64,000 bases of DNA from Nitrospinaceae bacterium. Its GTDB lineage: Bacteria; Nitrospinota; Nitrospinia; Nitrospinales; Nitrospinaceae. How positions within the stretch are numbered: the stretch's first letter is position 1; every line of letters begins with the position of its first letter. Below the pieces are notes generated by a model. That model was not told where the DNA came from. It saw only the letters and a list, made by a program, of their open reading frames with translations, and did not search any database. Below are positions 1 through 64,000 of this stretch, one piece after another. The stretch covers positions 1,920,001 to 1,984,000 of the forward strand of contig OZ245011.1 in the NCBI GenBank assembly GCA_965223665.1, written 5' to 3'. The position numbers and the translations under genes are program-made.

Positions 1-2154
1 CTGATTTTTGAAATCATCATGGGAGAAGGCGGTATCATTCCCTTGAGTGACCGCACTCTCGAATTTTTAGCCAACGAGCATGAGCGCCTTGAAATTCCTT
101 ATATCATTGATGAAATTCAAACCGGTTGTGGTCGTACGGGAAGGGTCTTTGGTTTTGCAGACACAGCCCTTTCCAAAATTTCACCGGAATACATCACACT
201 CAGTAAAGCGCTGGGTGGCGGCATTTCTAAAATCGGTGCGACTCTGATCCGTAAAAATATTTATGAGCATGACTTTGGAATTTTACACACTTCCACGTTT
301 GGCGAAGATGACTTATCCAGTGAAGTGGCCTTAAAGACCCTGAACTTGCTTACAGAAAATAACAACGCCCAGTTAAAAGATGTTAAGGAAAAAGGTCAAA
401 CTATTATAGATGGACTCAGAGATTTACAAAGTGAGTTCCCGGAAATTATTAAAGATGTACGCGGACGCGGGTTAATGATTGGTTTGGAATTTACCACATT
501 GGAAGACCGCTCTCCCTTCTTTCGAGCTTCAGGGAAACAAGGCGTGCTTTCACTTTTAATCGCCAGCTACTTATTGCACTACCATCATATTCGAGTGCTG
601 GCTCCCTTAACCAATATGCTGAAGGGGAATCCCGGTAAAGTTCGTTTATCCATTATCCGCATTCAACCTCCGCTCACGATCACCCATGAGGAAATCCAGA
701 GATTGATTTCCGGGTTAAGAGAAGTTTGCAACATTATTCAAAATAATAATGAGTATTGTTTGATCGGTCATTTAATCGGCGCATCTTTAAGTTCCGAAGA
801 ACGTAAAAACTGTGCCTCCTTTGAAGCTTACTGGCCCATCGTCGATCAGCCACGTCCTATGGATGCCCGCGCCGGGTTTGTGGTCAACCCGACCAATTTA
901 ACCGTCCTCGCTGATTACTACTTCCCATCGTTTAAAGAATATTCCTGGGAAAAGAAAAATTTGCTCTCATGGTGGAATTGCGTCAGTCGATTCCTGGAGC
1001 CGGTCCATATCAGAAATGAGTACATTACTTCTAATGAATTCACCATTCAACTCAGCCTGGTTTTTGTTCCATACCTTCCTGAATATATTAACGCGAACAG
1101 AAAAGACCGTATTTTAGCAAAGGAAATGAGTGATAAGGTTCAGGATGCGGTGACGGTGGCCCGTGAATTGGGGGATGACAATATTCCTGTTTCTATCGTT
1201 GGTCTGGGAGGTTACACCTCCACCATCACTAAAAATGCATTGACGATTAATGATTATGAAATTCCTGTCACTACGGGAAATGCTTATACGACGGGCCTTG
1301 CTATTCAAGGTGTGATTTACGCGGCACAGGAAAAAAACATCGATATGAGTAAGGCGAAATTGGCCGTGGTCGGTGCCGGTGGAAATATTGGTTCCATTTT
1401 AGCTCAAATTTTAATTCCACGTGTGGAACAACTGGTATTAATCGGTAGCCAAAAACCAGGTAGTTTGGAACGTCTGCAAAACACACGTCAGCTATGCCTG
1501 CAGGAATTGTTGAAAAATATCCAGGCTGAAAAGCATTCCGGACAAAGTTTTGAAAATACGCAAATCCGGGGAGTGGGTTACCAGATTTATGAATACCTGG
1601 AACGGAATCATTCCGAAACAACGGAAGCCATCAGAAAAGGATTGGTCAGCGATACAATAACGCCCGATCAAATGGAAGCTTTTGAAAAAGAGTTATTCGA
1701 AGGTCCTTCCGGAATACGAATTGACCTATCGACATCCATTCAAGATTCTTACGATTGCGATATTATTATTTTATCAACCAACTCAGAAAACCCGGATCTC
1801 ATTAAGCCGGAATTCTATAAACACAATGCCATCTTATGTTGTGTTTCCCTACCTTCGAATCTCAGCAAAAACTTTAAGAACAGCAACGGTCAGTTAGCCT
1901 TCGATGGCAGTTTAGCCCGGTTACCGGAAGGATCGGAAATCAACTTCGTCGGGTTGCCCAGGCAAGGCCTGTCCTTCGGCTGTTTATCCGAAACCTTGGT
2001 CCTTGCTTTCGAAGGCCATAATCACTCCTTCAGTAAAGGGGAAATTAAATCTCAACAGGTTTACGAGATTATGGAGAAAGGTCTATTAAACGGCTTCGAT
2101 TTAGGAAGTTTAAAGTTTAACGAAAAAGTATTACTGGAAAGAAGTCCTCATTAA
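1..2154 (+). CDS. Class III PLP aminotransferase fused to an acyl-ACP/CoA (thioester) reductase-like domain; 5'-truncated by the window edge
   Basis: Frame is open from base 1 (LIFEIIMGEGG). Aminotransferase motifs DEIQTGCGRTG, SKALGGG, STFG, VRGRGLMIG. C-terminal half has AAR-like motifs IVGLGGYTS, TTGNAYT, Rossmann AVVGAGGNIG and FGCLSET. Confidence 0.85.
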   Translation: MIFEIIMGEGGIIPLSDRTLEFLANEHERLEIPYIIDEIQTGCGRTGRVFGFADTALSKISPEYITLSKALGGGISKIGATLIRKNIYEHDFGILHTSTFGEDDLSSEVALKTLNLLTENNNAQLKDVKEKGQTIIDGLRDLQSEFPEIIKDVRGRGLMIGLEFTTLEDRSPFFRASGKQGVLSLLIASYLLHYHHIRVLAPLTNMLKGNPGKVRLSIIRIQPPLTITHEEIQRLISGLREVCNIIQNNNEYCLIGHLIGASLSSEERKNCASFEAYWPIVDQPRPMDARAGFVVNPTNLTVLADYYFPSFKEYSWEKKNLLSWWNCVSRFLEPVHIRNEYITSNEFTIQLSLVFVPYLPEYINANRKDRILAKEMSDKVQDAVTVARELGDDNIPVSIVGLGGYTSTITKNALTINDYEIPVTTGNAYTTGLAIQGVIYAAQEKNIDMSKAKLAVVGAGGNIGSILAQILIPRVEQLVLIGSQKPGSLERLQNTRQLCLQELLKNIQAEKHSGQSFENTQIRGVGYQIYEYLERNHSETTEAIRKGLVSDTITPDQMEAFEKELFEGPSGIRIDLSTSIQDSYDCDIIILSTNSENPDLIKPEFYKHNAILCCVSLPSNLSKNFKNSNGQLAFDGSLARLPEGSEINFVGLPRQGLSFGCLSETLVLAFEGHNHSFSKGEIKSQQVYEIMEKGLLNGFDLGSLKFNEKVLLERSPH

Positions 2155-2176
2155 TCATTTTTACATCGGGAATGTC

Positions 2177-4021
2177 ATGTTTGATTTTAACGCAAAGCGA
2201 AAAGAAACCACATTTAAGGCATACAGTTCCATAACAAGTGTTGCCGATATCATTGAAAATCAGCTGCCCGCTTATGGCAACCGGGATGTACTTCGGTTTG
2301 ACCTGGGCAAACATTATGGAAGCTTGACCTTTGATGTTTATCTAAACTACCTCAAAGCCATGATCCAGTTTTTCACGCGGAATAATATCGAGCAAAAAGT
2401 CATCAGCACGTTTTGTAAGAACCGCATTGAATGGGACATGGTGGGAATGGCCACCTTCTATCGAGCGAACGCTTTATATCCGCTGGACACTAAAACGAAT
2501 CTGGTGGAACTTGAACATTTGCTCAAGCTGAATCCGCCCGATTATATGCTGATCGCGAAAGCTCAATTAACAAAAATGCGCCAATTAAAATCCAAATTGA
2601 ATCTCAAAACAATTTTTATCGTTGCGGATTTAATGGATGTCTTTGAAGATTTGAATTGTGAGGACGTGGATATCGCACCGGATGAAATTAAAGTGTCCAG
2701 CATATTTTCTGAATTCGATATGAACCAACCGGTCCAGAAAAGTGCCCTGCTGGATGATCCTAATACCATTCTGGGTCATTACCCGACTTCCGGGACCACC
2801 AGTCTGCCAAAAATCGTAGCGATCTCTCACGGCAATATTGTTGCTGAAGTTAACGAAGCCGTCGATGTCATCAACTTAAGACACAATGAAGATTTGCTGA
2901 ACATTGGACCTTATACGCATATAGCGACTTTGGTGGAATTCCTGGTAACGAAAACCCGCGGGTTTTGTGTCACCTATTTCACACGCGAGCCGGATGACGA
3001 TGACGTTTTGGAAGATGAAATTAAAAAATTAAAATCTCAGGGCGTTCGCATTAAAGCGTTAATGGCGGTGCCCAAGTTTTGGATTTATTTAATGAAAGAA
3101 GTGCTGGAGGAAATGAAAAACAAACCCGTCCTGCACGAGTTGTACAAACATTTGATCTCCATCGAAAAAAGCGGCAAGCTATACGACATCGGGACCCTGG
3201 ACAAAGCCAAGCTGGCCGCCACTCGCATCCTGTTGCGTAATAAAATGGGCGGCTATTTCAGTTACGGAATTTCTTCTTCCATGAAACTGGATGGAGCGAT
3301 CGTTGAAATTTTTGGGAAACTGGGAATCACGGTCATTGATATTTATGGGGCCACTGAATGCGCGGGTATCATCTCCCGTAACCGCCTGGATGATCTCAAC
3401 CCTGGTTCCTGTGGACGTATCATTAAACCTTTGGAGCACCGGTTGGTGAATCGTAAAATTATTCCCGGCATTCAAAAGCCGGTAGGTCATCTCGAAGTCA
3501 AAGGTCCAACCGTGGCACCTGCTTACCTGGGAGAGTCGAGGGGATTATTATTGAGCGATGACGGATTTTACTCAACTGGAGATTTGTGCTGGGTCGATGA
3601 CCAGGGTTGGCTGCATATCGTGGGTCGTGAAAAAGAACTGACACTTTGGAAGGATGGAACTTATATTGATCCACAATATCTATCCAATCTGATGGTGCGC
3701 AGTATTTATATCAAGGATGCGATGGTAACGCAGGTGAACCCCGAGGATGATTACCTCAGCGTTTTTGTTTTTCCGGATGAAAAACGTTTTCGCAAAGATC
3801 CAAAGATTAAGAAACAAATTGAGACCGGTCTCAACTGGGACACGGCGTTGCGCCACCGAATTGAAGAGGCAATCGATTACACTCAGTCCGTGGCAAAAGT
3901 TACTGCTAGACTGAGCAAGGAGCACATTTTTATTTTGCCTAAAAAATTAGAGCGTACGCCAACGCATAAAATTAAATTTATTTTTGAACGTCAACGTATC
4001 CATTTAGCACGCCCTATTTAA
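2177..4021 (+). CDS. AMP-dependent acyl-CoA/acyl-ACP ligase (ANL superfamily)
   Basis: PTSGTTSLPK P-loop, YGATE, TGD, GREK and C-terminal TPTHKIK lysine motif. Confidence 0.85.
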   Translation: MFDFNAKRKETTFKAYSSITSVADIIENQLPAYGNRDVLRFDLGKHYGSLTFDVYLNYLKAMIQFFTRNNIEQKVISTFCKNRIEWDMVGMATFYRANALYPLDTKTNLVELEHLLKLNPPDYMLIAKAQLTKMRQLKSKLNLKTIFIVADLMDVFEDLNCEDVDIAPDEIKVSSIFSEFDMNQPVQKSALLDDPNTILGHYPTSGTTSLPKIVAISHGNIVAEVNEAVDVINLRHNEDLLNIGPYTHIATLVEFLVTKTRGFCVTYFTREPDDDDVLEDEIKKLKSQGVRIKALMAVPKFWIYLMKEVLEEMKNKPVLHELYKHLISIEKSGKLYDIGTLDKAKLAATRILLRNKMGGYFSYGISSSMKLDGAIVEIFGKLGITVIDIYGATECAGIISRNRLDDLNPGSCGRIIKPLEHRLVNRKIIPGIQKPVGHLEVKGPTVAPAYLGESRGLLLSDDGFYSTGDLCWVDDQGWLHIVGREKELTLWKDGTYIDPQYLSNLMVRSIYIKDAMVTQVNPEDDYLSVFVFPDEKRFRKDPKIKKQIETGLNWDTALRHRIEEAIDYTQSVAKVTARLSKEHIFILPKKLERTPTHKIKFIFERQRIHLARPI

Positions 4022-4055
4022 GTGCTAATGTAACCTTTTTAATACACACATTATT

Positions 4056-4853
4056 ATGAAAACAAAAATCAGTTATCTATTATCAGGAATGCTTCTTATC
4101 CTTCTATTCAATGGCACCCATGCCGTATCCAAAAACAGTACGGACAAAGGGAACCAAGTGGTTCAGGCTGTGGATAACCACGAAGCAGGTTATATCAATT
4201 TAAAGTCGGATGTCACGATGATCCTTGAGGATAAAAAAGGCAAAACACGCAAACGGTTTTTTAAATACACGATGCTGGAATCTGAACCGCTGGGGGATAA
4301 ACGAAAATTTGTCTTTGAACGCCCGCGTGATATTAAAGGCACTGCGGTTCTGATCCATTCCAAAGTTGTGGAAGATGATGCGCAATGGATTTTTCTGCCT
4401 GCGTTTAAACGAGTCAAACGAATCTCCAGCACCAACAAAAGCACTCCCTTCATGGGAAGCGAGTTCAGTTATGAAGATTTATCTTCCCAGGAGCTGGAGA
4501 AATATGAAAACCACTATGTCCGCCACGATGCCTGTGACGACAAAGAATGCGATGTGATCGAACGCGTCCCAAATTTTCCTCACTCGCTTTACAGCAAGCT
4601 GGTGGTTTATGTGGACAAGAAGGATAACCGCTATCGAAAAATTATTTACTTTGATAAAAAAGGGAAAAAGATTAAAACTCAAACTCTGAGTGATTATAAA
4701 TTGTATTCCGATCGTTACTTGCTACCGAACAAAATGGTAATGGTGAATCATAAGAATGGAAAGAAAACCACCATGCTTTGGGAAGACATCAAGTTAAAGA
4801 CAAACATAGTGAAAAGACATTTTAATGTGTCCGCTTTGAAGCGATCGCATTAA
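4056..4853 (+). CDS. Outer-membrane lipoprotein-sorting (LolA-like) protein
   Basis: Signal peptide; motifs PRDIKGTAVL, QWIFLPAFKRVKRI, FMGSEFSYEDL; adjacent to an MMPL gene. Confidence 0.85.
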   Translation: MKTKISYLLSGMLLILLFNGTHAVSKNSTDKGNQVVQAVDNHEAGYINLKSDVTMILEDKKGKTRKRFFKYTMLESEPLGDKRKFVFERPRDIKGTAVLIHSKVVEDDAQWIFLPAFKRVKRISSTNKSTPFMGSEFSYEDLSSQELEKYENHYVRHDACDDKECDVIERVPNFPHSLYSKLVVYVDKKDNRYRKIIYFDKKGKKIKTQTLSDYKLYSDRYLLPNKMVMVNHKNGKKTTMLWEDIKLKTNIVKRHFNVSALKRSH

Positions 4854-4952
4854 CAAGGAGGCAGATGTGCTCCCCCTTTCATGAAGGGGGCTGGGGGGAT
4901 TTTTCCTTAGTTACTTTTAAATTGTTAACATGACTGAACCGCGACTCCAATT

Positions 4953-7253
4953 ATGTATATAACCACACTCATCCGTTGGCGAAGGACGATATTGTTAATG
5001 TGGGCGTGTGTTCTTTTGGCATTCGCCGGGATTATAGTGAACAAACTCTTTTTGTCGTCGGATCCTTCCATTGATAATTCCGTCGGCATTTGGTTCAACA
5101 AAACCGATCCGGATTTAATCACATACGAACAATACAACGATACTTTCGGGGAAAAGGAATGGAGTATTCTGCTTTTGCAAACGGATTCCATTTACAGCCC
5201 CGAATTCTTATCGGATCTTGATTCCATCACGGAAAAAATCAGTGAACTCAAAAACGTTGTCAAGGTCACCTCAATCACCAATGTTCGCGATAATTTTTTG
5301 ACCGACGATGGCTCTCTGGATTACAGACGACTCTATTCGGAGCAGGTGCCCACCGATTCCAAGGCGCTTCAACAATTTCAGGATCAACTGAAACGTAATC
5401 CGATTTTTGAGCGAAGTCTCATTATAAAAAATGATGAGACTTCCACTGCGCTGCTTATTCAAAATGACAATTTCATCAATGACCCGACCGAATACCGGAT
5501 TCAACTGGTCGACGGCATCACCCACATTGTCAATGAACACGCCAGTATAAAAAACTTTGCGCTGGCCGGAACCACCGTGGTTAATGCAGAACTTAACCGT
5601 GCGTCTAAACGGGACGTGTTTGTTTTTTACTCTTTGATCACCGTGTTGCTGACCTTCATCGGTTTTTATATATTGAAGAGTCTGCGCAATTTACTGGTGA
5701 TGTATTCCGTAGTAGTCACCAGTTCCATCCCGGCGATGGGCATGCTGGCCGCGCTGAACATTCCTTACAATATGATCACCGTCATGCTGCCCACCATCTT
5801 AATTGCGCTTTCGGTAGCGGGAGTCGTTCACATAATTACGGAGTTTCATCTTTCCCGTTTTAAACAATCGAGTGAGGCGGCCATCGCCACAACCTTGAGC
5901 CGATTGTTTAAGCCCACCGTCTGGACGACGGTCACTACAATTGCCGGGTTCAGTTCTTTCACCACCAGTAATGTGTTTCCCGTTTTTCAGTTGGGCTTGT
6001 TCTCCGCGGTCGGGTTGTTCCTGGCGGGTGTCGCCAATTTAGTGATTGCCCCTCTTCTATTGCTTATGCTTTGGCCGGACCGAATTCAATCCCCCGAGCC
6101 ATTCAAAAAACCCAACTCTCTGAACCGTTGGCATAACTCGAATGGATTTCGCTTTGGAGTTTTATTGTGTACGTTGATCCTGCTGCTGCCTGTTTTCAGC
6201 TTGCCGCGACTGGAAGTCGACACGAACTATATAAAATTCTTTTCGGAATCGCATCCGACGTCTCAATCCTATGACCTGATTAAAAAAGTAGGGTTTGCGC
6301 AGAACCCGATTGTCCTGCAATTAAAATATTCAGACGATCAACCCTACTCCGCTTCACAACAAATTAAAGGAACTGTTGCATTTGAGAAAGCGCTAAAAAA
6401 GTTGCCGGAAGTGGTGAAAATTTTATCCTCCAGTGACTTCCTGGAAGAAATCAATAAAGCGTTTAATGATCAAGAAGCGAAACCGCTGGACCGGTACAAC
6501 AAATCTCAGATCGAGCAGTTGCTGTTACTGGGAGAACTCAGTGGTAATGACGATCTCACCGATTTCATTCTTTCTGGAGCCACCGATGTTCAGATCATTG
6601 TCATGACGCAATACATGAGTTCGCGAGAGCTCGATGCGTTTAAAGACAAGCTGTTCAATTTACAAAATCAGTTTCTTCCTAAAGAAGTGCATATGGATGT
6701 GACGGGTACCACCACCTTGTGGGCCAACATGGATACGCAGGTCAGCAACACTCAGTTTTATTCTCTGTTGTTTATCACTTTATTCCTGTTGGTGTTGTTG
6801 CCGCTGATATTTGGCTCTCTCACGCTGGGGCTGATCGGGTTGGCTGTTAACATTTTGCCACTGGCGATTACATTGGGCACTATGGCGTTTCTCGATATCA
6901 AAATTAATATTGCTACTGCACTCATTGGTGGAATTTCGTTGGGCGTAGTGGTGGATGACACCATTCACTTCATTTCTCGAATCATTCAAAACCAAAAAAG
7001 CGGACAAAGCATTACCGAGGCGGTAGAAAACTCTATTCAAACCATCGGCAAAAGTATTATTTATACCACCTTGATTTTAATTGTCGGGTTTTCCTGTATG
7101 GCATCCTCAAACTTTCTACCCAGCGCGCACTTTGGAATTTTTATTTCCTTGTCCATCTTCCTGGCGTTACTACTGGATTTATTTTGCGTTCCGGCTTTAT
7201 TAAAATCGTTTCCGGAACTCACAAAACGAAGAAGGCTGGCCGAACAGTCTTGA
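4953..7253 (+). CDS. MMPL/RND-family transporter
   Basis: Duplicated TM bundles with two periplasmic loops; GVVVDDTIHF motif. Confidence 0.9.
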   Translation: MYITTLIRWRRTILLMWACVLLAFAGIIVNKLFLSSDPSIDNSVGIWFNKTDPDLITYEQYNDTFGEKEWSILLLQTDSIYSPEFLSDLDSITEKISELKNVVKVTSITNVRDNFLTDDGSLDYRRLYSEQVPTDSKALQQFQDQLKRNPIFERSLIIKNDETSTALLIQNDNFINDPTEYRIQLVDGITHIVNEHASIKNFALAGTTVVNAELNRASKRDVFVFYSLITVLLTFIGFYILKSLRNLLVMYSVVVTSSIPAMGMLAALNIPYNMITVMLPTILIALSVAGVVHIITEFHLSRFKQSSEAAIATTLSRLFKPTVWTTVTTIAGFSSFTTSNVFPVFQLGLFSAVGLFLAGVANLVIAPLLLLMLWPDRIQSPEPFKKPNSLNRWHNSNGFRFGVLLCTLILLLPVFSLPRLEVDTNYIKFFSESHPTSQSYDLIKKVGFAQNPIVLQLKYSDDQPYSASQQIKGTVAFEKALKKLPEVVKILSSSDFLEEINKAFNDQEAKPLDRYNKSQIEQLLLLGELSGNDDLTDFILSGATDVQIIVMTQYMSSRELDAFKDKLFNLQNQFLPKEVHMDVTGTTTLWANMDTQVSNTQFYSLLFITLFLLVLLPLIFGSLTLGLIGLAVNILPLAITLGTMAFLDIKINIATALIGGISLGVVVDDTIHFISRIIQNQKSGQSITEAVENSIQTIGKSIIYTTLILIVGFSCMASSNFLPSAHFGIFISLSIFLALLLDLFCVPALLKSFPELTKRRRLAEQS

Positions 7254-7301
7254 TTTTTTTGGGGAATGATATAAAGTCAGAATCACAGAGGGGGGCAAAG
7301 C

Positions 7302-7730
7302 ATGATTCTGGAAAACCAAATAGACATAGACGCACCACAGGACCGAGTTTGGAAAATCACCATCGATGTTGAATCCTGGCCGCAATGGTCACCGGCTATG
7401 GAAAGAATTGTTCGCGAAGACAAAGGCGAGTTCCAGGTCGGAAGCACCGCACTCATCAAACAAAAAATGATTCCCGAAACCCGGTGGGTGGTCACCAGTT
7501 GCACTCCCCCGGAAAGTTTCTCCTGGAAAGCCAAGGTGCTGGGCATTGAAATGATAGCCACGCATTTTCTCCTTCCCCGCGAATCCGGCGTCACCAGTAT
7601 GCTGCAATTGGAAATGGTAGGCGCTATGGCAGCAATTTTAGGTCCGGCCATCAAAGATCAAGTCACCAAGGCCCTGGCCGAAGAAAACCACGGCCTCAAA
7701 CAATTTTGCGAAGCGGAAGAAAAAGGGTAA
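7302..7730 (+). CDS. SRPBCC (polyketide cyclase/START) family protein
   Basis: IDIDAPQDRVW...DVESWPQWSP N-terminal signature; 142 aa. Confidence 0.85.
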   Translation: MILENQIDIDAPQDRVWKITIDVESWPQWSPAMERIVREDKGEFQVGSTALIKQKMIPETRWVVTSCTPPESFSWKAKVLGIEMIATHFLLPRESGVTSMLQLEMVGAMAAILGPAIKDQVTKALAEENHGLKQFCEAEEKG

Positions 7731-7802
7731 AGAAAAATATTTTAAAATCAAGACAAGTAGGATCATAGGAATAAAAATTTTGTTAAATTAAAAGTAAATA
7801 AA

Positions 7803-8450
7803 ATGTATTGGGGTTTTAAAAATATCTATGGTGAAAGGTTAGATAGGTTGAACAACGCTCCTCCATTTAAGGAAATAGTAGAGAAAATTAACGAGGAGAT
7901 GAAGGTAGTCTGCTGTCATTGGATAGAGGCCCAGGATGATCCCATAGATTATATTTTTGAGCCACCGTTTCACCGCATCGTTTTTTGCGTAGAAGTTAGT
8001 GAAGACCTCTTTGATATATTCTTTAATTCCAAAAATGGATATCGTGCTCAATATTTTATTTCTCCGGAACAAGGCCTTATAGAAAACTGTAAACTTATCA
8101 AGACGGTCACTCCGAAACTTATGGAAGAGATGCAAAATATTAGTGATTGTAAAGGTATAGACGACTGGGCAAGGAAATCATTAGAGGAAGAGTCAGCAAA
8201 AGCTTGGCGCCTCGAAATAGGAAAAGAACTCTGTACAAATTGTAAAATTGACAGTGAAGACGCAAAATCAGAAATTAGAAATAATCGTTGGGAAATTTTT
8301 AACCATACGAATGCAGAAAAGGGTGTAAAAGCTCATTACTTTAATAAGATTCGTTTCTTCGGTGGTTTTTTAAATAAAAAATTTCAACCTTGGGTTGATA
8401 AGAAAAAATGGTGTCGGCACTGGGAAATCCACAAATGGGGTTTTTCTTAA
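7803..8450 (+). CDS. Hypothetical protein
   Basis: 215-aa ORF, AT-rich, no recognised motif. Confidence 0.55.
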   Translation: MYWGFKNIYGERLDRLNNAPPFKEIVEKINEEMKVVCCHWIEAQDDPIDYIFEPPFHRIVFCVEVSEDLFDIFFNSKNGYRAQYFISPEQGLIENCKLIKTVTPKLMEEMQNISDCKGIDDWARKSLEEESAKAWRLEIGKELCTNCKIDSEDAKSEIRNNRWEIFNHTNAEKGVKAHYFNKIRFFGGFLNKKFQPWVDKKKWCRHWEIHKWGFS

Positions 8451-8706
8451 TAGGCCACAAGCCGTCATCGAGATCAAAAAAGAGTTTTGCTCCTCCGACT
8501 TCCTTTTCTTGCTTAGTTTTTCCCAACCTATGGGGTTACCTTTAGAAGAAACCTGTTGAAAGTGTTAGTGATGTGCTCCCTCTTTCCTAAAGAGGGCTGG
8601 GGTGATTGACCACTTGGGGTTTCAGAACTGTTAGAAGAAATAGTGAGAAGTTTCTGCGAATTCAGTTTGCAGGAAAACACATCGCAAATCAATTTTGGGT
8701 GCAGCG

Positions 8707-9324
8707 TCACGCGGCTTTCCTGAAGAGCATTTCGATGTAGGTTTTGTAGTGTTGAATCTGGTGGGTGACGATTTTGGGATCGTTCAGGGAGCGGGCGAGG
8801 ATAAACGCGCCTTCGATTAAAACTAAAAACTGATCGGCCAGGGATTCGAGATGAACTTTTTTTGCAGGTGGGTTTTCCTTTGCAATTTTTTTTAAGCGTT
8901 TGGTCAATTCCCTCCGCCAGGTTAAAAAGACGTTATTGATAATCTCCCGTGTTTCTTCATCAAACAATTGCAACTCGTAAATGTAAGACGCCAGCAAACA
9001 TCCCGGCGAAGGTTTTTCAAATTCGGAAAAGTATTCTTCCCACAATCCGATCATGATCAGATATTGCTGTAGCGGATCGCTGCTCAATTTTTCGGCGCGG
9101 GCTAAGTTTCCCTGCATGATGTCAATGTCACTTTGGGCATAACGTTCGATCAGCTTGAATGCTAAATCGTTTTTACTTTTAAAGTGATGAAAAAACGCAC
9201 CCTTCGTCACGTCCATTGAATCGATCAAGCGGTCGATAGAAACCGCCGAAAACCCGTTGTCCAGGATCAAAGTCTGCGCCGTATCCAAAATTTTTTCGCG
9301 GGTGGCCTCCCCTTTTTTTGACAT
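8707..9324 (-). CDS. TetR/AcrR family regulator (NemR/LmrA-like)
   Basis: N-terminal HTH TREKILDTA...GF...VTKGAFFHHFKSK; GCLL motif; GGAGG RBS. Confidence 0.92.
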   Translation of the reverse strand: MSKKGEATREKILDTAQTLILDNGFSAVSIDRLIDSMDVTKGAFFHHFKSKNDLAFKLIERYAQSDIDIMQGNLARAEKLSSDPLQQYLIMIGLWEEYFSEFEKPSPGCLLASYIYELQLFDEETREIINNVFLTWRRELTKRLKKIAKENPPAKKVHLESLADQFLVLIEGAFILARSLNDPKIVTHQIQHYKTYIEMLFRKAA

Positions 9325-9636
9325 GCTTTAACCTCCAAATATTAGAAAGCCTGCTTTAAACATATGATTCCTACAATTAGAAAAATACCGGCTACCCAAG
9401 GAAAGGAAAAATCCCAGGCGGTCAATCACCCCAGCCCGCAGCGTGACGCTGCACCCAGAATTAATCTTCGATGAGTTTCTGAAGATAACATATCGTCAGA
9501 AACCTTGCGGAAATCTCTGTTGCCTCCAACCGCCAGGTTGGAAAAGAGGGAGCGCATCCATCTCCTTTAAATATCTTCAGAGTTTTCTGCCCTATTTTCT
9601 TGTGGGCAAGCGTCTCTAAAAAATAGCATCTTCTTA

Positions 9637-9798
9637 AAACATATCAAATAGTATGAAAAATGTCCAACAACTTAAAAAAAAATCAAAATTAATTAACATA
9701 AATACTTATTTTTAAACACTTTATAAAAAACATACTAAATAGTATTGACTTTTACGATTTCCTGCCTATAATTAAACATACTGAATGGTATGTTTAAT
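9637..9798 (+). promoter_or_regulatory. Sigma70 promoter with three TetR-type operator copies
   Basis: TTGACT (9745-9750), 16 bp spacer, TATAAT (9767-9772). Inverted repeat ATTAAACATAC-N6-GTATGTTTAAT (9771-9798). Degenerate copies at 9637-9655 and 9728-9746. Confidence 0.75.
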
Positions 9799-9817
9799 GA
9801 ACTGAGAGGAGGAACTC

Positions 9818-10561
9818 ATGTTTGAAATCATCGAAATTATCACACTGGCCACTATTCCGGCATTTTTGTTACTGGATATATGGATGCAGAAACGTAAATA
9901 CTCGGCTCCGCGCTATTGGCGGTTGCGCGCCCTGCTGGTTACCATCGCAATCGTATTTGTGGCCGAGCAGGTGGCTTCGTTCTGGGGAGGTGTTTTTGGA
10001 GAAACCCATTTACTCGATTTAAGTGGTCTGGGGATTGTCGGCGGGGCTGTGGTCGGACTTCTGGTTTACGAGTTTTTTCATTATTGGTATCACCGCCTCG
10101 CGCATCAATGGGATTGGTTATGGAAAGCGGGACACCAGATGCACCACAGTGCGGAAAGTCTGGATGCGTTTGGCGCCAATTATCTGCATCCGCTGGATGC
10201 CGCCATATTTGCCACCATTGGCAGTCTGGTTTTCTTTCCCCTTTTGGGACTGCAAACCGAGGCGGGAATTGTAGCCACGTTGTTCTTAACTTTTAATGCA
10301 ATGTTTCAACACGCGAATATCAACACACCGCATTGGCTCGGTTACATTATTCAGCGACCGGAAAGCCATGCGATTCACCACAGCAAAGGGTTTCATCGCA
10401 ACAACTATGCGGATCTCGCTTTATGGGACATGGTGTTTGGCACGTTTCAAAATCCGAAAAGTGTCGATGACCTGGAAATGGGTTTTTACAAAGGCGCTTC
10501 AGGTCGGATTAAAGATATGCTGCTCGGCCGCGATGTCACCATTCCGCAAATCAGCCAATGA
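9818..10561 (+). CDS. Sterol desaturase / fatty-acid hydroxylase superfamily protein
   Basis: His boxes HRLAH, HQMHH, HAN, HAIHH; TM segments; NYA...WD..FGTF. Confidence 0.9.
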   Translation: MFEIIEIITLATIPAFLLLDIWMQKRKYSAPRYWRLRALLVTIAIVFVAEQVASFWGGVFGETHLLDLSGLGIVGGAVVGLLVYEFFHYWYHRLAHQWDWLWKAGHQMHHSAESLDAFGANYLHPLDAAIFATIGSLVFFPLLGLQTEAGIVATLFLTFNAMFQHANINTPHWLGYIIQRPESHAIHHSKGFHRNNYADLALWDMVFGTFQNPKSVDDLEMGFYKGASGRIKDMLLGRDVTIPQISQ

Positions 10562-10830
10562 AAATATTAATGAAACCTCAGACACTTCCATCTCCCGGAA
10601 GTCTGAAAGCTTCCGGGAAAAAGGAATACCAGAAGGGACTCAACGCAAAGTTTACTCACTACCCCACCCCCTATGCCTGTGTCCGCCGGTGAACAAAAGC
10701 GCATTAAATAAGGGTTAAAAGTGGCACCTCTATTAGGGGAACTTAATAATTTTGCATTTCCTTTAAAAAACCTTTTAACATGATTAATTAATAGAAAAAA
10801 TCGATTAAATTTTTTATTTGTGGGGACAAA

Positions 10831-11223
10831 ATGAAATTTAGCGTAAACCACCTGACCAATAATGGGGAAGAAGTCATTCGAGTGAATCTGCTTTGCGATG
10901 TGAACAGCAAAGACTGGTTGATTTTGTTTGAGGACATTTTCAACCGTAATCCTGAAAAAGAGATCTTCAAATTCTTGATCGACAATCGCAATCATGCGGA
11001 CCAGATGAATTTCCAAGGATTCATTGAACTGGGAAAACTTTTGAAAAAATTTAAGATTAAAGAATTTATTGTTGGCGTTTTGGCCAGCGATAAAGGAATG
11101 TATGATTTGAGAAATCTTTTTCTTCGCGTGTCTATGGATCAGGGATTCAACGTCAAGTGCGACGTGTTCGAAGAAGAAACCCAAGTCATGAAGTGGTTAT
11201 CCCAAACAACAATTCTCAACTGA
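10831..11223 (+). CDS. Hypothetical protein (possibly STAS/SpoIIAA-like)
   Basis: 130 aa with RBS; C-terminal VF.EE..VMKWL pattern. Confidence 0.55.
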   Translation: MKFSVNHLTNNGEEVIRVNLLCDVNSKDWLILFEDIFNRNPEKEIFKFLIDNRNHADQMNFQGFIELGKLLKKFKIKEFIVGVLASDKGMYDLRNLFLRVSMDQGFNVKCDVFEEETQVMKWLSQTTILN

Positions 11224-11504
11224 CGATTTAACTTGAAAATGCTTCCAACTGGGAAACTCATCTACAATAACAATTCTCTTCATAATTCCTGCTGAATTTT
11301 AAAATTACGCGTTAATTTCATTCATAAATTTTTAATGGAGTGATTTATCCTAATTTTATTAAATGCTCCCTCTCCTCCTATCCTACTCTTTTCACGCTCC
11401 CATACTAAATGTCTCTACGGAAGCATTTGACATAACCCACCAAAAAGGGTAGTTTTTAAATTCAACTATTTATTAACTACTTGAAACCAAATTAGGAAAA
11501 CAAA

Positions 11505-12350
11505 ATGAACCGATTATTATGTCAATGGATCCTAACCATAGGGTTAATTTCCTTTTTAAACTCCTCTTCGTTCGCGGTTACAAAAACTTTCTCAAATCCG
11601 GAGGACAGTTATGTTCGTCAAACATCCCCTACTACAAATTACGGTTCCGATACGGTTTTACTTGCTGATGGAGTTTCACAAGACCCCGACAACGGAAAGT
11701 TTGGAGAAGTTGCAACTCTCATCAAATGGGACATCTCCTCGATCCCACCGGATGCCTCGATTACAAGTGTAAAAATCAAGTTGAATATTACCGATTCCAG
11801 TATCCATCGTTATAATATTTATAATCAAACTTCCCCCTGGGATGAAAATTCTGTTACCTGGAATGATATGAGTCAAGGATCCGTTTTATTTCAACAAGTC
11901 CCTCCACTCACTGTTGGCCAGGTTACCCTGGTGGTTGTACCCAACGCAGTAGATTTAATACAAAAATGGGTCAATGGAGTCGTTCCGAACAATGGAGTTA
12001 TTATCCGGAATATGTCTTCAAATAACGGAATTGATATAGACTCCAAAGAAACACCTTCTGGGTTGGCTCCAACTCTGGAGGTATCTTATACCACCAGTGG
12101 AATTACCGGGCATGAAATCGTTTTATCAGATACCGTATTAGTACCCAGTGGTAGTACCGCAAATGCTACCGCCACTTGTCCTGAAGGAAAAGTAGTCACT
12201 GGAGGAGGTTTTAAGGCTGACAGTCCATTTACTTTTGCTCATAGTTCTTTTCCCACTTCAGACGTTACCTGGCGTGTGGAAGTTAAAAATCAAGGAGCAG
12301 GTCCTTCGGAAAAAATGTGGGCGTATGCCGTTTGCGCCGATGAAGGCTGA
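11505..12350 (+). CDS. Secreted DNRLRE/CBM96-like protein, paralog 1 (tip type A)
   Basis: Signal peptide; EDSYVRQTSPTTNYG...DGVSQDPDNG...WDISSIP module; tip CPEGKVVTGGGF...YAVCA. Confidence 0.8.
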   Translation: MNRLLCQWILTIGLISFLNSSSFAVTKTFSNPEDSYVRQTSPTTNYGSDTVLLADGVSQDPDNGKFGEVATLIKWDISSIPPDASITSVKIKLNITDSSIHRYNIYNQTSPWDENSVTWNDMSQGSVLFQQVPPLTVGQVTLVVVPNAVDLIQKWVNGVVPNNGVIIRNMSSNNGIDIDSKETPSGLAPTLEVSYTTSGITGHEIVLSDTVLVPSGSTANATATCPEGKVVTGGGFKADSPFTFAHSSFPTSDVTWRVEVKNQGAGPSEKMWAYAVCADEG

Positions 12351-12439
12351 ATGTGACAAGTCGCATTTGTAGAATAGGATAAATAGAGTCATTTAATTTA
12401 ATGAATTCATTTCATTTTTAATCAGAGGAAATAAAAAAT

Positions 12440-12464
12440 GCCCTCCCTGAATTTCAGGGAGGGC
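12440..12464. terminator. Hairpin between convergent genes (probable intrinsic terminator)
   Basis: GCCCTCCCTGAA-T-TTCAGGGAGGGC flanked by A/T runs. Confidence 0.75.
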
Positions 12465-12483
12465 TTTAAGTTTTGCAGTTAAA

Positions 12484-14058
12484 CTAATTAGGCTCGGACA
12501 AACTCCCCGCCACCCATTCATTGTCATTCGCAGCTGTGCGGTTTGCCCCGCCACTTACGGTCGAGCGATTTCCATTTGCAGAATTTTCTGATCCACCGCT
12601 TACACTTGAAGCAGGCCCCATAGCATTGTTAGCGAATCCCCCGCTTACACTGGATCCACCGCCCTGAGCTTTATTATTTGAACCTCCACTCACCGTAGAG
12701 GAGCTTCCAATTGTTTCATTAGTTGAACCACCCAGTATGGATGAATTGGAACCTGTAGTAATATTTAACGAACCTCCTAGAATACTTGATTGTCTGCCAT
12801 TTGCAGTGTTTCTACTTCCACCGCTTATGGTTGATTCAGTATTTGTAGCGTGATTTCTAGTCCCACCGCTTACAGTAGAATTTCCTCCTGCGGCAGTATT
12901 AGATGAACCACCTGTTACACTTGACCCGGTTGCACTTGCAATATTACTTACTCCCGCACTAATGTGGGAATAGCCTCCACTGGCTATATTCCAAAGTCCA
13001 CCACTAATACTTGCCAACTCTTCAATAGATTGATTGAGACTTCCTCCTAGAACCGTTGCATATTTTGCGGAAATCACATTATACTCTCCAGCGACCAAAC
13101 CGCCATAACTTGAATAATTATGTCCCTTGCCCACAATAATATTATGTGAACCCGATTTGTCGGGAACAGGTTTGGGTTCAGAAAAAAAGTCTGGATTGAG
13201 AGGCTCATCGTAACCTACAATTAAATTTCCGAGTCCATTTACTTCTAAACCACCAATACTTGATTTATCCCCATCAGTTGCACCCAAACCATTAACGATT
13301 TGTAAATTCACGCCTTCAAATTGAATGGTATCCCCAACGCGTTTGACACCTGTCAAGTCTGCTTTAAATTGATTTAGTATCGCGACCTGCCCCTGGAGAT
13401 CCTGGATCATGGAAAATAATTCTTCTAAAGTTGGAGTTCCTTCCATGAGGGTTATTTCGAGTAAAGGGTGAAATCCTGCTGATTCGCTAGAACCCATTTG
13501 AATACTATTATTGGTGCCATTACTTTGGATAACAAAACCATAGTTAGGAATAGAACCATCTATCCAACCTTGAACTAATGCCACGCCATCACTATTCAAA
13601 TCCAAGGTAACCACACCAAACGAAAAAGGAGCGACGGTTCCTAACACAAACTCTGCAGGATTTATATCATTCCATGTCACCGTTCCCTCTGACCATGAAC
13701 TATTCTGTTGGTACAAATGATATAACCCGGAACTTGCATTCGTATAATCAAACGTAATAGAAACGTTCGTTACAGTGGCGGTGGCAAGAATTGAGGAGAT
13801 ATCCCATTTTAGAATAGTCATCGCTTCGCCATAAATTCCTGTATCCGGATCCTGAGTAACCCCATCGGACAATAAGATGACTTCACTTCCAAAATTAGTG
13901 CTGGGAGAAGTACTTCGACCATAACTATCTTCCGTTCCGGAATAGGTTGCATCCGGAGAAACTCCATCCTGAAAACTGACCGTTGTCATTGCGAAAACAG
14001 GCACATTCAGCACAACTATTAATAATGAAAAAACTCCTAAACTTAAAATCCGTTTCAT
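12484..14058 (-). CDS. Secreted DNRLRE/CBM96-like protein, paralog 2 (tip type B: coiled coil + 14-aa SGG repeats)
   Basis: Shared N-module; short coiled coil; NLQIVNGLG/GSHNIIVG; many S.SGG..N.A repeats. Confidence 0.8.
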   Translation of the reverse strand: MKRILSLGVFSLLIVVLNVPVFAMTTVSFQDGVSPDATYSGTEDSYGRSTSPSTNFGSEVILLSDGVTQDPDTGIYGEAMTILKWDISSILATATVTNVSITFDYTNASSGLYHLYQQNSSWSEGTVTWNDINPAEFVLGTVAPFSFGVVTLDLNSDGVALVQGWIDGSIPNYGFVIQSNGTNNSIQMGSSESAGFHPLLEITLMEGTPTLEELFSMIQDLQGQVAILNQFKADLTGVKRVGDTIQFEGVNLQIVNGLGATDGDKSSIGGLEVNGLGNLIVGYDEPLNPDFFSEPKPVPDKSGSHNIIVGKGHNYSSYGGLVAGEYNVISAKYATVLGGSLNQSIEELASISGGLWNIASGGYSHISAGVSNIASATGSSVTGGSSNTAAGGNSTVSGGTRNHATNTESTISGGSRNTANGRQSSILGGSLNITTGSNSSILGGSTNETIGSSSTVSGGSNNKAQGGGSSVSGGFANNAMGPASSVSGGSENSANGNRSTVSGGANRTAANDNEWVAGSLSEPN

Positions 14059-14499
14059 CTTTCTCTCCTCAGATAATAAATAATTTCAACTCGAATGGGA
14101 TACTACCCTGACTCTATACGGTTTCGAACCCGATCTCTTTTAGCGAGGATATTAGACAAAATGATCTGCGCTGTCAACCTTAGAACCGTAAGACGGAAAA
14201 GCCAAAATATTTTTATCGACTATCCAAAATGAACCCACCCGAACCTACAATCGAAACATCCTTTTTCCTTTAATTAAATTGGGAAAAGCCTTGTTTTTCG
14301 CCGCACTACCTTTTTTGTAGTACAATCAACCACAACAAAAACATCGCTTCTACGATATGGGTCGTTTATGAAATCAGGCACCATTCCTCCAAAAAGTGTT
14401 TCGCTGTATTGGATGGGGTTTACAAATTCGATTGAGAAATTATTAGCTCCAATGCAAGGGAAAACTTTCTCTTTAATTCGTTTTCGGGGAGGAAACATC

Positions 14500-15549
14500 A
14501 TGCGAAAAGTTTTAAGTTCACTGGTTCTCATTCTATCGATCTTTCTTTTTTATTCATCTGCCTTCGCAGTTACGGATACATTTACGAATCCCGAAGACAG
14601 TTATGTACGAAGCACTTCGCCCACGGCCAACTATGGATTCGATACACGTTTACTTGCGGATGGCGTTGCGGAAGATCCGGACAATGGATTGTTCGGAGAA
14701 GTGGTGACTATGGTTCAATGGGACATTACTTCTATTCCTTCATCCGCAACCGTCACCGGAGTTTCAGTTACCTTTAATTACTCGGATGCCAGTTCGGGTC
14801 CCTACAATATTTATTCACAAGATAACCCATGGGCGGAGAACACAGTCGATTGGAACGATTTGGATCAGGGACCCAACATATTAGGAACCGTGCCGCCTTT
14901 TACCTTTGGCCTGGGAACCCATGCCTTGAATGCAAACGGAGTGGCGTTGGTTCAGGGTTGGGTGGACGGTTCGATTCCGAATAACGGAATCATGGTTCGG
15001 TCCGGTGGAACCAATAACGGAATTACCATGAACTCCGCACAATCTGCGAGCCGAGCCCCGGTTTTGCAAGTCACTTATACCAACAACAGTACGCAATACT
15101 ACACCGTTTCTCCCTGTGCCTTTCGCGCCAGAAACACGGTGAACACCTCGACCTGTGGAATAGGGCAAGGGGGAATCAAGTATGACGGAACCGGTCCGGG
15201 AATTATAGCCCCCGTCAATTTACCGCATGGCGCTGTCATTACAGAAATCACCGCTTACTTCAGGGACAACGACAAAAGCGTTCGACTCTGGTTCCGTTTT
15301 TTGAGAGAAGGCTTAACCGTTGGAACTTTTGGAACGATTGGTGCGGGTTTATCCAGTGGAGCCGATCCGAGTTACCGGTCCGTCAGCTTTGCACCGGTTC
15401 CCACAACTTCACCCAGAGTCGACAACCTGTCCAGCAGTCTGGTGATATTGGCCATACCTATTAATGAAGCGGACTTTTCCGTTACCACGTGGCCCACAGA
15501 CAACTCATTACTGGTCAAAGGAATCGTCATTGAATACGAGGTGCCTTAA
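14500..15549 (+). CDS. Secreted DNRLRE/CBM96-like protein, paralog 3 (tip type C)
   Basis: Start moved to ATG 14500 (GGAGG RBS, signal peptide MRKVLSS); tip TVSPCAFR...APVNLPHGAVI...KGIVIEY. Confidence 0.8.
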   Translation: MRKVLSSLVLILSIFLFYSSAFAVTDTFTNPEDSYVRSTSPTANYGFDTRLLADGVAEDPDNGLFGEVVTMVQWDITSIPSSATVTGVSVTFNYSDASSGPYNIYSQDNPWAENTVDWNDLDQGPNILGTVPPFTFGLGTHALNANGVALVQGWVDGSIPNNGIMVRSGGTNNGITMNSAQSASRAPVLQVTYTNNSTQYYTVSPCAFRARNTVNTSTCGIGQGGIKYDGTGPGIIAPVNLPHGAVITEITAYFRDNDKSVRLWFRFLREGLTVGTFGTIGAGLSSGADPSYRSVSFAPVPTTSPRVDNLSSSLVILAIPINEADFSVTTWPTDNSLLVKGIVIEYEVP

Positions 15550-15646
15550 GACACTTATGTAAATTTTAATTTCAAATATTTTTCCCGGGCTGCCTTTAGG
15601 GCAGCCACACACATCACATTGTTTTAATCATGAACTGGAGGGAGTC

Positions 15647-16111
15647 ATGAAAAAATTTAGTTACGCAGTCAGTATGATCTTGGTTTTTGGTTTGAGTTTA
15701 ATAGCAGAAAACTCTTTCGCCAGTGAGCAGGGGTTTTCATCTTGTATTCCTACCGATACTTATACCCTGTCTAAAAAGAAAGGAGTGAAATGGGAAGGCA
15801 AGTCCCTGGACTGTAAGAAAAAAGATGCAGAGTCTATCGCTCTAGCCCGTTTAAAGAACAAGAGTAAAGCCGAATGCGGACATGTGGATTGTTCGCAACA
15901 TTGCGCCGCCGGTTGGATAGCCGATCAGAATAACTCGCCTTGTATTCCTAAAGAAGCCAATATGACCTGGAAGGATTTGTACCGAGACAAAGTCGAGGAC
16001 AAGGTGTGCGGAAAGTGGCCGGCAAGAACTCGCAAGTGGCACGCCAAGGTGGTATCGGATCCGGTGTGTGGGTGCATTTGCGACAAAACACCCATCAACC
16101 CAAAAAAATAA
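15647..16111 (+). CDS. Secreted Cys-rich hypothetical protein
   Basis: GGAGG RBS, signal peptide, 10 Cys, C-terminal CGCIC. Confidence 0.75.
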   Translation: MKKFSYAVSMILVFGLSLIAENSFASEQGFSSCIPTDTYTLSKKKGVKWEGKSLDCKKKDAESIALARLKNKSKAECGHVDCSQHCAAGWIADQNNSPCIPKEANMTWKDLYRDKVEDKVCGKWPARTRKWHAKVVSDPVCGCICDKTPINPKK

Positions 16112-16189
16112 AACAACACTAACAACAAGTAATCAATCTTAACTTCTGAATCACAAGAAGATCACACACTTCTTTATGGAGGGGATTCC

Positions 16190-18019
16190 ATGCGAAGGCT
16201 AAAGATTTTTACCTTAACATTACTCGCTTTAATTTTCACTTATGGTGTGGCTTCGGCCACACTATGTAAAACAAACAAGATCACTCAACGTCACCGAAAC
16301 GAAACGAAAGTCATGGAGAGCGAACCCTATGCTTCCGGCGTATACAAAGGGTTCTCTCAATACAATTCGAGAGTGCTGGCCTGTAACAGAGAGCGTGACT
16401 CCAATGGCAAAGGAGTGGAACAGGTATCTAAATCTCCTTTCACTTACCCGGAGGATTTACCGGCCAAGCTCATTACCGGAAAGATTCATTACCACGGTGT
16501 GTTTCCTTTTCGCTATTTCTATGAACTCAAACGTGCCAAAGGAGTCTGGACGGTCACCTCTTACCTGCAAATGCATTATCCTTCTTTGAAGCATGCCAAA
16601 AAACTGGAAGTGAGTGAATATCTTTTGGAAGATTTAGGAATCAAATGCGCAAAGGATAACATCGTGCAACGCAAAAAAAAGGTCGGTTATACCGCTTGCC
16701 GCATGGATCGTGACCGCAAGATTGATGGAAAGACCATCGTCCATCATTACAAAGAATTCTGGCGGCGGAATATCGAAAAATTCTGGAGCAAGGCCGGCTT
16801 TACGGTAAAGGTAAAATTTGTTCCGGAAGAAGTTTCCGACCAAAGGTACAAAGATTTAAAGAAGGCAAACGCAATCTGGCATGTACGATTGAATCATAAC
16901 AAGTCGACACGCGCAATGTACAAAGGGTCCACCTTATTAGGAAGACCGCATCCGTTGTACGCAGGGATGGATCGCGAAACGATTATCCATGAATACGGTC
17001 ATACGCTGGGTTTCGATGATGAATATCAGGAAACTCTTACCCAGGACTCCACTGTTCTTGGGAATAAAATCGATACACGGATTGATTTGGGGGATAATTG
17101 CGAGACCATTCTTCAAAACAAAAGTGGCACTGGAGACGTAGCAATAAAAAATAGAGGAAACAGTTCTTACATCATGTGCCAAAACACTGACTCCCAAAAT
17201 ATAAATTTTGATGACAATCCCGAAACTGAAGAGTTCGATTATTTTAAGGATCATTCGAAAGGTGTGTATTCATGGATCGCCACTTCACGCTATGGCACTT
17301 CCGGATATTGTAAGGACGATGAAGACTGCCCGGATAGACAATTTTGTGATAAAGGCGGCATTGCGGGAGTCGGAACCAATCAGTGTAAACCGGGACATAA
17401 AGATCATTACAAAGTTTGTAGTCGCGGAAACCAATGCGCTTCCGGTTCTTGTAAGATGGGCACCTGTTACACACCCAAATCAGCCGGTATGGGAGACACC
17501 TGTTACGTCAACGATGAATGTTCGATTGGTAAATGCAGCAGTACCGGCGGACTTAAGGGAACTTGTGTGTGCGATGACGACAAGCAATGCGGAACCGGAA
17601 AGTATTGCGACAAAGGAGTTGATTTAACCAAAAACGCATGTAAACCACTTAAGGACGATGGCGAAGCCTGCCCTGCCGTGGGGGGTGCGCACACCTGCAA
17701 ATCCGGAAAATGTTCTTATGGACGTTGTTACACTTCAGGGTCCGTTCCCATGGGAGGAACCTGTTTTGTCAGTGATGCCTGCGCCAAGGGTAAATGCAGC
17801 AGCATTCCCGGAGTGAAAGGGCAATGCGTCTGTAATGATGATAACCAGTGCGGCAAAGGTTTTTGGTGTAACAAAGGACTGGATCTGAAAATGAACAGTT
17901 GCGAACCAAAACTTAAAAAAGGCGAAGTCTGCGGTAAGGTGGGTGAAGTGGGCGTTGGCCACCGCTGCAAATCCGGCAAGTGCAAAGCCGGCTTCGGCGT
18001 TAATTTGAAATGTAAATAG
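16190..18019 (+). CDS. Secreted zinc metallopeptidase-like protein with Cys-rich C-terminal repeats
   Basis: Signal peptide; HEYGHTLGFDD zincin motif, downstream YIMC Met-turn-like segment; about 2.5 Cys-rich repeats of ~87 aa. Confidence 0.75.
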   Translation: MRRLKIFTLTLLALIFTYGVASATLCKTNKITQRHRNETKVMESEPYASGVYKGFSQYNSRVLACNRERDSNGKGVEQVSKSPFTYPEDLPAKLITGKIHYHGVFPFRYFYELKRAKGVWTVTSYLQMHYPSLKHAKKLEVSEYLLEDLGIKCAKDNIVQRKKKVGYTACRMDRDRKIDGKTIVHHYKEFWRRNIEKFWSKAGFTVKVKFVPEEVSDQRYKDLKKANAIWHVRLNHNKSTRAMYKGSTLLGRPHPLYAGMDRETIIHEYGHTLGFDDEYQETLTQDSTVLGNKIDTRIDLGDNCETILQNKSGTGDVAIKNRGNSSYIMCQNTDSQNINFDDNPETEEFDYFKDHSKGVYSWIATSRYGTSGYCKDDEDCPDRQFCDKGGIAGVGTNQCKPGHKDHYKVCSRGNQCASGSCKMGTCYTPKSAGMGDTCYVNDECSIGKCSSTGGLKGTCVCDDDKQCGTGKYCDKGVDLTKNACKPLKDDGEACPAVGGAHTCKSGKCSYGRCYTSGSVPMGGTCFVSDACAKGKCSSIPGVKGQCVCNDDNQCGKGFWCNKGLDLKMNSCEPKLKKGEVCGKVGEVGVGHRCKSGKCKAGFGVNLKCK

Positions 18020-18054
18020 TTTGCCTGGAGCATCATGCTGCTCCTCTTCCGATT

Positions 18055-18082
18055 GAGTGGGTTCTATATATAGAACCCACTC
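18055..18082. repeat. Perfect 28-bp palindrome, member of a dispersed TCTATATATAGAAC family
   Basis: GAGTGGGTTCTATATATAGAACCCACTC; related copies near 19483, 28749, 34122, 35843, 52630 and 61850. Confidence 0.8.
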
Positions 18083-18342
18083 GATACGGGAAACTCTATA
18101 TTTGTGTAATACTTCACAGTTTGTTTTTGGCCCGGTAACGGATAATCCAACTGTGGGAAGGGTTATTTTTTACTCCAATCCATTATTTACTTTAAAATTA
18201 ATTTCCTTGAATTTCGCCTCCTTACCTTCAGGATGTTTTTTTTCGGCTTTCCTGTAATTGACAATCCCCCAAAAAACAGAGTAATTTCTCCCTGAATTCC
18301 AATATCGAATATCCAAAAAAATTTTTATGGGGAGGACCAGAC

Positions 18343-19392
18343 ATGAAAAGATTTTTTGCGTCTCTATTAATTACGGCTTTAGTCATTACAAGCCACTCAG
18401 CGGCCTTTGCAGTAACCGATATTTTCTTCAAACCCGAAGACAGCTATGTGCGGGAATCTTCTCCGGACAAAAACTATGGAGCCGAATCTGTTCTAATTGC
18501 TGATGGAGTATCCCAGGATCCGGATAATGGCATCTTTGGCGAAGTGGTGACTTTGGCCCAATGGGATATTTCTTCCATACCGCCGACCGCAACCATCACT
18601 GGCGTTAATCTTTTATTTCACTATTCCAACTCCAGTTCCGGTTCCTATAATATCTACCCACAAAATTCTGCATGGTCCGAAGGCACCGTCACCTGGAATG
18701 ATTTGGATCAAGGTGGTCCGTTATTGGGCACCATTCCCCCTCTCACATTCGGCCAGGGAATTCATCCGTTGAACGCCGATGGTATTGCTTTAGTACAGGG
18801 TTGGGTGGATGGTTCTATTCTTAATAACGGATTGATGGTTCGTAGCGGTGGCACCAATGATGGAATTGCTATGGACTCGAAAGATTCAGGAGGACGACCC
18901 CCAACGCTGGAAATCACGTACAGGGATATCAAGTCCCATTATTATACTGTGGGGCCTTGTCAATTTAGAGGAAGAGACTCTACTGAGAAAACCCTATGTG
19001 GCCTTGGCACCGGTGGAGTGAGTTATGACGGGGCGAGTCGATTGGGGATTGTTGCTCCCGTTAATCTACCTCATGAGGCAGTTATCAAAAATATCACCGT
19101 TCATTATTTAGATACCAATCCTTCCGTAAGACTCTTTTTTGATTTTCAAAGGGAAAGTTTATCCAATGGTTTCTTTCAAACCATAGGCGAAGGATTTTCC
19201 AATACCGGTTTGGGTTTTCAATCCATAAGTTATGGTCCCGTACCTGCAATTTCTCCGAGAGTGAATAATTTGACCCATAGCTTGGTCTTTCAGGTAGTGG
19301 CGGTCAGAGAAACGGATCAAAGTTTACTCCCCTGGCCGACAGACAGTTCGTTACTTGTTAAGGGTGTGGTGATTGAGTATATACTGCCATAA
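18343..19392 (+). CDS. Secreted DNRLRE/CBM96-like protein, paralog 4 (tip type C)
   Basis: Shared N-module and tip C; GGAGG RBS; TTGACA at 18258. Confidence 0.8.
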   Translation: MKRFFASLLITALVITSHSAAFAVTDIFFKPEDSYVRESSPDKNYGAESVLIADGVSQDPDNGIFGEVVTLAQWDISSIPPTATITGVNLLFHYSNSSSGSYNIYPQNSAWSEGTVTWNDLDQGGPLLGTIPPLTFGQGIHPLNADGIALVQGWVDGSILNNGLMVRSGGTNDGIAMDSKDSGGRPPTLEITYRDIKSHYYTVGPCQFRGRDSTEKTLCGLGTGGVSYDGASRLGIVAPVNLPHEAVIKNITVHYLDTNPSVRLFFDFQRESLSNGFFQTIGEGFSNTGLGFQSISYGPVPAISPRVNNLTHSLVFQVVAVRETDQSLLPWPTDSSLLVKGVVIEYILP

Positions 19393-19422
19393 TATTAATT
19401 TTTCGGTATAAGAGTATAGAAA

Positions 19423-19459
19423 CTTGCGGGTGGAGCAAAGCCGATTTACCACCCGCAAG
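19423..19459 (+). terminator. Probable intrinsic terminator; similar copy at 20859-20895
   Basis: CTTGCGGGTGG...CCACCCGCAAG followed by a T-rich tract. Confidence 0.65.
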
Positions 19460-19781
19460 CTTTTACCTTTATCTTTCCCCTTGAGTAGGTTCTATATATA
19501 TCGAAACAATTCGATACAACGGAGCATTTTCTCCAATTGCCACTCTACCTAATCGAATTATCTTGCAGCTATCTTTTGGGAAAATTCGGAAATTCCATAT
19601 GCAGGACCCACCAACAAGGTTGATTTTTATAGAGCTAAGATATTCAAATTAAACTCCTTGTAATTCTTTTTATTACCTATCCTAACCCCATTTTACCCCT
19701 ACCCAAAAATTGACAATACTACCTAAAAGGAGTAGTTTTCAGGGAAAATTCTACTTTCATTACTAATTTAGGGAGGGACTC

Positions 19782-20834
19782 ATGAAAAGGGTGATTCAAT
19801 TTTTACTGATCCAATGCTTGCTGCTGTTTTCTTTTAATTCCGCATTGGCGGTGACTGCCTCGCTTCTCAATCCGGACGACAGTTACCTGCGCAGCACTTC
19901 TCCGACAACTAATTACGGCTCAGAACCTGTTTTGATTGCAGACGGAGTTTCGCAGGATCCCGACAATGGAATTTATGGCGAAGTGGTGACGGTGGTTCAA
20001 TGGAACGTGGCTTCCATCCCGTCCACGGCAACAGTGACCGGAGTCAATGTCATATTTAATTATTCCGATGCCAGTTCGGCGCCCTATGAATTTCATGCGC
20101 AGGAATCCGCGTGGTCCGAAGGGTCTGTCACCTGGAATGATTTAAATGAAGGCGCCAACATATTGGGTACGATTCCTGCTTTCACTTTTGGCCAGGGAAC
20201 TCATCCGCTCAATGCCAGCGGAATCGCTTTAGTTCAGGGCTGGATCGACGGTTCGATCAATAACAACGGATTGGTGGTTCGTACCAGCGGAACCAATAAT
20301 GGAATTGCTATGGACTCAAAAGAAGGTGGTCGCAGCCCGGTTCTGGAAATAACTTACACCGATGTCAAATCGTATTTTCACACTGTTTCCCCCTGTGCAT
20401 TTAGAGGACGAGACTCTACAGAAAAAACCATTTGTGGTACAGGTCAGGGAGGAACTCGATATGAAGGGACATCTAATTTTGGCATTGCCGCTCCCGTTAA
20501 CCTTCCTCACGGAGCAGTCATTAAAAATATAACCGTACACTTTAAGGATGAAAGTTTTACGGCAAGATTGTGGGTCCGGTTTTCGAGGGAAAGTCTGAGC
20601 GCGGGTTTCTTTTCTCTTATAGGTCAGGGATTCTCCACCAATGGAACTGGTTACCAATCCATCAGTTTTCCTCCAGAGCCTGTAATTTCTCATACGATCG
20701 ACAATCAAACTTCCAGCCTGGTGATCACCGCAAGCTCTATTAATGAAGCAGATTTTAGTTCAGCCTCATGGCCCACAGACAATACCTTAATGCTCAAGGG
20801 AGTGGTGATTGAGTACACGCTTCCGGAAAATTAA
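19782..20834 (+). CDS. Secreted DNRLRE/CBM96-like protein, paralog 5 (tip type C)
   Basis: Closest to paralog 4 (FRGRDSTEKT shared); promoter TTGACA-N17-TAGTTT at 19710-19738. Confidence 0.8.
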   Translation: MKRVIQFLLIQCLLLFSFNSALAVTASLLNPDDSYLRSTSPTTNYGSEPVLIADGVSQDPDNGIYGEVVTVVQWNVASIPSTATVTGVNVIFNYSDASSAPYEFHAQESAWSEGSVTWNDLNEGANILGTIPAFTFGQGTHPLNASGIALVQGWIDGSINNNGLVVRTSGTNNGIAMDSKEGGRSPVLEITYTDVKSYFHTVSPCAFRGRDSTEKTICGTGQGGTRYEGTSNFGIAAPVNLPHGAVIKNITVHFKDESFTARLWVRFSRESLSAGFFSLIGQGFSTNGTGYQSISFPPEPVISHTIDNQTSSLVITASSINEADFSSASWPTDNTLMLKGVVIEYTLPEN

Positions 20835-21329
20835 CCTGACGGCAATCCAAAACTGAAGCTTGCGGGTGTAGCAAATTCAATTTGCCTCCCGCAAGTTTCG
20901 GTATCCATCAAGGATACAACTGATTGGAGAAACACCCTGTCCTATTCCTTTTTTCCAAGTACGCCAGGTTTTCGACTTTTATAAAAAATCGACCACACAA
21001 CAGATTTTTTCAAAGAAAATTTCTGATATTCGTCAGCACAGAAACCACTACTGAGAGCGAGTTGTGCTCTTGAATTTAAAATTCATTTTCATTTTAAAAA
21101 TTCAAACTTGAATTCCTTCTCGGCTGAAACGTGATTTAATTTTGAAAAAGAAATTGGATCCTGAAAGTATTCACTGGATGGTTTTCTTCGAGTCTATCCA
21201 TCCTCAGTTTCATAAAAATTTAATTCCACTATTATGCTGTTCATAGGGACCGGTTATTTGTTAGAATGCGAAAGTAAAACAATATTTTGATTTATCTAAA
21301 ATATTTGACTTGTGCTTAAAGGATTTCCT

Positions 21330-22247
21330 ATGAATTTGGAATTGAGGTTCCATGGTAGGGGAGGCCAGGGAATCAAAACCGCCGCACAGATTGTGGGGTC
21401 GGCTGCATTTTTTTCAGGATACCAGGCACAAGACTTTCCTTTATACGGGGCGGAACGCCGAGGGGCTCCCATTGTTGCTTTTACTCGCATCAGTGAACAC
21501 CCCATTCAAGAGCGTGGGCCGATCACCCAACCCAACATTTTAATGGTAGGCGACCCTACTCTTCTGAATGATCCGCAGGCCGCTCCCCTTTGCGGTATAG
21601 ACGAAAACGCAATAGTTTTTATCAACACAAAAGAAAACGAAGAAGCTTTAAAAAAAAGATTCAGTCTTTTACATGCTCTTATCACTTTGAACTTTACAGA
21701 TTTATGCATTTCATTTTTAGGAAAAGCTAATATTATAAGTTCTGCCTTAGCTGCCGCTGCTGCAAAAATCACCCAAAAAATCAGCATAGAAAATTTACAT
21801 GCTGCTATCGAAACCGAGCTGGAAGATCAAGGCTTTTCCTCAGACCTTGTCCAAAAGAATCTTCAACTGAGTGATGAAATTTTTAACAAAACCCCTATCC
21901 TTCCCATTAAACCCAGGGAAGAACATGCGATCCAACCCAATAAATTAATTAAATTGGGTCAACAATCCGTAGTGGATGCCGCCCCCATTATTCTTTCTCA
22001 TAGCAATATGGATTTGAGAAAGACTGGGAACTGGCGTTTGAACCGACCCGTCATCGAAAAAGAAAAGTGCAGTCATTGTTTGCTTTGTTATGCGCGGTGC
22101 CCTGAGGGAGTGATCGCAATAGACGACAGGGGAGAACCTTCAATTGACTATGAACACTGCAAAGGTTGCATGATTTGCGCACAGGAATGCCCCTTGCGGA
22201 TTATCAAGACAGTAAAAGAAGAAGACTTGGAAAATGGTCACACATAA
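21330..22247 (+). CDS. porC: 2-oxoacid:ferredoxin oxidoreductase gamma subunit fused to delta (2x[4Fe-4S]) subunit
   Basis: HGRGGQG, YGAERRGAP, TGNWRLNRP, CSHCLLCYARCP and CKGCMICAQECP; likely start ATG 21330 after AAAGGA. Substrate not determinable. Confidence 0.88.
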   Translation: MNLELRFHGRGGQGIKTAAQIVGSAAFFSGYQAQDFPLYGAERRGAPIVAFTRISEHPIQERGPITQPNILMVGDPTLLNDPQAAPLCGIDENAIVFINTKENEEALKKRFSLLHALITLNFTDLCISFLGKANIISSALAAAAAKITQKISIENLHAAIETELEDQGFSSDLVQKNLQLSDEIFNKTPILPIKPREEHAIQPNKLIKLGQQSVVDAAPIILSHSNMDLRKTGNWRLNRPVIEKEKCSHCLLCYARCPEGVIAIDDRGEPSIDYEHCKGCMICAQECPLRIIKTVKEEDLENGHT

Positions 22248-23448
22248 AAAGAAAATGTTAACCGGTAACAAAGCGGCCGCGTGGGGAGCCCGGTTGGCCG
22301 GTGTACAATATGTTCCGGCTTTTCCCATCACCCCTCAAACTGAAATAGTGGAAACCCTTTCTCAATGGATGGCCAATGGCAAAATGCAGGGGAAATACAC
22401 TAATATGGACTCAGAACATTCCATGTTTATGGCTGCGGGAGGGGCAGCGGCCTCAGGAGTTCGGGTGTTTACCGCTTCTTCCAGCCAGGGAATTTTACAT
22501 GGAATGGAATCGATCTATACCGTTGTGGGATGGCGGGTTCCTTTTGTTATGGTTAATGTCTCACGGGCGTTGGCAACGCCGATCACGCTGGAACCGGATC
22601 ACAACGATGTCATGAGCACCCGTGATTGTGGTTTGGTACAGTTGCATGCGGAAACCTGTCAGGAAATTTTAGATTTTGTTTTGTTGGCCTATGCTCTGGC
22701 AGAATCTCCTGAGGTTTGTTTACCCGTACTTATCAATATGGATGGATTTTATTTGTCCTTTACCCGGGAGCCCATCATTTTGCCTGATGCAGAGGAAGTC
22801 AAACAATTCCTTCCGCCTTTCAAACCGGTTCAACCTGTATTTCAGGGTTCGCGGCCCATGTCCAGGGCATCTGCTGTATTTGGCGGAGGAACTTATACTT
22901 ATTTTAAAATCCAGCAAGACCTGGCTGCCCGAAAGGCAGAAGATATTTTTATCGAAAAGGCGAGAGAGTTTGGAGATCGTTTTGGCCGTTATCATGAGAC
23001 GGTCGAACAGTTTCACGTGGAAGATGCGGATTATATTTTTGTGATGAGCAATTCGTTTGCCACTAAGGGGAAATCTGCTGTGCTCAAACTCCGTGCTCAG
23101 GGGATCAAGGTGGGTTTAATAAAACTGATAATGTTTCGCCCTTTTCCGAAAAAAGCAATTGCTGACGCCTTAAACGGAAAGCGCAAAATTGCAGTATTTG
23201 ATCAAAACCTGGCACCTGGTATGGGGGGAATCACCTATCCGGAAATTGTTACCGCTGTGCATTCCCGGCATCAGGAGCACCAAACCATTCTTTCTGTCAT
23301 TGGTGGATTGGGTGGCAAGGATATCACAGATGAAGATTTTTTGACGGTGATTCAGTATTTAGATAAGGAAGACTTTCATGACCCTTTATTTCTATATGAT
23401 GAAAAAGATTGGAATCAATTTCAAAAAATAAAAGACATCGCAAAGTAG
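22234..23448 (+). CDS. porA: 2-oxoacid:ferredoxin oxidoreductase alpha subunit
   Basis: TGNKAAA, AFPITPQTEI, SEHS, TASSSQG, DGFYLS, GGLGGKD. Confidence 0.9.
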   Translation: MVTHKKKMLTGNKAAAWGARLAGVQYVPAFPITPQTEIVETLSQWMANGKMQGKYTNMDSEHSMFMAAGGAAASGVRVFTASSSQGILHGMESIYTVVGWRVPFVMVNVSRALATPITLEPDHNDVMSTRDCGLVQLHAETCQEILDFVLLAYALAESPEVCLPVLINMDGFYLSFTREPIILPDAEEVKQFLPPFKPVQPVFQGSRPMSRASAVFGGGTYTYFKIQQDLAARKAEDIFIEKAREFGDRFGRYHETVEQFHVEDADYIFVMSNSFATKGKSAVLKLRAQGIKVGLIKLIMFRPFPKKAIADALNGKRKIAVFDQNLAPGMGGITYPEIVTAVHSRHQEHQTILSVIGGLGGKDITDEDFLTVIQYLDKEDFHDPLFLYDEKDWNQFQKIKDIAK

Positions 23449-23465
23449 TTTGAAAAGGAAACTTA

Positions 23466-24395
23466 ATGACCAGTTCCACCCATTATAAGAGAATAAAAGA
23501 TTTACATCCTCACGAGGCCGTGAAACCCGGGACGGCGTTATGTGCCGGTTGTGGGGGGTTGGCGGGTTTACGTTTGGCACTGAAAGAGTTGGGCAATGAG
23601 GTTCTGATTTGTAATGCGGCAGGATGCTTTACCCTATTATCCATTTTCCCATTCACCCCATTTGAAGGCTCCTGGCTTTACACCACTATGGCCGGCCCGG
23701 TTCCAGCGGCACAGGGGATTCGGGATGCATTGAATATCAGACTGCAAAATAAAAGTTTATCTGAAAAAGAAAACTTACTCGTGATGGTGGTAGCAGGAGA
23801 CGGATCTTCTGCAGATATGGGGTTAGGTCCCACCTCTGCAGCGATCCACCGTAATCTGGATTTTATTTACTATTGTTATGATAACGAAGCCTATGGGAAT
23901 ACCGGGTTTCAACTTTCCGCCTCATCTCCTTATGGGGGTGCAACTGAAACCACACCTGTGACTCAGGAACATCCTTTGGGATCGGAAATTAAAAAGAAAG
24001 ATTTGTTTGAAATCTGGAAAGCCCAAAACCCGACTTATATTGCAACGGTTTCTCCCCGTGAACCTCTTGATTTATCCAATAAGTTTGCTAAAGCAAAGGA
24101 AATGAAGGGTCCTCGTTTATTTATCTGTATGTCGCCCTGCCCGACTGGTTGGGGATTTGATCCTAAGGAAATGCAATTGATTGCAAAACTGGCGGTAGAT
24201 ACAGGGATATTTCCTCTAAAGGAATATGTAGATGGTGAAACCATCCATACCAAGAAACCCAGAAAACGAATTCCGGTTGAAAAGTTTTTAGAACGGCAAA
24301 AACGGTTCCAACATTTGTTTGTACCGAATCGGCAGGATTCCATCATAAAAGAGATTCAGAGAAATGTAGATAACTATTGGAAACAATATGAGTGA
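23466..24395 (+). CDS. porB: 2-oxoacid:ferredoxin oxidoreductase beta (TPP-binding) subunit
   Basis: CAGCG, GC, GDG...DNEAYGNTG, SPCPTGW. Confidence 0.9.
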   Translation: MTSSTHYKRIKDLHPHEAVKPGTALCAGCGGLAGLRLALKELGNEVLICNAAGCFTLLSIFPFTPFEGSWLYTTMAGPVPAAQGIRDALNIRLQNKSLSEKENLLVMVVAGDGSSADMGLGPTSAAIHRNLDFIYYCYDNEAYGNTGFQLSASSPYGGATETTPVTQEHPLGSEIKKKDLFEIWKAQNPTYIATVSPREPLDLSNKFAKAKEMKGPRLFICMSPCPTGWGFDPKEMQLIAKLAVDTGIFPLKEYVDGETIHTKKPRKRIPVEKFLERQKRFQHLFVPNRQDSIIKEIQRNVDNYWKQYE

Positions 24396-26508
24396 AGTCT
24401 TAAACTCCACCGCTGAAAATAATTTCAAGAAAGATAAAAAGGCATCGTCTCAAATAAATTCCTTTTTCTCCCCAAAGTCCGTTGCCATCATTGGCGCTTC
24501 CAGTAAACCGGGAAACCAGGGAGGCCGGATTGTAAAAAGTCTGCAAACGCAGGGATATCCCGGACAAATTACTCTGGTGCATCCCAAAGGACCCACCATT
24601 GATTCATTAAAACAGGTAAAAACTATAGAGGATTTACCGGAGGGTATTGATCTCGCCATCGCTGCTTTGCCCGCCGTTGATATTCCCGCGTTGATAAAGC
24701 CGCTGGCTGAAAAAAACATTCGCCACATTATTGTGATTAGCGGCGGTTTTTCCGAAACCGGGGAACAGGGTGAAACTTTGCAGAAAAATTTAGAATCTGT
24801 TTGCCACGAATTTGGTGTTCAAATAATAGGGCCAAATTGTTTGGGTGTATTTAGCGCATCCGATCATTTCAATAGCTTTTTTCTCTCTCCAAAGGACATT
24901 AGTTTTCCAGAACCCGGACCGGTAGGTATTCTATCTCAAAGTGGAGCATTCACTTCTTTGATTTTGGATCGATTTTCTCATCTGGAAATTGGCGTTAAGC
25001 GAGCGGTCAATTTTGGGAATCGTGCTGGTATTGGGGAAAATGAATTGCTGGAATTTTTTATGGAAGATCCACAAATTTCTGTGATTGGTCTCTATTTAGA
25101 GGGGTTTCAAAATGGGATACAGTTTTTAGATATCGCTCGAAAAGTAAATCAAAAAAAACCAATTGTCATTTGGAAGGGAGGACATTTCAAGGAGGGAAAA
25201 CAGGCTGCCAAAGCGCATTCCGCTTCCCTTGCCAGTTCCATAGAAGTTTTTCGGGCAGCCTGCAAAAAAACGGGAATCATTGAAGTGTTTGGATTTGAAG
25301 AATTCGTTCAGGCGATTCAAATTTTGACTTTGCAGCCTGTTCCCAAGGGTCCAAATGTATTGTTGGTTTCCAATGGTGGAGGCATGGGAGTTTACTTGAC
25401 GGACCTTTGTCAACGATATGGTTTGAAAATTAAAGAACCCACACAACCTGCAAAAAAAATCCTCCAAAGTTTTTTACCCCATTATTTTTCTATTCAAAAC
25501 CCGATCGATCTCACGGGATCAGGAACCAATCAGCAGTGCGTGCAAACCGTCGAGACTTTATTGCAATCCGGGGAATATGATAGTTTGCTCATGGTTCTTT
25601 TGTCGGGAACTGAAGGCATCAATTCAGACATTGCCGACAAGCTATTAAACAAAATTCCAAAACATATTCCTTTGGTTTTTGTCGCTTATGGAAAAAACTT
25701 ATTTCCTTCGATGGAACAAGCATTTTCACCACACAGAATTCCTGTGTTTTCTTCTGCGGAAGCGGCGGCACAAAGCCTTTCAGTTCTCACTCAAAGAGCT
25801 CAATACTTAAAGTTTCCTCCTGGTTCCAAGGATGATTTTTTATCGGAAACCTCCGTTACCGAGTGGCCCTGGGATCCCCAAGACCCAGTTGATGAAATTA
25901 GACTTAAGGAGCATCTCCGAAACAATGGAATCGAGGTTCCCCAAAACGAACACTTGAAAAATCAAGCCGACTTAAAAAATGCGATTCATAAATTAGGCTT
26001 TCCCATCGTCTTAAAAGCGATTCAACCTGAAATAAAGCACAAGTTGGAACTGAAAGGGATTCGATTAGGAATTCAAAACGAGAAGGAATTATTCAAGGCC
26101 TGGCAGGAAATGAATCAAAGTTTTCCCGAAAAAATTTGGGCCGAGGAACAAATACCGGAAGGTTTAGATGTCATGGTAGGAATACACCAGGACCTTAGTT
26201 TTGGCCCGGTATTGGTTTTTGGAACCGGAGGACATAATGTCGAGTTAATCAATGATATTAATCGAGTCATCTTACCTGCCTCGGAAGACGAGTTAATAAA
26301 CCTGATAAGAAAAACATCCGCTGGAAAAATTATAGAGGGCTATAGAGACCAACCTCCTTTAAATAGGGGTTTACTGATTGCCTTTTTAAAGCAGGTGGAA
26401 AAATTGATGATTGATACACCTCACTTGGAATCTCTGGATTTTAATCCCATCCGACTCTTCAAAAATCGGTTGGTTGTGTTAGATGCCAAATGCACGTTAC
26501 TGAAATAA
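24388..26508 (+). CDS. ADP-forming acetate/acyl-CoA ligase (alpha-beta fusion)
   Basis: PKSVAIIGAS, GGFSE, GPNCLG, SQSG, active-site His in AAKAHSASLA, NPIDL, C-terminal ATP-grasp (FGPVLVFG, DFNP, LDA). Confidence 0.88.
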   Translation: MSEVLNSTAENNFKKDKKASSQINSFFSPKSVAIIGASSKPGNQGGRIVKSLQTQGYPGQITLVHPKGPTIDSLKQVKTIEDLPEGIDLAIAALPAVDIPALIKPLAEKNIRHIIVISGGFSETGEQGETLQKNLESVCHEFGVQIIGPNCLGVFSASDHFNSFFLSPKDISFPEPGPVGILSQSGAFTSLILDRFSHLEIGVKRAVNFGNRAGIGENELLEFFMEDPQISVIGLYLEGFQNGIQFLDIARKVNQKKPIVIWKGGHFKEGKQAAKAHSASLASSIEVFRAACKKTGIIEVFGFEEFVQAIQILTLQPVPKGPNVLLVSNGGGMGVYLTDLCQRYGLKIKEPTQPAKKILQSFLPHYFSIQNPIDLTGSGTNQQCVQTVETLLQSGEYDSLLMVLLSGTEGINSDIADKLLNKIPKHIPLVFVAYGKNLFPSMEQAFSPHRIPVFSSAEAAAQSLSVLTQRAQYLKFPPGSKDDFLSETSVTEWPWDPQDPVDEIRLKEHLRNNGIEVPQNEHLKNQADLKNAIHKLGFPIVLKAIQPEIKHKLELKGIRLGIQNEKELFKAWQEMNQSFPEKIWAEEQIPEGLDVMVGIHQDLSFGPVLVFGTGGHNVELINDINRVILPASEDELINLIRKTSAGKIIEGYRDQPPLNRGLLIAFLKQVEKLMIDTPHLESLDFNPIRLFKNRLVVLDAKCTLLK

Positions 26509-26528
26509 TTTAAAAGGAGGAACAAACT

Positions 26529-27635
26529 TTGACTTCCAATTTACTTGATCCATTTGTCGATGATTTGGGACCCGAAAAAATAATTCATATCTACAAACCT
26601 GAATCAAAACTTCGAGCGATGGTCGTTATTGACAACTTATTTCTGGGCCCGGCAGTCGGGGGTTGCCGAATGGCAAAGGATGTCACGGTCGAAGAAGTTT
26701 TCCGCTTAGCAAGAGCTATGACTTTAAAGAATTCTTTAGCCAGTTTGCCTCACGGTGGTGCCAAGTCTGCAATTATTGCAGACCCGGAACATTGTGATAA
26801 GGAAACACTGGTTCGTGAATTTGCACTTGCCATCAAAACAATTTCTGATTACATCCCCGGGCCCGACATGGGAACGGATGAAACATGTATGGCTTACATA
26901 TACGACGAAATTGAGCGAGCGGTGGGACTGCCCAAAGTGTTAGGCGGAATTCCATTAGATGAATTGGGAATGACGGGATTTGGTTTAAGCATTGCGGCCG
27001 AAGTGGCTGCAAAAAAAATGGAATTAAATTTAGAAGGCGCCAAGTTGGTGGTTCAAGGTTTTGGAAATGTAGGTCGGGCCGTAGCAAAATTTCTTGAAAA
27101 GAAAGGTTGCAAGCTCATTGCGACCTGTGATTCCAAGGGCGCCGTTTTTAGTGAGAATGGATTGAATGTTCAAAATCTAATTAAATTTAAAGCGGAAGGA
27201 AATACCATTTCTCAATTTCCAGAGGGGAAATCCATGACACATGAGGAACTGTTGAAATTGGAATCGGATATTTTTATTCCTGCCGCCCGGCCGGATGTTT
27301 TCAGGATGGATAATCAGAGCCAATTAAAAACAAAATTAGTTTTGGAAGGTGCCAATATTCCCATTACTCACGAAGCCGCTAAAGAAATCTATAAGCGAGG
27401 AATTGTGATTATCCCGGATGTTATTGCCAATAGCGGCGGGGTAATCTGCGCAGCGACGGAGTACCAAAAACTGTTGGAAACCACTGCGTTCGAACGTGTT
27501 GAAGAAACCATCACAGCAAACACTTTAGAGTTGCTGAATCGGTTAGAACAAAAAGACCTGGCTCCGCATGAAGTTTCGATGGCAATGGCCCGCGAACGAA
27601 TCAGCGAAGCCAGGAATTATAGAGCACATATTTAA
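26529..27635 (+). CDS. Glu/Leu/Phe/Val dehydrogenase
   Basis: GPAVGGCR, AMTLK, GGAK, GPDMGT, QGFGNVG, EGAN, PDVIANSGGV; TTG start after AAGGAGG. Confidence 0.9.
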   Translation: MTSNLLDPFVDDLGPEKIIHIYKPESKLRAMVVIDNLFLGPAVGGCRMAKDVTVEEVFRLARAMTLKNSLASLPHGGAKSAIIADPEHCDKETLVREFALAIKTISDYIPGPDMGTDETCMAYIYDEIERAVGLPKVLGGIPLDELGMTGFGLSIAAEVAAKKMELNLEGAKLVVQGFGNVGRAVAKFLEKKGCKLIATCDSKGAVFSENGLNVQNLIKFKAEGNTISQFPEGKSMTHEELLKLESDIFIPAARPDVFRMDNQSQLKTKLVLEGANIPITHEAAKEIYKRGIVIIPDVIANSGGVICAATEYQKLLETTAFERVEETITANTLELLNRLEQKDLAPHEVSMAMARERISEARNYRAHI

Positions 27636-27671
27636 TGCATTGGAACATACATCCTGGTCAACCATTCGAGA

Positions 27672-27887
27672 TTAATGGCCACCTTTATATTTGAAAGAAA
27701 GATGAACGCGTGCGCGGTATTCCACCACCTTATTATCATCCACTCGCATATCCAGTTTATTGACTTCAGCAATGCGCAGATCTTCCAAAGAATTTCCAGC
27801 CATTTCTACCGCATTTTTTGCCGCTTCTTCCCAGGACGTCTTACTGGTTCCCACTAACTCGATGATTTTATACACGCTGTCAGACAT
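27672..27887 (-). CDS. Dodecin family protein
   Basis: VYKIIELVGTS..SWEEAA...YR...LSFKY; 71 aa; AAGGAGG RBS. Confidence 0.92.
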   Translation of the reverse strand: MSDSVYKIIELVGTSKTSWEEAAKNAVEMAGNSLEDLRIAEVNKLDMRVDDNKVVEYRARVHLSFKYKGGH

Positions 27888-28067
27888 CGCTCCTCCTTGG
27901 TTTAAAGTGTTAAAAGTTGTCGCGCCCCTGCCCCATTGTTCTCTCTACTATTAATATACTTCCCTACCGTTGGGTTTGCCATGCGCTAAAAAAGGTGGGA
28001 TCACTATTGATTAGAAAAGAATTCGGAATGAAATTTTTCCGAATCAAAGATTTCTTTTTAATTATTT

Positions 28068-28403
28068 TTAAAACCGGAATTTGAATATAGGGGCGGCTTC
28101 GGAGTGGGCCTGTTCTTTGGTGCCGTAGTCGTACGGGTCCCACTTTTCGTTTCTATCAATGGGATCGTACAGGAAGAGAGAATCTTTTTGGATCCGACTT
28201 TTCTCAACCTCGACTTTTTTCTTTTTCGTATCTCGCCAGGATTTGGTTTTTGATTTTTTTGGCGCTCGCCAGTCTCTCGATTTTTCCATCAACTTACCGG
28301 GAGCGGGAATCCTTGAATTTTTGGGAATGAATAAATTTTTGGACGGGTCGGCAAACACCACCAGTGTGTTCCATAGGAACAGGGTGAGGACTAGCGCAGT
28401 CAT
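28068..28403 (-). CDS. Secreted hypothetical protein
   Basis: Probable start MTALVLTLFLW at 28403; the longer ORF reads through a repeat; ends IFKFRF. Confidence 0.6.
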   Translation of the reverse strand: MTALVLTLFLWNTLVVFADPSKNLFIPKNSRIPAPGKLMEKSRDWRAPKKSKTKSWRDTKKKKVEVEKSRIQKDSLFLYDPIDRNEKWDPYDYGTKEQAHSEAAPIFKFRF

Positions 28404-28666
28404 CAACCCTTTTGGAAATTGTGAGATTGGTGCAATGACGGAATTTGATAAAACCCCTTGAGGTAAAATCCCCCCAGCCCGGCCCACGGCCGGTGGGAAC
28501 AGTATTTTGCGAGGAGTTACTTTCAATGCAATCTCTTCACAAAGATTTCGAATATGCCTGCTGCATCCAATCGCTAGATTGGGAAAGGGGGAGCACATCG
28601 GATTCCTTTTTAAAATTTGTTTTATTTTGTTCATTTACTTTTGAAATTTCAAAATACTCATTAAAA

Positions 28667-28708
28667 GGTCAATCACCCCAGCCCTCTTTAGGAAAGAGGG
28701 AGCATATC
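28667..28708. repeat. REP-like palindromic element family
   Basis: 41/42 identical to the reverse complement of 8570-8611; core CCCTCTTT-AGG-AAAGAGGG. Variants at 4864-4902, 9420/9540, 28466/28581, 28820, 48841, 48920 and 49002. Confidence 0.85.
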
Positions 28709-28903
28709 AACCTCCGTTAAATTATTTTCTTCTAAAGAAAAGCTTCTTTATATAGAACCAACCCTACTTATGAAAAGGTTCTGTCAACTCTGCATTGTCC
28801 GTCAACCATTGAGAATTAATGTTCCCTCCAGTCGTGGACTGGAGAGGGGGCACATCCGCTTTTCTTTCAACAGAATTTCCTAAAGAAAAAATTTTTTTAA
28901 AGT

Positions 28904-29794
28904 TCATTTCCATTTTAAAGACTCAAACCAATACTGGTGCGTAGCGCCTAACCAGGTATCGGCTTTGCGGGCCACAATCCATGAGTTGAGAAAATTCAGA
29001 AAGTCAGGGTCACCTTTTCGGACCGCAAACCCGGCATTCGTCCGCAACAACGGCTCCGACAAAGGAAGATCAATTTTTTTCGGATGCGCCAACGCCAGAA
29101 ACTGTGGTATGGGTTCCGCTTCCAAATAAGCATGAATGTCTCCGTTGAGGATCGCTTCTTCGGCTTCTTTATTTTTCTGGAACACACGAATGAACGCTTT
29201 ATCGAATAATCGTTTGGCAAGATCTTCTGAAACCGTGGTCGAGATCACGCCAATCCGAATGGAAGACTGGTTGAGTTCTTTCAAACTTTGGATATGTTTT
29301 GTCAGGGCCGTATTGGTAGCCAGGCTGATGCCCGAAGTCGCATAAGGCGAACTGAAGTTCACTTTCAACGCCCGCTGAGGCGTGATCGCCATTCCTGCAG
29401 AAATGAGATCGATTTTTCCTGAGTTCAGTGAAGGGATGAGTTGTTCCCAATCCAGGGGAATAATTTTCAATACCACACCCATATCTTCGGCAAGTTTTTT
29501 AGCAACGTCAATTTCAAAGCCGACCAGTTCTCCTTTTTTATTCTTCAGGGTCCACGGAGTGAAAAAAGAAACTCCCACCCGGAGGGATTTCTTTTTTAAA
29601 ATTTGATTAAATTTAAGACCGGCCGGATTGTCCTGGGCAGCAACAGATGGCAAATTCGTTACTGCAAAAATGAAAGCCAAAACGATCCAAACTGGGAAAA
29701 GGCGTAAAGTGCCCCACGATGTTAGCTTCATAAACTTATGTGTATCCTTAGTGAGTTTTGAATGGTTAACGGTTGTTGTCCTATTGCCGCTCAT
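28904..29794 (-). CDS. Polar amino-acid ABC transporter substrate-binding protein (family 3); no permease nearby
   Basis: LRVG...PW...GELVGFEIDVAK, LIPSL.SGKID, ITPQRA..VNFS.PY; start uncertain. Confidence 0.88.
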   Translation of the reverse strand: MSGNRTTTVNHSKLTKDTHKFMKLTSWGTLRLFPVWIVLAFIFAVTNLPSVAAQDNPAGLKFNQILKKKSLRVGVSFFTPWTLKNKKGELVGFEIDVAKKLAEDMGVVLKIIPLDWEQLIPSLNSGKIDLISAGMAITPQRALKVNFSSPYATSGISLATNTALTKHIQSLKELNQSSIRIGVISTTVSEDLAKRLFDKAFIRVFQKNKEAEEAILNGDIHAYLEAEPIPQFLALAHPKKIDLPLSEPLLRTNAGFAVRKGDPDFLNFLNSWIVARKADTWLGATHQYWFESLKWK

Positions 29795-29928
29795 TATATC
29801 TAAATTAGGACGGTACTTGGAAATTATTTGAAAGGACCGGCAGCCGTTATTCGTCTCAAAATTTTCTTGATTGCTTTGGGGGAATGGATTAAGTTTGAAG
29901 GAGAATATTAATTAATGGAGGTTAAACC

Positions 29929-30099
29929 ATGAAACGAATCAGCTTATTAGCTTTAATTCTGTTTGCTCTTATATTGAATGCGCCGATGGCTCACACCCAC
30001 CCGGGCCACGGACCCGATTCCATTTCCAAAACCAAAGGCGGGACCGATAAACAAAACTGCCATTGGGACAAAAAAAGCGGAACAAAGCACTGTCATTAA
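29929..30099 (+). CDS. Small secreted His/Cys protein (YHYH-like), absent from the ORF track
   Basis: Hand translation MKRISLLALILFALILNAPMAHTHPGHGPDSISKTKGGTDKQNCHWDKKSGTKHCH; GGAGG RBS. Confidence 0.8.
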   Translation: MKRISLLALILFALILNAPMAHTHPGHGPDSISKTKGGTDKQNCHWDKKSGTKHCH

Positions 30100-30555
30100 T
30101 TTCTTAGAGGGATTTCTTTTTTTTGCAAATCTCCGGACGTCCGCACATCTTATCTGCGTCCGCTGACGTGGGGATCATCGTTTATCCAAACAATCTGTTC
30201 AATAATCTGTATTTGTAGAAACTACTTAACATGTTTACTCCATCTCCATCGTTCGCCTAACGTTGAATTTTCTCTACCCAAAATTTAGGACTGCACCCTT
30301 ATTAGTGGCATAAATTTGAGGTCCTTCTTTTTATTGTTGTTCCTTAAATGATTTATCTATGATGAAACCCCACCGAGAAAAATTTTTCTTCAAAACTTTT
30401 TAAATTTAAAGTTCCGAAATTTAGAATAAAGACTTCCTAAAAAATATCTTTATAGATGAAGGGGGAAAATATATTCCTAAATTTTTCCCTGGTGGGTATC
30501 TCTTTTTTTCTTTTCCTCCTTGTTTAGTTATTCAAACGTTTTAATGGAGGATGCT

Positions 30556-31743
30556 ATGCAGAAATATTTAAAAATCTTATTTGGAGTTTTATTGTTTTCC
30601 TTTTTTTCGAGCAGTTTGGCGTTCGCGGTAATCACTAAAAGTTTCAATGCGACGGAAGACAGTTATGTGCGAGAAACCTCTCCAACTACTAATTATGGTA
30701 GCGATGTGGTTCTGATTTCTGATGGTGTCAACCAGGATCCGGACAATGGCAGATACGGAGAAGTCATCACGTTAGTAAAATGGGATTTATCTACAATTCC
30801 GGCCGAAGCGACCATAACCGGTGTTTCCATTTCATTCGGTTATTTAGATGCCAGCGCTGATCGGTATCACTTCTATTCGCAGGATTCTGCATGGAAAGAG
30901 GGGTCGGTAACTTGGGATGATTTAAATATCGACTCTACTCTTTTAGGAGTCATTCCTGCTTTTACTTTTGGGATGGGAACTCATCCATTAAACTCAGCTG
31001 GAATAGCTTTAGTGCAAGGTTGGGTGGACGGGTCAATTTCTAATAATGGAATAGTCGTTCGTACCAGTGGCACCAATAATGGCATTACTATGGATTCTAA
31101 AGAATCTAAAGGATTCATTCCCAAATTAGAAATCCAATACGATGCGGATTTTATCATTGATGAATTACTCTCAAGGATTGAACAATTAGAAACCATTCTG
31201 GCTGGGGTGAGTCGGAATGGCAAGACCCTTTTTTTGGAAGGAATGAATTTACAAATCGTCAACGGCCTTGGTACTACCAACGGTAACCCGGACGATCCTA
31301 CGGGTAATCTGGGAACCGTCAATGGGCTTGGCAATATCATCGTGGGTTATAATGAGGCCAACCAAGTATCCGATAAGTCTGGTTCGCATAATGTGGTGAT
31401 TGGCCATGGACATAATTATTCAAGCTTTGGTGGATTGGTAACTGGGAAGAACAACAATATTTTCGGGGCTTATTCTAATGTAAGCGGAGGTTCCTCGAAT
31501 ACCGCCAGTGGATTTCAAGCCAGTATCAGTGGCGGTTCTTCTAATACGGCCAGTGGATCGCAAGCCAGTATTTCGGGAGGGTTCACTAATGTAGCTGGTG
31601 GATTTAATACTTCCCATTCTAGTGTGAGTGGAGGCAGTCATAATACAGCCAGTGGAACCACTTCTAGTGTGAGTGGCGGTGAAAATAGAACCGCTTCAGG
31701 TTCAAACGACTGGGTCGCTGGCAGTTTGTTTGAAGATTTTTAG
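30556..31743 (+). CDS. Secreted DNRLRE/CBM96-like protein, paralog 6 (tip type B)
   Basis: Start ATG 30556 after GGAGG; same architecture as paralog 2 with fewer SGG repeats; ends WVAGSL. Confidence 0.8.
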   Translation: MQKYLKILFGVLLFSFFSSSLAFAVITKSFNATEDSYVRETSPTTNYGSDVVLISDGVNQDPDNGRYGEVITLVKWDLSTIPAEATITGVSISFGYLDASADRYHFYSQDSAWKEGSVTWDDLNIDSTLLGVIPAFTFGMGTHPLNSAGIALVQGWVDGSISNNGIVVRTSGTNNGITMDSKESKGFIPKLEIQYDADFIIDELLSRIEQLETILAGVSRNGKTLFLEGMNLQIVNGLGTTNGNPDDPTGNLGTVNGLGNIIVGYNEANQVSDKSGSHNVVIGHGHNYSSFGGLVTGKNNNIFGAYSNVSGGSSNTASGFQASISGGSSNTASGSQASISGGFTNVAGGFNTSHSSVSGGSHNTASGTTSSVSGGENRTASGSNDWVAGSLFEDF

Positions 31744-31830
31744 TCACCCCTTAATAGAGCAAACCTCGGTACCCTCCGAGGTCTGCTCCATGGGGGGGCT
31801 TCTTGTTATAAAAGTGGAAGCATTTTCTTT

Positions 31831-33135
31831 ATGAGATTACAAAGTTTAATTAAATTGGTTATTACATTAGCCATTTTGCTTTACTTTTGGATTCCCGCCT
31901 CATATGCAAAAGAGAATTCAGAATCTTCGACTTGGTATATAAAAGGTAAGGATGACCTTCCCAAGATTAACTTTTACTTTTTTTGGTCAAGGGAATGTCC
32001 GCATTGTAAAAATGCGCGCCCTTTCGTTAAAAAATTAAACTCTGAGTTTTCCTGGATTCAGGTTTTTTCCCATGACGTAAGCACCCTGTCTGAAAACTCA
32101 AAAATTTTTGAAAAATTAGCAAAAGAACTTGGAGCAACAACGGTTGCTGTCCCTGCATTTTTCTTTTGTGAGAAAATGCATCTAGGATTCACATCCGAAG
32201 CCTCTACCGGCAAAATGTTAAAAGAGCAATTGCAGCATTGCTATAAAGAATTGTTAATCTCAAAACAAACTTCAACGACTCCAAATAAAATACTTGAAAA
32301 GAATGGGAAAATTCATATTCCATTATGGGGAGAATTAGAACCCTCTTCAGTTTCGTTACCCTTCTTTACCTTAATCTTAGCCGGTGTGGATGCATTTAAT
32401 CCTTGCGCATTTTTCGTTTTGTTATTTTTGCTCAGTATTCTTGTACATACGAAAGATCGCAAACGAATGATTATTATTGGTGGGATTTTTGTGTTTTTTT
32501 CCGGATTAATCTACTTTTTGTTTATGGCGGCGTGGTTAAATTTATTTTTACTTTTGGGGGAAATTCGTTGGGTAACTCTTGTGGCAGGCATATTTGCAGT
32601 GATTTTTTCTTTAATAAATATAAAAGATTTTTTCTGGTTTAAAAAAGGAGTTTCTTTGTCAATTCCCGAAAGCGCTAAACCAGGTTTGTTTCAGCGAATG
32701 CGCAACCTGACTTTTTCTTCAAATCTCCCCTCACTAATGATTGGGGCTATCCTATTAGCTTTAGCAGCTAATTCCTATGAACTGATTTGCACCTCAGGTT
32801 TCCCCATGATTTTCACAAGGGTGCTTACGCTTAGCAATCTTTCAGTTGAAAAATATTATTTTTATTTGGCTTTTTATAATATTGTTTATGTTATTCCGTT
32901 AATGATTATAGTATTTATTTTTGTTGTTACTTTAGGTTCGAGAAAATTAACTGAAAGGGAAGGAAGAATATCAAAGTTAATTTCAGGATTAATGATGTTG
33001 TCTCTTGGATTACTTTTAATAATTAATCCATCGTTATTAAATAATTTATTTGCGGCGATAGGCCTGTTGTTTTTTGCTTTGGTTCTTACCTTTATAATTG
33101 TCAAAATCATGAAGTTCAGGAACGAATCATTTTGA
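31831..33135 (+). CDS. Glutaredoxin/thioredoxin-like domain fused to a CcdA/DsbD-like membrane domain
   Basis: CPHC motif, VPAFF cis-Pro loop, DAFNPCAF and ELICT membrane cysteines, several TM helices. Confidence 0.8.
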   Translation: MRLQSLIKLVITLAILLYFWIPASYAKENSESSTWYIKGKDDLPKINFYFFWSRECPHCKNARPFVKKLNSEFSWIQVFSHDVSTLSENSKIFEKLAKELGATTVAVPAFFFCEKMHLGFTSEASTGKMLKEQLQHCYKELLISKQTSTTPNKILEKNGKIHIPLWGELEPSSVSLPFFTLILAGVDAFNPCAFFVLLFLLSILVHTKDRKRMIIIGGIFVFFSGLIYFLFMAAWLNLFLLLGEIRWVTLVAGIFAVIFSLINIKDFFWFKKGVSLSIPESAKPGLFQRMRNLTFSSNLPSLMIGAILLALAANSYELICTSGFPMIFTRVLTLSNLSVEKYYFYLAFYNIVYVIPLMIIVFIFVVTLGSRKLTEREGRISKLISGLMMLSLGLLLIINPSLLNNLFAAIGLLFFALVLTFIIVKIMKFRNESF

Positions 33136-33247
33136 AATATTTAAAGAGCAACTGACCCAACCCCGGAGTTGAGTCCACTTTTACGAACGCATGTTTGACA
33201 GGTGGGTGTATTCCTGTTTCGGCACTTTGCCCCTGTCTCCAAATAAC

Positions 33248-33871
33248 TTAAGGAGTGGGATTCAGTTTTGAACTGTGAAAAGCATCAATCAATTCATTGT
33301 AACCTTCCCGAGTAGTTGCGTTGGCATTAACATTCATCAATTGATCGCCCACCACCCCGAAATAAAAGGATTGGTGAAATAAGATTTTTCGTTTTTTTGG
33401 AGTTTGATAAATAAGAAATTCAAACGCCTCAAAATTTACTGACCCGATTTGTTGTTGATATTTTCTCTTTTCAAAGTTCACATTTTGGTGGGTAAATGTT
33501 TGTTCAATCATGTCCTCATTACGTTGGGTAAACTCTACCAGGTTTCCATCGTATTCAGGATCGTAATCTTGAAGGGAAGAAGCAAACAGATTAAATTTAT
33601 CTTTTTTCAGGTTAAGAAGTAACTCATAAGAAGGAATCCTGATCTTTTGATCATTGGCCGTTTCCATCATTTCTATTCCTGTTTTGGACAGCTTTTTTAC
33701 CTCACTGGCTGAGTTTGTTTTCCAACCCGGAGGAAGCGTCATTTCCCACCCAATTCCACTATGGGTGTACACTCCGCTTTCAATCTTCGACTCATTAAGC
33801 CAATCGCACCCCGAATAAAGGAAAATAAAGAATAAAAGTAAAAATGTAAAACCCTTTTTAAACGATAACAT
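33248..33871 (-). CDS. Hypothetical lipoprotein, tandem paralog 1 of 3
   Basis: Start MLSFKKG after AAGGAG; LYSGC lipobox; homologous to the next two genes. Confidence 0.75.
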   Translation of the reverse strand: MLSFKKGFTFLLLFFIFLYSGCDWLNESKIESGVYTHSGIGWEMTLPPGWKTNSASEVKKLSKTGIEMMETANDQKIRIPSYELLLNLKKDKFNLFASSLQDYDPEYDGNLVEFTQRNEDMIEQTFTHQNVNFEKRKYQQQIGSVNFEAFEFLIYQTPKKRKILFHQSFYFGVVGDQLMNVNANATTREGYNELIDAFHSSKLNPTP

Positions 33872-34159
33872 TGGAATCTTCTCCTTCGGTCCAGGGTCCA
33901 CCCTTCCCCGAGTCTGGAGCATTACAGCAAATAGCGTTGGAGATGAATGGATTCTTATTAGAAGGGGCTTAATAAAAAAGGGTAACGGAATCAGGTGTGT
34001 TTTTCATTATTTAAAAAATAAAATTTTGTATCGAGGCCAAATTCAATGTGAGAAATTTACCTGAAATGACAATCACCTGACTTTGACCGGAAATATTTTC
34101 GACGCTCTCTTTGGAAGTGTCTCTATATATAGAACAAACTCGACTTTTGGGGAAAGTCT

Positions 34160-34786
34160 TTAAGGAGTGGGATTCAGTTTCGAGTTGTAGAAAGCATTCA
34201 TCAATGCATCATAGTTTGCTGGAGAGTTCGCGTTTATGTTCACACTCATCATTCGGTTCCCGGCCTGGCCAAAAAAATATGATTGATATAAAATAACCGA
34301 TTCCTTGCTGGGGCTTCGATAAAGGATAAACTCGAAAACTTCAAAATTCACCGCTCCAATTTGTTTTTGAAAACTTTTCTTGTCAAAGGTTATTCCCTTG
34401 TGGGTGAACGTTCGGGAAATCATGTCTGCATTCGTCTTGGTAAAATTCTTGAGTGCGTCATCTTTGCTCAGGTCAAAGTCCTGAACTGTAGAAACAAATT
34501 GGTTCAGTTGATCTTTTTTGAAAATAAGAAGAATCTCATAAGGCAACACTTTGACCTCACCTTCGTGCGCATCTTCCATATCCTTTTTTCCTGCGTCTAT
34601 TAACTTTTTAATGTCCTCGGTTTTACTCACTTGCCATCCCTGGGGAATTGTCATCTCCCAACCTAATTTTTCATGGGAATACGCATTATTGGCAACAGCG
34701 GTCTCACTTGCCAGAGTGGATACCGGGGCGATAATTAACAATACAAGTATGACTAATAAAGTGAATGACTTTTTAATCGATATCAT
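34160..34786 (-). CDS. Secreted hypothetical protein, tandem paralog 2 of 3
   Basis: GWEMTIP.GW, YEILL..KKD, YQSYFFG, NSKLNP shared with neighbours. Confidence 0.78.
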   Translation of the reverse strand: MISIKKSFTLLVILVLLIIAPVSTLASETAVANNAYSHEKLGWEMTIPQGWQVSKTEDIKKLIDAGKKDMEDAHEGEVKVLPYEILLIFKKDQLNQFVSTVQDFDLSKDDALKNFTKTNADMISRTFTHKGITFDKKSFQKQIGAVNFEVFEFILYRSPSKESVILYQSYFFGQAGNRMMSVNINANSPANYDALMNAFYNSKLNPTP

Positions 34787-34956
34787 GGGTGAGGTCTCCT
34801 ATGATCCTGGGTCAAACTTTTCTAAAGTTCAGGTCGGGTTAACGTCCAGTGCACAGAGCCTGGAATTCTTTATAAAGTAGCACATAAAAAAAGAGTAACG
34901 CAATCATAAGAATTTATCACTCTTAAAAAAGCGAATCGCAACTCAAAGTAATATTT

Positions 34957-35580
34957 TTATTGAGGTGGATTCAGCCGGGAATTGTAGAAGGCATTGAGAA
35001 GGGCATTATAGTTCGCCTGAGTTTTTGCGTTGGCGTTCACTACCATCAACTGTTCTCCTATTTGACCAAAGAAAAGGGACTGATATAAAATCACTTGTTC
35101 CTTTTTCTCAGACAAATACAGAATAAATTCAAACGCCGCAAACTCCACCTCCCCAACTTTCTTTTCAAAACTTCTCTTATCAAAGCTATATTTTTTGTGA
35201 GCAAAGGTCTTTGCCATTATATTTTGATTTTGTCTGGCATAGTCTTTATGAGATCCCACATTTTCTGTGTCAATCTTCTGAATAGTGGAAACAAACTGAT
35301 TGAGCAAATCCATTTTAAAATTGAGAATAATTTCGTAAGGAGGGAATTCGACTTGTTGTTGATGAGCCTCCTCAATATCTTTTTTCCCTTTCTCCGCAAA
35401 CGCCTTGATATCTTCAGACCGAGTCACCTTCCATCCTGGGGGAATGGTTATCTGCCATCCAATTCTTTCGTTGGTATAAACCCCGTTATCAATCCCCGTT
35501 CCTTTGGCCATCGCCGAGAAGGGCAAAAGGAACAATATCATTATGAAGCTTATAACAAATCGCTTTTTAATCGAGTGCAT
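34957..35580 (-). CDS. Secreted hypothetical protein, tandem paralog 3 of 3
   Basis: Same motifs as neighbours; signal peptide ending AMA. Confidence 0.78.
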   Translation of the reverse strand: MHSIKKRFVISFIMILFLLPFSAMAKGTGIDNGVYTNERIGWQITIPPGWKVTRSEDIKAFAEKGKKDIEEAHQQQVEFPPYEIILNFKMDLLNQFVSTIQKIDTENVGSHKDYARQNQNIMAKTFAHKKYSFDKRSFEKKVGEVEFAAFEFILYLSEKKEQVILYQSLFFGQIGEQLMVVNANAKTQANYNALLNAFYNSRLNPPQ

Positions 35581-35770
35581 GGGTGGATTCTCCTTTGGCC
35601 CAAGGGCCTTGCTTTCCTAAATAATCAGGTACCACGTGACTCATGCGTCGACGGTGATCGGAAAACTTTTCTCCCTCTTTGGATTGAGTCGCTACACCGT
35701 TCACCTTCCACGGTTTGCACATCAAACACCCCGCCCGCTGATTTTTAGATTTTTTTCGTTTGTGATGCAT
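35567..35770 (-). CDS. Small basic protein with CxxC (RAGCLMCKPWK)
   Basis: 67 aa; overlaps the next start by 14 nt; weak RBS. Confidence 0.55.
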   Translation of the reverse strand: MHHKRKKSKNQRAGCLMCKPWKVNGVATQSKEGEKFSDHRRRMSHVVPDYLGKQGPWAKGESTHALD

Positions 35771-35961
35771 AGATCTCTTTTCAGGAAATAATCACTCAGT
35801 TTTGCGCAGTAAAAAGATTATCGTAAATTCATCCTTTTTTCATCTATTATATATAGAAGAAACTCCCTTGTTGGAACGAATGGGCTTAGGTCATTGATTC
35901 TATTTGACGGATTTTTTACTAGGATAAAGGCTCATTCTATATATTTCCTTTAAAGTCGCCC

Positions 35962-36708
35962 ATGAAGCATATTAAAAACTCAATTTCATTGAAAATTCTG
36001 ACAGTTCTCCTCCTCCTGGGATTTTTCTTTGGGTGCACTTCCACACCAACAACTCAGGAAGAGAAAACAACCAATGCTTCGAAAGGCCCCAAAGAAAAAG
36101 AAATTTATATCCCGAAAGATTTAGAAGACGCGCATCGAGAATTGGAAAAATTATTTCCTAAGGTAGAACTGGAAAAGATTAAAGCTTCCGAAGATGAGAG
36201 CGTAATGAACCCATACCATTTAGGATTTGGCACCTGGCTGCGAAATAACTGGGGACTTTGGAATGGTTCCAGGTTAAGAGACTATTTTAATGAAATGGGG
36301 ATATATCATCCGGAGGATATGTCAGGAATTCTTTTTGATACGTTCTGGCGCAAATTGCATAATCAACCGCTGCAACTTGAAGAACAAGTTCAACTCTACA
36401 AAGGGTTTTGGAGAAAACGCAGTAAACCAGATGCTAAAAGCCCTAAAGATGGAGCTGAAATTATCTGGTTTACTCTTCACACCTACCCAAATACAGATCG
36501 GGAAGATCCCTTATACATTTTTAAACAAGGAGTCGTTTTATACGGTGTCAGTACTTCAGACAAATCGATTTGGCGGTATGACCACGACTCCGGAAAAGGA
36601 ATCGAACCCGCTACTGCAGAAGACAAAGAGATCATTAGAGAACAATACCGAGATTGCATAAACTGTAACCTTGAAGAAATTGGCCTGTCTCCTACAGAGG
36701 GAAAATAA
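35962..36708 (+). CDS. Lipoprotein, DUF6794-like
   Basis: FFGC lipobox; GTWLRNNWGLW..SRL..YF...GIYHPEDMS motif. Confidence 0.7.
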   Translation: MKHIKNSISLKILTVLLLLGFFFGCTSTPTTQEEKTTNASKGPKEKEIYIPKDLEDAHRELEKLFPKVELEKIKASEDESVMNPYHLGFGTWLRNNWGLWNGSRLRDYFNEMGIYHPEDMSGILFDTFWRKLHNQPLQLEEQVQLYKGFWRKRSKPDAKSPKDGAEIIWFTLHTYPNTDREDPLYIFKQGVVLYGVSTSDKSIWRYDHDSGKGIEPATAEDKEIIREQYRDCINCNLEEIGLSPTEGK

Positions 36709-36821
36709 AACTCGCTTTCTTTAATTTACCCCGAATATACCCCCATCCGAATTTGACAATTTTGTCTATAAATAATATTGTTTTGAATCACACCATATTT
36801 TTCAAAATCAAGGAGAAGATC

Positions 36822-37844
36822 ATGAAGAAATCTCTAATCATTCCAGCACTTACAGGTTTTTTATTGTTCCTCGGCACTTCCAGTTACGCGATCACGGACA
36901 CTTTCATGAATCCGGAGGACAGTTACGTCCGCCAGTCTTCACCGTCCACCAATTACGGATCGGAGACCACCTTAATCGCCGATGGAGTCAATCAAGATCC
37001 CGATAATGGAACTTTTGGGGAAGTCGCGACTTTAATTAAATGGGACGTTTCCTCTATCCCCTCGAATGCGACGATAGTTTCCGCGGCAATTACCCTGGAA
37101 CTTTTTAATGCCAGTACAGGAACCTATTCCGTGCGCCAGCAAAATGGGAGCTGGGCAGAAGGGACCGTTTCCTGGAATGATTTATCCACTACAGCCACCC
37201 CTTTGGGAACGATTCCGGTTTTAAAAAATGGTTTAACGATTATTCCTCTTAATAGCGACGGTTTAAATATGATTCAAGGTTGGGTGGATGGCTCTATTGA
37301 TAATGATGGAATTGCCATTCGAACCGATGGAACCAATGACGGTATTCTTATCTACTCCAAAGAATCTTCAAATGTAAAACCCAAACTGGAAATCAACTAT
37401 TCTGTAGGGGAAACTCAATTCATTTCTCTGGATCAGTTAGATAGAGGGCCAGGCACAAATTTTATCATAGAGATTCCTGTTAACATTCCTCACGGATCTG
37501 TTTTCCAGGGGATGACTTATTACTACACTAGCTTTGAACCGGACCCTGTCCGTGAAAACCATGAAACTTATGTCGTTCTTTATAAAAGGGACCTTGGTGA
37601 AGAGTTGGACAGTAATTTCCCGGATTTTACCTTTATAGAAATAGGTAGAATCATAGCCACACAAGAAACCGGAAACAGCCTTGTCTCAACCTCTTTATCG
37701 GAACCTGTGGATAATGCGAATTTCAAATATTTGGTAAAAGTATTCGGATTGGAACCCGGAGGGGACCCCAATAATCGATTTGATCAAGATCCTCCCGTTA
37801 CCACCACTAAAGGAATCGTAATTGAATACACCCCACCCAATTAG
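36822..37844 (+). CDS. Secreted DNRLRE/CBM96-like protein, paralog 7 (divergent tip type C)
   Basis: Start ATG 36822 after AAGGAG; PVNIPHG...KGIVIEY retained. Confidence 0.8.
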   Translation: MKKSLIIPALTGFLLFLGTSSYAITDTFMNPEDSYVRQSSPSTNYGSETTLIADGVNQDPDNGTFGEVATLIKWDVSSIPSNATIVSAAITLELFNASTGTYSVRQQNGSWAEGTVSWNDLSTTATPLGTIPVLKNGLTIIPLNSDGLNMIQGWVDGSIDNDGIAIRTDGTNDGILIYSKESSNVKPKLEINYSVGETQFISLDQLDRGPGTNFIIEIPVNIPHGSVFQGMTYYYTSFEPDPVRENHETYVVLYKRDLGEELDSNFPDFTFIEIGRIIATQETGNSLVSTSLSEPVDNANFKYLVKVFGLEPGGDPNNRFDQDPPVTTTKGIVIEYTPPN

Positions 37845-37864
37845 TTGTTTAGATATCTATAATT

Positions 37865-37892
37865 ACCCCCGAGGACTTTTGGCCTCGGGGGT
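37865..37892 (+). terminator. Probable intrinsic terminator
   Basis: ACCCCCGAGG-N8-CCTCGGGGGT hairpin. Confidence 0.7.
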
Positions 37893-38292
37893 TATATTTA
37901 GTTTTAAATAAAAACTAACTTAAAATATCCATCCTTCTTTCGCTCCTGTTATTTCCCCCATTTCTAGAAGACCTGATTGACCCTCAACCACCCTGACCCA
38001 AAGACCAGCAGAATATTCGACACCCTTAAATATTTTGTCTAAGTTAAAAATTAGAAAATTAAGGGGTTTTTGTCGAGATTTTTGCGGATTTTTGAGAGTT
38101 TTTTGAATAATTTTTTTCCTGAAATCGACGAAATCTAAAATTTATCCTTATTTTTCAAATATTTATAATAATTAAAAAAATTATAAAAATATCTAGATTT
38201 TTTGTTGACAAATTTCAATAATTGTCTAATATTATACCTAGACAGTTTGTTAAGTTTTTTATCACTTTTAATTCATCTCAAGGAGATTCAAA

Positions 38293-38979
38293 ATGAAAAC
38301 CACAACAAAAATTATCCAAACTTTGACAGCCGTTTCCGCATCTTTAATTCTTTCTACTGGCCTCGCTGCGGCTCATGGCTCTCACGACCATTCCAAACTT
38401 CCTTTGAAATGGAAATTCTCCAAAAAAGTCGAATCTAAAATCCAAAAACGTGGTGGACTTCAAGATAGCGGTTACTACATTGGATTGACTTCTCACAAAC
38501 AAAAAGTTTTAGAAAAATATGGAATCAAGGACGGAAACATTTTTTCTACGGAAATTAATGGAGTGAATGCTTATGTCAAACGTACCTCCGCCGGTATTCA
38601 AATCGTTGACAGTGGAATCACCAATATCGACGCCAAAATGGTATTGCCGATTCGTCCGAAAAATGGAATCTCTTTAGTTTCTACCGCGGCGATGAATCAT
38701 CCTGGCCACGATCACTCCGTTGTGAATTATGAATGGTCTTTTGCTCCTGATACGCAAAATCGTATTGCCAAACGTTTGGGTAACCAGGCTGCCGTTTATG
38801 TGGGTCTCACTCATTTTGAACAAGCCCTGTTGAACGATTACAACATAAAAGTCGGCAACAAGTTTCATACTGTGATCCATGGCGACACGATGATCGCAGA
38901 ACGCACCAGTGGTGGGTTGAAAGTGATGACCGAACCCAGTGAAGTGGCGCAACTGAATGCTGACAATGGCGCAATGTAA
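38293..38979 (+). CDS. Secreted protein with two His-rich repeats (HxxHDHS...WxF)
   Basis: Signal peptide; internal duplication HGSHDHS/HPGHDHS, Y.GLT, RTS.G. Confidence 0.8.
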   Translation: MKTTTKIIQTLTAVSASLILSTGLAAAHGSHDHSKLPLKWKFSKKVESKIQKRGGLQDSGYYIGLTSHKQKVLEKYGIKDGNIFSTEINGVNAYVKRTSAGIQIVDSGITNIDAKMVLPIRPKNGISLVSTAAMNHPGHDHSVVNYEWSFAPDTQNRIAKRLGNQAAVYVGLTHFEQALLNDYNIKVGNKFHTVIHGDTMIAERTSGGLKVMTEPSEVAQLNADNGAM

Positions 38980-39012
38980 TAAGGCAACTGACGAGTCAAC
39001 TTTTAACTGGAA

Positions 39013-39933
39013 ATGATCATGCTAACCAAAACGACACAAATGAACGATCAGCTGCTCACCATCGGGGAACTGGCAAAAAGAACTGGCATCACCACACACA
39101 CGCTCCGCAAGTGGGAAAAACGATACCAGGCCCCGAAGTCGATCCGCCTTCCTTCCGGACACCGGCGTTACCGTCCTGAAGAGGCGGATCGACTGAAAGC
39201 CGTAGCCAAGGCGTTGGAACTGGGTTTTCGGGCTGGAAGAATTGCGGGCGGTACTTTGGATGAGCTGAAGGAACTGATGGGGTTGGAAAAGTCCATCCAG
39301 GTACCGTCTCAGGCAAAACTGTCTGAGAGTTCACACATTGTTAAAAATTGGTTGCAGTGGGTCAAAGATTTCGATGAAGAACCGCTGGTTAGAGATATGC
39401 ATTGTCAATGGGGACGTCTCGGTCCGTTACGTTTCGTGACCGACCTGGCAGCGCCATGGGTAATGCAGATTGGGGAACATTGGCAACATGGGCATCTTAC
39501 AGTAGCGCATGAACATTTTGCCACCTCACTGCTCAGCGACTTTTTATCAAATCGGTGGCGTGGACTGAACGAACATAAGGAAGGACAACGTACGGCTCTG
39601 CTCACCACGCTGCCGGGAGAGAAACATATTTTAGGACTGCTGATGTGCGCGGTGGTCACGGCGGTGACTCACTGGAAAGTCATCTTCCTGGGACTGGACA
39701 CTCCGGAAGAAGAAATCGTTACCACCATGCGCAACTGTAATGCCGAGGTCTTATGCGTCAGTGTGACTGGTTGGTTTGGCGTTTCCCGAGCCCGACCGAT
39801 CTTGTGGCGCATTCGTAAACAGTTGAGCAAGGGCGTCGATATCTTTGTCGGGGGCAGTGGTGCTCCTGAGGATATCAAGGGCGTGCATAAAGTGGAAGAT
39901 TTTAACCAGTATCATAAATTTTTAACTCAATAG
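39013..39933 (+). CDS. carH: MerR-family cobalamin-binding regulator (CarH/LitR-like photoreceptor)
   Basis: MerR HTH (TLRKWEKRY, GHRRY); W-x9-EH (WQHGHLTVAHEH) and ExHxxG (GEKHILG) B12 motifs; FVGG. Exact start uncertain. Confidence 0.85.
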   Translation: MIMLTKTTQMNDQLLTIGELAKRTGITTHTLRKWEKRYQAPKSIRLPSGHRRYRPEEADRLKAVAKALELGFRAGRIAGGTLDELKELMGLEKSIQVPSQAKLSESSHIVKNWLQWVKDFDEEPLVRDMHCQWGRLGPLRFVTDLAAPWVMQIGEHWQHGHLTVAHEHFATSLLSDFLSNRWRGLNEHKEGQRTALLTTLPGEKHILGLLMCAVVTAVTHWKVIFLGLDTPEEEIVTTMRNCNAEVLCVSVTGWFGVSRARPILWRIRKQLSKGVDIFVGGSGAPEDIKGVHKVEDFNQYHKFLTQ

Positions 39934-39967
39934 AAAGATAACCATTCCAATTTAAGGAGAGAGGACC

Positions 39968-40168
39968 GTGGACTATCAAGTAACTATTTTTAAAACAAAG
40001 GAAGATCTGTTTCCCCAAATGGAGAATGGCAAAATCGAAACTAGTTACTCTCCTCTAAACTGGAATGATTTTTCAACTTATGAATCCGGGGAATCGGTAT
40101 CTCAAAATGAACCATTAAATACACAATATCCCCTGATAAAATTTATTTCAAAACTGAGGAGGCGGTAA
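39968..40168 (+). CDS. Small hypothetical protein
   Basis: GTG start after AAGGAG/GAGGA; stop overlaps the next ATG (TAATG). Confidence 0.55.
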   Translation: MDYQVTIFKTKEDLFPQMENGKIETSYSPLNWNDFSTYESGESVSQNEPLNTQYPLIKFISKLRRR

Positions 40169-40332
40169 TGTTTTACGATGTGAAAATTTTTAATGCAAAG
40201 GGTAAACTTAAAAAAACCATCACGAGAGAACAATTAAGCCAAAGACACTGGCAGTTTTTTGAGAAACAACATACATTAAGAAAGAGAATTAAAAATCTTC
40301 TCCCAAATATGCCTGCACCCGTAGATGTGTAG
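40168..40332 (+). CDS. Small hypothetical protein (54 aa), absent from the ORF track
   Basis: MFYDVKIFNAKGKLKKTITREQLSQRHWQFFEKQ...; GAGGAGG RBS; coupled to the upstream stop. Confidence 0.7.
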   Translation: MFYDVKIFNAKGKLKKTITREQLSQRHWQFFEKQHTLRKRIKNLLPNMPAPVDV

Positions 40333-40382
40333 GAATTCAGGGTGTTTACTATTTTTAAAGCAGACTATCAAGGAGTGAAGTC

Positions 40383-40643
40383 ATGAGAACTATAATCCTG
40401 TTAATATCATTAGTCCTATTGGTGGGTTGTAATACGACCCCCGTCCAACAACAATTTGAACGAATAGAAGGCCCTACGGCTCGATCCCATAATTCATTGG
40501 TCATGGACCGAGCTATATGCATAGCGGAACATAATAATCAAGTAGCCATTTTCAGCGATTGTATGAAATTTCGAGGATGGAAAATGCTGGATCCTGTAGC
40601 CGTTTCCGGTGAAATAGATTCCTATGACCCGGGCATTCAATAG
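40383..40643 (+). CDS. Small lipoprotein
   Basis: LVGC lipobox; C...DCM..RGW motif; AAGGAG RBS. Confidence 0.7.
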   Translation: MRTIILLISLVLLVGCNTTPVQQQFERIEGPTARSHNSLVMDRAICIAEHNNQVAIFSDCMKFRGWKMLDPVAVSGEIDSYDPGIQ

Positions 40644-40774
40644 GGATTAGGTTATTTTACGGTTTAATCAATCTACCCTATACTTTGGGGAGCCATGTGG
40701 ATCTGAATCCCCCTCAAAAAATTCAGTTTCTTAACGTGGCTCCCCTTCTGTATTTGAAATTATAAGATAAAGAC

Positions 40775-41728
40775 ATGAAGCAAAAAATCAAAATTGGGGT
40801 CAGTAGCTGTCTGATTGGAGAAAAAGTCAGGTGGAATGGGGATCATAAGCAGAACCATTATGTCCGGGAAGTATTGGGCCATTATTTTGAATACGTCCCG
40901 GTTTGTCCGGAGGTGGAAGTGGGAATGGGAACTCCCCGAGAAACTGTGGCTCTTTATGGACCGCGGGAAAACCCCAAAATGATCAGCCGGAAAAGTCATA
41001 TCGATTGGACTTCACCAATGCGACACTACATTAAAAATCGAATTCCTGAATTAAACAAGGAGGATCTTTGCGGATACATTTTTAAAAGCAAATCTCCCTC
41101 CTGTGGTTTAGCTAGAATTCCCGTCTACTCGGATTTTACCCACCAGAAAGCCAGGCATGGGGCCGGTTTGTTCGCCGATGCCTTTAAAACAAAATATCCC
41201 TGGGTTCCCACGGAAGACGAAGGTCGGTTAAACGATTTCAAAATTCGAGAAAATTTTCTGGTCCGCGTGTTTTGCTTTCACAGATGGCAGCGTTTATTAA
41301 AGGAAGGATTTTCCATAAAGACACTCGTGGACTTTCACACTCGTCACAAATTTTTACTTTTGTCTCATAGTCGAAAATATTATGACGCTCTGGGGAAACT
41401 GGTGGCAAACGCAAAGTCTTTTAAAAAGCGTGAACTCCAGGATCAATACGTCAGTTTATTTATGGAAGCTCTCACGTATAAATCCACTCCCAAAAAAAAT
41501 ACCGATGTGCTGCTTCATATGCTGGGCTTCTTCAAGAAACAACTGCAAAAAAATGAAAAAGAAAATATTTTGAAGGTCATAGAAGATTACCGAAACGAAC
41601 TCATCCCTTTAATTGTTCCCGTTTCCTTAATGCGTCACATGGTAACCATTCACAATATTAAATATTTGCAGGACCAGGTTTATCTAAACCCACATCCGAA
41701 AGAACTTATGTTACGAAATCATGTTTAA
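40775..41728 (+). CDS. DUF523 + DUF1722 (YbgA-like) protein
   Basis: IGVSSCLIG, VCPEVEVGMGTPR, KSKSPSCG, EDEGRL, FHTRHK, YL.DQVYLNPHP.EL.LRNHV. Confidence 0.92.
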   Translation: MKQKIKIGVSSCLIGEKVRWNGDHKQNHYVREVLGHYFEYVPVCPEVEVGMGTPRETVALYGPRENPKMISRKSHIDWTSPMRHYIKNRIPELNKEDLCGYIFKSKSPSCGLARIPVYSDFTHQKARHGAGLFADAFKTKYPWVPTEDEGRLNDFKIRENFLVRVFCFHRWQRLLKEGFSIKTLVDFHTRHKFLLLSHSRKYYDALGKLVANAKSFKKRELQDQYVSLFMEALTYKSTPKKNTDVLLHMLGFFKKQLQKNEKENILKVIEDYRNELIPLIVPVSLMRHMVTIHNIKYLQDQVYLNPHPKELMLRNHV

Positions 41729-41994
41729 AGCTTTTAAACAACCTTTTTCTAATGCGCCAGGAATTTGAAAACAGGTTCATAAATTAGATTGGATTTAAAA
41801 AATGAAAATTTCCGAAGCGATTTCATTTGCACTGAAATCGAATTCATAACCTTCTTCAACAAAAAAAAGAAAACCCAAAACGTGAGTTTTAGGTTTTCTC
41901 ATTTACCCGGCGGGGTTCTTTAATCTAGAATTATCCTGTTTGCCTTGAGGAAAGTTTATGGAATCTTAGAAACTCAAGGTGAAGCATGGGGGAA

Positions 41995-42186
41995 TTAATC
42001 ACTACAAGAAAAACAAAGTGGCCGCTGATCCGAACAACCCGAACCATAGGGTGTAATGCCACCGAACTCTGAGGGAACGGTAGCCGTGTGCTTATCAGGT
42101 TTTACTGATTTTTCTTGAATGCTCCACTGAAAAAAATTGGAGCGGGTGTGGGGGTTTAAATTTTTGTCATAGTTTCTTTCGATCAT
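41995..42186 (-). CDS. Putative RiPP precursor P1 (63 aa)
   Basis: FQWSIQE leader motif; C-terminal PYGSGCSDQRPLCFSCSD; GAGGA RBS. Confidence 0.8.
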   Translation of the reverse strand: MIERNYDKNLNPHTRSNFFQWSIQEKSVKPDKHTATVPSEFGGITPYGSGCSDQRPLCFSCSD

Positions 42187-42322
42187 AGAGTTTCCTCAAG
42201 AAAAGGGATGGAGAAATAAAATTTTTGAATGTCTTCATAATTTCATTTCCTAGTTTGAGAAAGGTGATGAGCATCACCGTTTCTATGAGAGCCAAAATCA
42301 AATTAACAGAGCCCTCTCTTCA

Positions 42323-42351
42323 AAGTTAAGGGCATGAAAGCATTAGGTCAA
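42323..42351 (-). promoter_or_regulatory. Sigma70-like promoter for precursor P1
   Basis: Minus strand TTGACC-N17-TAACTT. Confidence 0.55.
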
Positions 42352-42603
42352 GAAAAATTTACAAATTTTTTTGCTTTTTGAAGCGGTTTTTCAAAGGCTT
42401 GTGGTAACAACCTTTGACGGGGGGAGATAGTATGGATTGAATCCAAAAGTAAAGATGCAGTTTAAAAAGTAAAAGTCAGGTGGTATTTTCCAATGAAAAA
42501 GGTGGGCGGAAGAAGAGGGAACCACCGTTTACCCGAATGGGTTCTCTTCCTCTTCCGCCCGAGGGGCCTGAAGATTAGAAAGATCTTTATTGCAAAATCT
42601 ATT

Positions 42604-43602
42604 TTACTCTTTAAGGCGAATCTCCAATCGATTGCGACCATTTTTTTTAGCAAGGTACATGGCCTGATCCGCCCTTTCAAAAAAGGATTCCTCGGAATCT
42701 TGTTCATGAAGAGACGTCAGACCCAAACTGATCGTTACTGAAATGGTTTCATTTTTATAAATCAGATAATCTTTTTCTATACTCGCTCGAATTTTTTCTC
42801 CAATGCGGGTTCCAACTTTCAGAGGACACCCCTTGAGCAAAACAACAAATTCTTCTCCACCATAACGAAAAATAAAATCTGATTGTCTAATCCCATTTCG
42901 AATCGAAGAAGCCACAAGGCTTAGAACTTTATCACCCAGTTTATGTCCATGCGTATCATTGATTTTCTTAAAATGATCAATGTCACATACCATGAGAATA
43001 TTTGAATTTTTCAAACTTTTAAATTCCCGGATGGTTTGCGCTACCTTTAAATTATAGGCGGCTCTATTCAAAGTTTTTGTGAGCGGGTCTATCATCCTTT
43101 CACTTTTAGTTTCTTCAAGTTTTTGGACAAGGTTATTGATAATATCCTGTCTGGTTTCCAATTCTTTTTTTAAATCCTGCGTGGTGGTTTTTATTTCTTG
43201 AAGATCATTAATCAGCTCATCCTTTACCCTGAGAATGTCTTTCAGGTCTTTGGATGTATGGATTTTGCTAAGGTATCCTTCAAAGTTCTGATCGAAATTC
43301 CCCAGGTTTCCCACTGCATCTTTAAGAGCCGTTACCATACTCAAGACAATAACTTTAGCTTCTTCTTTTTCGGATTCTTCAAATTCATTGAGGAGAGTGA
43401 TGCTCTTAAAAAATTCCTCGATACTTTTTCCAAGATCGGTAACAGGCTTAACGTGCACCGCCTTTCTGACCACATCTTCTAACTGGTTTAATTTTAAATT
43501 CAATGGATCGTCACTGGTGAGTTGCCCTCTCGTTCCTTTAATAAAAACTAAAAGAATGTTGCACACTCTATCGGTGAATTCTGCCGGAATAATTCTAGTC
43601 AA
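42604..43602 (-). CDS. Diguanylate cyclase (GGDEF)
   Basis: DPLT..LNR, DIDHFK.INDTHGH..GD, RYGGEEF, RADQAMY.AK..GRNR; helical N-terminus. Confidence 0.92.
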   Translation of the reverse strand: MTRIIPAEFTDRVCNILLVFIKGTRGQLTSDDPLNLKLNQLEDVVRKAVHVKPVTDLGKSIEEFFKSITLLNEFEESEKEEAKVIVLSMVTALKDAVGNLGNFDQNFEGYLSKIHTSKDLKDILRVKDELINDLQEIKTTTQDLKKELETRQDIINNLVQKLEETKSERMIDPLTKTLNRAAYNLKVAQTIREFKSLKNSNILMVCDIDHFKKINDTHGHKLGDKVLSLVASSIRNGIRQSDFIFRYGGEEFVVLLKGCPLKVGTRIGEKIRASIEKDYLIYKNETISVTISLGLTSLHEQDSEESFFERADQAMYLAKKNGRNRLEIRLKE

Positions 43603-43674
43603 GTTTTTAAGCCTAAAAATTAAAGTTGATTAAGGACCAAAGTAATTATTAATCGACTACTAATTACTTTTAAT

Positions 43675-44547
43675 TTACAAATTATCTTTGGTTTGCGAAG
43701 GAGGGTATCCAAAGTATCGTTTATATTCCCGACTAAATTGAGAGGCACTGGAAAATCCCACTTCGTCCGCTACGACATTGGCATTGATTCCTCTATTGGA
43801 CAGCAAGTCTCTTGCTTTATTGAGACGCACTTTCTTTATATATTGAATTGGAGATTCAGAGGTTATTTCGCGAAAAGATTTATGAAATGCGGAGACACTC
43901 ATAGTCGCTATCTTGGCTAATTCTTTTATTTCCAGTGGCGAGGAAATATTGTCCTGGATAAATCTTAGAACCCTGGCTATTCTTTCAAAACTTGTATTGT
44001 GCTCCACACAATCAAACAGGGCCGATCCATAGGGGCCATTTAAAGCACAATAAATTACCTCACGTAAATGGCAATGGCCTAGTACCCGTGTGTCGTTTGG
44101 ATTTAACAGACATTTTAATAACCTCTCCACAGATTCCGCCATATCTTTATCCAGCGGTACAGAACCGATTCCTCTAAGAGGATTAAATTCCATATAACTT
44201 TTTATGTTTGGCTGCTTTTCTATTTTTGTGACAATATCATGGAGTGTAGTTAAGTTAATATTTATAGAAATTCCCAACACCGGGTACTTGGCAGATCCAT
44301 AGGTTTCACATTCAAAAGGTAACGGCTGGGAAAGGACCAAATAATAGCCTTCATCAAAAGGATAGGTCTCCTTATCCAAAAATCCCATGTTCATTCCCTG
44401 CCCAATCACAATAATACAAGGACGAAGCAGGTTGGGAGCACGTTGTAAACGTTTTGAAACACGAAAAATATTTATGCCGGGAAGTAAGGGATGAATGAAC
44501 TCTTTCCCTCTAGAAAGTTTTTCTAACAAAGCGGCTAGTCTTGGCAT
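43675..44547 (-). CDS. AraC-family transcriptional regulator
   Basis: MSVSAFHKSF...SPIQYIK..RL; VGFSSASQFSREYKRYFG.PP. Confidence 0.92.
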   Translation of the reverse strand: MPRLAALLEKLSRGKEFIHPLLPGINIFRVSKRLQRAPNLLRPCIIVIGQGMNMGFLDKETYPFDEGYYLVLSQPLPFECETYGSAKYPVLGISININLTTLHDIVTKIEKQPNIKSYMEFNPLRGIGSVPLDKDMAESVERLLKCLLNPNDTRVLGHCHLREVIYCALNGPYGSALFDCVEHNTSFERIARVLRFIQDNISSPLEIKELAKIATMSVSAFHKSFREITSESPIQYIKKVRLNKARDLLSNRGINANVVADEVGFSSASQFSREYKRYFGYPPSQTKDNL

Positions 44548-45580
44548 GTAGCACTCAAAAAATATTAGTCGGACAAGAGTTATAGACTATTTCAATTTTC
44601 AATTCCAGCCAAACTTACAAAATATGAAGGATTAGGCAAACAATTTAGAGATTTGTGCAATTTATTTTTATCAATTTTATATCCTCATTTATTTTAAAGT
44701 TCTTCTTAATATAATTTTAAAAACTACTGTGTAGGTAGGTTCGGGTAATCACAGTAGCAATTTATTGGATTCGGACCAAAATCCAAATCTTAAGGTCACC
44801 AAATAGTAACCCACACATTTTTTATCTATCAAAATATTTTTCAATTATTTAAGAAAAGAAATCGTTTTAAAGTTTGTTCAATTACCATTCCCCATAGCTA
44901 AATTTTTTTTTATTCCAAAATTGGCACAACCTTAAATTAGGAAAGCATAGAGATGCACCCAAAAAGAAGTGAAAGCTTAAGCCAATATGGAGTCAAAGCA
45001 CTTATGCAAAATATATATAGTGTTTCTTCTAATAAATATTCACTCACAAACATAAATAATTTCGAAAACTATATTCAGTTTTAATAAAGGTCTCTATTAA
45101 CTTCACCAGGCTCTAACATCAATGTCATTAAAGTAAATTTGAAGCGAGGTAGGAATTTTCCTACATCCCAAAACCCTTAAGGAAAGAACTATTTTTGTAG
45201 TTTTTAAAATTTAAATTCTGGGGCGTACCGTGAACCACTTAGACAAAAATTTTTTAACGAAGAATTTAAAATGAGTTTTCCAGCCCAATGATCAGGAAAT
45301 CATTAGGACCCGATATCTTAAATCATCAAGGCCAAAGAGATTTTTACTTTAAATTCTTTCAGTGGCTGCAAATTGTTTTTTTACAGGAAAAGCTTTTGTC
45401 TTAAGAATAAAATTTACATGGTGGGATTTATTACTTAATGTCTAAAAAAAAAAGCAGAAGAAGAGTGGACCCCAAATACCTGTGGGTTTTCTCCTTCTAC
45501 TTATGATTGATGAATCTTTGAATGATCGGTTAAAAAGCCAAAATGTTTTTTAACTACAAACGGAACCGAAATTTCCAAAC

Positions 45581-45781
45581 TTAACAATTACACGAAAAAG
45601 ACGGCTGATTGAAGCACGACAATGCCTGGGGTCCGGCAGAACCACAACCGTATGCCAGAGGTCCGGTAATACAACCTGTTGGTGAGGACCTATGGGTTTT
45701 AACAGTTTCCGAAGATTCCTCTTGAACGCTCCATTCAAAACCTTTTCGGTTAATAATTTTACTTTTTCTATTTTTAAGCAT
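45581..45781 (-). CDS. Putative RiPP precursor P2 (66 aa)
   Basis: FEWSVQE leader motif; SPTGC, PLAYGCGS, SFSCNC; GGAGG RBS. Confidence 0.85.
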   Translation of the reverse strand: MLKNRKSKIINRKGFEWSVQEESSETVKTHRSSPTGCITGPLAYGCGSAGPQALSCFNQPSFSCNC

Positions 45782-45916
45782 GATGCCTCCACTTGAATTG
45801 GACTAATTGTTCCAAAACTTAACCCCGTCAAAGGAAAAGGGAAGTGATCGTTAAATAATACACAAAAGCGGTTTTTGATTTTTTATAATCTCAATCATAC
45901 TACCCTCGAAAAAAGA

Positions 45917-45952
45917 AAAGGGGAAAAGTATAAAGCATTTATACTTTCCCCC
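45917..45952 (-). terminator. Probable terminator hairpin between P3 and P2
   Basis: GGGGAAAAGTATAAA-GCA-TTTATACTTTCCCC with an adjacent A run (U tract on the minus strand). Confidence 0.6.
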
Positions 45953-45983
45953 TTAATTTTTTGTATCCAAAGATCTTTAAATA

Positions 45984-46169
45984 TTAATTACATTCACAAC
46001 CATATGGAAGTGGTGTAATTGCATTTCGTGGAACACGGTTACATTCACAACCTAATGGAACCATTGGAGGGGTGCAACCTGTTGGCGAAGGAATATTAGA
46101 TTTTCTATTATTCTGCGCCTGTTCTTGAATGCTCCAATCAAAGCCTTTGGAATTTTTTCTGTTTTCCAT
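45984..46169 (-). CDS. Putative RiPP precursor P3 (61 aa)
   Basis: FDWSIQE leader motif; SPTGC; duplicated P[LY]GCECN; GGGAG RBS. Confidence 0.85.
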   Translation of the reverse strand: MENRKNSKGFDWSIQEQAQNNRKSNIPSPTGCTPPMVPLGCECNRVPRNAITPLPYGCECN

Positions 46170-46214
46170 AATGTTTTCGCTCCCGGAAAAAAAATACTAA
46201 TACATTATATATAG

Positions 46215-46412
46215 TTAACAGCTACCGCACCCATAAGGAAGCGGCCGTTGAATCGTGTACGATTGAGGTTGCGGCGAAAAAAAACAATCCCAACTCTGTA
46301 CCATTTGAGTATTGGGTTTATCCCCATTCACAGTTTCTTCTTGAATACTCCAGTTAAAGCTTTTGGGGTCTTCCATTGTTCTTAAAGCTTTATTATTTTT
46401 GGTTTGAATCAT
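46215..46412 (-). CDS. Putative RiPP precursor P4 (65 aa)
   Basis: Likely start MIQTK at 46412, 10 nt after the YcaO stop, with GGGGGAG RBS; FNWSIQE; QRPLPYGCGSC. Confidence 0.85.
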   Translation of the reverse strand: MIQTKNNKALRTMEDPKSFNWSIQEETVNGDKPNTQMVQSWDCFFSPQPQSYTIQRPLPYGCGSC

Positions 46413-46422
46413 TTCTCCCCCC

Positions 46423-48660
46423 TCAAGGAAAAGGATGTGGAAACAATATGCCCTTCCTGGGTTTGGTTCCACGGTTTTTAACCTCCGGTAATATTGGTTC
46501 CAGACCATAACCAAATGATATTGGAACCATCCCCTCAATTAAAGCTCGAACAACTTTAATAGTTGACCCGCCACTTAAAGTTAGACAGATCGCCGGAGTA
46601 ATGTCGAGATAATAGCTATTTCTTGCCCGTTCTGTCAACCAATTTTTAAGACTATTTAATTTCTCACAATGGCTCTTCACCCCTGAAAAATCAATAACAT
46701 CGGATCCCCGTAATAAATGGTCTGCCCTTTTGTAGTAACGCCTTTGACTATAAAGGTTTACATGATCCTCTGGAGTCGACGCATTTTCCGGCGAAATTGG
46801 TATCGGATTTCCGATCTGATCGGTCAGGGTCACCATCGACTCCAATTCACTGATTCCATGCTCTAAGGCCGAAAAAGGATCATACCCCGCCGCGGCCGTC
46901 ACTCGCGTCATTTTCTTCGGGGTATTTTGCGAAAACAGTAAAAAACTGGTTATAGGTTCCTGTGACATGACCAAAACCTGTGCCTCCCAGCCAATTTTGT
47001 TGAGTCCACGGATCCTGTTTTGGAGTTCACTCGGAATGGAAGAAAGAATTACTTTAGGAAGGGAAATTTTTCCCAACCAGGTTCGCATGAACTGATCGCG
47101 CTCAATCAATTCCACTATGGCACGGTCCAGCGCTCCTTCAAAGGTGGGGTAAGCCGCCACTCCGGATGTGGAAGTGAACGTATAAGGCAGTTCACTTTTC
47201 TTTCTTCGCTTTTCCATATAATAACTTTTGGGTTTTGAAGAAAAATACACCTGGTCCGCCAAAACCCAATGCGGTTCATCGGTGACCAAATGTTTAACCC
47301 GAACCCATTCATATTTCCTCCGCTTACTAAAAGGAGACAGAGGAAATTCCGGCCGTTCATATTGTTCCTTTGAATATTGAACAAACTTTTCGGGATCCAC
47401 AAAACGATCCAACTCTCCGGCAGTGGCCTTTTTAATATCCCTGGGCATCTGACAGGACAGACGTTCCACCGATTCGGCAATGGCTTTATCATAAGCCAAT
47501 AATGGATCCGCGTCTCGCCCCCAACACCATCCAGAAGATAACTTATCTAAAAATAAATTTGTGCGTGCAAAATAAAATGGTGGTTGATAAGAATTGCTGT
47601 CAAAGTCTACCCAGGAAAATGAAAGATCATAATCTTTATTTATTTTAGACTTTTCCTTTGGAGACAACTGATTCCCGACAACCATTACCAAATACGGGTC
47701 ATGATTCGGAAGCTCCGTGATGGGTTTAATACGTTCATCCATGTAACCGCCCAAAAGATAAACACCGACTCCCATTTCCAGAGCGCACAGTTGAATATTT
47801 TGAGCGGCGTGCCCCGTTTCAATCAAACAATACGAAACTGATCGATTTCCATACTTGGCTCCGGAGTGCGCAAAATTTCCACTGATAACGATAGCACCAT
47901 GGCCGGAAGCCACTCCCGTTGGATCGAGCAAAGCTCTAAATAATTTGTCAGGAGGGCTGGAAAGTTTCTTAAAACCAATCTTACGAGATTTGCCAAAACT
48001 GACATGATACACTCCCGCGTCCAGCTTGTTGGTCTTCCTCCATTGAATCCAGGTAAACTCCAAAGGATAAACACCTCCACCGGAAGGAACTGTTCGCCCG
48101 GCTCTTTGATCATACTTCCCCAGTTTTTTGGTGGCGTCCAACACTCCGTAACCGGCATACAGCAACGCCGTTATTTGATCCATTGACATGGCCGTGCGGT
48201 CAAATTCGCGATCGGTTCCCCTGTTCTGCAGCGATTCTATAAATTTGGTTTTAGGAGGACGAAAGGTTTTTGCTTTGGGATCCAGTTTTTGGACACGGTC
48301 ACTGGCCGCTTTCGCCAATTCAAAGGGCAACTCCGGAGGAACGTCCGAAGGGTAAGGTTGCGGGTTATGCACCCACGACCATTGATGAGAAATCCAATAC
48401 TTGGTAGGAACCAGAATTCCCCGGGAAACCAGATCATTCAAAAAACTAACGATCGTCTCTCGGTCAAAACTCTTGGAAAGACCGTCCACAATCGTTTTAA
48501 AATCACGTTTGCCATCGACGGTTTCAAAAAGGTCCTTCAATAAACTTTTGGGAGCGCGAATAGTAAAACTTTTACTACTTTTCATTACGGTTAATCTGTC
48601 ACCGGCTAATTTGACAGAAGAGGCAAAATTCAGGGGAGTATTATTTTCGATTTTTGACAT
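46423..48660 (-). CDS. Fused RRE-like / SagB-type FMN dehydrogenase / YcaO cyclodehydratase
   Basis: N-terminal wHTH (DGKR...FLNDLVSRGIL). Dehydrogenase motifs RTVPSGGGVYPLE, KYGNR, ETGHAAQN. YcaO ATP motifs AESVER, STSGVAA, ELIERD. C-terminal PHPFP. Confidence 0.88.
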   Translation of the reverse strand: MSKIENNTPLNFASSVKLAGDRLTVMKSSKSFTIRAPKSLLKDLFETVDGKRDFKTIVDGLSKSFDRETIVSFLNDLVSRGILVPTKYWISHQWSWVHNPQPYPSDVPPELPFELAKAASDRVQKLDPKAKTFRPPKTKFIESLQNRGTDREFDRTAMSMDQITALLYAGYGVLDATKKLGKYDQRAGRTVPSGGGVYPLEFTWIQWRKTNKLDAGVYHVSFGKSRKIGFKKLSSPPDKLFRALLDPTGVASGHGAIVISGNFAHSGAKYGNRSVSYCLIETGHAAQNIQLCALEMGVGVYLLGGYMDERIKPITELPNHDPYLVMVVGNQLSPKEKSKINKDYDLSFSWVDFDSNSYQPPFYFARTNLFLDKLSSGWCWGRDADPLLAYDKAIAESVERLSCQMPRDIKKATAGELDRFVDPEKFVQYSKEQYERPEFPLSPFSKRRKYEWVRVKHLVTDEPHWVLADQVYFSSKPKSYYMEKRRKKSELPYTFTSTSGVAAYPTFEGALDRAIVELIERDQFMRTWLGKISLPKVILSSIPSELQNRIRGLNKIGWEAQVLVMSQEPITSFLLFSQNTPKKMTRVTAAAGYDPFSALEHGISELESMVTLTDQIGNPIPISPENASTPEDHVNLYSQRRYYKRADHLLRGSDVIDFSGVKSHCEKLNSLKNWLTERARNSYYLDITPAICLTLSGGSTIKVVRALIEGMVPISFGYGLEPILPEVKNRGTKPRKGILFPHPFP

Positions 48661-49109
48661 ACTTTTTTTAATTTTTAATTCAAGTTTTTGTTAAAGGAGT
48701 TAATATAGAACAACAGGATAGTTTTCATTCCTGTTTATAACAAATGGAAAATAATCAGGGAAGTAAAACTTTTTGATTAATAGACCCTTGACCGAAAGTT
48801 TATTTTGAAAAAAAAATAAACAATCTTAAAAAGGAATTCCATGTGCTCCCTCTTTTTAAAGAGAACTTTGCATAACCAGGGATTATTGAATAAACAAGTT
48901 CAACAAAAGAGCGGAGACCGATGTTCGCCCTCTTTCCTAAAGAGGGTCGGGGTGATTCACCTCCAGGGGGTTTATATTTTCTGACTAATGCAGGGAGGTC
49001 TCCTCTTTAAAGAGGGCTGGGGTGATTTACATTTAAGGGCTTTATTCCAATTTTATATTTGAGTGTAATTCTTTTTGAGAAACCAACGAGTGATTAGATA
49101 ACTTTTTAA

Positions 49110-49928
49110 ATGGAAAACTCAAAAGAAGAAACCAACAATCCAAAAAAGAGTACTCCCATAAATCTATTGTGGACTGGAGGATGGGATTCTACATTTCGAC
49201 TGCTGGAGCTTTTAATTATAGAAAAAAAAAGCGTCCAACCTTATTACATTGTGGATCATGAAAGAGCATCCACACTCTATGAAATGAAAGCCATGCAAAC
49301 CATCAAGGAAATTCTCTTCATTAAATTTCCGGAAACTCAAGAGCTGTTATTCCCCACCATCACCCAACGCCGGAATCAGATCAAACCCAATAAAGAAATT
49401 ACTCAAAAATGGAAACAATTTTATAAGGAAATAAAATTAGGCAGCCAATACGATTGGATTCCTAGGTTTGCCGAGGAACAGGGTCTTTATGATCTGGAAC
49501 TGGGCCATGAAAAACCCTACAAGCCACGTCCCCTGGATGAAATCATTGATCCCAATATTATTGGTGAAGGGCACGAATGCCGAGTGACGAGCAACCCCAC
49601 CCGACCCATGGTCACTCTGTTTAAATATTTTCGTTTCCCAATTTATTTTGTCACAAAAGCAAAAATGGAGAGGATCTCTCGCGAAAACGATTTCTTTGAT
49701 ATCATGCAAAACGTCTGGTTTTGCCATCGCCCCAGAAGCAACGGCACCCCCTGCGAATTTTGCCGACCCTGCAGAGTGGCAAAGAAATCCGGGTTTTCCC
49801 ATGGCCTGCCCCCCTCGAACTGGTTGCGCGACCAATACTTAAAACTCTGTTACAAAGTTTCCTCTGCTTGGGACCAGTGCCTGCACATCCTTAAACGCAT
49901 TTCCCGTAAACTGAAAAACTTTTCCTGA
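49110..49928 (+). CDS. QueC-like / PP-loop adenine-nucleotide alpha-hydrolase protein
   Basis: LLWTGGWDSTF PP-loop variant; C-terminal WFCHRP...PCEFCRPC Zn motif. Confidence 0.75.
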   Translation: MENSKEETNNPKKSTPINLLWTGGWDSTFRLLELLIIEKKSVQPYYIVDHERASTLYEMKAMQTIKEILFIKFPETQELLFPTITQRRNQIKPNKEITQKWKQFYKEIKLGSQYDWIPRFAEEQGLYDLELGHEKPYKPRPLDEIIDPNIIGEGHECRVTSNPTRPMVTLFKYFRFPIYFVTKAKMERISRENDFFDIMQNVWFCHRPRSNGTPCEFCRPCRVAKKSGFSHGLPPSNWLRDQYLKLCYKVSSAWDQCLHILKRISRKLKNFS

Positions 49929-50017
49929 GTAATTCCAAAATTCAGAAATTGATTTAGAATAGGCCTAAAATGTAAAACCAAAAATTTTTGCCTTGATCTA
50001 TGGTAGGAGGAAAACCC

Positions 50018-51286
50018 ATGCCTAATAAAATAAAATTACTATTAATGGTATTTTTTGTCTCTTTGTTTTTTAACGGTTGCTCCAGTTTTGGAAAAGGGGT
50101 CGTCGAGGGACTCCTTGAGAATTCAGAAAAAGAAGATAAAAGAGCTTGTCAAATTTGGAGTAAAGGATTTGAAGGTATTGGAGCAAGCATTGAAAAAACT
50201 CAAGGTAAGACTAAGGTCTTAATGGTCCATGGAGTTGGAAGTCACATTCCCGGATACTCTACGATTCTATTAGAAAAATTATCTCAAAAACTAGATCTTC
50301 CTTTAATTGATATTCCTTTTAAGGAATTAACCATATCTGAAATCAATGATCCCTCAAAAAATTTGGGTAATTTGCGACTAAATAGATTAATCAGTAGAGA
50401 CAAAGAGAGGGAACTTTTATTTTATGAGCTAACTTGGTCTAGAATTAGTCAATCTGAAAAAGAAGTTTTAAATTATGATAATTCCGGTCTGTATTCCTTT
50501 CGACGTGCTAATGTTAATAACGCTTTGAAAAAGTTTTCGAATGACTCAATTTCGGACCCAATGATTTATTTAGGGGAAAAACAGGAGGATATTCAAAAAT
50601 CTGTAATACAAAGTGTTTGTTGGATGATTTCTTATGGGTGGAATACATTTCCTTCTGGTGAACATAAACTCTGCCAATTCAACAGCCCCGGGATATTAGA
50701 AAACGCAAAAAAAGATGATTATATTTTTATTTCACATAGTTTAGGCAGCAGAATTACCATTGACGCTCTTCAAAAAGTCGTAGGGTTGGTAAATAACAAA
50801 AATGTTCAAAAGAAGTTCCCCGAAGTAGAAAAACTTCACCACGAAATTCAAAATAGAGTTGTTACTATTTTTATGTTTTCTAATCAATTACCTTTATTGC
50901 AATTGGGCCGCCCATTACCAGAGATTTTGAATGAGAATGATAAATATTGTTTACCAAATGGAAGTCACTTTTCCGATCGATTTGCCAATCAAACTCATAT
51001 TATTGCATTTAGCGATCCCAATGATTTATTAAGTTACTCTATTCCCGCGGGATTCGAAAATAATTATCTTGATTCACGAATGTGTACTAAAGTAAGCAAT
51101 GTTAGTATCAATGTAGCTCATGTGGTAGATGTTTTCGGTGTCAGTGAAGTTGCCAATCCCATAGAAGCGCATGTGGGTTATGACAGTGATGATCGAGTGG
51201 TGGAATTAGTTGCTCATGGATTAAATAATCAAAATATTACTCCCATTATTAAAGAAAGATGTAAATGGATGGAGTTAGTGAAATGA
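50018..51286 (+). CDS. Lipoprotein with alpha/beta-hydrolase-like motifs
   Basis: Start MPNK after AGGAGG; FNGC lipobox; VHG, SHSLG, DPND, AH. Confidence 0.7.
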   Translation: MPNKIKLLLMVFFVSLFFNGCSSFGKGVVEGLLENSEKEDKRACQIWSKGFEGIGASIEKTQGKTKVLMVHGVGSHIPGYSTILLEKLSQKLDLPLIDIPFKELTISEINDPSKNLGNLRLNRLISRDKERELLFYELTWSRISQSEKEVLNYDNSGLYSFRRANVNNALKKFSNDSISDPMIYLGEKQEDIQKSVIQSVCWMISYGWNTFPSGEHKLCQFNSPGILENAKKDDYIFISHSLGSRITIDALQKVVGLVNNKNVQKKFPEVEKLHHEIQNRVVTIFMFSNQLPLLQLGRPLPEILNENDKYCLPNGSHFSDRFANQTHIIAFSDPNDLLSYSIPAGFENNYLDSRMCTKVSNVSINVAHVVDVFGVSEVANPIEAHVGYDSDDRVVELVAHGLNNQNITPIIKERCKWMELVK

Positions 51287-51296
51287 ATAAATTTCA

Positions 51297-52601
51297 ATGG
51301 AGGATCAAAGAATGAAATTCGCCAAGTTAATCATCTGGAAACCAGAAAGAAATATTTTATTTAATTTTTTTATTTTCGCCTTGAGTCTTACCATTCCCTC
51401 CCTATCATTTTCTAATAATTCATTTACAACACCAGCCTCCTCATCTACAAAAATATCCGAATATGAAACTCCTCCCATACTAAAAGCAAGCCAATATTTA
51501 CCTTCGAAATTACTTAAGAGTAAATACCATAAGGTAGAAGAAGATATTGACACCTTTGGGTTTACCAATTCATATCGAATTAATTCAAAGTTTTTTATTT
51601 CGGAAGTTAGAGGAGATGATTTGCTTCGTGAGAGGATTCAAGAAGTACATGCCCTGGCAACACTATTAAAAATGAAAAAGACAAACAAGTTTATTGATGC
51701 TGCCACACGGTCCGCTCTCTCTCCTGTATCTTTTGCAAAAAATCTTATTCTTCGACCGGTAGATACTATCTCTGGAATTCCTCAAGGTATTTGGAGGTTT
51801 TTTTCCCGAGTGGGAGAAATGACTGGAGGAAAGCGAGGACAAGCAGAGGATGGCATTTCCAAAGAATTAATTGGGTTCTCGGCGGTAAAAAGAAAAATTG
51901 CTCATCAGTTAGGTGTTGATGTTTATTCCACAAATCGCACTCTTCAGAAAGAATTAAATAGTGTTTCCTGGGCTTCTTTTTCGGGTGGTTTTGTAGTGAG
52001 CATGGCCATAACTCCACTTAGAGTTTTAAAGCTTACAAAAACAGCAAATAAAATGACAAAAATTTTGAGAGACAAAGCTCCAGAAGATTTGAGAAAATTG
52101 AACCGAGCCAAACTCAAAAAATTTATATCTAATGATAAACTTGTCGAAAAGTTTTTAGAACACCCCTATTTTTCTCCACGACATGAAACTTTTCTTGTAG
52201 CCGCATTAGAAAATATGCAGGGAACTCAAAATTTGGATAAATTCGTCTATCGAGCTTATAAAGCTCAATCTTTTGAGGATGCTTTTATTTTCCAACGTAT
52301 CGCAGAGATATTAGATAAATATCATAATGAAGTTTCACCAATTCAGAAAATAGCAATTGAACCTTCAAGAAATTTTCCGGTAGCAATTACAAAAGATAAC
52401 AAATTAGTCATCGCGTTATTAGTAGACTATGCTGTTTGGTCCAAAATTGCTGCCAAGTGGGCCCAGGACTTAACCCGAGCAAATAATAGAGTGAACCCAA
52501 ATCGAAAAATAGAACTATTGATTACTGGCACATTGTCTCCAAGAGCCAGAAACGAATTAAAATCCTTAGGGATATCCGTCAAGGAAAAAGTTTTAGATTA
52601 A
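51297..52601 (+). CDS. Hypothetical exported protein
   Basis: 434-aa ORF with an N-terminal hydrophobic segment. Confidence 0.7.
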   Translation: MEDQRMKFAKLIIWKPERNILFNFFIFALSLTIPSLSFSNNSFTTPASSSTKISEYETPPILKASQYLPSKLLKSKYHKVEEDIDTFGFTNSYRINSKFFISEVRGDDLLRERIQEVHALATLLKMKKTNKFIDAATRSALSPVSFAKNLILRPVDTISGIPQGIWRFFSRVGEMTGGKRGQAEDGISKELIGFSAVKRKIAHQLGVDVYSTNRTLQKELNSVSWASFSGGFVVSMAITPLRVLKLTKTANKMTKILRDKAPEDLRKLNRAKLKKFISNDKLVEKFLEHPYFSPRHETFLVAALENMQGTQNLDKFVYRAYKAQSFEDAFIFQRIAEILDKYHNEVSPIQKIAIEPSRNFPVAITKDNKLVIALLVDYAVWSKIAAKWAQDLTRANNRVNPNRKIELLITGTLSPRARNELKSLGISVKEKVLD

Positions 52602-52678
52602 AAACAAAGCTCTATTCTGTTTTTAATTTGTCGAGTTGTTTCTATATTATATAGAGAATTCCAAATCTGAAGTTCTTC

Positions 52679-53725
52679 CTAGGATATTTCTTCCGAGTGC
52701 TGAGTAAAACTTTTAAAGGTGTTTTTAATCTGTTTGAAAATAACAGTAACTAAAACGATAATTATTCCTAAAACCAGCAATCCCATCAAAACAAACTGCA
52801 TCATAAGATTTTCTTTGGCGGCAAAAGCACTTTCCGTATCCTGCAAAATCAATAGAGACCAGTTTAAACTGTCGAGAGTCCCTTTGAGTTTGGATCCGGC
52901 GAACCCAATCAAATACTCGTTGCCAAAAGGACCGGTTTCAATTTGATACCCTCGATTCTCTAATTGGGCCAACTGTGCTGCACGATAATTCTGAATTGGA
53001 AATTTATAATCCCACTCTTTCAGGAAATTCTGATTCGTTTTAAATTTTAAGATAAATTCAGGTGCCGCAATGATTTTGCCTTTTTTATTTATTAACAAGG
53101 CGTATTGAGTTTTGTTTTGAGGTTCACCATCGATTTTGATGGCGTTGATCATTTTAATAAGTCCTTTCCAACTTAATTGTAGAAACAAGTGGCCTATTAT
53201 TTGGTTCGGGTTGTGGTCCCGATAAATAGGAATCGAAAATGTTAAATTCAGACCACCGGTCCTTCCAAAAAAGCTTAAATCCTGTACCATAAAATCTCGA
53301 ACCAACGACCCATTTTGATACCAGGGTTCCCGGCCCACATTGACATGAGTCAAACTTTGCTGGGAGGAGGCCAGTATATTCCCTCCCGGCTGAATAACCG
53401 AAATCACCCAGTGGGGAGACACACTGTCTTTTATCTGATTTAAAAAGTGGGCCGCTTTTTCTTTTCCCTGCCTCGTGTTGATTTGTTGCAAAGCACTATG
53501 AGAAGACCAAAGAATCAAATCCCGACGCACTTCCTTGATCATCACGAACAGTTCTTCCATGGATTGGGTGGCCATGGCCTGCGATTTGATCCCTGCGCTT
53601 TTTTCCAGAGCCACTCGACTGTTATCATAAGTGATATAGTACAAAGACCCCAGCGGTAGCAAAGCCACCACCATAAAACAAAGCACCAGTTTAAATTTAA
53701 ACGATTTAAAAAAGCTCATTTTCAA
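52679..53725 (-). CDS. Membrane Cache-domain sensor lacking a cytoplasmic output domain
   Basis: TM1 - periplasmic dCache-like region (PWYQ, FSIPI, YALLINKKGKIIA, WSLL) - TM2 - about 20 aa - stop. Confidence 0.7.
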   Translation of the reverse strand: MKMSFFKSFKFKLVLCFMVVALLPLGSLYYITYDNSRVALEKSAGIKSQAMATQSMEELFVMIKEVRRDLILWSSHSALQQINTRQGKEKAAHFLNQIKDSVSPHWVISVIQPGGNILASSQQSLTHVNVGREPWYQNGSLVRDFMVQDLSFFGRTGGLNLTFSIPIYRDHNPNQIIGHLFLQLSWKGLIKMINAIKIDGEPQNKTQYALLINKKGKIIAAPEFILKFKTNQNFLKEWDYKFPIQNYRAAQLAQLENRGYQIETGPFGNEYLIGFAGSKLKGTLDSLNWSLLILQDTESAFAAKENLMMQFVLMGLLVLGIIIVLVTVIFKQIKNTFKSFTQHSEEIS

Positions 53726-53727
53726 CT

Positions 53728-54921
53728 CTACTGCACTCGTTTCCAGGAAATAGTTTGAAAGGTATTTTCGGTTACGTTGTATAAATTATCTAAAGCCGAA
53801 CAGCTGTAATTAATTTGTGCATTAGAATCTAATTGCAAAATAGCCTTTTGAGTATTTTTACTCGAAATAATTATGCCGCCATAAACATGAGGACTTCCAT
53901 TTCCATTGTGTAATTTTCCCTGGCAGTTTTCACATCCGCCAACAATGATAAGTCCATTCCATTCAAAATCATCCTTCATCATGAACTGATTATTCACCAC
54001 TAAAATTCCATAACCTACCAGGTTACCTTCCCCGGTGAACGCCCCTTCTCTATAAAACACTCCTGGTTCATCTTCCGATCCGAGCACGCCTCCGTTTAAG
54101 ACTTCAGGAATCATTTGAACATCGGGAACCGACAATATCCTTTCTCTAAGTTCTCTCAAATCCTGTAAAGTAATCGAGTTATTACCTGAATCAATACTGC
54201 CTGTTCCATCGACCCCGGAAAATAGACTTTGTTGAGCCGTATCTACACCGGACATGTCAAAATCCATTCCTGTGGCACTTGCCGCTAAAGCATAAATGGA
54301 GGGACAATCTGAATCAATTTCGGGTCCTAAAGATCCACGTTTCGTGCCATTTCCATTGACCTTGAAACTTGAACCTGGGGTAGCAACTTCTGACTGGCCG
54401 CTAACCAGGGTTACAGCACCCGGCAGGTCAGGAATATTTAAATTCAACTTTCGCACTCTGGCCTCTAAGTGTTCTGAATGCCCTTCTGAACTCACACCAA
54501 TAGAATCGATTAAAATCACATTATCTGAGTCCTGCCACATATCTCCATCGTCGCTGTTATCGAGAACTCTCGTATAATATTGGCCGGATTGAAAATCTAT
54601 CCGGGTAAAATTACTGCCTTTGTAGTTTTGTATGGATCCTTGAGTGGGAAACTGTCCATTGTCGACCTGAACTAATTTATCTCCATCCGGACCGGCCAAC
54701 ACCTCATTAAAATCCTGATCCCGCACGATGGACTTGGTATGCTCTAATCCCGCTTCCGCAAAATAAAAAGCTTCTTTATTTTGTGCGCTCACATTGGTTT
54801 GGTTGATTTCATTAGTGGTTTGCATCACTAACATGGGAACCATAATGGACACTACTAATAGTAGAAGCAACACCACAACCAGTACCGACCCTTGTTCTTT
54901 TTTTAATGTTTGAGTATTCAT
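53728..54921 (-). CDS. PilX N-terminal domain protein
   Basis: EQGSVLVVVLLLLLVV prepilin-like N-terminus; AFYFAEAGLE; C-terminal SWKRV. Confidence 0.8.
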   Translation of the reverse strand: MNTQTLKKEQGSVLVVVLLLLLVVSIMVPMLVMQTTNEINQTNVSAQNKEAFYFAEAGLEHTKSIVRDQDFNEVLAGPDGDKLVQVDNGQFPTQGSIQNYKGSNFTRIDFQSGQYYTRVLDNSDDGDMWQDSDNVILIDSIGVSSEGHSEHLEARVRKLNLNIPDLPGAVTLVSGQSEVATPGSSFKVNGNGTKRGSLGPEIDSDCPSIYALAASATGMDFDMSGVDTAQQSLFSGVDGTGSIDSGNNSITLQDLRELRERILSVPDVQMIPEVLNGGVLGSEDEPGVFYREGAFTGEGNLVGYGILVVNNQFMMKDDFEWNGLIIVGGCENCQGKLHNGNGSPHVYGGIIISSKNTQKAILQLDSNAQINYSCSALDNLYNVTENTFQTISWKRVQ

Positions 54922-55175
54922 TTTGAAACGCCTTAAATATTTCTAAAAATATTCATCCTTAATTGTTATTTTTTATAGAGTCCAAAATGCTCACGGAATT
55001 TTTTGTCACAGGGTTTTCAGAACCGTATAGCGCCGTATTAGTTTCAACAGTTTGAACTTCAGCAGGATCAGTCGTTTCTGTATCCGTGGCATAATTAAAA
55101 AAGTTTTTGTTTTGAGTTTTCATAATTTTCTTAAAAACGTTGCATTATCATTTTTCAAATTCACTTCTAAACAAA

Positions 55176-55191
55176 AGCAATGCCGGTACCA
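55176..55191 (-). promoter_or_regulatory. Candidate sigma54 promoter upstream of the pilX-like gene
   Basis: Minus strand TGGTAC-CGGCA-TTGCT (GG-N10-GC). Confidence 0.55.
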
Positions 55192-55613
55192 AACAGCCGG
55201 AAAAGAAAAGGTTTGGAAGATAGATTTCCCTAAATGGCGGTTTTTGATAGGAAGTTATTACTAGATGGGCATTAATTGTAAATACCCAAAAACAAGGGTT
55301 TTGCAGGGATTAATTTCCCTCAGGGCCCAAAATTGTCAGTAGGTAGACCCCATATTGTTACACTGACTCTCCCATACCCTTAATTTGCGTAAATCTATTA
55401 GAAGTGGGCGGAACTATGAATCCCCCGATATGCACCAATATTAAATGAGATTATTCAAACAAACTCAATTCCCCTTTTGCTGTTGTATAATGCTTCGCTT
55501 GGAAAAGAATTGGGTGAAACGAGTAAAGAACAAAAATTTTTTTAAATCCTAAGAAAATCAGGGCAACAGGTTTAATCATTTAAAAAGTAAAATATGACTT
55601 TGAGGTGCGGAAG

Positions 55614-56672
55614 ATGAAAAAGATATTTTATTTAGTGACTCTGGGTTGTTGTTTAGCGTTTCTTCCTGTTATTGCCGCGGCAAAAACAATTCACTTAAAT
55701 GATTGCTCCGGAACTAAACTTTCTTTTAAAACCGCCAAGGCCGCGTGCAAATCCGGCAAACATCCCGGCCAGACTATAGTTAAATGCAATAAAAAAGGAG
55801 ATATAAAGAACACCAGACGTTGCAGTACCGATGGACAAAAAAAAGGGATTTACGAAGACAGTTGCACCGGAACCCCAACAGGATTTAAAGATTTAGTCAA
55901 GGCCTGCAAATCGGGAAACCATTTCGGTCAGTTGCTCGTTAAATGCAAAAACGGAAAGGAAAAGAAACGGATGCAGTGCGAATCCGCCGGAATGACTTTA
56001 AAGAAAACGGTCATTTTTAAGAATCGATGTGGCGGTGATCCCATTTCCGGAAAGAATTTAAAAAAGGCGTGCAAAAATAATACAGGGGAAACCCTGGTGA
56101 AGTGCGTGCGCAAAAATAATATTTGGAAACCCAAAAAATCCATGCTTTGTCATGGAAACCGGGACCGGTTTAAATTTAAATTTTGTTCACCCAATGAGCG
56201 GCAAACGCTCATTGATGATTATGAATGGGCCGAAAACCGAGTGGATATTGTTCTCAATGATTTAAATAACTGGTTTGCTTCTAATCCCTCAGTAGACAAA
56301 AAACTGCGGAAAAAAATGGAAAAAGTGCAAAAGAAATTAAGAAAAATTCAAACGGCCATGGACCGCCCCCGGACCTATGTTTGCCGGGCCAACAAAAATC
56401 GATGTGGCCGCGCCAACGCCCATACCATGTGGACCGGACACAAGGTTAAAATTTGCGATCGTTATTTTTTCAAATCCGGAGCCGCAAATCAACCGGAGCG
56501 TGGGTCCATTCTCGTACACGAAATTTCTCATCATAAAGTAGAAACCAATGATAAAGGCACCGAGCATGGAGGATGTGCCAGTCCCAGCCTGGCCTCGGCG
56601 AGTAGTAACTTTCATAAGCAAGCCGAGTATTATGAACACCTTATAGAATGCGGGCTTTATATTCCCAATTAA
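55614..56672 (+). CDS. Secreted M35-like metallo-endopeptidase with three Cys/Lys-rich N-terminal repeats
   Basis: Signal peptide; repeats C.G...K.ACK...G...VKC; IC..YF, ILVHEISHH...TND. Confidence 0.72.
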   Translation: MKKIFYLVTLGCCLAFLPVIAAAKTIHLNDCSGTKLSFKTAKAACKSGKHPGQTIVKCNKKGDIKNTRRCSTDGQKKGIYEDSCTGTPTGFKDLVKACKSGNHFGQLLVKCKNGKEKKRMQCESAGMTLKKTVIFKNRCGGDPISGKNLKKACKNNTGETLVKCVRKNNIWKPKKSMLCHGNRDRFKFKFCSPNERQTLIDDYEWAENRVDIVLNDLNNWFASNPSVDKKLRKKMEKVQKKLRKIQTAMDRPRTYVCRANKNRCGRANAHTMWTGHKVKICDRYFFKSGAANQPERGSILVHEISHHKVETNDKGTEHGGCASPSLASASSNFHKQAEYYEHLIECGLYIPN

Positions 56673-56689
56673 TTCAGGGATAATTTATT

Positions 56690-57463
56690 ATGTTCCAAAT
56701 CCTATCGATTAGTTTCATATATATAACGATACTTTGTGGCACCGCCACAGCCAGTCCAACTGATAATTCCACTGCTCCTCCTGAAGCAATGGTTTTAATT
56801 CCGGCGGGAGAGTTCCAAATGGGAAGTCCCCGGGACATAGGAGAGGATGATGAACACCCGCAGCACTCCGTTTATGTAAATTCGTTTTTTATAGATATCA
56901 CGGAGGTGACTCAGGCGAACTATGAAAGGGTGATGGGAAAAAATCCTTCTCATTTTAAAGGAACGAATTTACCCGTAGAAAAAGTGACCTGGAGTGAAGC
57001 CCAGGCGTACTGCCAGGCCCTGGGCAAGCGATTGCCGACCGAAGCAGAATGGGAAAAAGCGGCAAGAGGAAAAAATAATTCGGTTTTTAGCTGGGGCAAT
57101 GAAGTGACGTCACAGGGCGGCAACTACTGCGATAAACAATGTGAAAAAAAGTGGAAGTCGGACCGGTTTGACGACGGTCACAGCAATACAGCGCCAGTAA
57201 AAAGTTATGCTCCGAATGATTATGGATTGTTTGACATGGGGGGCAATGTGTATGAGTGGGTGAAGGATTGGTACCACAAGGACACTTATAAAAAAAGTCC
57301 CTACGAAAATCCAAAAGGCCCCGAGAGCGGAAAATTTAAAGTGATGCGAGGCGGATCCTGGGATGTCAGCCCCGCCGTGTTACGCAACGCGTATCGTTCC
57401 GGCCTGGCGCCGGATTTTCGCAGCTACTCCGTCGGGTTTCGCTGTGCCAAATCCACCCAATAA
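56690..57463 (+). CDS. Formylglycine-generating-enzyme (SUMF1/EgtB) domain protein
   Basis: IPAGEFQMGS, EVT, RLPTEAEWEKAARG, NDYGLFDMGGNVYEW, RGGSW, VGFRC. Confidence 0.92.
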   Translation: MFQILSISFIYITILCGTATASPTDNSTAPPEAMVLIPAGEFQMGSPRDIGEDDEHPQHSVYVNSFFIDITEVTQANYERVMGKNPSHFKGTNLPVEKVTWSEAQAYCQALGKRLPTEAEWEKAARGKNNSVFSWGNEVTSQGGNYCDKQCEKKWKSDRFDDGHSNTAPVKSYAPNDYGLFDMGGNVYEWVKDWYHKDTYKKSPYENPKGPESGKFKVMRGGSWDVSPAVLRNAYRSGLAPDFRSYSVGFRCAKSTQ

Positions 57464-57479
57464 TTTTTTCTTATCTCCT

Positions 57480-57842
57480 TCAGGGATTTTTACGTTTCGC
57501 TTCCAAATATTCCGTTAAAACCACAGCGTTGTTAAACTGTTCTTCCCGGGCTCCATAGAGCAAAGTAATCACCTGCCCCTGGTTATCCATTAATGTTGAA
57601 ATTAAATCTTCCTTTTCATCCAGTTCCCGGAAATATCTTTCTTTAAACTCCTCCCACTTCGAGGGCGTGTGGTCAAACCATTTTCGCAGCGAATCACTGG
57701 GCGCGATCTCTTTCAGCCAAAGATCGACCCTGGCTTTTTCTTTGCTTAAACCTCTGGGCCAAAGTCGATCTACCAGGATTCGGATTCCATCCTTCTCCGT
57801 GGGTTTGTCATAAACTCTTTTGATTCCGATCTTATCTTTCAT
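57480..57842 (-). CDS. yeaO: DUF488 family protein
   Basis: IKRVYD...[16 protein letters not shown]...[14 protein letters not shown]. Confidence 0.9.
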
Positions 57843-57847
57843 CCATT

Positions 57848-58174
57848 CTAATGATTCATCATGGCGTCTTTCTTCATCATATCGCCTTTATGCCTCATTT
57901 CGTCTTTCTTCATAGACCCTTCTTCTTTCATCGCTTCGCCCTTCCCCATCATGGAATCCTTTTTCATCATTCCTTCTTTCTTCATTGTATCGCCTTTATG
58001 CATCATTTCATCTTTCTTCATAGATCCTTCTTCCTTCATCATTTCACCTTTTTTCATCATCTTGTCACCTTTCGTCATGTGATCAGGATCGGCTGAAGCA
58101 GTCACTGGTGCAAACGACATCATAAAAGCGGTAACGGCAAAAAAGAAGATGCTGGAAACTAAATTGGTTTTCAT
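57848..58174 (-). CDS. Met-rich periplasmic repeat protein (MxKDx-like)
   Basis: Signal peptide MKTNL...ASA followed by M-K-K-[DE]-x-x repeats. Confidence 0.8.
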
Positions 58175-58583
58175 GATTTTTTTCCTTTTTTTGGATTTAA
58201 TGGATTGGCTCTTCATTAATTTTTAAAGTTGCTGCTTAGTTGGTCTAAACCGGCGGGAATTCATTACGAAAAATATCTTATAAAAGTGAAAATACTTTAA
58301 TTAAAAAAAAACCACAGACTTAAAGCTTATAAATTAAACAGTTAAGAAACCCATCTCCCGCACCACAAGATCTGTCAAATAGTTTGGAAATAGGCCCAAC
58401 TGGTTGGAAAGAGGTCAGGCTTAGCCATGTCGATAGTTGATTTCAACGTCGCAAAATGAGACTATTGAGCCCAATTCATCAGAAAATATTTTCATTTAAA
58501 ATGAATCGTGCCCGGATTTTGCAACCGGTCATTATAAAAACGCGAGGGCCATTTCGTCATACTGTGACTATGGAGGGGAAACA

Positions 58584-60218
58584 ATGAGGGAGTATGAGTT
58601 GAGTGGAAAAATAAAAACATGGGTAACTCTAATAAGCCTATTACTTTGTTTCGGTTTCGCCGGATCGGTCTGGGGAGAAAAAGCAGCCGACAAAACAATA
58701 GATGCCGTTAATTATGATTTGGATCGAGTCGCCAAGCAATTACCGGGACTGACGCCAAGTCGTAAAGCCAACATCAAGCGTCTCTTACGAAGCCTTAAAT
58801 TAGCCGAACAACGGTTGGGCGGTTCTCGCAATAAAGAACACGCCTCATGGAAAGCTGCGAAACAACGACTGGACGATTACCGAAATCAACTCAACAATTT
58901 AATGGCTGGAGGAGCTCCCGCTCCGACCAAACAAAGTTCAGCTCCAGCGTCACCCGCCGCACCGGCTGCACCCGCTCCGTCTCAATCAAAAACCACTGCG
59001 GCTCCGGGCAATCCAAAACCCTCGACAAACCCACAAATGACTTCCCATGATATTTCAAAATTCAAGCGAGTATATGGAAATTATCAGTCCATGGTTCCTC
59101 AGCTGCAAAAACTGGATCCGAAAACTCTGCACAACACAAGAGAGCTCAATAACTGGCGCGGTCGATTCAACCGCATGAAACAGGATGTCGCCAGGTTTGC
59201 TCCTTTTAAATCGGAACCCAAAGTGGCGGAATTAGAGAAGCTGGTCAACGAAGCCGCAGCGCATTACGCTCAAGTGGAAAAACAATCTTTAGCCGCTCTG
59301 GCGAGTTTGGGCGACATTCCTGCGCAGCTAAAAGTTTTGCTTGCGCGTTATGATCGCAGTAAATTGCCGAAACCTTTAGACCCGCCTTATACCAAAGAAC
59401 GGGCACAAGCCTGGGGGAAATATATTCAGGCCTTCGCTGCGCAGTCCAATAAGGATGCAGCCTGGTTACAAATGGTTCGAAACACCACAGACCAATATAA
59501 ATTTGATGTTAAAAATGCATTGAATGGCACCATTGGTCATTCCGCAAACAATAGTGTTAAAGATGCGGTGACTAAAACACGGCAGAATATTTATCAACCG
59601 CTGCAAGTCTTAAACGATGGACGCATCGCTCACTTGTTAAAGCTTACGCCCAAAGACACCCAGAAAATTAAAAACAATTTATTGGGTGAAGGAAAGTTTG
59701 AAGGGTTCATGGAAATTTTTCGCAACGCTCTTGGGGCTATCGAAACCGGAAAAATCGTGGACCAGTCGTTAGGACAAAAACCCGATCCCAACATCGGTCA
59801 ACTGGTTCAAAAAATCAATAGTCAACGCACCGCCGTTGAAAACTTATTTGTAACCGTGTTAGCCGATGTGCGGATGCCAAAAACTCGTTCCGAAGACAAA
59901 AAGTTGTTAGCCGCCGCGGCTGAAGTTCTCAAGCGTCCTTACAACGGATATAGCTGGGAACGCATGCTGATCAATTACGCGCTCGCTTCGAAAAAAGAAA
60001 CACGCGCCTGGTGGTCCGGCAGCACCGCCATCGCCGCTACATATATCTGGGATGAGTTTGAAGCCGCTACCGCTGAAAAAGTGGGAGATAAATTTTTTAT
60101 CTTTTTCAATGAGTTCCATTATTACACGTCCGGCGACAGTAAAACGATCCTCAACAAATGGATTTTAAAAAAGCGGTTCCAATCCAGCCAAATCCTGAAA
60201 GAAAATATAAATAAATAG
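58584..60218 (+). CDS. Secreted hypothetical protein with a Pro/Ala-rich linker
   Basis: GGAGG RBS; signal-like N-terminus; helical N-domain, PAPA linker, large C-domain. Confidence 0.75.
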   Translation: MREYELSGKIKTWVTLISLLLCFGFAGSVWGEKAADKTIDAVNYDLDRVAKQLPGLTPSRKANIKRLLRSLKLAEQRLGGSRNKEHASWKAAKQRLDDYRNQLNNLMAGGAPAPTKQSSAPASPAAPAAPAPSQSKTTAAPGNPKPSTNPQMTSHDISKFKRVYGNYQSMVPQLQKLDPKTLHNTRELNNWRGRFNRMKQDVARFAPFKSEPKVAELEKLVNEAAAHYAQVEKQSLAALASLGDIPAQLKVLLARYDRSKLPKPLDPPYTKERAQAWGKYIQAFAAQSNKDAAWLQMVRNTTDQYKFDVKNALNGTIGHSANNSVKDAVTKTRQNIYQPLQVLNDGRIAHLLKLTPKDTQKIKNNLLGEGKFEGFMEIFRNALGAIETGKIVDQSLGQKPDPNIGQLVQKINSQRTAVENLFVTVLADVRMPKTRSEDKKLLAAAAEVLKRPYNGYSWERMLINYALASKKETRAWWSGSTAIAATYIWDEFEAATAEKVGDKFFIFFNEFHYYTSGDSKTILNKWILKKRFQSSQILKENINK

Positions 60219-60572
60219 GGCCGTTGGTTCCAAAACTGTTACCTGCTTAAAAATTAATGCAGTCGGGTTTCGTTGCGCAGTATTGCCTTATAGATTTTCA
60301 TCTTCTCTTTGCAAAGGCCTGCTGTACCATTCCATCTTCACTTTTTCTTTGAAGACAAAACCCTTTTCGCTTCTGCAATCACTATTTTAAGTTTCAAAAT
60401 AAAACACACTCCCTTCATAAAAACCAAATTCTTTGTTTTTTACCTGGTTAGCTGGAAACGGGATCTCCAGGCCGTTTTACACCCTATTTAGATTGAATTT
60501 TTAGTCTAAAAATAGTAATTTTTGCGAATCGCTCTTTTTTTAAATAACGAATCATCATCAAGGGAGGAAACC

Positions 60573-61418
60573 ATGAGAAACCTTATTTATTCTTTTCTAT
60601 TTATTATCGCAACATTAATTGCGAGTTCACCTGCTTTGGCGGTGACGGATATATTAAATGCCTCGGAAGACAGTTATGTTCGAGAAACTTCACCCACAAA
60701 AAACTATGGCTCCGAAACCAGACTCATTGCCGATGGGGTGGCGCAGGATCCGGATAATGGGATTTATGGGGAAGTGAAAGCTGTAATCAAATGGGACCTT
60801 TCATCCATTCCTGCCGATGCCACCGTCACTGATGTGAAACTCCGAATGAATTTCACCGATGCCAGTTCCGGCTTCTATAATATTTTAACGGTGGCGGATT
60901 CGAGCCCATGGTCGGAAGGGACCGTCACCTGGGACGACATCACTCCGGGTCCGATCGTAATCGGAACCATTTCTCCCCTTACTTTTGGGGAAGCTCCTGC
61001 AACCTTGAATCCCATTGCAGTCGCCACCGTTCAGAGATGGATTGAGGGAACCACTCCCAATAACGGAATCGTTATTCAATCTGCAGGAACCAATAACGGA
61101 ATTATCATAGGCTCCAGAGAATCGACCGGTTTAAAGCCTACATTGGAAGTGACTTATACACCGCGCGGAGTTATCCCCGGTTGGCAAATCGTTCAATCAG
61201 AACGTGTATCAGTTGCTCCTGATAGGACTGGGTCTGAAAGTGCGTCTTGTCCTTCAGGAAAAGTGGTAACCGGAGGAGGATTTGAAAGTGAAAACACTCT
61301 AATAACTCTTCGCAGTTATCCAAGTTCCCCAAGCTCATGGTCAGTTATAGTAAAAAACACTTCACCTACTGAAAATGGAGGGTTCCGGGTGTACGCCGTT
61401 TGTGCCAACGGACCCTAA
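60573..61418 (+). CDS. Secreted DNRLRE/CBM96-like protein, paralog 8 (tip type A)
   Basis: Start ATG 60573 after GGGAGG; tip CPSGKVVTGGGF...YAVCA. Confidence 0.8.
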   Translation: MRNLIYSFLFIIATLIASSPALAVTDILNASEDSYVRETSPTKNYGSETRLIADGVAQDPDNGIYGEVKAVIKWDLSSIPADATVTDVKLRMNFTDASSGFYNILTVADSSPWSEGTVTWDDITPGPIVIGTISPLTFGEAPATLNPIAVATVQRWIEGTTPNNGIVIQSAGTNNGIIIGSRESTGLKPTLEVTYTPRGVIPGWQIVQSERVSVAPDRTGSESASCPSGKVVTGGGFESENTLITLRSYPSSPSSWSVIVKNTSPTENGGFRVYAVCANGP

Positions 61419-62084
61419 ATGCGAGACATGGTGGAATGATATAAAGCTGTCTATTTTTAAGTAAAACTAAAGTTCTATTTTTAGTTTGGTTTTTTTATAT
61501 TTCTTTTTCTGAAACTGAACCATTTTATATCATTAAGAAAACTTAATTTCGGCACCTTATTCCAGGAAAATGATTCCGCTGAAGCGGAACCAACTTACGG
61601 ACGAACTTGAAAGTTATTCACGATGTATTTTTTGTACCTCCACCCCTCATAACTTTGGAGAAAATTGGGTGGCCTCGCTGGGTTCAAAAATCGCCAAAAG
61701 CGAAACAGGCTGGAATAAAATTTACAATGATACTTAATGAAAATATTATATTTAAATCATTGAGACATAAATTGCAAGGAACAGGTTCCGCAAGAAAGAC
61801 CCTCCCTTTCCTTATCAAGGTCCCTCCCCCGTTTTGGCCAAAAGGATTGCTATATAAATAGAACCAACTCAATACTAAATTGCCACACTTCCTCGACTTT
61901 GGACAAAACTCCCCCCTTTGTATCATTCAGCAAGGTAGTTTTGACAAAATAAAAACGAAAACTCTTCAAATACTCAGAATTTTCCGGATAAAAAAACCAG
62001 TAACTTTTTACAAACTTGCCTCAATTCCTTGCAAAGATACATTTAAATAATGATAAAATATGCCAACTTATTGTTGAGGTTCTA

Positions 62085-64000
62085 ATGTCCAACTACAAAG
62101 TTGATCAGGAATTTGAAAAGTCCAAGCTCAGGCAAACTGAGGAAATGCTCTATGGGCAGCATGAAATCCTCGAAATGCTGGCCGTGGGAATTCCTCTGGA
62201 TGATTGCATAAAAACCTTAATTTTGAACATGGAATCCCAGGTAGAAGGAATTGTGGGAGCCGTGTTTAAGTTGGACGAAACCCGCAGATATTTTAACACC
62301 CTGGCCGCTCCCAGCTTACCCAAGGAAGTTCGTCTCGCGTTCGACGGTTTTGAAGTGAATGAAAAAGTCGGCTCCTGTGGTCCGGCGGTGATATTGAATA
62401 AAGCCGTGGTTGTTGAAAATATTCAAACCGATCCGAAATGGGAAGGTTATAGAGATTTCGCCGAAGCCAATGAGTTTAGAGGATGTTGGTCCACTCCAAT
62501 CAGAGATGTTAAAGGACAACCCGTAGGAACGGTATGTTGTTTCTTTAACAAACCTCGAAAGCCCACCGAACAAGAAATTGATATTGTCAATATAGCGACC
62601 TACCTGGCCGGCATTGCCATTCAAATGAAAGAATTGGAAACGGTCAAAAGCAAGGCGGAAGAACAAAAACGAAAAAGCCTGGAACAAATGCGCTCCATAA
62701 TGGAAGGCACTTCCGCCCATACCGGAGAAGATTTTTTCAAATCTCTGGTTTATCAATTATCGGTTTCGTTAAATGTAAAATATACCCTGGTGACCCAGAA
62801 CCATGGAAAACTGAATAAAGCTTTGGCTTTCTGGAAGGGGGACCATTTTGTTTCCAACCTGGTATACGATACTTCGGATTGCCCCTGCAGAGATGTCATT
62901 GCACAAAAAACTCCTCAGGTCATTCCTTCCAATTTTCAAAAACTATATCCTAAAAAGACACCGCTGAATGAACTGGGAGTTGAGAGCTATTTGGGAATTC
63001 CTTTAGTCAACTCTGCCGGGCAAGTCATGGGAAATATCATAGTTATGGATACAAAACCTTTGACCGACCCTTCGCAGGCGCAAATGATCATGAACATTTT
63101 TGCATCTCGCGCCGAGGCGGAAATCATTCGCATTCAGATAGAAGAAGCTTTGGTGAGCGGTAAACAAAAATTAGAAAAAGCAAACCTGGCCAAATCCCAA
63201 TTCTTAGCGCGCATGAGCCACGAATTGAGAACCCCCATGAATTCTATTCTTGGGTTTTCGCAAATGCTGCAGCTTAATACCAGCAGCAATTTAAGCCCCA
63301 TGGAGTCGGAAAATATCAGGAAAATAAATAAAGCCGGCCAACACCTCTTGTCACTGATCAATGATATTTTGGATTTAAATCAAATTGAAGCCGACAAATT
63401 ACTGGTTGTCCCAAAATCGATTCAATTACATAAGCTGGTTCATGATGCTATCGACCTTATGCAGCCTGTGGCCGAGGACCACAAAATAGAACTGGTGTGC
63501 CAAGGCAGTTCGATGGATAGCGATGAGATTTTTGTGCTGGCGGATCCCTTGCGGTTAAAACAGGTTTTATTAAACCTGATTTCTAATGCAATCAAATTCA
63601 GCCCTGCAGGAAGCTCGGTGAATATTTCTTTTGAAAATGACCCGGATCAAAGAATCCATATTCAGGTCAAAGACTATGGAAAAGGAATCCCACAGGAATT
63701 TAAAAATAAATTGTTTGATCCATTTGAACGGGTTAATGATGACTCCCCGACAACAGAAGGTGCCGGCATTGGATTGACCATTACGAAAAAATTATTAGGC
63801 TTGATGAATGGTGAAATCGATTTTGAAAGCGAACTGAACCGGGGAACTACGTTCCACGTTTTTCTACCGAAAGGTGAAAACAATTCAGAAGAATCCGATG
63901 CAGAGACCGAAACCCAACAGGCTCCCAAAAACAACGAAACACAGGCACTCATCCTTTATATTGAAGATAACGCAACCAACTTAAGCTTAATGGAAGGTAT
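62085..64000 (+). CDS. Hybrid sensor histidine kinase (GAF-GAF-HisKA-HATPase-REC); 3'-truncated, absent from the ORF track
   Basis: In one frame from ATG 62085: GSCG...CWSTPI (GAF), SYLGIPL (GAF), MSHELRTPMN, QVLLNLISNAIKF, GAGIGL, ILYIEDN. Confidence 0.9.
   Translation, partial: MSNYKVDQEFEKSKLRQTEEMLYGQHEILEMLAVGIPLDDCIKTLILNMESQVEGIVGAVFKLDETRRYFNTLAAPSLPKEVRLAFDGFEVNEKVGSCGPAVILNKAVVVENIQTDPKWEGYRDFAEANEFRGCWSTPIRDVKGQPVGTVCCFFNKPRKPTEQEIDIVNIATYLAGIAIQMKELETVKSKAEEQKRKSLEQMRSIMEGTSAHTGEDFFKSLVYQLSVSLNVKYTLVTQNHGKLNKALAFWKGDHFVSNLVYDTSDCPCRDVIAQKTPQVIPSNFQKLYPKKTPLNELGVESYLGIPLVNSAGQVMGNIIVMDTKPLTDPSQAQMIMNIFASRAEAEIIRIQIEEALVSGKQKLEKANLAKSQFLARMSHELRTPMNSILGFSQMLQLNTSSNLSPMESENIRKINKAGQHLLSLINDILDLNQIEADKLLVVPKSIQLHKLVHDAIDLMQPVAEDHKIELVCQGSSMDSDEIFVLADPLRLKQVLLNLISNAIKFSPAGSSVNISFENDPDQRIHIQVKDYGKGIPQEFKNKLFDPFERVNDDSPTTEGAGIGLTITKKLLGLMNGEIDFESELNRGTTFHVFLPKGENNSEESDAETETQQAPKNNETQALILYIEDNATNLSLMEG

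Follow-up and report, generated by a model that had tools for sequence, protein, structure and literature searches.

Do a YcaO-containing fusion enzyme and the four short reading frames found near it in a Nitrospinaceae bacterium form a system that makes azole-bearing peptides, and, if so, is this a new kind of system? The question arose from a sequence-only reading of a window of 64,000 nt, the whole stretch of DNA analyzed here, in which a new and minimal azole-RiPP system with one fused maturase was proposed. We put the probability at roughly 0.7 that the locus is a compact LAP/TOMM-type RiPP cluster in which a single three-function polypeptide serves four precursors with a common leader; most likely, the enzyme and the four peptides make thiazole-bearing peptides.

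The locus and its surroundings

In this 4.35 Mb genome, the locus consists of the gene for a 745-aa fused enzyme and four small peptide ORFs on the minus strand, with the following features in and around it:

46423..48660, minus strand: fused maturase gene (ORF), 745 aa, comprising RRE, helical linker, FMN azoline dehydrogenase and YcaO cyclodehydratase
48406..48639, minus strand: predicted RiPP recognition element (RRE), residues ~8-85, strands, three helices, strand; winged helix
47668..48228, minus strand: SagB/McbC-type FMN dehydrogenase, residues ~145-331, K269-Y270 dyad
46426..47520, minus strand: YcaO cyclodehydratase, residues ~381-745, C-terminal PHPFP (PF02624, 119.6 bits)
46609..46638, minus strand: sigma-70-like match, TTGACA, 18 nt, TATTAT, 11/12 consensus positions, the best of the region
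46215..46412, minus strand: precursor 1, 65 aa, leader FNWSIQE, core ending in PLPYGCGSC
45984..46169, minus strand: precursor 2, 61 aa, leader FDWSIQE, two P[LY]GCECN units in the core
45918..45954, minus strand: terminator-like hairpin, 17-bp stem and T run, directly 3' of precursor 2, also kept in the sister genome G001
45581..45781, minus strand: precursor 3, 66 aa, leader FEWSVQE, own RBS and own upstream region
43675-44547, minus strand: AraC-family regulator gene (Pfam), between precursors 3 and 4
42604-43602, minus strand: GGDEF diguanylate cyclase gene (Pfam), between precursors 3 and 4
41995..42186, minus strand: precursor 4, 63 aa, leader FQWSIQE, distal, own RBS
41867-41900: terminator-like hairpin 3' of precursor 4

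The four ORFs of 61-66 aa are present as had been claimed, each with a purine-rich Shine-Dalgarno stretch 2-10 nt 5' of its ATG (GGGGGGAG, GGGAG, GGAGG and GAGGA for precursors 1 to 4, respectively), except that precursor 1 counts 65 aa from its RBS-linked ATG rather than 66. Their description as lying downstream of the YcaO gene holds directly for three, the first of which starts 10 nt past the enzyme stop codon, whereas precursor 4 is located 3.4 kb beyond the other three, past the AraC-type and GGDEF genes. This two-gene block (42604..44547) is probably not a component of the peptide system because, in G001, it sits elsewhere, not amid the peptide genes. The sigma-70-like match, within the 3' end of the enzyme gene and ~200 nt upstream of precursor 1, is possibly an additional promoter for the precursors; it is a match to the consensus only, in a region that holds 19 promoter-like sites against 16.9 expected. 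Pfam searches of the neighboring ORFs detected no protease, exporter or immunity gene at the locus and no TfuA nearby.

A dehydrogenase and a YcaO enzyme in one chain

Pfam assigns residues 145-329 of the enzyme to Nitroreductase (PF00881) and residues 381-711 to YcaO (PF02624). Among the NCBIfam models, TIGR03605 scores above its cut-off (82.5 bits vs 78.4), TIGR03604, the SagD family, falls below its curated cut-off on the YcaO part (138 bits vs 219), and TIGR03266, a McrA thioamidation-type YcaO model, matches weakly. The AF2 model of the full-length protein (pLDDT 93.2, pTM 0.92) finds its best PDB matches, by Foldseek, in LynD, TruD, MusD, an archaeal YcaO, BmdC, ThcOx, McbC and McbD, and the YcaO part also matches TruD and MusD in sequence. 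K269-Y270 aligns to K201-Y202 of McbC, described as the catalytic pair (PMC6395948); among 90 family members, the tyrosine is invariant (90/90), and position 269 is lysine in 78 and arginine in 12. The YcaO residues E396, E517, E520, R521 and H742 are present in 90/90 members and E399 in 89/90, and the enzyme ends in FPHPFP, with FPHPF near-invariant at the C-terminus of the family; a Pro-rich C-terminus is given as a feature of azoline-forming YcaOs (PMC8442711, PMC6395948). The gene and domain architecture and the conservation of catalytic residues are, thus, directly established, and the fused maturase that had been postulated is borne out, with docking, FMN dehydrogenase and YcaO domains in one chain and its catalytic residues intact; no E1-like or ThiF-like partner accompanies the fused system.

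The N-terminal 150 aa, modeled with AF2 at a pLDDT of 83 (>90 over residues 10-90), fold into strands followed by three helices, and their top Foldseek matches include MibB, ThcOx, TbtB, TbiB1 with leader, McbB, TruD, LynD, PbtF, NisB and PqqD. Nearly all of the best PDB matches are RiPP enzymes that contain an RRE, at weak E-values (6e-3 at best); ThcOx superimposes with an rmsd of 2.3-2.8 Å over 80-86 columns (2.5-2.8 Å for entry 5lq4), and the Pfam families PaaA-like_N and PqqD are recovered below threshold. Docking of precursor 1 on this domain scored 0.33 (weak support by the tool's own grading) vs 0.00 for the best control, with contact agreement between runs of at least 59% and partner pLDDT of at least 44; of 80 solved complexes, 58 attain the docking mark, as do 2 among 110 mismatched pairs, and at scores of 0.60 or below just 7 of the same 80 complexes attain it, together with both mismatched pairs. 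As modeled, residues ~8-85 are a peptide-docking domain, and its RRE fold counts among the directly established features.

Four precursors with one leader tag

All four precursors carry the N-terminal leader (P)K-x-F-x-W-S-[IV]-Q-E, followed by moderately Cys-rich (3-5 Cys), Pro-rich, hypervariable cores. The 16 cysteines (3, 5, 5 and 3 in precursors 1-4) all fall within the C-terminal halves, where the [PA][YL]G[CS] motif that had been noticed indeed recurs, as PYGC in precursor 1, PLGC and PYGC in precursor 2, AYGC in precursor 3 and PYGS in precursor 4. The shared FxWS[IV]QE tag was likewise read correctly, and its four-fold occurrence exceeds chance because the genome-wide matches all fall here: the DNA pattern for W-S-[IV]-Q-E occurs 4 times in the 4.35 Mb, always at the locus, with 0 hits for the backwards control; F.W[STN][IV][QE][EQ] gives the same 4 when the genome is scanned as protein in all six frames; and a leader HMM of the family scores the four precursors at 22-26 bits vs 16.4 for the next best among 87,443 short frames. 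The peptides fall outside every curated family searched, with 0 of 21 matching NCBIfam and no meaningful match in Pfam, in agreement with the earlier remark that the leader was not recognized from the microcin B17, streptolysin, cyanobactin, NHLP/Nif11 or thiopeptide families.

The sister genome G001 retains the enzyme, at 86% identity, and three of the four peptides, namely, orthologs of precursors 1, 2 and 4, the last directly downstream of the second; precursor 3 lacks a counterpart at the G001 locus and is specific to this genome. An ortholog of precursor 1 is also present on a third contig (P0168). Between this genome and G001, leaders and C-terminal blocks are conserved and mid-cores variable, with pN of 0.15-0.44 for the peptides vs 0.07 for the enzyme, and synteny is limited to the enzyme, the peptides and a QueC-like neighbor.

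A large family of fused enzymes

The search for tagged ORFs near homologous enzymes that the sequence-only reading had suggested turned out to be productive. Distant fused homologs, with 27-35% enzyme identity, are found in Proteobacteria and Patescibacteria, and short peptides adjacent to them carry a related tag with the consensus P-K-x-F-x-W-x-[VI]. Of the 80 loci retained, 30 were examined. The enzyme is a single ORF of 717-851 aa in 23 of them; next to it, 14 have a peptide ORF of 41-72 aa that follows an RBS, contains [FL]-x-W-x-[VI] and ends in a tail rich in Gly, Ser and Cys, and no recognizable tagged peptide was found in 10. The loose regular expression for the tag discriminates poorly (21/30 loci vs 12/30 reversed controls), whereas an HMM built from only the seven leaders of this genus places four distant peptides on top (13.5-10.9 bits vs at most 8.2 for reversed-sequence controls). 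A profile of 21 peptides run against 5.8 billion sequences retrieved 19 proteins at E<=1e-3 and 25 at E<=10; among 21 of the retrieved proteins that were inspected, 19 contain F-x-W-x-[VI]. That tag and enzyme occur together in distant taxa is, hence, directly established.

Given these distant homologs with like-tagged neighbors, the locus appears to be a divergent branch, with four precursors, of a linear azol(in)e peptide family that is large, unnamed and widely distributed among uncultured bacteria and that dispenses with the usual E1-like/ThiF-like partner. The distant cores are of the Gly/Ser/Cys type, in contrast to the Pro-rich, moderately Cys-rich cores here. The description of the system as minimal applies within this genus; distant relatives usually add either a DUF2268 zinc protease (15/30 loci, with many of the related loci belonging to Patescibacteria) or an ATP-grasp-like protein of ~320 aa adjoining the enzyme (8/30, all proteobacterial). 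This locus has no ATP-grasp gene, and no DUF2268 homolog was found anywhere in the genome.

Proposed mechanism and alternatives

Canonical azole synthetases require a separate E1-like or ThiF-like partner. Here, the fused recognition element and dehydrogenase would stand in for this partner, which is absent. The alternating hydrophobic residues of the leader, F, W and I/V, would bind the recognition element in the form of a beta-strand, so that the tethered C-terminal core could reach the YcaO site. There, cyclodehydration would convert Cys, and possibly Ser/Thr, to azolines; at the dehydrogenase site, reached next, FMN and the Lys-Tyr dyad would oxidize azolines to azoles, a step predicted by homology. 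One enzyme could, in this manner, yield four different thiazole-containing peptides from the hypervariable cores; leader removal and export would depend on genes beyond the locus. Several observations speak against this reading: the cores differ from those of the distant relatives and of microcin B17, the SagD-family score is below its cut-off, protease, exporter and immunity genes are missing from the locus, the RRE matches and the docking score are weak, and 10 of the 30 related loci showed no tagged peptide.

The chemistry might differ even if the peptides are substrates. YcaO enzymes have several known outcomes, so that azolines only, an amidine or macroamidine, peptide cleavage by a MusD-like ATP-dependent peptidase, or another dehydrogenation (for example, a dehydro-amino acid, PflD-like) could be envisaged. 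The high rank of MusD (PDB 7u58, a YcaO-mediated ATP-dependent peptidase) among the structural and sequence matches and the SagD-family score below its cut-off point in this direction, as do reports that the partner-less YcaOs of bottromycin yield a macroamidine (PMC7136475), that dehydrophenylalanine is the product of a nitroreductase domain in a RiPP enzyme (PMC12636437) and that streptamidine requires a dehydrogenase although its product is not oxidized (PMC8442711). We, nevertheless, consider such chemistry unlikely: the Lys-Tyr dyad specific to azoline dehydrogenases and the Pro-rich terminus typical of azoline-forming YcaOs are both conserved, TfuA was not found nearby, and the YcaO and dehydrogenase reactions can be argued to be coupled because the two domains are physically fused.

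That the enzyme borrows its partner is a still more distant prospect, even though a classical locus (precursor, C, D, B) with an E1-like protein of 343 aa lies ~0.6 Mb away on the same chromosome, and canonical azoline-forming YcaOs are reported to be strongly activated by such partners (PMC4603692). The fused enzyme has an RRE of its own, the canonical locus comes with an unrelated precursor of 77 aa, and fused homologs are widespread, including on many small Patescibacteria contigs, with no C protein among the conserved neighbors. It is hardly credible, finally, that the short ORFs are not substrates, coding instead for regulatory peptides or other unrelated small proteins, while the enzyme modifies another protein. 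Some YcaOs do target proteins, as in McrA thioamidation, and two unrelated genes separate one of the four ORFs from the enzyme; this reading has to contend, however, with the joint occurrence of tag and enzyme across phyla at such low enzyme identity, the tight spacing of the first peptide gene, the confinement of the tag to the locus, the built-in docking domain and the co-inheritance of enzyme and peptides in the sister genome.

Relationship to known systems

Among the closest known systems are the synthetase of microcin B17 from E. coli, McbBCD, and the SagBCD-type TOMM/LAP synthetases, with which the locus shares a YcaO with a C-terminal proline motif and a Lys-Tyr FMN dehydrogenase; the structural matches to McbB, McbC and McbD strengthen this tie. 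In McbBCD, a winged-helix RRE is described as binding the leader while the core moves back and forth between the two active sites (PMC6395948). Unlike these systems, the present locus lacks an E1-like protein of the McbB/SagC kind and carries its RRE on the dehydrogenase. One chain takes the place of the B4C2D2 complex, the leader shows no relationship, the cores contain much Pro and few cysteines instead of runs of Gly/Ser/Cys, and genes for export, immunity and proteolysis are missing. The same source presents the cyanobactin oxidase ThcOx as an earlier case of an McbC-like dehydrogenase with directly fused RRE domains (PMC6395948). The heterocyclases LynD, TruD and MusD are the best structural matches of the YcaO part; cyanobactin heterocyclases of this group (LynD/TruD/PatD/MusD), however, combine RRE, E1-like and YcaO domains with an oxidase that is separate or fused to PatG, whereas here RRE, oxidase and YcaO are joined in this order without an E1-like domain, with a single RRE as against two. 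No PatA/PatG-family protease appears among the Pfam matches of neighboring ORFs, and there is no cassette-type precursor.

Like the bottromycin YcaOs and streptamidine AmiD/AmiE, the YcaO is predicted to need neither an E1-like nor a ThiF-like partner; in streptamidine, the YcaO is reported to work together with a dehydrogenase and a discrete RRE protein (PMC8442711; bottromycin, PMC7136475). The products of those systems are amidines or a single thiazoline, recognition relies on follower peptides or different leaders, and the proteins are separate, unlike the covalent fusion of RRE and canonical KY dehydrogenase to YcaO seen here. A resemblance to LAP clusters of CPR bacteria is also apparent, as many related loci are patescibacterial and encode a DUF2268 zinc peptidase: Sharrar et al. 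(2020, mBio, PMC7298704) predicted 110 clusters in CPR genomes with YcaO, nitroreductase, a peptidase and an adjoining small precursor. As described there, these were found by antiSMASH, with separate YcaO and nitroreductase genes and an example precursor of 84 aa, and the available text of that paper reports neither the fusion nor an RRE nor the leader motif. The related loci with an ATP-grasp-like gene recall the "branch 6" ATP-grasp loci with SagB-like and YcaO proteins, for which precursor clusters 367 and 1115 are given (Makarova et al. 2022, PMC8939145), although this locus itself, unlike "branch 6", lacks the ATP-grasp gene. Our literature search found no published description of the fusion or the tag.

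Taken together, each of the computational tests suggested by the sequence-only reading favored the original interpretation, which is, thus, supported in silico, with qualifications of scope; azole formation itself is a prediction. The claim of a new azole-RiPP system stands insofar as this is an uncharacterized variant; it does not extend to a new RiPP class, since the locus is a compact variant within the known, antibiotic-type LAP pathway, is not unique to this genome and would already be called LAP by antiSMASH-type rules. Its value is, accordingly, that of a good starting point for genome mining, not that of a new kind of system.

A fused YcaO enzyme and four tagged peptides

The putative maturase is a single chain of 745 amino acids, in which Pfam recognizes a Nitroreductase domain (residues 145-329) and a YcaO domain (PF02624, residues 381-711, 119.6 bits), and which ends in FPHPFP. 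Its gene and the small ORFs that accompany it, all encoding a shared N-terminal leader motif (hereinafter, the tag), are arranged as follows, in 5' to 3' order on the minus strand:

46423-48660, minus strand, fused maturase
46215-46412, minus strand, precursor 1, 65 aa, FNWSIQE, three Cys
45984-46169, minus strand, precursor 2, 61 aa, FDWSIQE, five Cys
45954-45918, minus strand, terminator-like hairpin with a 17-bp stem, 3' of precursor 2
45581-45781, minus strand, precursor 3, 66 aa, FEWSVQE, five Cys
41995-42186, minus strand, precursor 4, 63 aa, FQWSIQE, three Cys
41900-41867, minus strand, terminator-like hairpin, 3' of precursor 4

The sequence-only reading had described four minus-strand ORFs of 61-66 amino acids with ribosome-binding sites, sharing the leader FQWSIQE/FEWSVQE/FDWSIQE/FNWSIQE and a recurring [PA][YL]G[CS] motif, downstream of a YcaO-containing gene for one fused maturase. 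The sizes, the leaders (one variant per ORF), the recurring motif and the fused enzyme were all borne out, and a Shine-Dalgarno stretch precedes the ATG of all four precursors; however, only three of the ORFs directly follow the maturase, whereas precursor 4 lies 3.4 kb further, past genes for AraC-family and GGDEF proteins. Every Cys of the four peptides sits in the C-terminal half, and each combines a leader with a Cys/Ser/Thr-bearing core in the manner of LAP/TOMM precursors. The common tag is not a coincidence: across the 4.35-Mb genome, the DNA pattern for W-S-[IV]-Q-E has four matches, every one of them at this locus (backwards control, 0), and the four instances of the strict motif found when the entire genome was scanned as protein in six frames lie here as well. 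With an HMM of the family leader, the four precursors score 22-26 bits, and the highest-scoring of the 87,443 other short frames reaches 16.4 bits.

Precursor 1 starts 10 nt past the maturase stop codon. Given the hairpin after precursor 2 and another one after precursor 4, the maturase gene and precursors 1 and 2 look like a single transcription unit, and precursors 3 and 4 each have an upstream region of their own. The best promoter-like match in the region (11/12) falls within the 3' end of the maturase gene, approximately 200 nt ahead of precursor 1, but is only a lead because promoter-like sites are no more numerous here than in shuffled sequences. The AT-rich gap at 44548-45580, which is closed in all six frames, contains no degenerate extra copies of the precursors. 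Short internal repeats, namely, P[LY]GCECN, repeated twice in the core of precursor 2 (45984-46169), and SC[AV]DQRPF, repeated twice in precursor 4 of the sister genome (L097:8943-9146, within its maturase locus), suggest that the cores grow by cassette duplication.

Domains, residues and predicted fold of the maturase

The dehydrogenase part scores 82.5 bits with the NCBIfam model of the SagB family (TIGR03605, cut-off 78.4), as expected of the azoline dehydrogenase (B protein) of LAP/TOMM systems. By its profile score, the YcaO part is related to the SagD family of TOMM cyclodehydratases (TIGR03604) but falls outside that curated subfamily (138.2 bits against a cut-off of 219.25). A full-length AlphaFold2 model, built from an alignment of 90 family members, has a mean pLDDT of 93.2 and a pTM of 0.92. 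The best PDB matches of its YcaO part are the cyanobactin heterocyclases LynD and TruD, MusD, the archaeal and E. coli YcaO proteins and McbD, and those of its middle domain are BmdC, ThcOx and McbC; a sequence comparison with the PDB brings up the tandem nitroreductase 3eo7, TruD, BmdC, MusD and McbC. E396, E517, E520, R521 and H742 are identical in all 90 family members, with F-P-H-P-F as the family C-terminus, and we take E396, E517 and E520 to be the nucleotide-binding acidic residues. The invariant E396/E517/E520/R521 and the PHPFP end, along with PF02624 and the structural matches to LynD, TruD and McbD, are what would be expected of the cyclodehydratase (D protein) of a LAP/TOMM system. 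K269-Y270 aligns with K201-Y202 of McbC, the residue pair to which Ghilarov et al. 2019 assign catalysis in the azoline dehydrogenase (PMC6395948); Y270 is present in 90 of the 90 family members, and position 269 is occupied by K (78 members) or R (12 members). Two papers (PMC8442711, PMC6395948) name a proline-rich C-terminus as a typical feature of YcaOs that form azolines.

Residues 1-150 give no Pfam match above threshold, and the sub-threshold matches are to PaaA-like_N, PqqD and winged-helix families. Modeled separately, on 20 sequences cut from the related loci, this region is predicted to form four short strands followed by three helices and one more strand, and its pLDDT exceeds 90 across residues 10-90. 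Foldseek gives weak E-values (6e-3 at best), but the top matches are coherent: MibB, TbtB, MadB, NisB, ThcOx, TbiB1 with bound leader, McbB, TruD, LynD, the PbtF recognition element, TigE and PqqD, all of them RiPP enzymes that carry a recognition element (RRE). ThcOx superimposes with an rmsd of 2.3-2.8 Å over 80-86 columns at about 20% identity. Judging by the predicted fold, therefore, we read the N-terminal domain as an RRE, the leader-binding component of LAP/TOMM systems. Prediction of a complex between this domain and precursor 1 yielded a score of 0.33 (best of three controls, 0.00), with agreement between runs in at least 59% of contacts and partner pLDDT of at least 44; the tool rates this as 'weak support', a mark attained by 58 of the 80 solved complexes and by two of the 110 mismatched pairs, and at 0.60 or under by only seven of the 80 and both mismatches. 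The prediction adds little, and docking of the tag on the RRE would be compatible with it.

No E1-like (C) or Ocin-ThiF-like (F) domain was detected with Pfam or NCBIfam in the 745-aa chain or in the scanned neighboring ORFs. The full-length model is covered by the RRE, a linker, the dehydrogenase and the YcaO domain, and the chain leaves no space for an E1-like domain.

Fused enzymes in distant taxa

The fused architecture is already abundant in the databases, although unnamed. A word-indexed search found 22 relatives, 20 of these with both Pfam domains, one being 86% identical to the maturase and the others at most 34%. An exhaustive search retrieved 252 representatives of 50%-identity clusters at E<=1e-30, and among the best 150 of these 252, approximately 127, as counted from the table, have alignments that are nearly full-length. 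Several clusters of Nitroreductase/YcaO proteins (700-750 aa), each comprising 71-147 members and none of them named, are present in the protein atlas. Full-length homologues are encoded in species genomes of Betaproteobacteria (Achromobacter, Cupriavidus, Variovorax, Polaromonas), Reyranella, Bdellovibrionales and many Patescibacteria. Among the 30 related loci examined, out of 80 kept from the homologue search, the enzyme is a single ORF of 717-851 aa in 23, adjacent separate genes for the dehydrogenase (321-331 aa) and the YcaO protein (504-618 aa) in four, broken into pieces in two, and cut by the contig end in one. The Nostoc/Aliinostoc homologues were rejected as fused enzymes, based on the one locus inspected (L062), which consists of classical separate C, D and B genes and a Gly/Cys-rich precursor.

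Three database proteins of 951-968 aa (P0023, P0025 and P0027; 37-39% identity), the closest outside the genus among the matches listed, carry, according to Pfam, an additional GNAT acetyltransferase domain ahead of the RRE-dehydrogenase-YcaO arrangement; these four-domain maturases may also acetylate their product.

The commonest neighbor of the relatives is a predicted zinc protease of the DUF2268 family with an invariant H-E-x-x-H (15 of the 30 loci, mostly in Patescibacteria), followed by an ATP-grasp-like protein of about 320 aa (eight loci, in Proteobacteria), and some loci include HlyD/OEP export genes. These protease and ATP-grasp-like neighbors are recorded across related loci L007-L037; in Cupriavidus (L017), the ATP-grasp-like gene is flanked by two fused maturase genes. 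The window contains no DUF2268, ATP-grasp-like or HlyD/OEP gene, and no DUF2268 gene was found anywhere in its genome in a search that did give matches in control genomes.

Tagged peptides beside distant homologues

The sequence-only reading had proposed a search for FxWS[IV]QE short ORFs near YcaO genes. Across the 80 related loci, the exact motif is confined to this genus, but the relation to distant peptides becomes visible with a looser tag, F-x-W-x-[VI]: in 14 of the 30 distant loci, a small ORF (41-72 aa) with a strong ribosome-binding site lies close by and encodes a Lys/Arg-rich start, the motif [FL]-x-W-x-[VI] and a short tail rich in Gly/Ser/Cys, for example, MKNPKKFSWKVTSKDKPLLGVIVCQEQCSSGGGGNGKCGTSK. 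Looser variants of the tag are present in six more loci, and no recognizable tagged peptide was seen in the remaining ten. In an alignment of 21 such peptides, W is invariant and F nearly so, with the consensus P-K-x-F-x-W-S-V. A loose regular expression for the tag did not discriminate (21 of 30 loci against 12 of 30 reversed controls) and was therefore discarded and replaced by an HMM test. The HMM, built from the seven leaders of the genus alone, ranked four distant-locus peptides first (13.5, 13.3, 11.0 and 10.9 bits; best reversed control, 8.2 bits), and eight of its nine best true matches are candidate precursors.

A profile of the 21 peptides, run against 5.8 billion sequences, retrieved 25 database proteins at E<=10, 19 of these at E<=1e-3, which are annotated as 'hypothetical protein' wherever they are named at all; F-x-W-x-[VI] is present in 19 of 21 fetched sequences, and in the other two, the motif ends in A or L. 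None of the 21 peptides matches an NCBIfam model at E<=1, and Pfam gives two chance-level matches (E 0.15 and 0.24). The leader thus falls outside the known precursor families (NHLP, Nif11 and the other curated NCBIfam and Pfam leader models), as the sequence-only reading had anticipated.

The locus in the sister genome and within the family

The fused gene is found in only two of the 21 genomes of the family, that of the window and that of a single sister species. The sister genome encodes a maturase at 86% identity and orthologues of precursors 1, 2 and 4, with precursor 4 directly after precursor 2. Compared to this order, that of the window arose by relocation of the GGDEF/AraC block between the precursor genes, and the window gained precursor 3 together with a closed AT-rich stretch (44670-45908). 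After the relocated block come some 900 bp of AT-rich DNA with a GC content of 34% and no open frame, and the extra precursor 3; the spans of the window that are rearranged relative to the sister locus L097 are 42604-45908 and 49930-52624. The latter includes two ORFs without Pfam matches (50000-51286 and 51297-52601), an insertion peculiar to the genome of the window, and in the sister genome, a secreted-looking ORF of 369 aa sits beside precursor 4 instead. The AraC and GGDEF genes are unlikely to be regulators of the cluster because both are positioned elsewhere in the sister genome.

Between the two genomes, the leaders and the C-terminal blocks of the precursors (PLPYGCGSC, GCECNRVPR...PLPYGCECN, DQRP) are kept and the mid-cores differ. 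Non-synonymous divergence is 0.15-0.44 for the peptides and 0.07 for the maturase, and synonymous divergence is 0.28-0.64. Such a pattern is what one would expect if these are genuine genes for RiPP precursors whose cores vary.

Divergently oriented from the maturase is an ORF of 272 aa (49110-49928, plus strand) that encodes a PP-loop-like TGGWDS motif and, at the C-terminus, CxxCxxC. Pfam, NCBIfam and a sequence search of the PDB gave no match for it; the protein atlas groups it with clusters of the '7-cyano-7-deazaguanine synthase (QueC) family' (score 0.98). The ORF adjoins the maturase in the sister genome as well and was not seen beside distant homologues; its identification with the DUF2268 protease of the relatives was rejected (hhalign probability 0.4%) in favor of the QueC-like assignment. 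Just beyond precursor 4, and syntenic in the sister genome, are genes for a MerR-family regulator with B12-binding domains, a light-sensor-like architecture (39013-39933, plus strand), and for a fusion of 2-thiouracil desulfurase with DUF1722 (40775-41728, plus strand). An Aspzincin_M35-type metalloprotease (55605-56672, plus strand) and an FGE-sulfatase-family protein (56690-57463, plus strand) are encoded 7-9 kb from the maturase, and neither showed a link to the cluster.

Approximately 0.6 Mb before the window, the same genome contains another TOMM locus, of the canonical type (L098, G000:C1:1354000-1366000). It encodes a precursor of 77 aa ending in ...SSCVCICCTASVIQLATK, an E1-like C protein of 343 aa, a YcaO protein of 457 aa ending in DPHPFP and a SagB dehydrogenase of 289 aa. 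Nine more genomes of the family (11 of 21 in all) have such separate YcaO and SagB matches.

Proposed mechanism and alternatives

We propose that the tag docks as a strand on the N-terminal RRE, that the core thus tethered is cyclodehydrated by the YcaO domain with ATP at Cys and, perhaps, Ser/Thr, and that the resulting azolines would be oxidized to azoles by the FMN domain via the Lys-Tyr dyad, with the fused RRE-dehydrogenase taking the place of the E1-like or ThiF-like partner. We consider this mechanism as a whole the most likely one, at a probability of about 0.7.

That the YcaO domain or the dehydrogenase yields some other chemistry is the foremost of the alternatives, albeit an unlikely one: the YcaO part does score below the SagD cut-off, but the Lys-Tyr dyad and the PHPFP end are in place, and there is no TfuA, the partner in thioamide-forming YcaO systems, among the Pfam matches of ORFs within about 10 kb of the maturase. 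Assistance to the maturase from the canonical C protein encoded some 0.6 Mb away seems still less plausible; the window's genome does encode a C protein, only at that separate locus, but the fused enzyme has its own predicted RRE. Least probable, in our estimate, is that the small peptides are not substrates of the maturase: tag and enzyme co-occur both in this genus and at distant loci.

Beyond the mechanism at this locus, we give roughly even odds to a broader proposition, that the fused RRE-dehydrogenase-YcaO proteins are self-sufficient azole synthetases that work without an E1-like or ThiF-like activator and are steered by a tag of about eight residues, P-K-x-F-x-W-x-[VI], forming a large, undescribed LAP family (252 clusters) that expanded here to four hypervariable precursors.

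Relation to known systems and implications

Azole-forming RiPP enzymes are usually complexes of two or three proteins, and it is an E1-like or ThiF-like partner that both holds the leader and activates YcaO. In contrast, a single chain of the fused family would combine leader binding with cyclodehydration and oxidation, having no such partner and being steered by a very short tag. The maturase system thus resembles the LAP/TOMM azole synthetases in its YcaO domain, dehydrogenase, predicted RRE and precursors, and differs from them in the missing E1-like/ThiF-like partner and in scoring below the SagD-family cut-off. ThcOx provides a precedent for an RRE fused to an McbC-like dehydrogenase (PMC6395948).

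Travin et al. 2020 left clusters of the kind described by Cox et al. out of the survey (PMC7136475), and Russell et al. 2021 was limited to unfused actinobacterial YcaOs (PMC8442711). Sharrar et al. 2020 report 110 YcaO/nitroreductase/peptidase LAP clusters in CPR genomes (PMC7298704), and Makarova et al. 2022, ATP-grasp loci with SagB-like and YcaO enzymes (PMC8939145); both sets probably overlap with relatives of the fused family. The literature searched contained no description of the RRE/SagB/YcaO fusion, of the tag, or of DUF2268 with YcaO. The sequence-only claim of a candidate new azole-RiPP system therefore stands in part: neither the fusion nor the tag was found described, but the locus is less exceptional than first held because the LAP class is known, annotation pipelines would flag the locus as LAP, and the fused architecture is plentiful in the databases. 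It is a real and attractive lead for genome mining within that class.

If the proposed reading is true, no leader-directed module known to install azoles would be more compact, and the system would offer peptide engineering a ready tool, a one-gene means of placing thiazoles in designed peptides. It would also bear on substrate recognition by azoline-forming YcaOs that lack a partner, an issue flagged as poorly understood in a passage of Cox et al. 2015 (PMC4603692), and the four divergent cores under a single maturase make up a natural test of substrate tolerance. Since the family is common in uncultured Patescibacteria and in Proteobacteria, its products may matter in microbial competition.

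Follow-up and report, generated by a model that had tools for sequence, protein, structure and literature searches.

A single gene of this Nitrospinaceae genome encodes a 745-aa protein that is probably a self-contained linear azole peptide (LAP/TOMM) synthetase, with leader recognition, cyclodehydration and oxidation assigned to three domains of one chain and no E1-like partner; judged from sequence, we put the probability of this reading at roughly 0.6. The gene lies within a window of 64,000 nt, the whole stretch of DNA that was analysed, and the three-domain chain stands beside four Cys-rich precursor genes (Table 1); it would therefore probably make thiazole peptides with no need of the helper protein that such systems usually have.

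Table 1. Features of the fusion locus, with positions counted within the window.
Feature	Position	Strand	Sequence features	Evidence
Precursor 4, 63 aa	41995..42186	(-)	leader NFFQWSIQEK; core ...PYGSGCSDQRPLCFSCSD	genome-wide motif scan
Precursor 3, 66 aa, 5 Cys	45581..45781	(-)	leader KGFEWSVQEE; core end PSFSCNC	
Terminator-like hairpin after precursor 2	45918..45954	(-)	17-pair stem and T run	consensus match
Precursor 2, 61 aa, 5 Cys	45984..46169	(-)	leader KGFDWSIQEQ; core end PLPYGCECN	
Precursor 1, 65 aa	46215..46412	(-)	leader KSFNWSIQEE; core end RPLPYGCGSC	
Fusion gene, RRE-SagB dehydrogenase-YcaO, 745 aa	46423..48660	(-)		ORF list, translation, Pfam, NCBIfam, AF2
Predicted YcaO (SagD-type) cyclodehydratase domain, residues ~341-745	46426..47640	(-)		PF02624, TIGR03604, Foldseek
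Predicted SagB-type FMN dehydrogenase domain, residues ~100-340	47641..48363	(-)		TIGR03605, PF00881, Foldseek
Predicted RRE domain (winged helix, PqqD-like), residues 1-95	48376..48660	(-)		domain model, Foldseek, VIA-align, profile

The fusion gene has an ATG start and an uninterrupted reading frame, and its domains (~95, ~240 and ~405 residues) use up all 745 residues, so that the chain has no space for an E1-like domain; neither an E1-like nor an ocin-ThiF domain was found in it with Pfam, NCBIfam or the AF2 model of the full-length protein (pLDDT 83.9, pTM 0.80). The preliminary description had placed an RRE, a dehydrogenase and a YcaO on this one chain, which the intact ORF, the profile matches (Pfam PF00881 and PF02624 and NCBIfam TIGR03605, all over cut-off) and the folds confirm. 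Its further details, an ~85-aa N-terminal winged helix ahead of a SagB-like domain with a KYGNR motif, and the ExxER, SxGxA, ExxERD and PHPFP motifs of the YcaO, were likewise recovered, the winged helix as an RRE fold at residues ~9-94 in two structural aligners and all the YcaO motifs intact in the translation.

The N-terminal domain is modelled as an RRE fold, a PqqD-like winged helix (domain model pLDDT 85.3) with four strands (residues 9-12, 16-19, 22-27 and 30-35), three helices (38-47, 54-61 and 67-79) and one strand (83-85). Both aligners returned almost only RiPP recognition elements. The Foldseek matches were led by ThcOx, LynD, TruD, McbB, TbiB1, MibB, TbtB and PbtF-RRE (TMq 0.46-0.64), with ThcOx 5lq4 the best match of the isolated domain (E 5.7e-3, rmsd 2.6 Å, 85 columns), and VIA-align gave MibB (Z 9.0), TigE (8.4), LynD (8.4), ThcOx (8.1), TbtB (8.1), BmdC (residues 2-94; 7.9) and PbtF-RRE (7.8). 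Because Z scores of 7.8-9.0 are common for best matches of VIA-align, the assignment rests on the consistency of the match lists and on a profile match to LynD: searched against the PDB, the RRE family profile found LynD residues 37-85 first (E 0.0069), followed by PqqD 5sxy (E 0.093). No sequence family in Pfam or NCBIfam passed its curated cut-off over this domain (PqqD PF05402, 12.7 bits against a gathering score of 23.4). Sub-threshold Pfam matches among 16 N-terminal family members include PqqD (4 of 16 at E ≤ 1, best 0.0029) and other RRE-bearing families, namely PaaA-like_N (6 of 16) and the LanB N-terminus (4 of 16).

Over the middle domain, both Nitroreductase PF00881 (residues 145-329, 54.4 bits, Pfam cut-off 23.5) and SagB TIGR03605 (residues 160-329, 82.5 bits, NCBIfam cut-off 78.4) were matched, and its Foldseek relatives are BmdC, McbC and ThcOx. 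The translation contains R147-x-T-x-R151-x-F153 and A-K269-Y270-G-N-R273. Invariant residues in 92 family representatives (25-37% identity) include G195, Y270, G283 and G329; K269 is at least 90% conserved among 20 aligned sequences and less than 90% in the 92-sequence alignment. The catalytic Tyr of SagB is conserved, as is its Arg motif for the FMN phosphate, and FMN binding is predicted; the mechanism of McbC is ascribed to Lys201-Tyr202 in the available text of PMC6395948.

The C-terminal domain matches YcaO PF02624 at residues 381-711 (119.6 bits, Pfam cut-off 25.7) and SagD TIGR03604 at residues 389-745, the latter across profile positions 9-377 of 377 and including the C-terminal PHPFP, with an NCBIfam score of 138.2 bits that is below the 219.25 cut-off. 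Its motifs are K392-A-I-A-E396-S-V-E399-R, T-S499-G500-V-A502-A, E517-L-I-E520-R521-D522 and a C-terminal F-P-H742-P-F-P, in which E396, G500, E517, E520, R521 and H742 are invariant in the same 92 representatives; a C-terminal Pro that reaches into the YcaO pocket is described in the available text of PMC6395948. Foldseek relatives of the domain are LynD, TruD, an archaeal YcaO, McbD and MusD, and LynD 4v1t (E 4.7e-15) and TruD 4bs9 (E 6.2e-14) are the best overall structural matches of the fusion.

The structural premises of the preliminary description held for the fusion enzyme, and its gene inventory missed the four precursor genes, the fourth of which was recovered by a genome-wide motif scan. 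All four share an FxWS[IV]QE leader followed by a Cys-rich core with 3-5 Cys. The motif occurs four times in the six frames of the 4.35-Mb genome, against 0.0 in 10 shuffles, and all four occurrences fall inside 4.3 kb on the same strand as the fusion gene. Precursor 1 starts 8 nt past the stop of the fusion gene, and purine-rich Shine-Dalgarno-like stretches lie ahead of three precursors; genes for GGDEF and AraC proteins separate precursor 4 from the others, leaving one precursor 3.4 kb away. In the sister genome, the orthologue of precursor 1 keeps the leader with a diverged core and the counterpart of precursor 4 adjoins the fusion locus; the precursor set is rearranged between the two. 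Similar leaders are frequent beside relatives of the fusion in Proteobacteria and CPR: 11 of 29 related loci have them at most 3 kb from the fusion gene (12 matches in 152 kb), against one match in 123 kb of farther flank. In an alignment of 11 precursors, the Trp is invariant and the Phe at least 90% conserved, and Gly-Cys contexts recur in the cores (e.g., PYGCGSC and PLGCECN). NCBIfam assigned no family to six precursors (three from the window and three from related loci). The promoter and terminator scan gave counts equal to shuffle expectation, so the hairpin that follows precursor 2 counts as no more than a match to the consensus; with its 17-pair stem, it is the only noteworthy element of that scan.

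We propose that the RRE docks the FxWS(I/V)QE stretch of the four leaders, whose alternating hydrophobic residues F, W and I/V would probably join the RRE sheet as an extra strand, a mode of leader binding known for RREs (PMC6395948, in the text available). With ATP, the YcaO domain would cyclodehydrate the core Cys to thiazolines, which the SagB domain, with FMN, would oxidise to thiazoles via Lys269-Tyr270. Neither an E1-like nor an ocin-ThiF partner would be involved: an RRE borne on the dehydrogenase, as in ThcOx and BmdC, would take over the leader binding of the partner, and covalent linkage to the nitroreductase domain, presumably a dimer, would stand in for its scaffolding. Prediction of the RRE-precursor complex lends weak support to the docking step, with a score of 0.38 (best of three controls, 0.00), in a range (≤0.60) that holds only 7 of 80 solved complexes plus both of the mismatched pairs that passed the mark (passed by 58 of the 80 solved complexes and 2 of 110 mismatched pairs); the runs share at least 90% of contacts, and the pLDDT of the partner is at least 44.

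The absence of an E1-like partner, as claimed in the preliminary description, holds for the chain and for the ORFs between 38293 and 54921, but not for the genome, which encodes one ~607 kb away. There, a canonical split LAP cluster (C+D+B) encodes a precursor of 77 aa, an E1-like protein of 343 aa whose N-terminal region resembles an RRE (TIGR03882, 55.3 bits, cut-off 36.9), a 457-aa YcaO ending in DPHPFP and a 289-aa SagB; its E1-like gene is the only TOMM-type E1-like gene in the genome. The completeness of this cluster favours an alternative in which the fusion needs a helper in trans, either the canonical C protein or an unrecognised non-E1 activator, and the lone chain would bind leader and oxidise but cyclodehydrate poorly. 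Potentiation of YcaO by C proteins is established, the rate of characterised azoline-forming YcaOs being raised by orders of magnitude (according to the available text of PMC4603692), and the fusion retains the C-terminal PHPFP typical of partner-dependent SagD-type YcaOs. We nonetheless consider a trans helper unlikely. None of the 10 other fusion-bearing genomes, in a comparison set made up mostly of MAGs of unstated completeness, has a TOMM E1-like TIGR03882 match over cut-off, and none of the five small ones (0.5-1.0 Mb) has a ThiF-family PF00899 match over cut-off. Ocin-ThiF TIGR03693 was also blank in these five, which is uninformative because no control genome gave a match to this model. 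In one complete small genome, the fusion gene is split into three ORF pieces. No E1-like group is among the conserved neighbours at 28 related loci, and none of the conserved unknown neighbours recurs at every locus. The leader of the canonical precursor lacks FxW, unlike those at the fusion locus, and many relatives in the family and the order carry the canonical cluster, whereas the fusion is restricted to one genus (41 related genomes searched); the two were therefore not acquired together. Genome comparison thus supports the partner independence of the fusion, help from the E1-like protein in trans appears unlikely, and we take the fusion to be a real variant of the LAP/TOMM azole synthetases that probably needs no partner. 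Together with the RRE fold and the catalytic motifs, the count of 0 of 10 genomes sustains the one-enzyme azole synthase suggested in the preliminary description.

An improbable alternative is that the YcaO performs other chemistry (amidine or thioamide formation, or ATP-dependent peptide cleavage as in MusD) and that the product is not a simple poly-thiazole. MusD (PDB 7u58, entry title ‘YcaO-mediated ATP-dependent peptidase activity in ribosomal peptide biosynthesis’) is among the matches in both structure (Foldseek E 5.8e-12) and sequence (phmmer E 4.9e-4), but the azoline-forming LynD and TruD are the best overall structural matches. A fused SagB domain with an invariant Tyr is sensible only if azolines form, and the abundance of Cys in the cores, in Gly-Cys contexts, also speaks against such chemistry, as does the lack of TfuA in the genome (PF07812, no match at E ≤ 0.1; 98.6% complete). 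On the other side are the sub-cut-off score of TIGR03604 and the lack of a linked dedicated protease, since cleavage by the YcaO itself might even account for removal of the leader.

The fusion gene is under purifying selection in all three domains: compared with an 86%-identical orthologue in the sister genome of the same genus, dN/dS is 0.105 at dS ~0.73 (RRE 0.134, SagB 0.067, YcaO 0.120), and the ORF is unbroken in both congeners. It is thus very improbable that the gene is a cryptic or decaying acquisition with a vestigial RRE and peptides not made in this organism, as its confinement to one genus, the rearranged precursors and the lack of a linked exporter, immunity gene or protease might suggest; the retention of leaders while cores vary, the Shine-Dalgarno-like stretches and the 8-nt spacing of precursor 1 also count against it.

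The self-contained azole synthetase proposed here has the same two catalytic modules as the microcin B17 synthetase McbBCD, SagBCD and BalhCD/BcerB, namely a YcaO of the SagD type whose C-terminal tail is Pro-rich and an FMN dehydrogenase of the SagB/McbC type with a Lys-Tyr pair. Like McbBCD and other split LAP/TOMM systems, it has Cys-rich precursors encoded beside the enzymes, and its leader recognition is predicted to rely on an RRE as theirs does. It differs from them in having no E1-like C/McbB protein, in carrying the RRE on the dehydrogenase-YcaO chain and in uniting B and D in one polypeptide. The cyanobactin heterocyclases LynD, TruD and PatD are likewise single chains with the RRE first and the YcaO last, but their middle domain is E1-like whereas that of the fusion is a nitroreductase-fold FMN dehydrogenase; the fusion should therefore yield azoles rather than azolines. 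In ThcOx (cyanobactin oxidase) and BmdC (bacillamide NRPS oxidase), as in the fusion, one or more N-terminal RRE-like domains are joined directly to a SagB/McbC-type FMN domain, but these enzymes have no YcaO and act after a separate cyclodehydratase. Bottromycin-type stand-alone YcaOs act on substrates with a follower instead of a leader and, to our knowledge, have neither an RRE nor a fused dehydrogenase. As proposed for the fusion, they work without an E1-like partner (in the available text of PMC4603692). ThcOx has two RRE copies (PMC6395948, available text), and RREs of the ThcOx/BmdC type, borne on dehydrogenases, are described as possibly vestigial in the text available of PMC7470986, whereas that of the fusion is the sole RRE in its system.

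With 252 cluster representatives matching the fusion at E ≤ 1e-30 across Proteobacteria and CPR, the architecture is, as far as sequence comparison can tell, that of a sizeable family with a horizontally scattered distribution, which the preliminary description missed. It is not unique: hundreds of database sequences share it, and the window offers a single example of a family yet to be characterised. In the full-text literature, we found no description of a dehydrogenase-YcaO fusion (an earlier one is possible in subscription papers and supplements, which lie outside this scope) and no YcaO paper alongside CPR taxon names; no biochemical data on any family member were found in the literature searched. 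A metagenome scan with the fusion protein yielded one truncated locus with no motif-bearing ORF. We tentatively suggest, at somewhat short of even odds, that RRE-SagB-YcaO is a widespread, horizontally mobile two-component RiPP system, made up of one enzyme and precursors with FxW leaders, in which the dehydrogenase does both jobs of the E1-like protein, RRE carriage and YcaO scaffolding or activation. If so, azolines could be formed efficiently without an E1-like domain, the RREs of azoline oxidases would have a function although they have been regarded as vestigial, and the system, because it is found in CPR genomes of 0.5-1 Mb, would rank among the smallest complete pathways to azole peptides known. 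Work on YcaO enzymes has not settled what the E1-like partner contributes beyond leader binding, and a natural enzyme with an RRE, a SagD-type YcaO and PHPFP but no E1-like domain addresses this question directly, with the canonical split cluster of the same genome as an internal control. A single gene able to introduce thiazoles into peptides that carry the leader as a tag would give peptide engineering a compact tool, and the spread into ultra-small CPR genomes suggests a role of azole peptides in episymbiont ecology.

Leader removal and export would depend on unlinked functions elsewhere in the genome. As stated in the preliminary description, no TfuA, protease or ABC exporter is adjacent: the ORFs of at least 150 aa between 38293 and 54921 gave no match to a protease or ABC-transporter family, five of them matching no family over curated cut-off, and no linked immunity gene was found at the locus. 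In relatives, the functions missing here are provided by a DUF2268 protein, predicted to be a Zn-protease, or by ABC/HlyD/OEP genes; DUF2268 was not found anywhere in the present genome. The upstream 272-aa ORF at 49110-49928 was rejected as a DUF2268-like protease (BLASTP E 3.2 against a DUF2268 neighbour, no Pfam match), and the ORFs at 50000-51286 and 51297-52601 were rejected as cluster members, being missing from the locus of the sister genome. Base composition was likewise discarded as a sign of transfer (GC 0.444 in the fusion gene, 0.383 in the genome), as a GC content this high occurs in 10% of segments of the same size and is not significant. All or part of the region 45500-48700 is present in four sequencing runs from one study, none recorded as RNA, and three of these runs contain at least half of the sampled words.

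The fusion gene is a single unbroken ORF of 745 codons that encodes an RRE, a SagB-type dehydrogenase and a YcaO cyclodehydratase in one chain, as the preliminary description had proposed. Both catalytic domains were recognized above Pfam cut-offs (see the table), and the nitroreductase part was further assigned to the SagB-family peptide dehydrogenases (NCBIfam TIGR03605, 82.5 bits; cut-off 78.4); the YcaO part aligned to positions 9-377 of the 377 of the SagD-type TOMM cyclodehydratase profile TIGR03604, at 138 bits, below its 219-bit cut-off. The motifs quoted in the preliminary description were all present in the translation: AKYGNR (K269-Y270) in the dehydrogenase, KAIAESVER (ExxER; E396, E399), TSGVAA (SxGxA; S499-G500) and ELIERD (ExxERD; E517, E520-R521-D522) in YcaO, and a C-terminal FPHPFP. 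The full-length AlphaFold model has pLDDT 83.9 and pTM 0.80, and with ~95 + 240 + 405 residues taken up by its three domains, the chain has no space for an E1-like one.

Features of the fusion locus, the canonical cluster and related loci (nucleotide positions in the window unless stated)
Feature	Position	Strand	Remarks
Fusion gene	46423-48660	-	745 aa
Nitroreductase domain	residues 145-329		Pfam, well above gathering score
YcaO domain	residues 381-711		Pfam, well above gathering score
Precursor 1	46215-46412	-	65 codons
Precursor 2	45984-46169	-	61 codons
Precursor 3	45581-45781	-	66 codons
Precursor 4	41995-42186	-	NFFQWSIQEK…PYGSGCSDQRPLCFSCSD
MerR-family regulator with B12-binding domains	39013-39933	+	B12-binding match slightly below Pfam cut-off
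2-thiouracil desulfurase/DUF1722 protein	40775-41728	+	
Palindromic repeats (2-3)	48822-49030		CCCTCTTT-loop-AAAGAGGG, ATCACCCC in front
272-aa ORF	49110-49928	+	No family match
Two ORFs (428 and 434 aa)	50000-52601	+	No Pfam matches
Canonical split LAP cluster, same genome	G000:C1:1357928-1361449 (L092 5928-9449)		Outside the window
Its precursor			77 aa, …SSCVCICCTASV…
Its E1-like protein			343 aa, N-terminal RRE-like region; TIGR03882 55.3 bits, cut-off 36.9
Its YcaO			457 aa, ends DPHPFP
Its SagB			289 aa
Split forms, CPR and gammaproteobacterial MAGs	L036 158-2640; L037 5881-8399; L038 5923-8405		Adjacent or overlapping ORFs
Tandem fusion genes, Cupriavidus and Achromobacter	L024 2684-8199; L022 5908-10499		Isolates
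Precursor-like ORF, Saccharibacteria	L028 2553-2783		Beside its fusion gene

The N-terminus matched no sequence family at a curated cut-off in Pfam or NCBIfam, and was therefore tested by structure. Residues 1-100 modeled alone, on 16 orthologous N-termini, gave four strands, three helices and one strand (pLDDT 85.3). Foldseek against the PDB matched this model to ThcOx, LynD, TruD, McbB, TbiB1 (with leader), MibB, TbtB, the isolated PbtF RRE, NisB and MadB, with E-values (5.7e-3 upwards) that are modest because the domain is small, TM 0.46-0.64 and rmsd 2.3-5.2 Å. A second aligner, independent of Foldseek and applied to 48,161 representative chains, had as its top matches MibB (Z 9.0), TigE (8.4), LynD residues 6-100 (8.4), ThcOx residues 1-102 (8.1), TbtB (8.1), BmdC residues 2-94 (7.9) and the PbtF RRE (7.8); best scores of Z 7-8 are common, and the argument rests on how consistent the list is rather than on Z by itself. 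A profile of the 16 N-termini searched against all PDB sequences found LynD residues 37-85, within the RRE of LynD, as its best match (E 0.0069), with PqqD entries lower. Structure prediction thus returned an RRE fold where the preliminary description had placed a ~85-aa wHTH and had counted any other fold against its reading, and residues ~9-94 are a predicted RRE-type winged helix.

Precursor 1 starts 8 bases past the fusion gene's stop, with precursors 2 and 3 following on the same strand. The three share K(S/G)F(N/D/E)WS(I/V)QE close to the N-terminus, and their tails carry 3-5 Cys, in Gly-Cys contexts that recur (…RPLPYGCGSC; …PLGCECN…PLPYGCECN; …AYGCGSA…FSCNC). A genome-wide six-frame scan located precursor 4, 3.4 kb further along, past a GGDEF gene and an AraC gene. 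The 4.35-Mb genome has exactly four copies of FxWS[IV]QE, every one at the fusion locus, and 10 codon-chunk shuffles of its main contig yielded none. At 11 of 29 related loci, small ORFs that combine F-x-W-[KRSTNC]-[VI]-[TSQA] with Cys-rich tails are found no more than 3 kb from the fusion gene; the flanks farther out gave a single match in 123 kb. The enzyme and the FxW-type leader thus appear to move together across phyla. The Saccharibacteria ORF has a leader variant, ISFTVTE, and a conspicuous (C-x-C/D-C) repeat core.

The alternating F-x-W-x-I/V pattern of the leader would fit a strand added to the RRE sheet, as the McbA leader extends the RRE sheet of McbB (PMC6395948). Complex prediction for the RRE and precursor scored 0.38 (0.00 in all three controls). 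Of 80 solved complexes, 58 attained this mark, as did 2 of 110 mismatched pairs, but with scores of 0.60 or less it was attained by only seven of the 80 and by both of these mismatches; the prediction lends weak support to leader docking.

The claim that the enzyme has no E1-like partner holds at the locus, where none is encoded among the ORFs of 38293-54921, but not genome-wide: a complete canonical split LAP cluster that includes an E1-like protein lies ~607 kb away. Help from this protein in trans is therefore conceivable, although the comparative evidence argues against it. None of 10 other fusion-bearing genomes (mostly MAGs, completeness unstated) has TIGR03882 above cut-off; the 29-33 bits in five large ones resemble sub-threshold matches of housekeeping E1 enzymes in control genomes. 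The ocin-ThiF model matched no control genome, so that a lack of matches to it carries no weight. No ThiF-family protein exceeded cut-off in five fusion-bearing genomes of 0.5-1.0 Mb (in the sole complete small genome, the fusion gene is in three pieces), and no E1-like group is among the conserved neighbors across 28 related loci. The fusion enzyme would probably act without an E1-like partner. The system would work like a LAP/TOMM synthetase, but it lacks the defining E1-like/ocin-ThiF component, and its only RRE is on the chain that joins dehydrogenase (B) and cyclodehydratase (D).

The fusion belongs to a family that databases already contain. A word-indexed search returned 21 other proteins (both Pfam domains listed for 19), and an exhaustive HMMER search 252 cluster representatives at E<=1e-30; among the 150 listed, query included, 127 align unbroken from residue <=70 to >=720. 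The ESM Atlas holds six Nitroreductase + YcaO clusters, the three shown having 71-147 members each and generic names. Genome matches came from Pseudomonadota (Achromobacter, Cupriavidus, Variovorax, Reyranella), Bdellovibrionales and many CPR lineages; in Nostoc versions the alignment begins only at residue ~100. Across 92 representatives (25-37% identity), G195, Y270, G283, G329, E396, G500, E517, E520, R521 and H742 are invariant, and the RRE positions G50 and L77 are at least 90% conserved. The closest distant relatives (P0023, P0025 and P0027; metagenomic, 951-968 aa, 37-38% identity) carry an extra GNAT acetyltransferase domain before RRE-SagB-YcaO, suggesting N-acylated azole peptides as possible products. 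Natural split forms pair RRE-SagB (~320 aa) with YcaO (~500-550 aa). CD fusions, PatG-oxidase fusions and RRE-oxidase fusions have been described (PMC4603692, PMC7470986, PMC6395948); in the openly accessible full texts searched, no account of a B-D fusion was found. The RRE-SagB-YcaO system is real and coherent, and merits bench work.

Among 41 related genomes, only this one and its single congener (86% identity) have the fused gene; 15 others have separate SagB-length and/or YcaO-length matches only, and 24 have no match at E<=1e-10. Split YcaO and SagB pairs were found in many family and order relatives. The congener retains two precursors, with an identical leader and a diverged first core. 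dN/dS against the congener is low in every domain (RRE 0.134, SagB 0.067, YcaO 0.120; 0.105 overall; dS ~0.73), which indicates that all three, RRE included, are maintained under constraint; base composition of the gene is only mildly atypical. Since this RRE finds its best structural relatives in the RREs of two azoline oxidases, ThcOx and BmdC, the fusion most likely arose by the joining of an RRE-bearing dehydrogenase to YcaO, rather than by loss of the E1 domain from a CD enzyme.

As the preliminary description stated, no protease or ABC transporter is encoded among the ORFs of 38293-54921, and TfuA is missing from the whole genome. These ORFs include the MerR/B12 regulator, the desulfurase-DUF1722 protein, a GGDEF protein, an AraC regulator, a weak Cache-domain match below the Pfam cut-off and five ORFs with no family above a curated cut-off. 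In related loci, neighboring genes may provide the missing functions: in one group, present in 13 of 28, the three members scanned are predicted DUF2268 Zn-proteases (DUF2268 is missing from this genome), an ATP-grasp-like group is present in eight of 28 (one of two scanned members slightly above cut-off), and ABC/HlyD/OEP genes lie near the fusion in three. The tandem Cupriavidus copies flank a ~326-aa member of the ATP-grasp-like group that has no Pfam match.

The MerR/B12 regulator, which has a putative light-sensor architecture, and the desulfurase/DUF1722 gene lie just past precursor 4 and are syntenic in the sister genome. The palindromes in the intergenic stretch from the fusion gene to the 272-aa ORF are a REP-like dispersed element rather than a locus-specific operator, since their 21-base pattern has 40 copies across the genome. 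The two ORFs at 50000-52601 encode a predicted lipoprotein, in which HSLGS resembles a serine-hydrolase motif, and a protein anchored in the membrane; both are missing from the equivalent region of the sister genome, indicating an insertion. In the 272-aa ORF, which also adjoins the locus there, TGGWDST resembles a PP-loop and CEFCRPC forms a Cys cluster at the C-terminus; its product presumably resembles QueC-type ATP pyrophosphatases.
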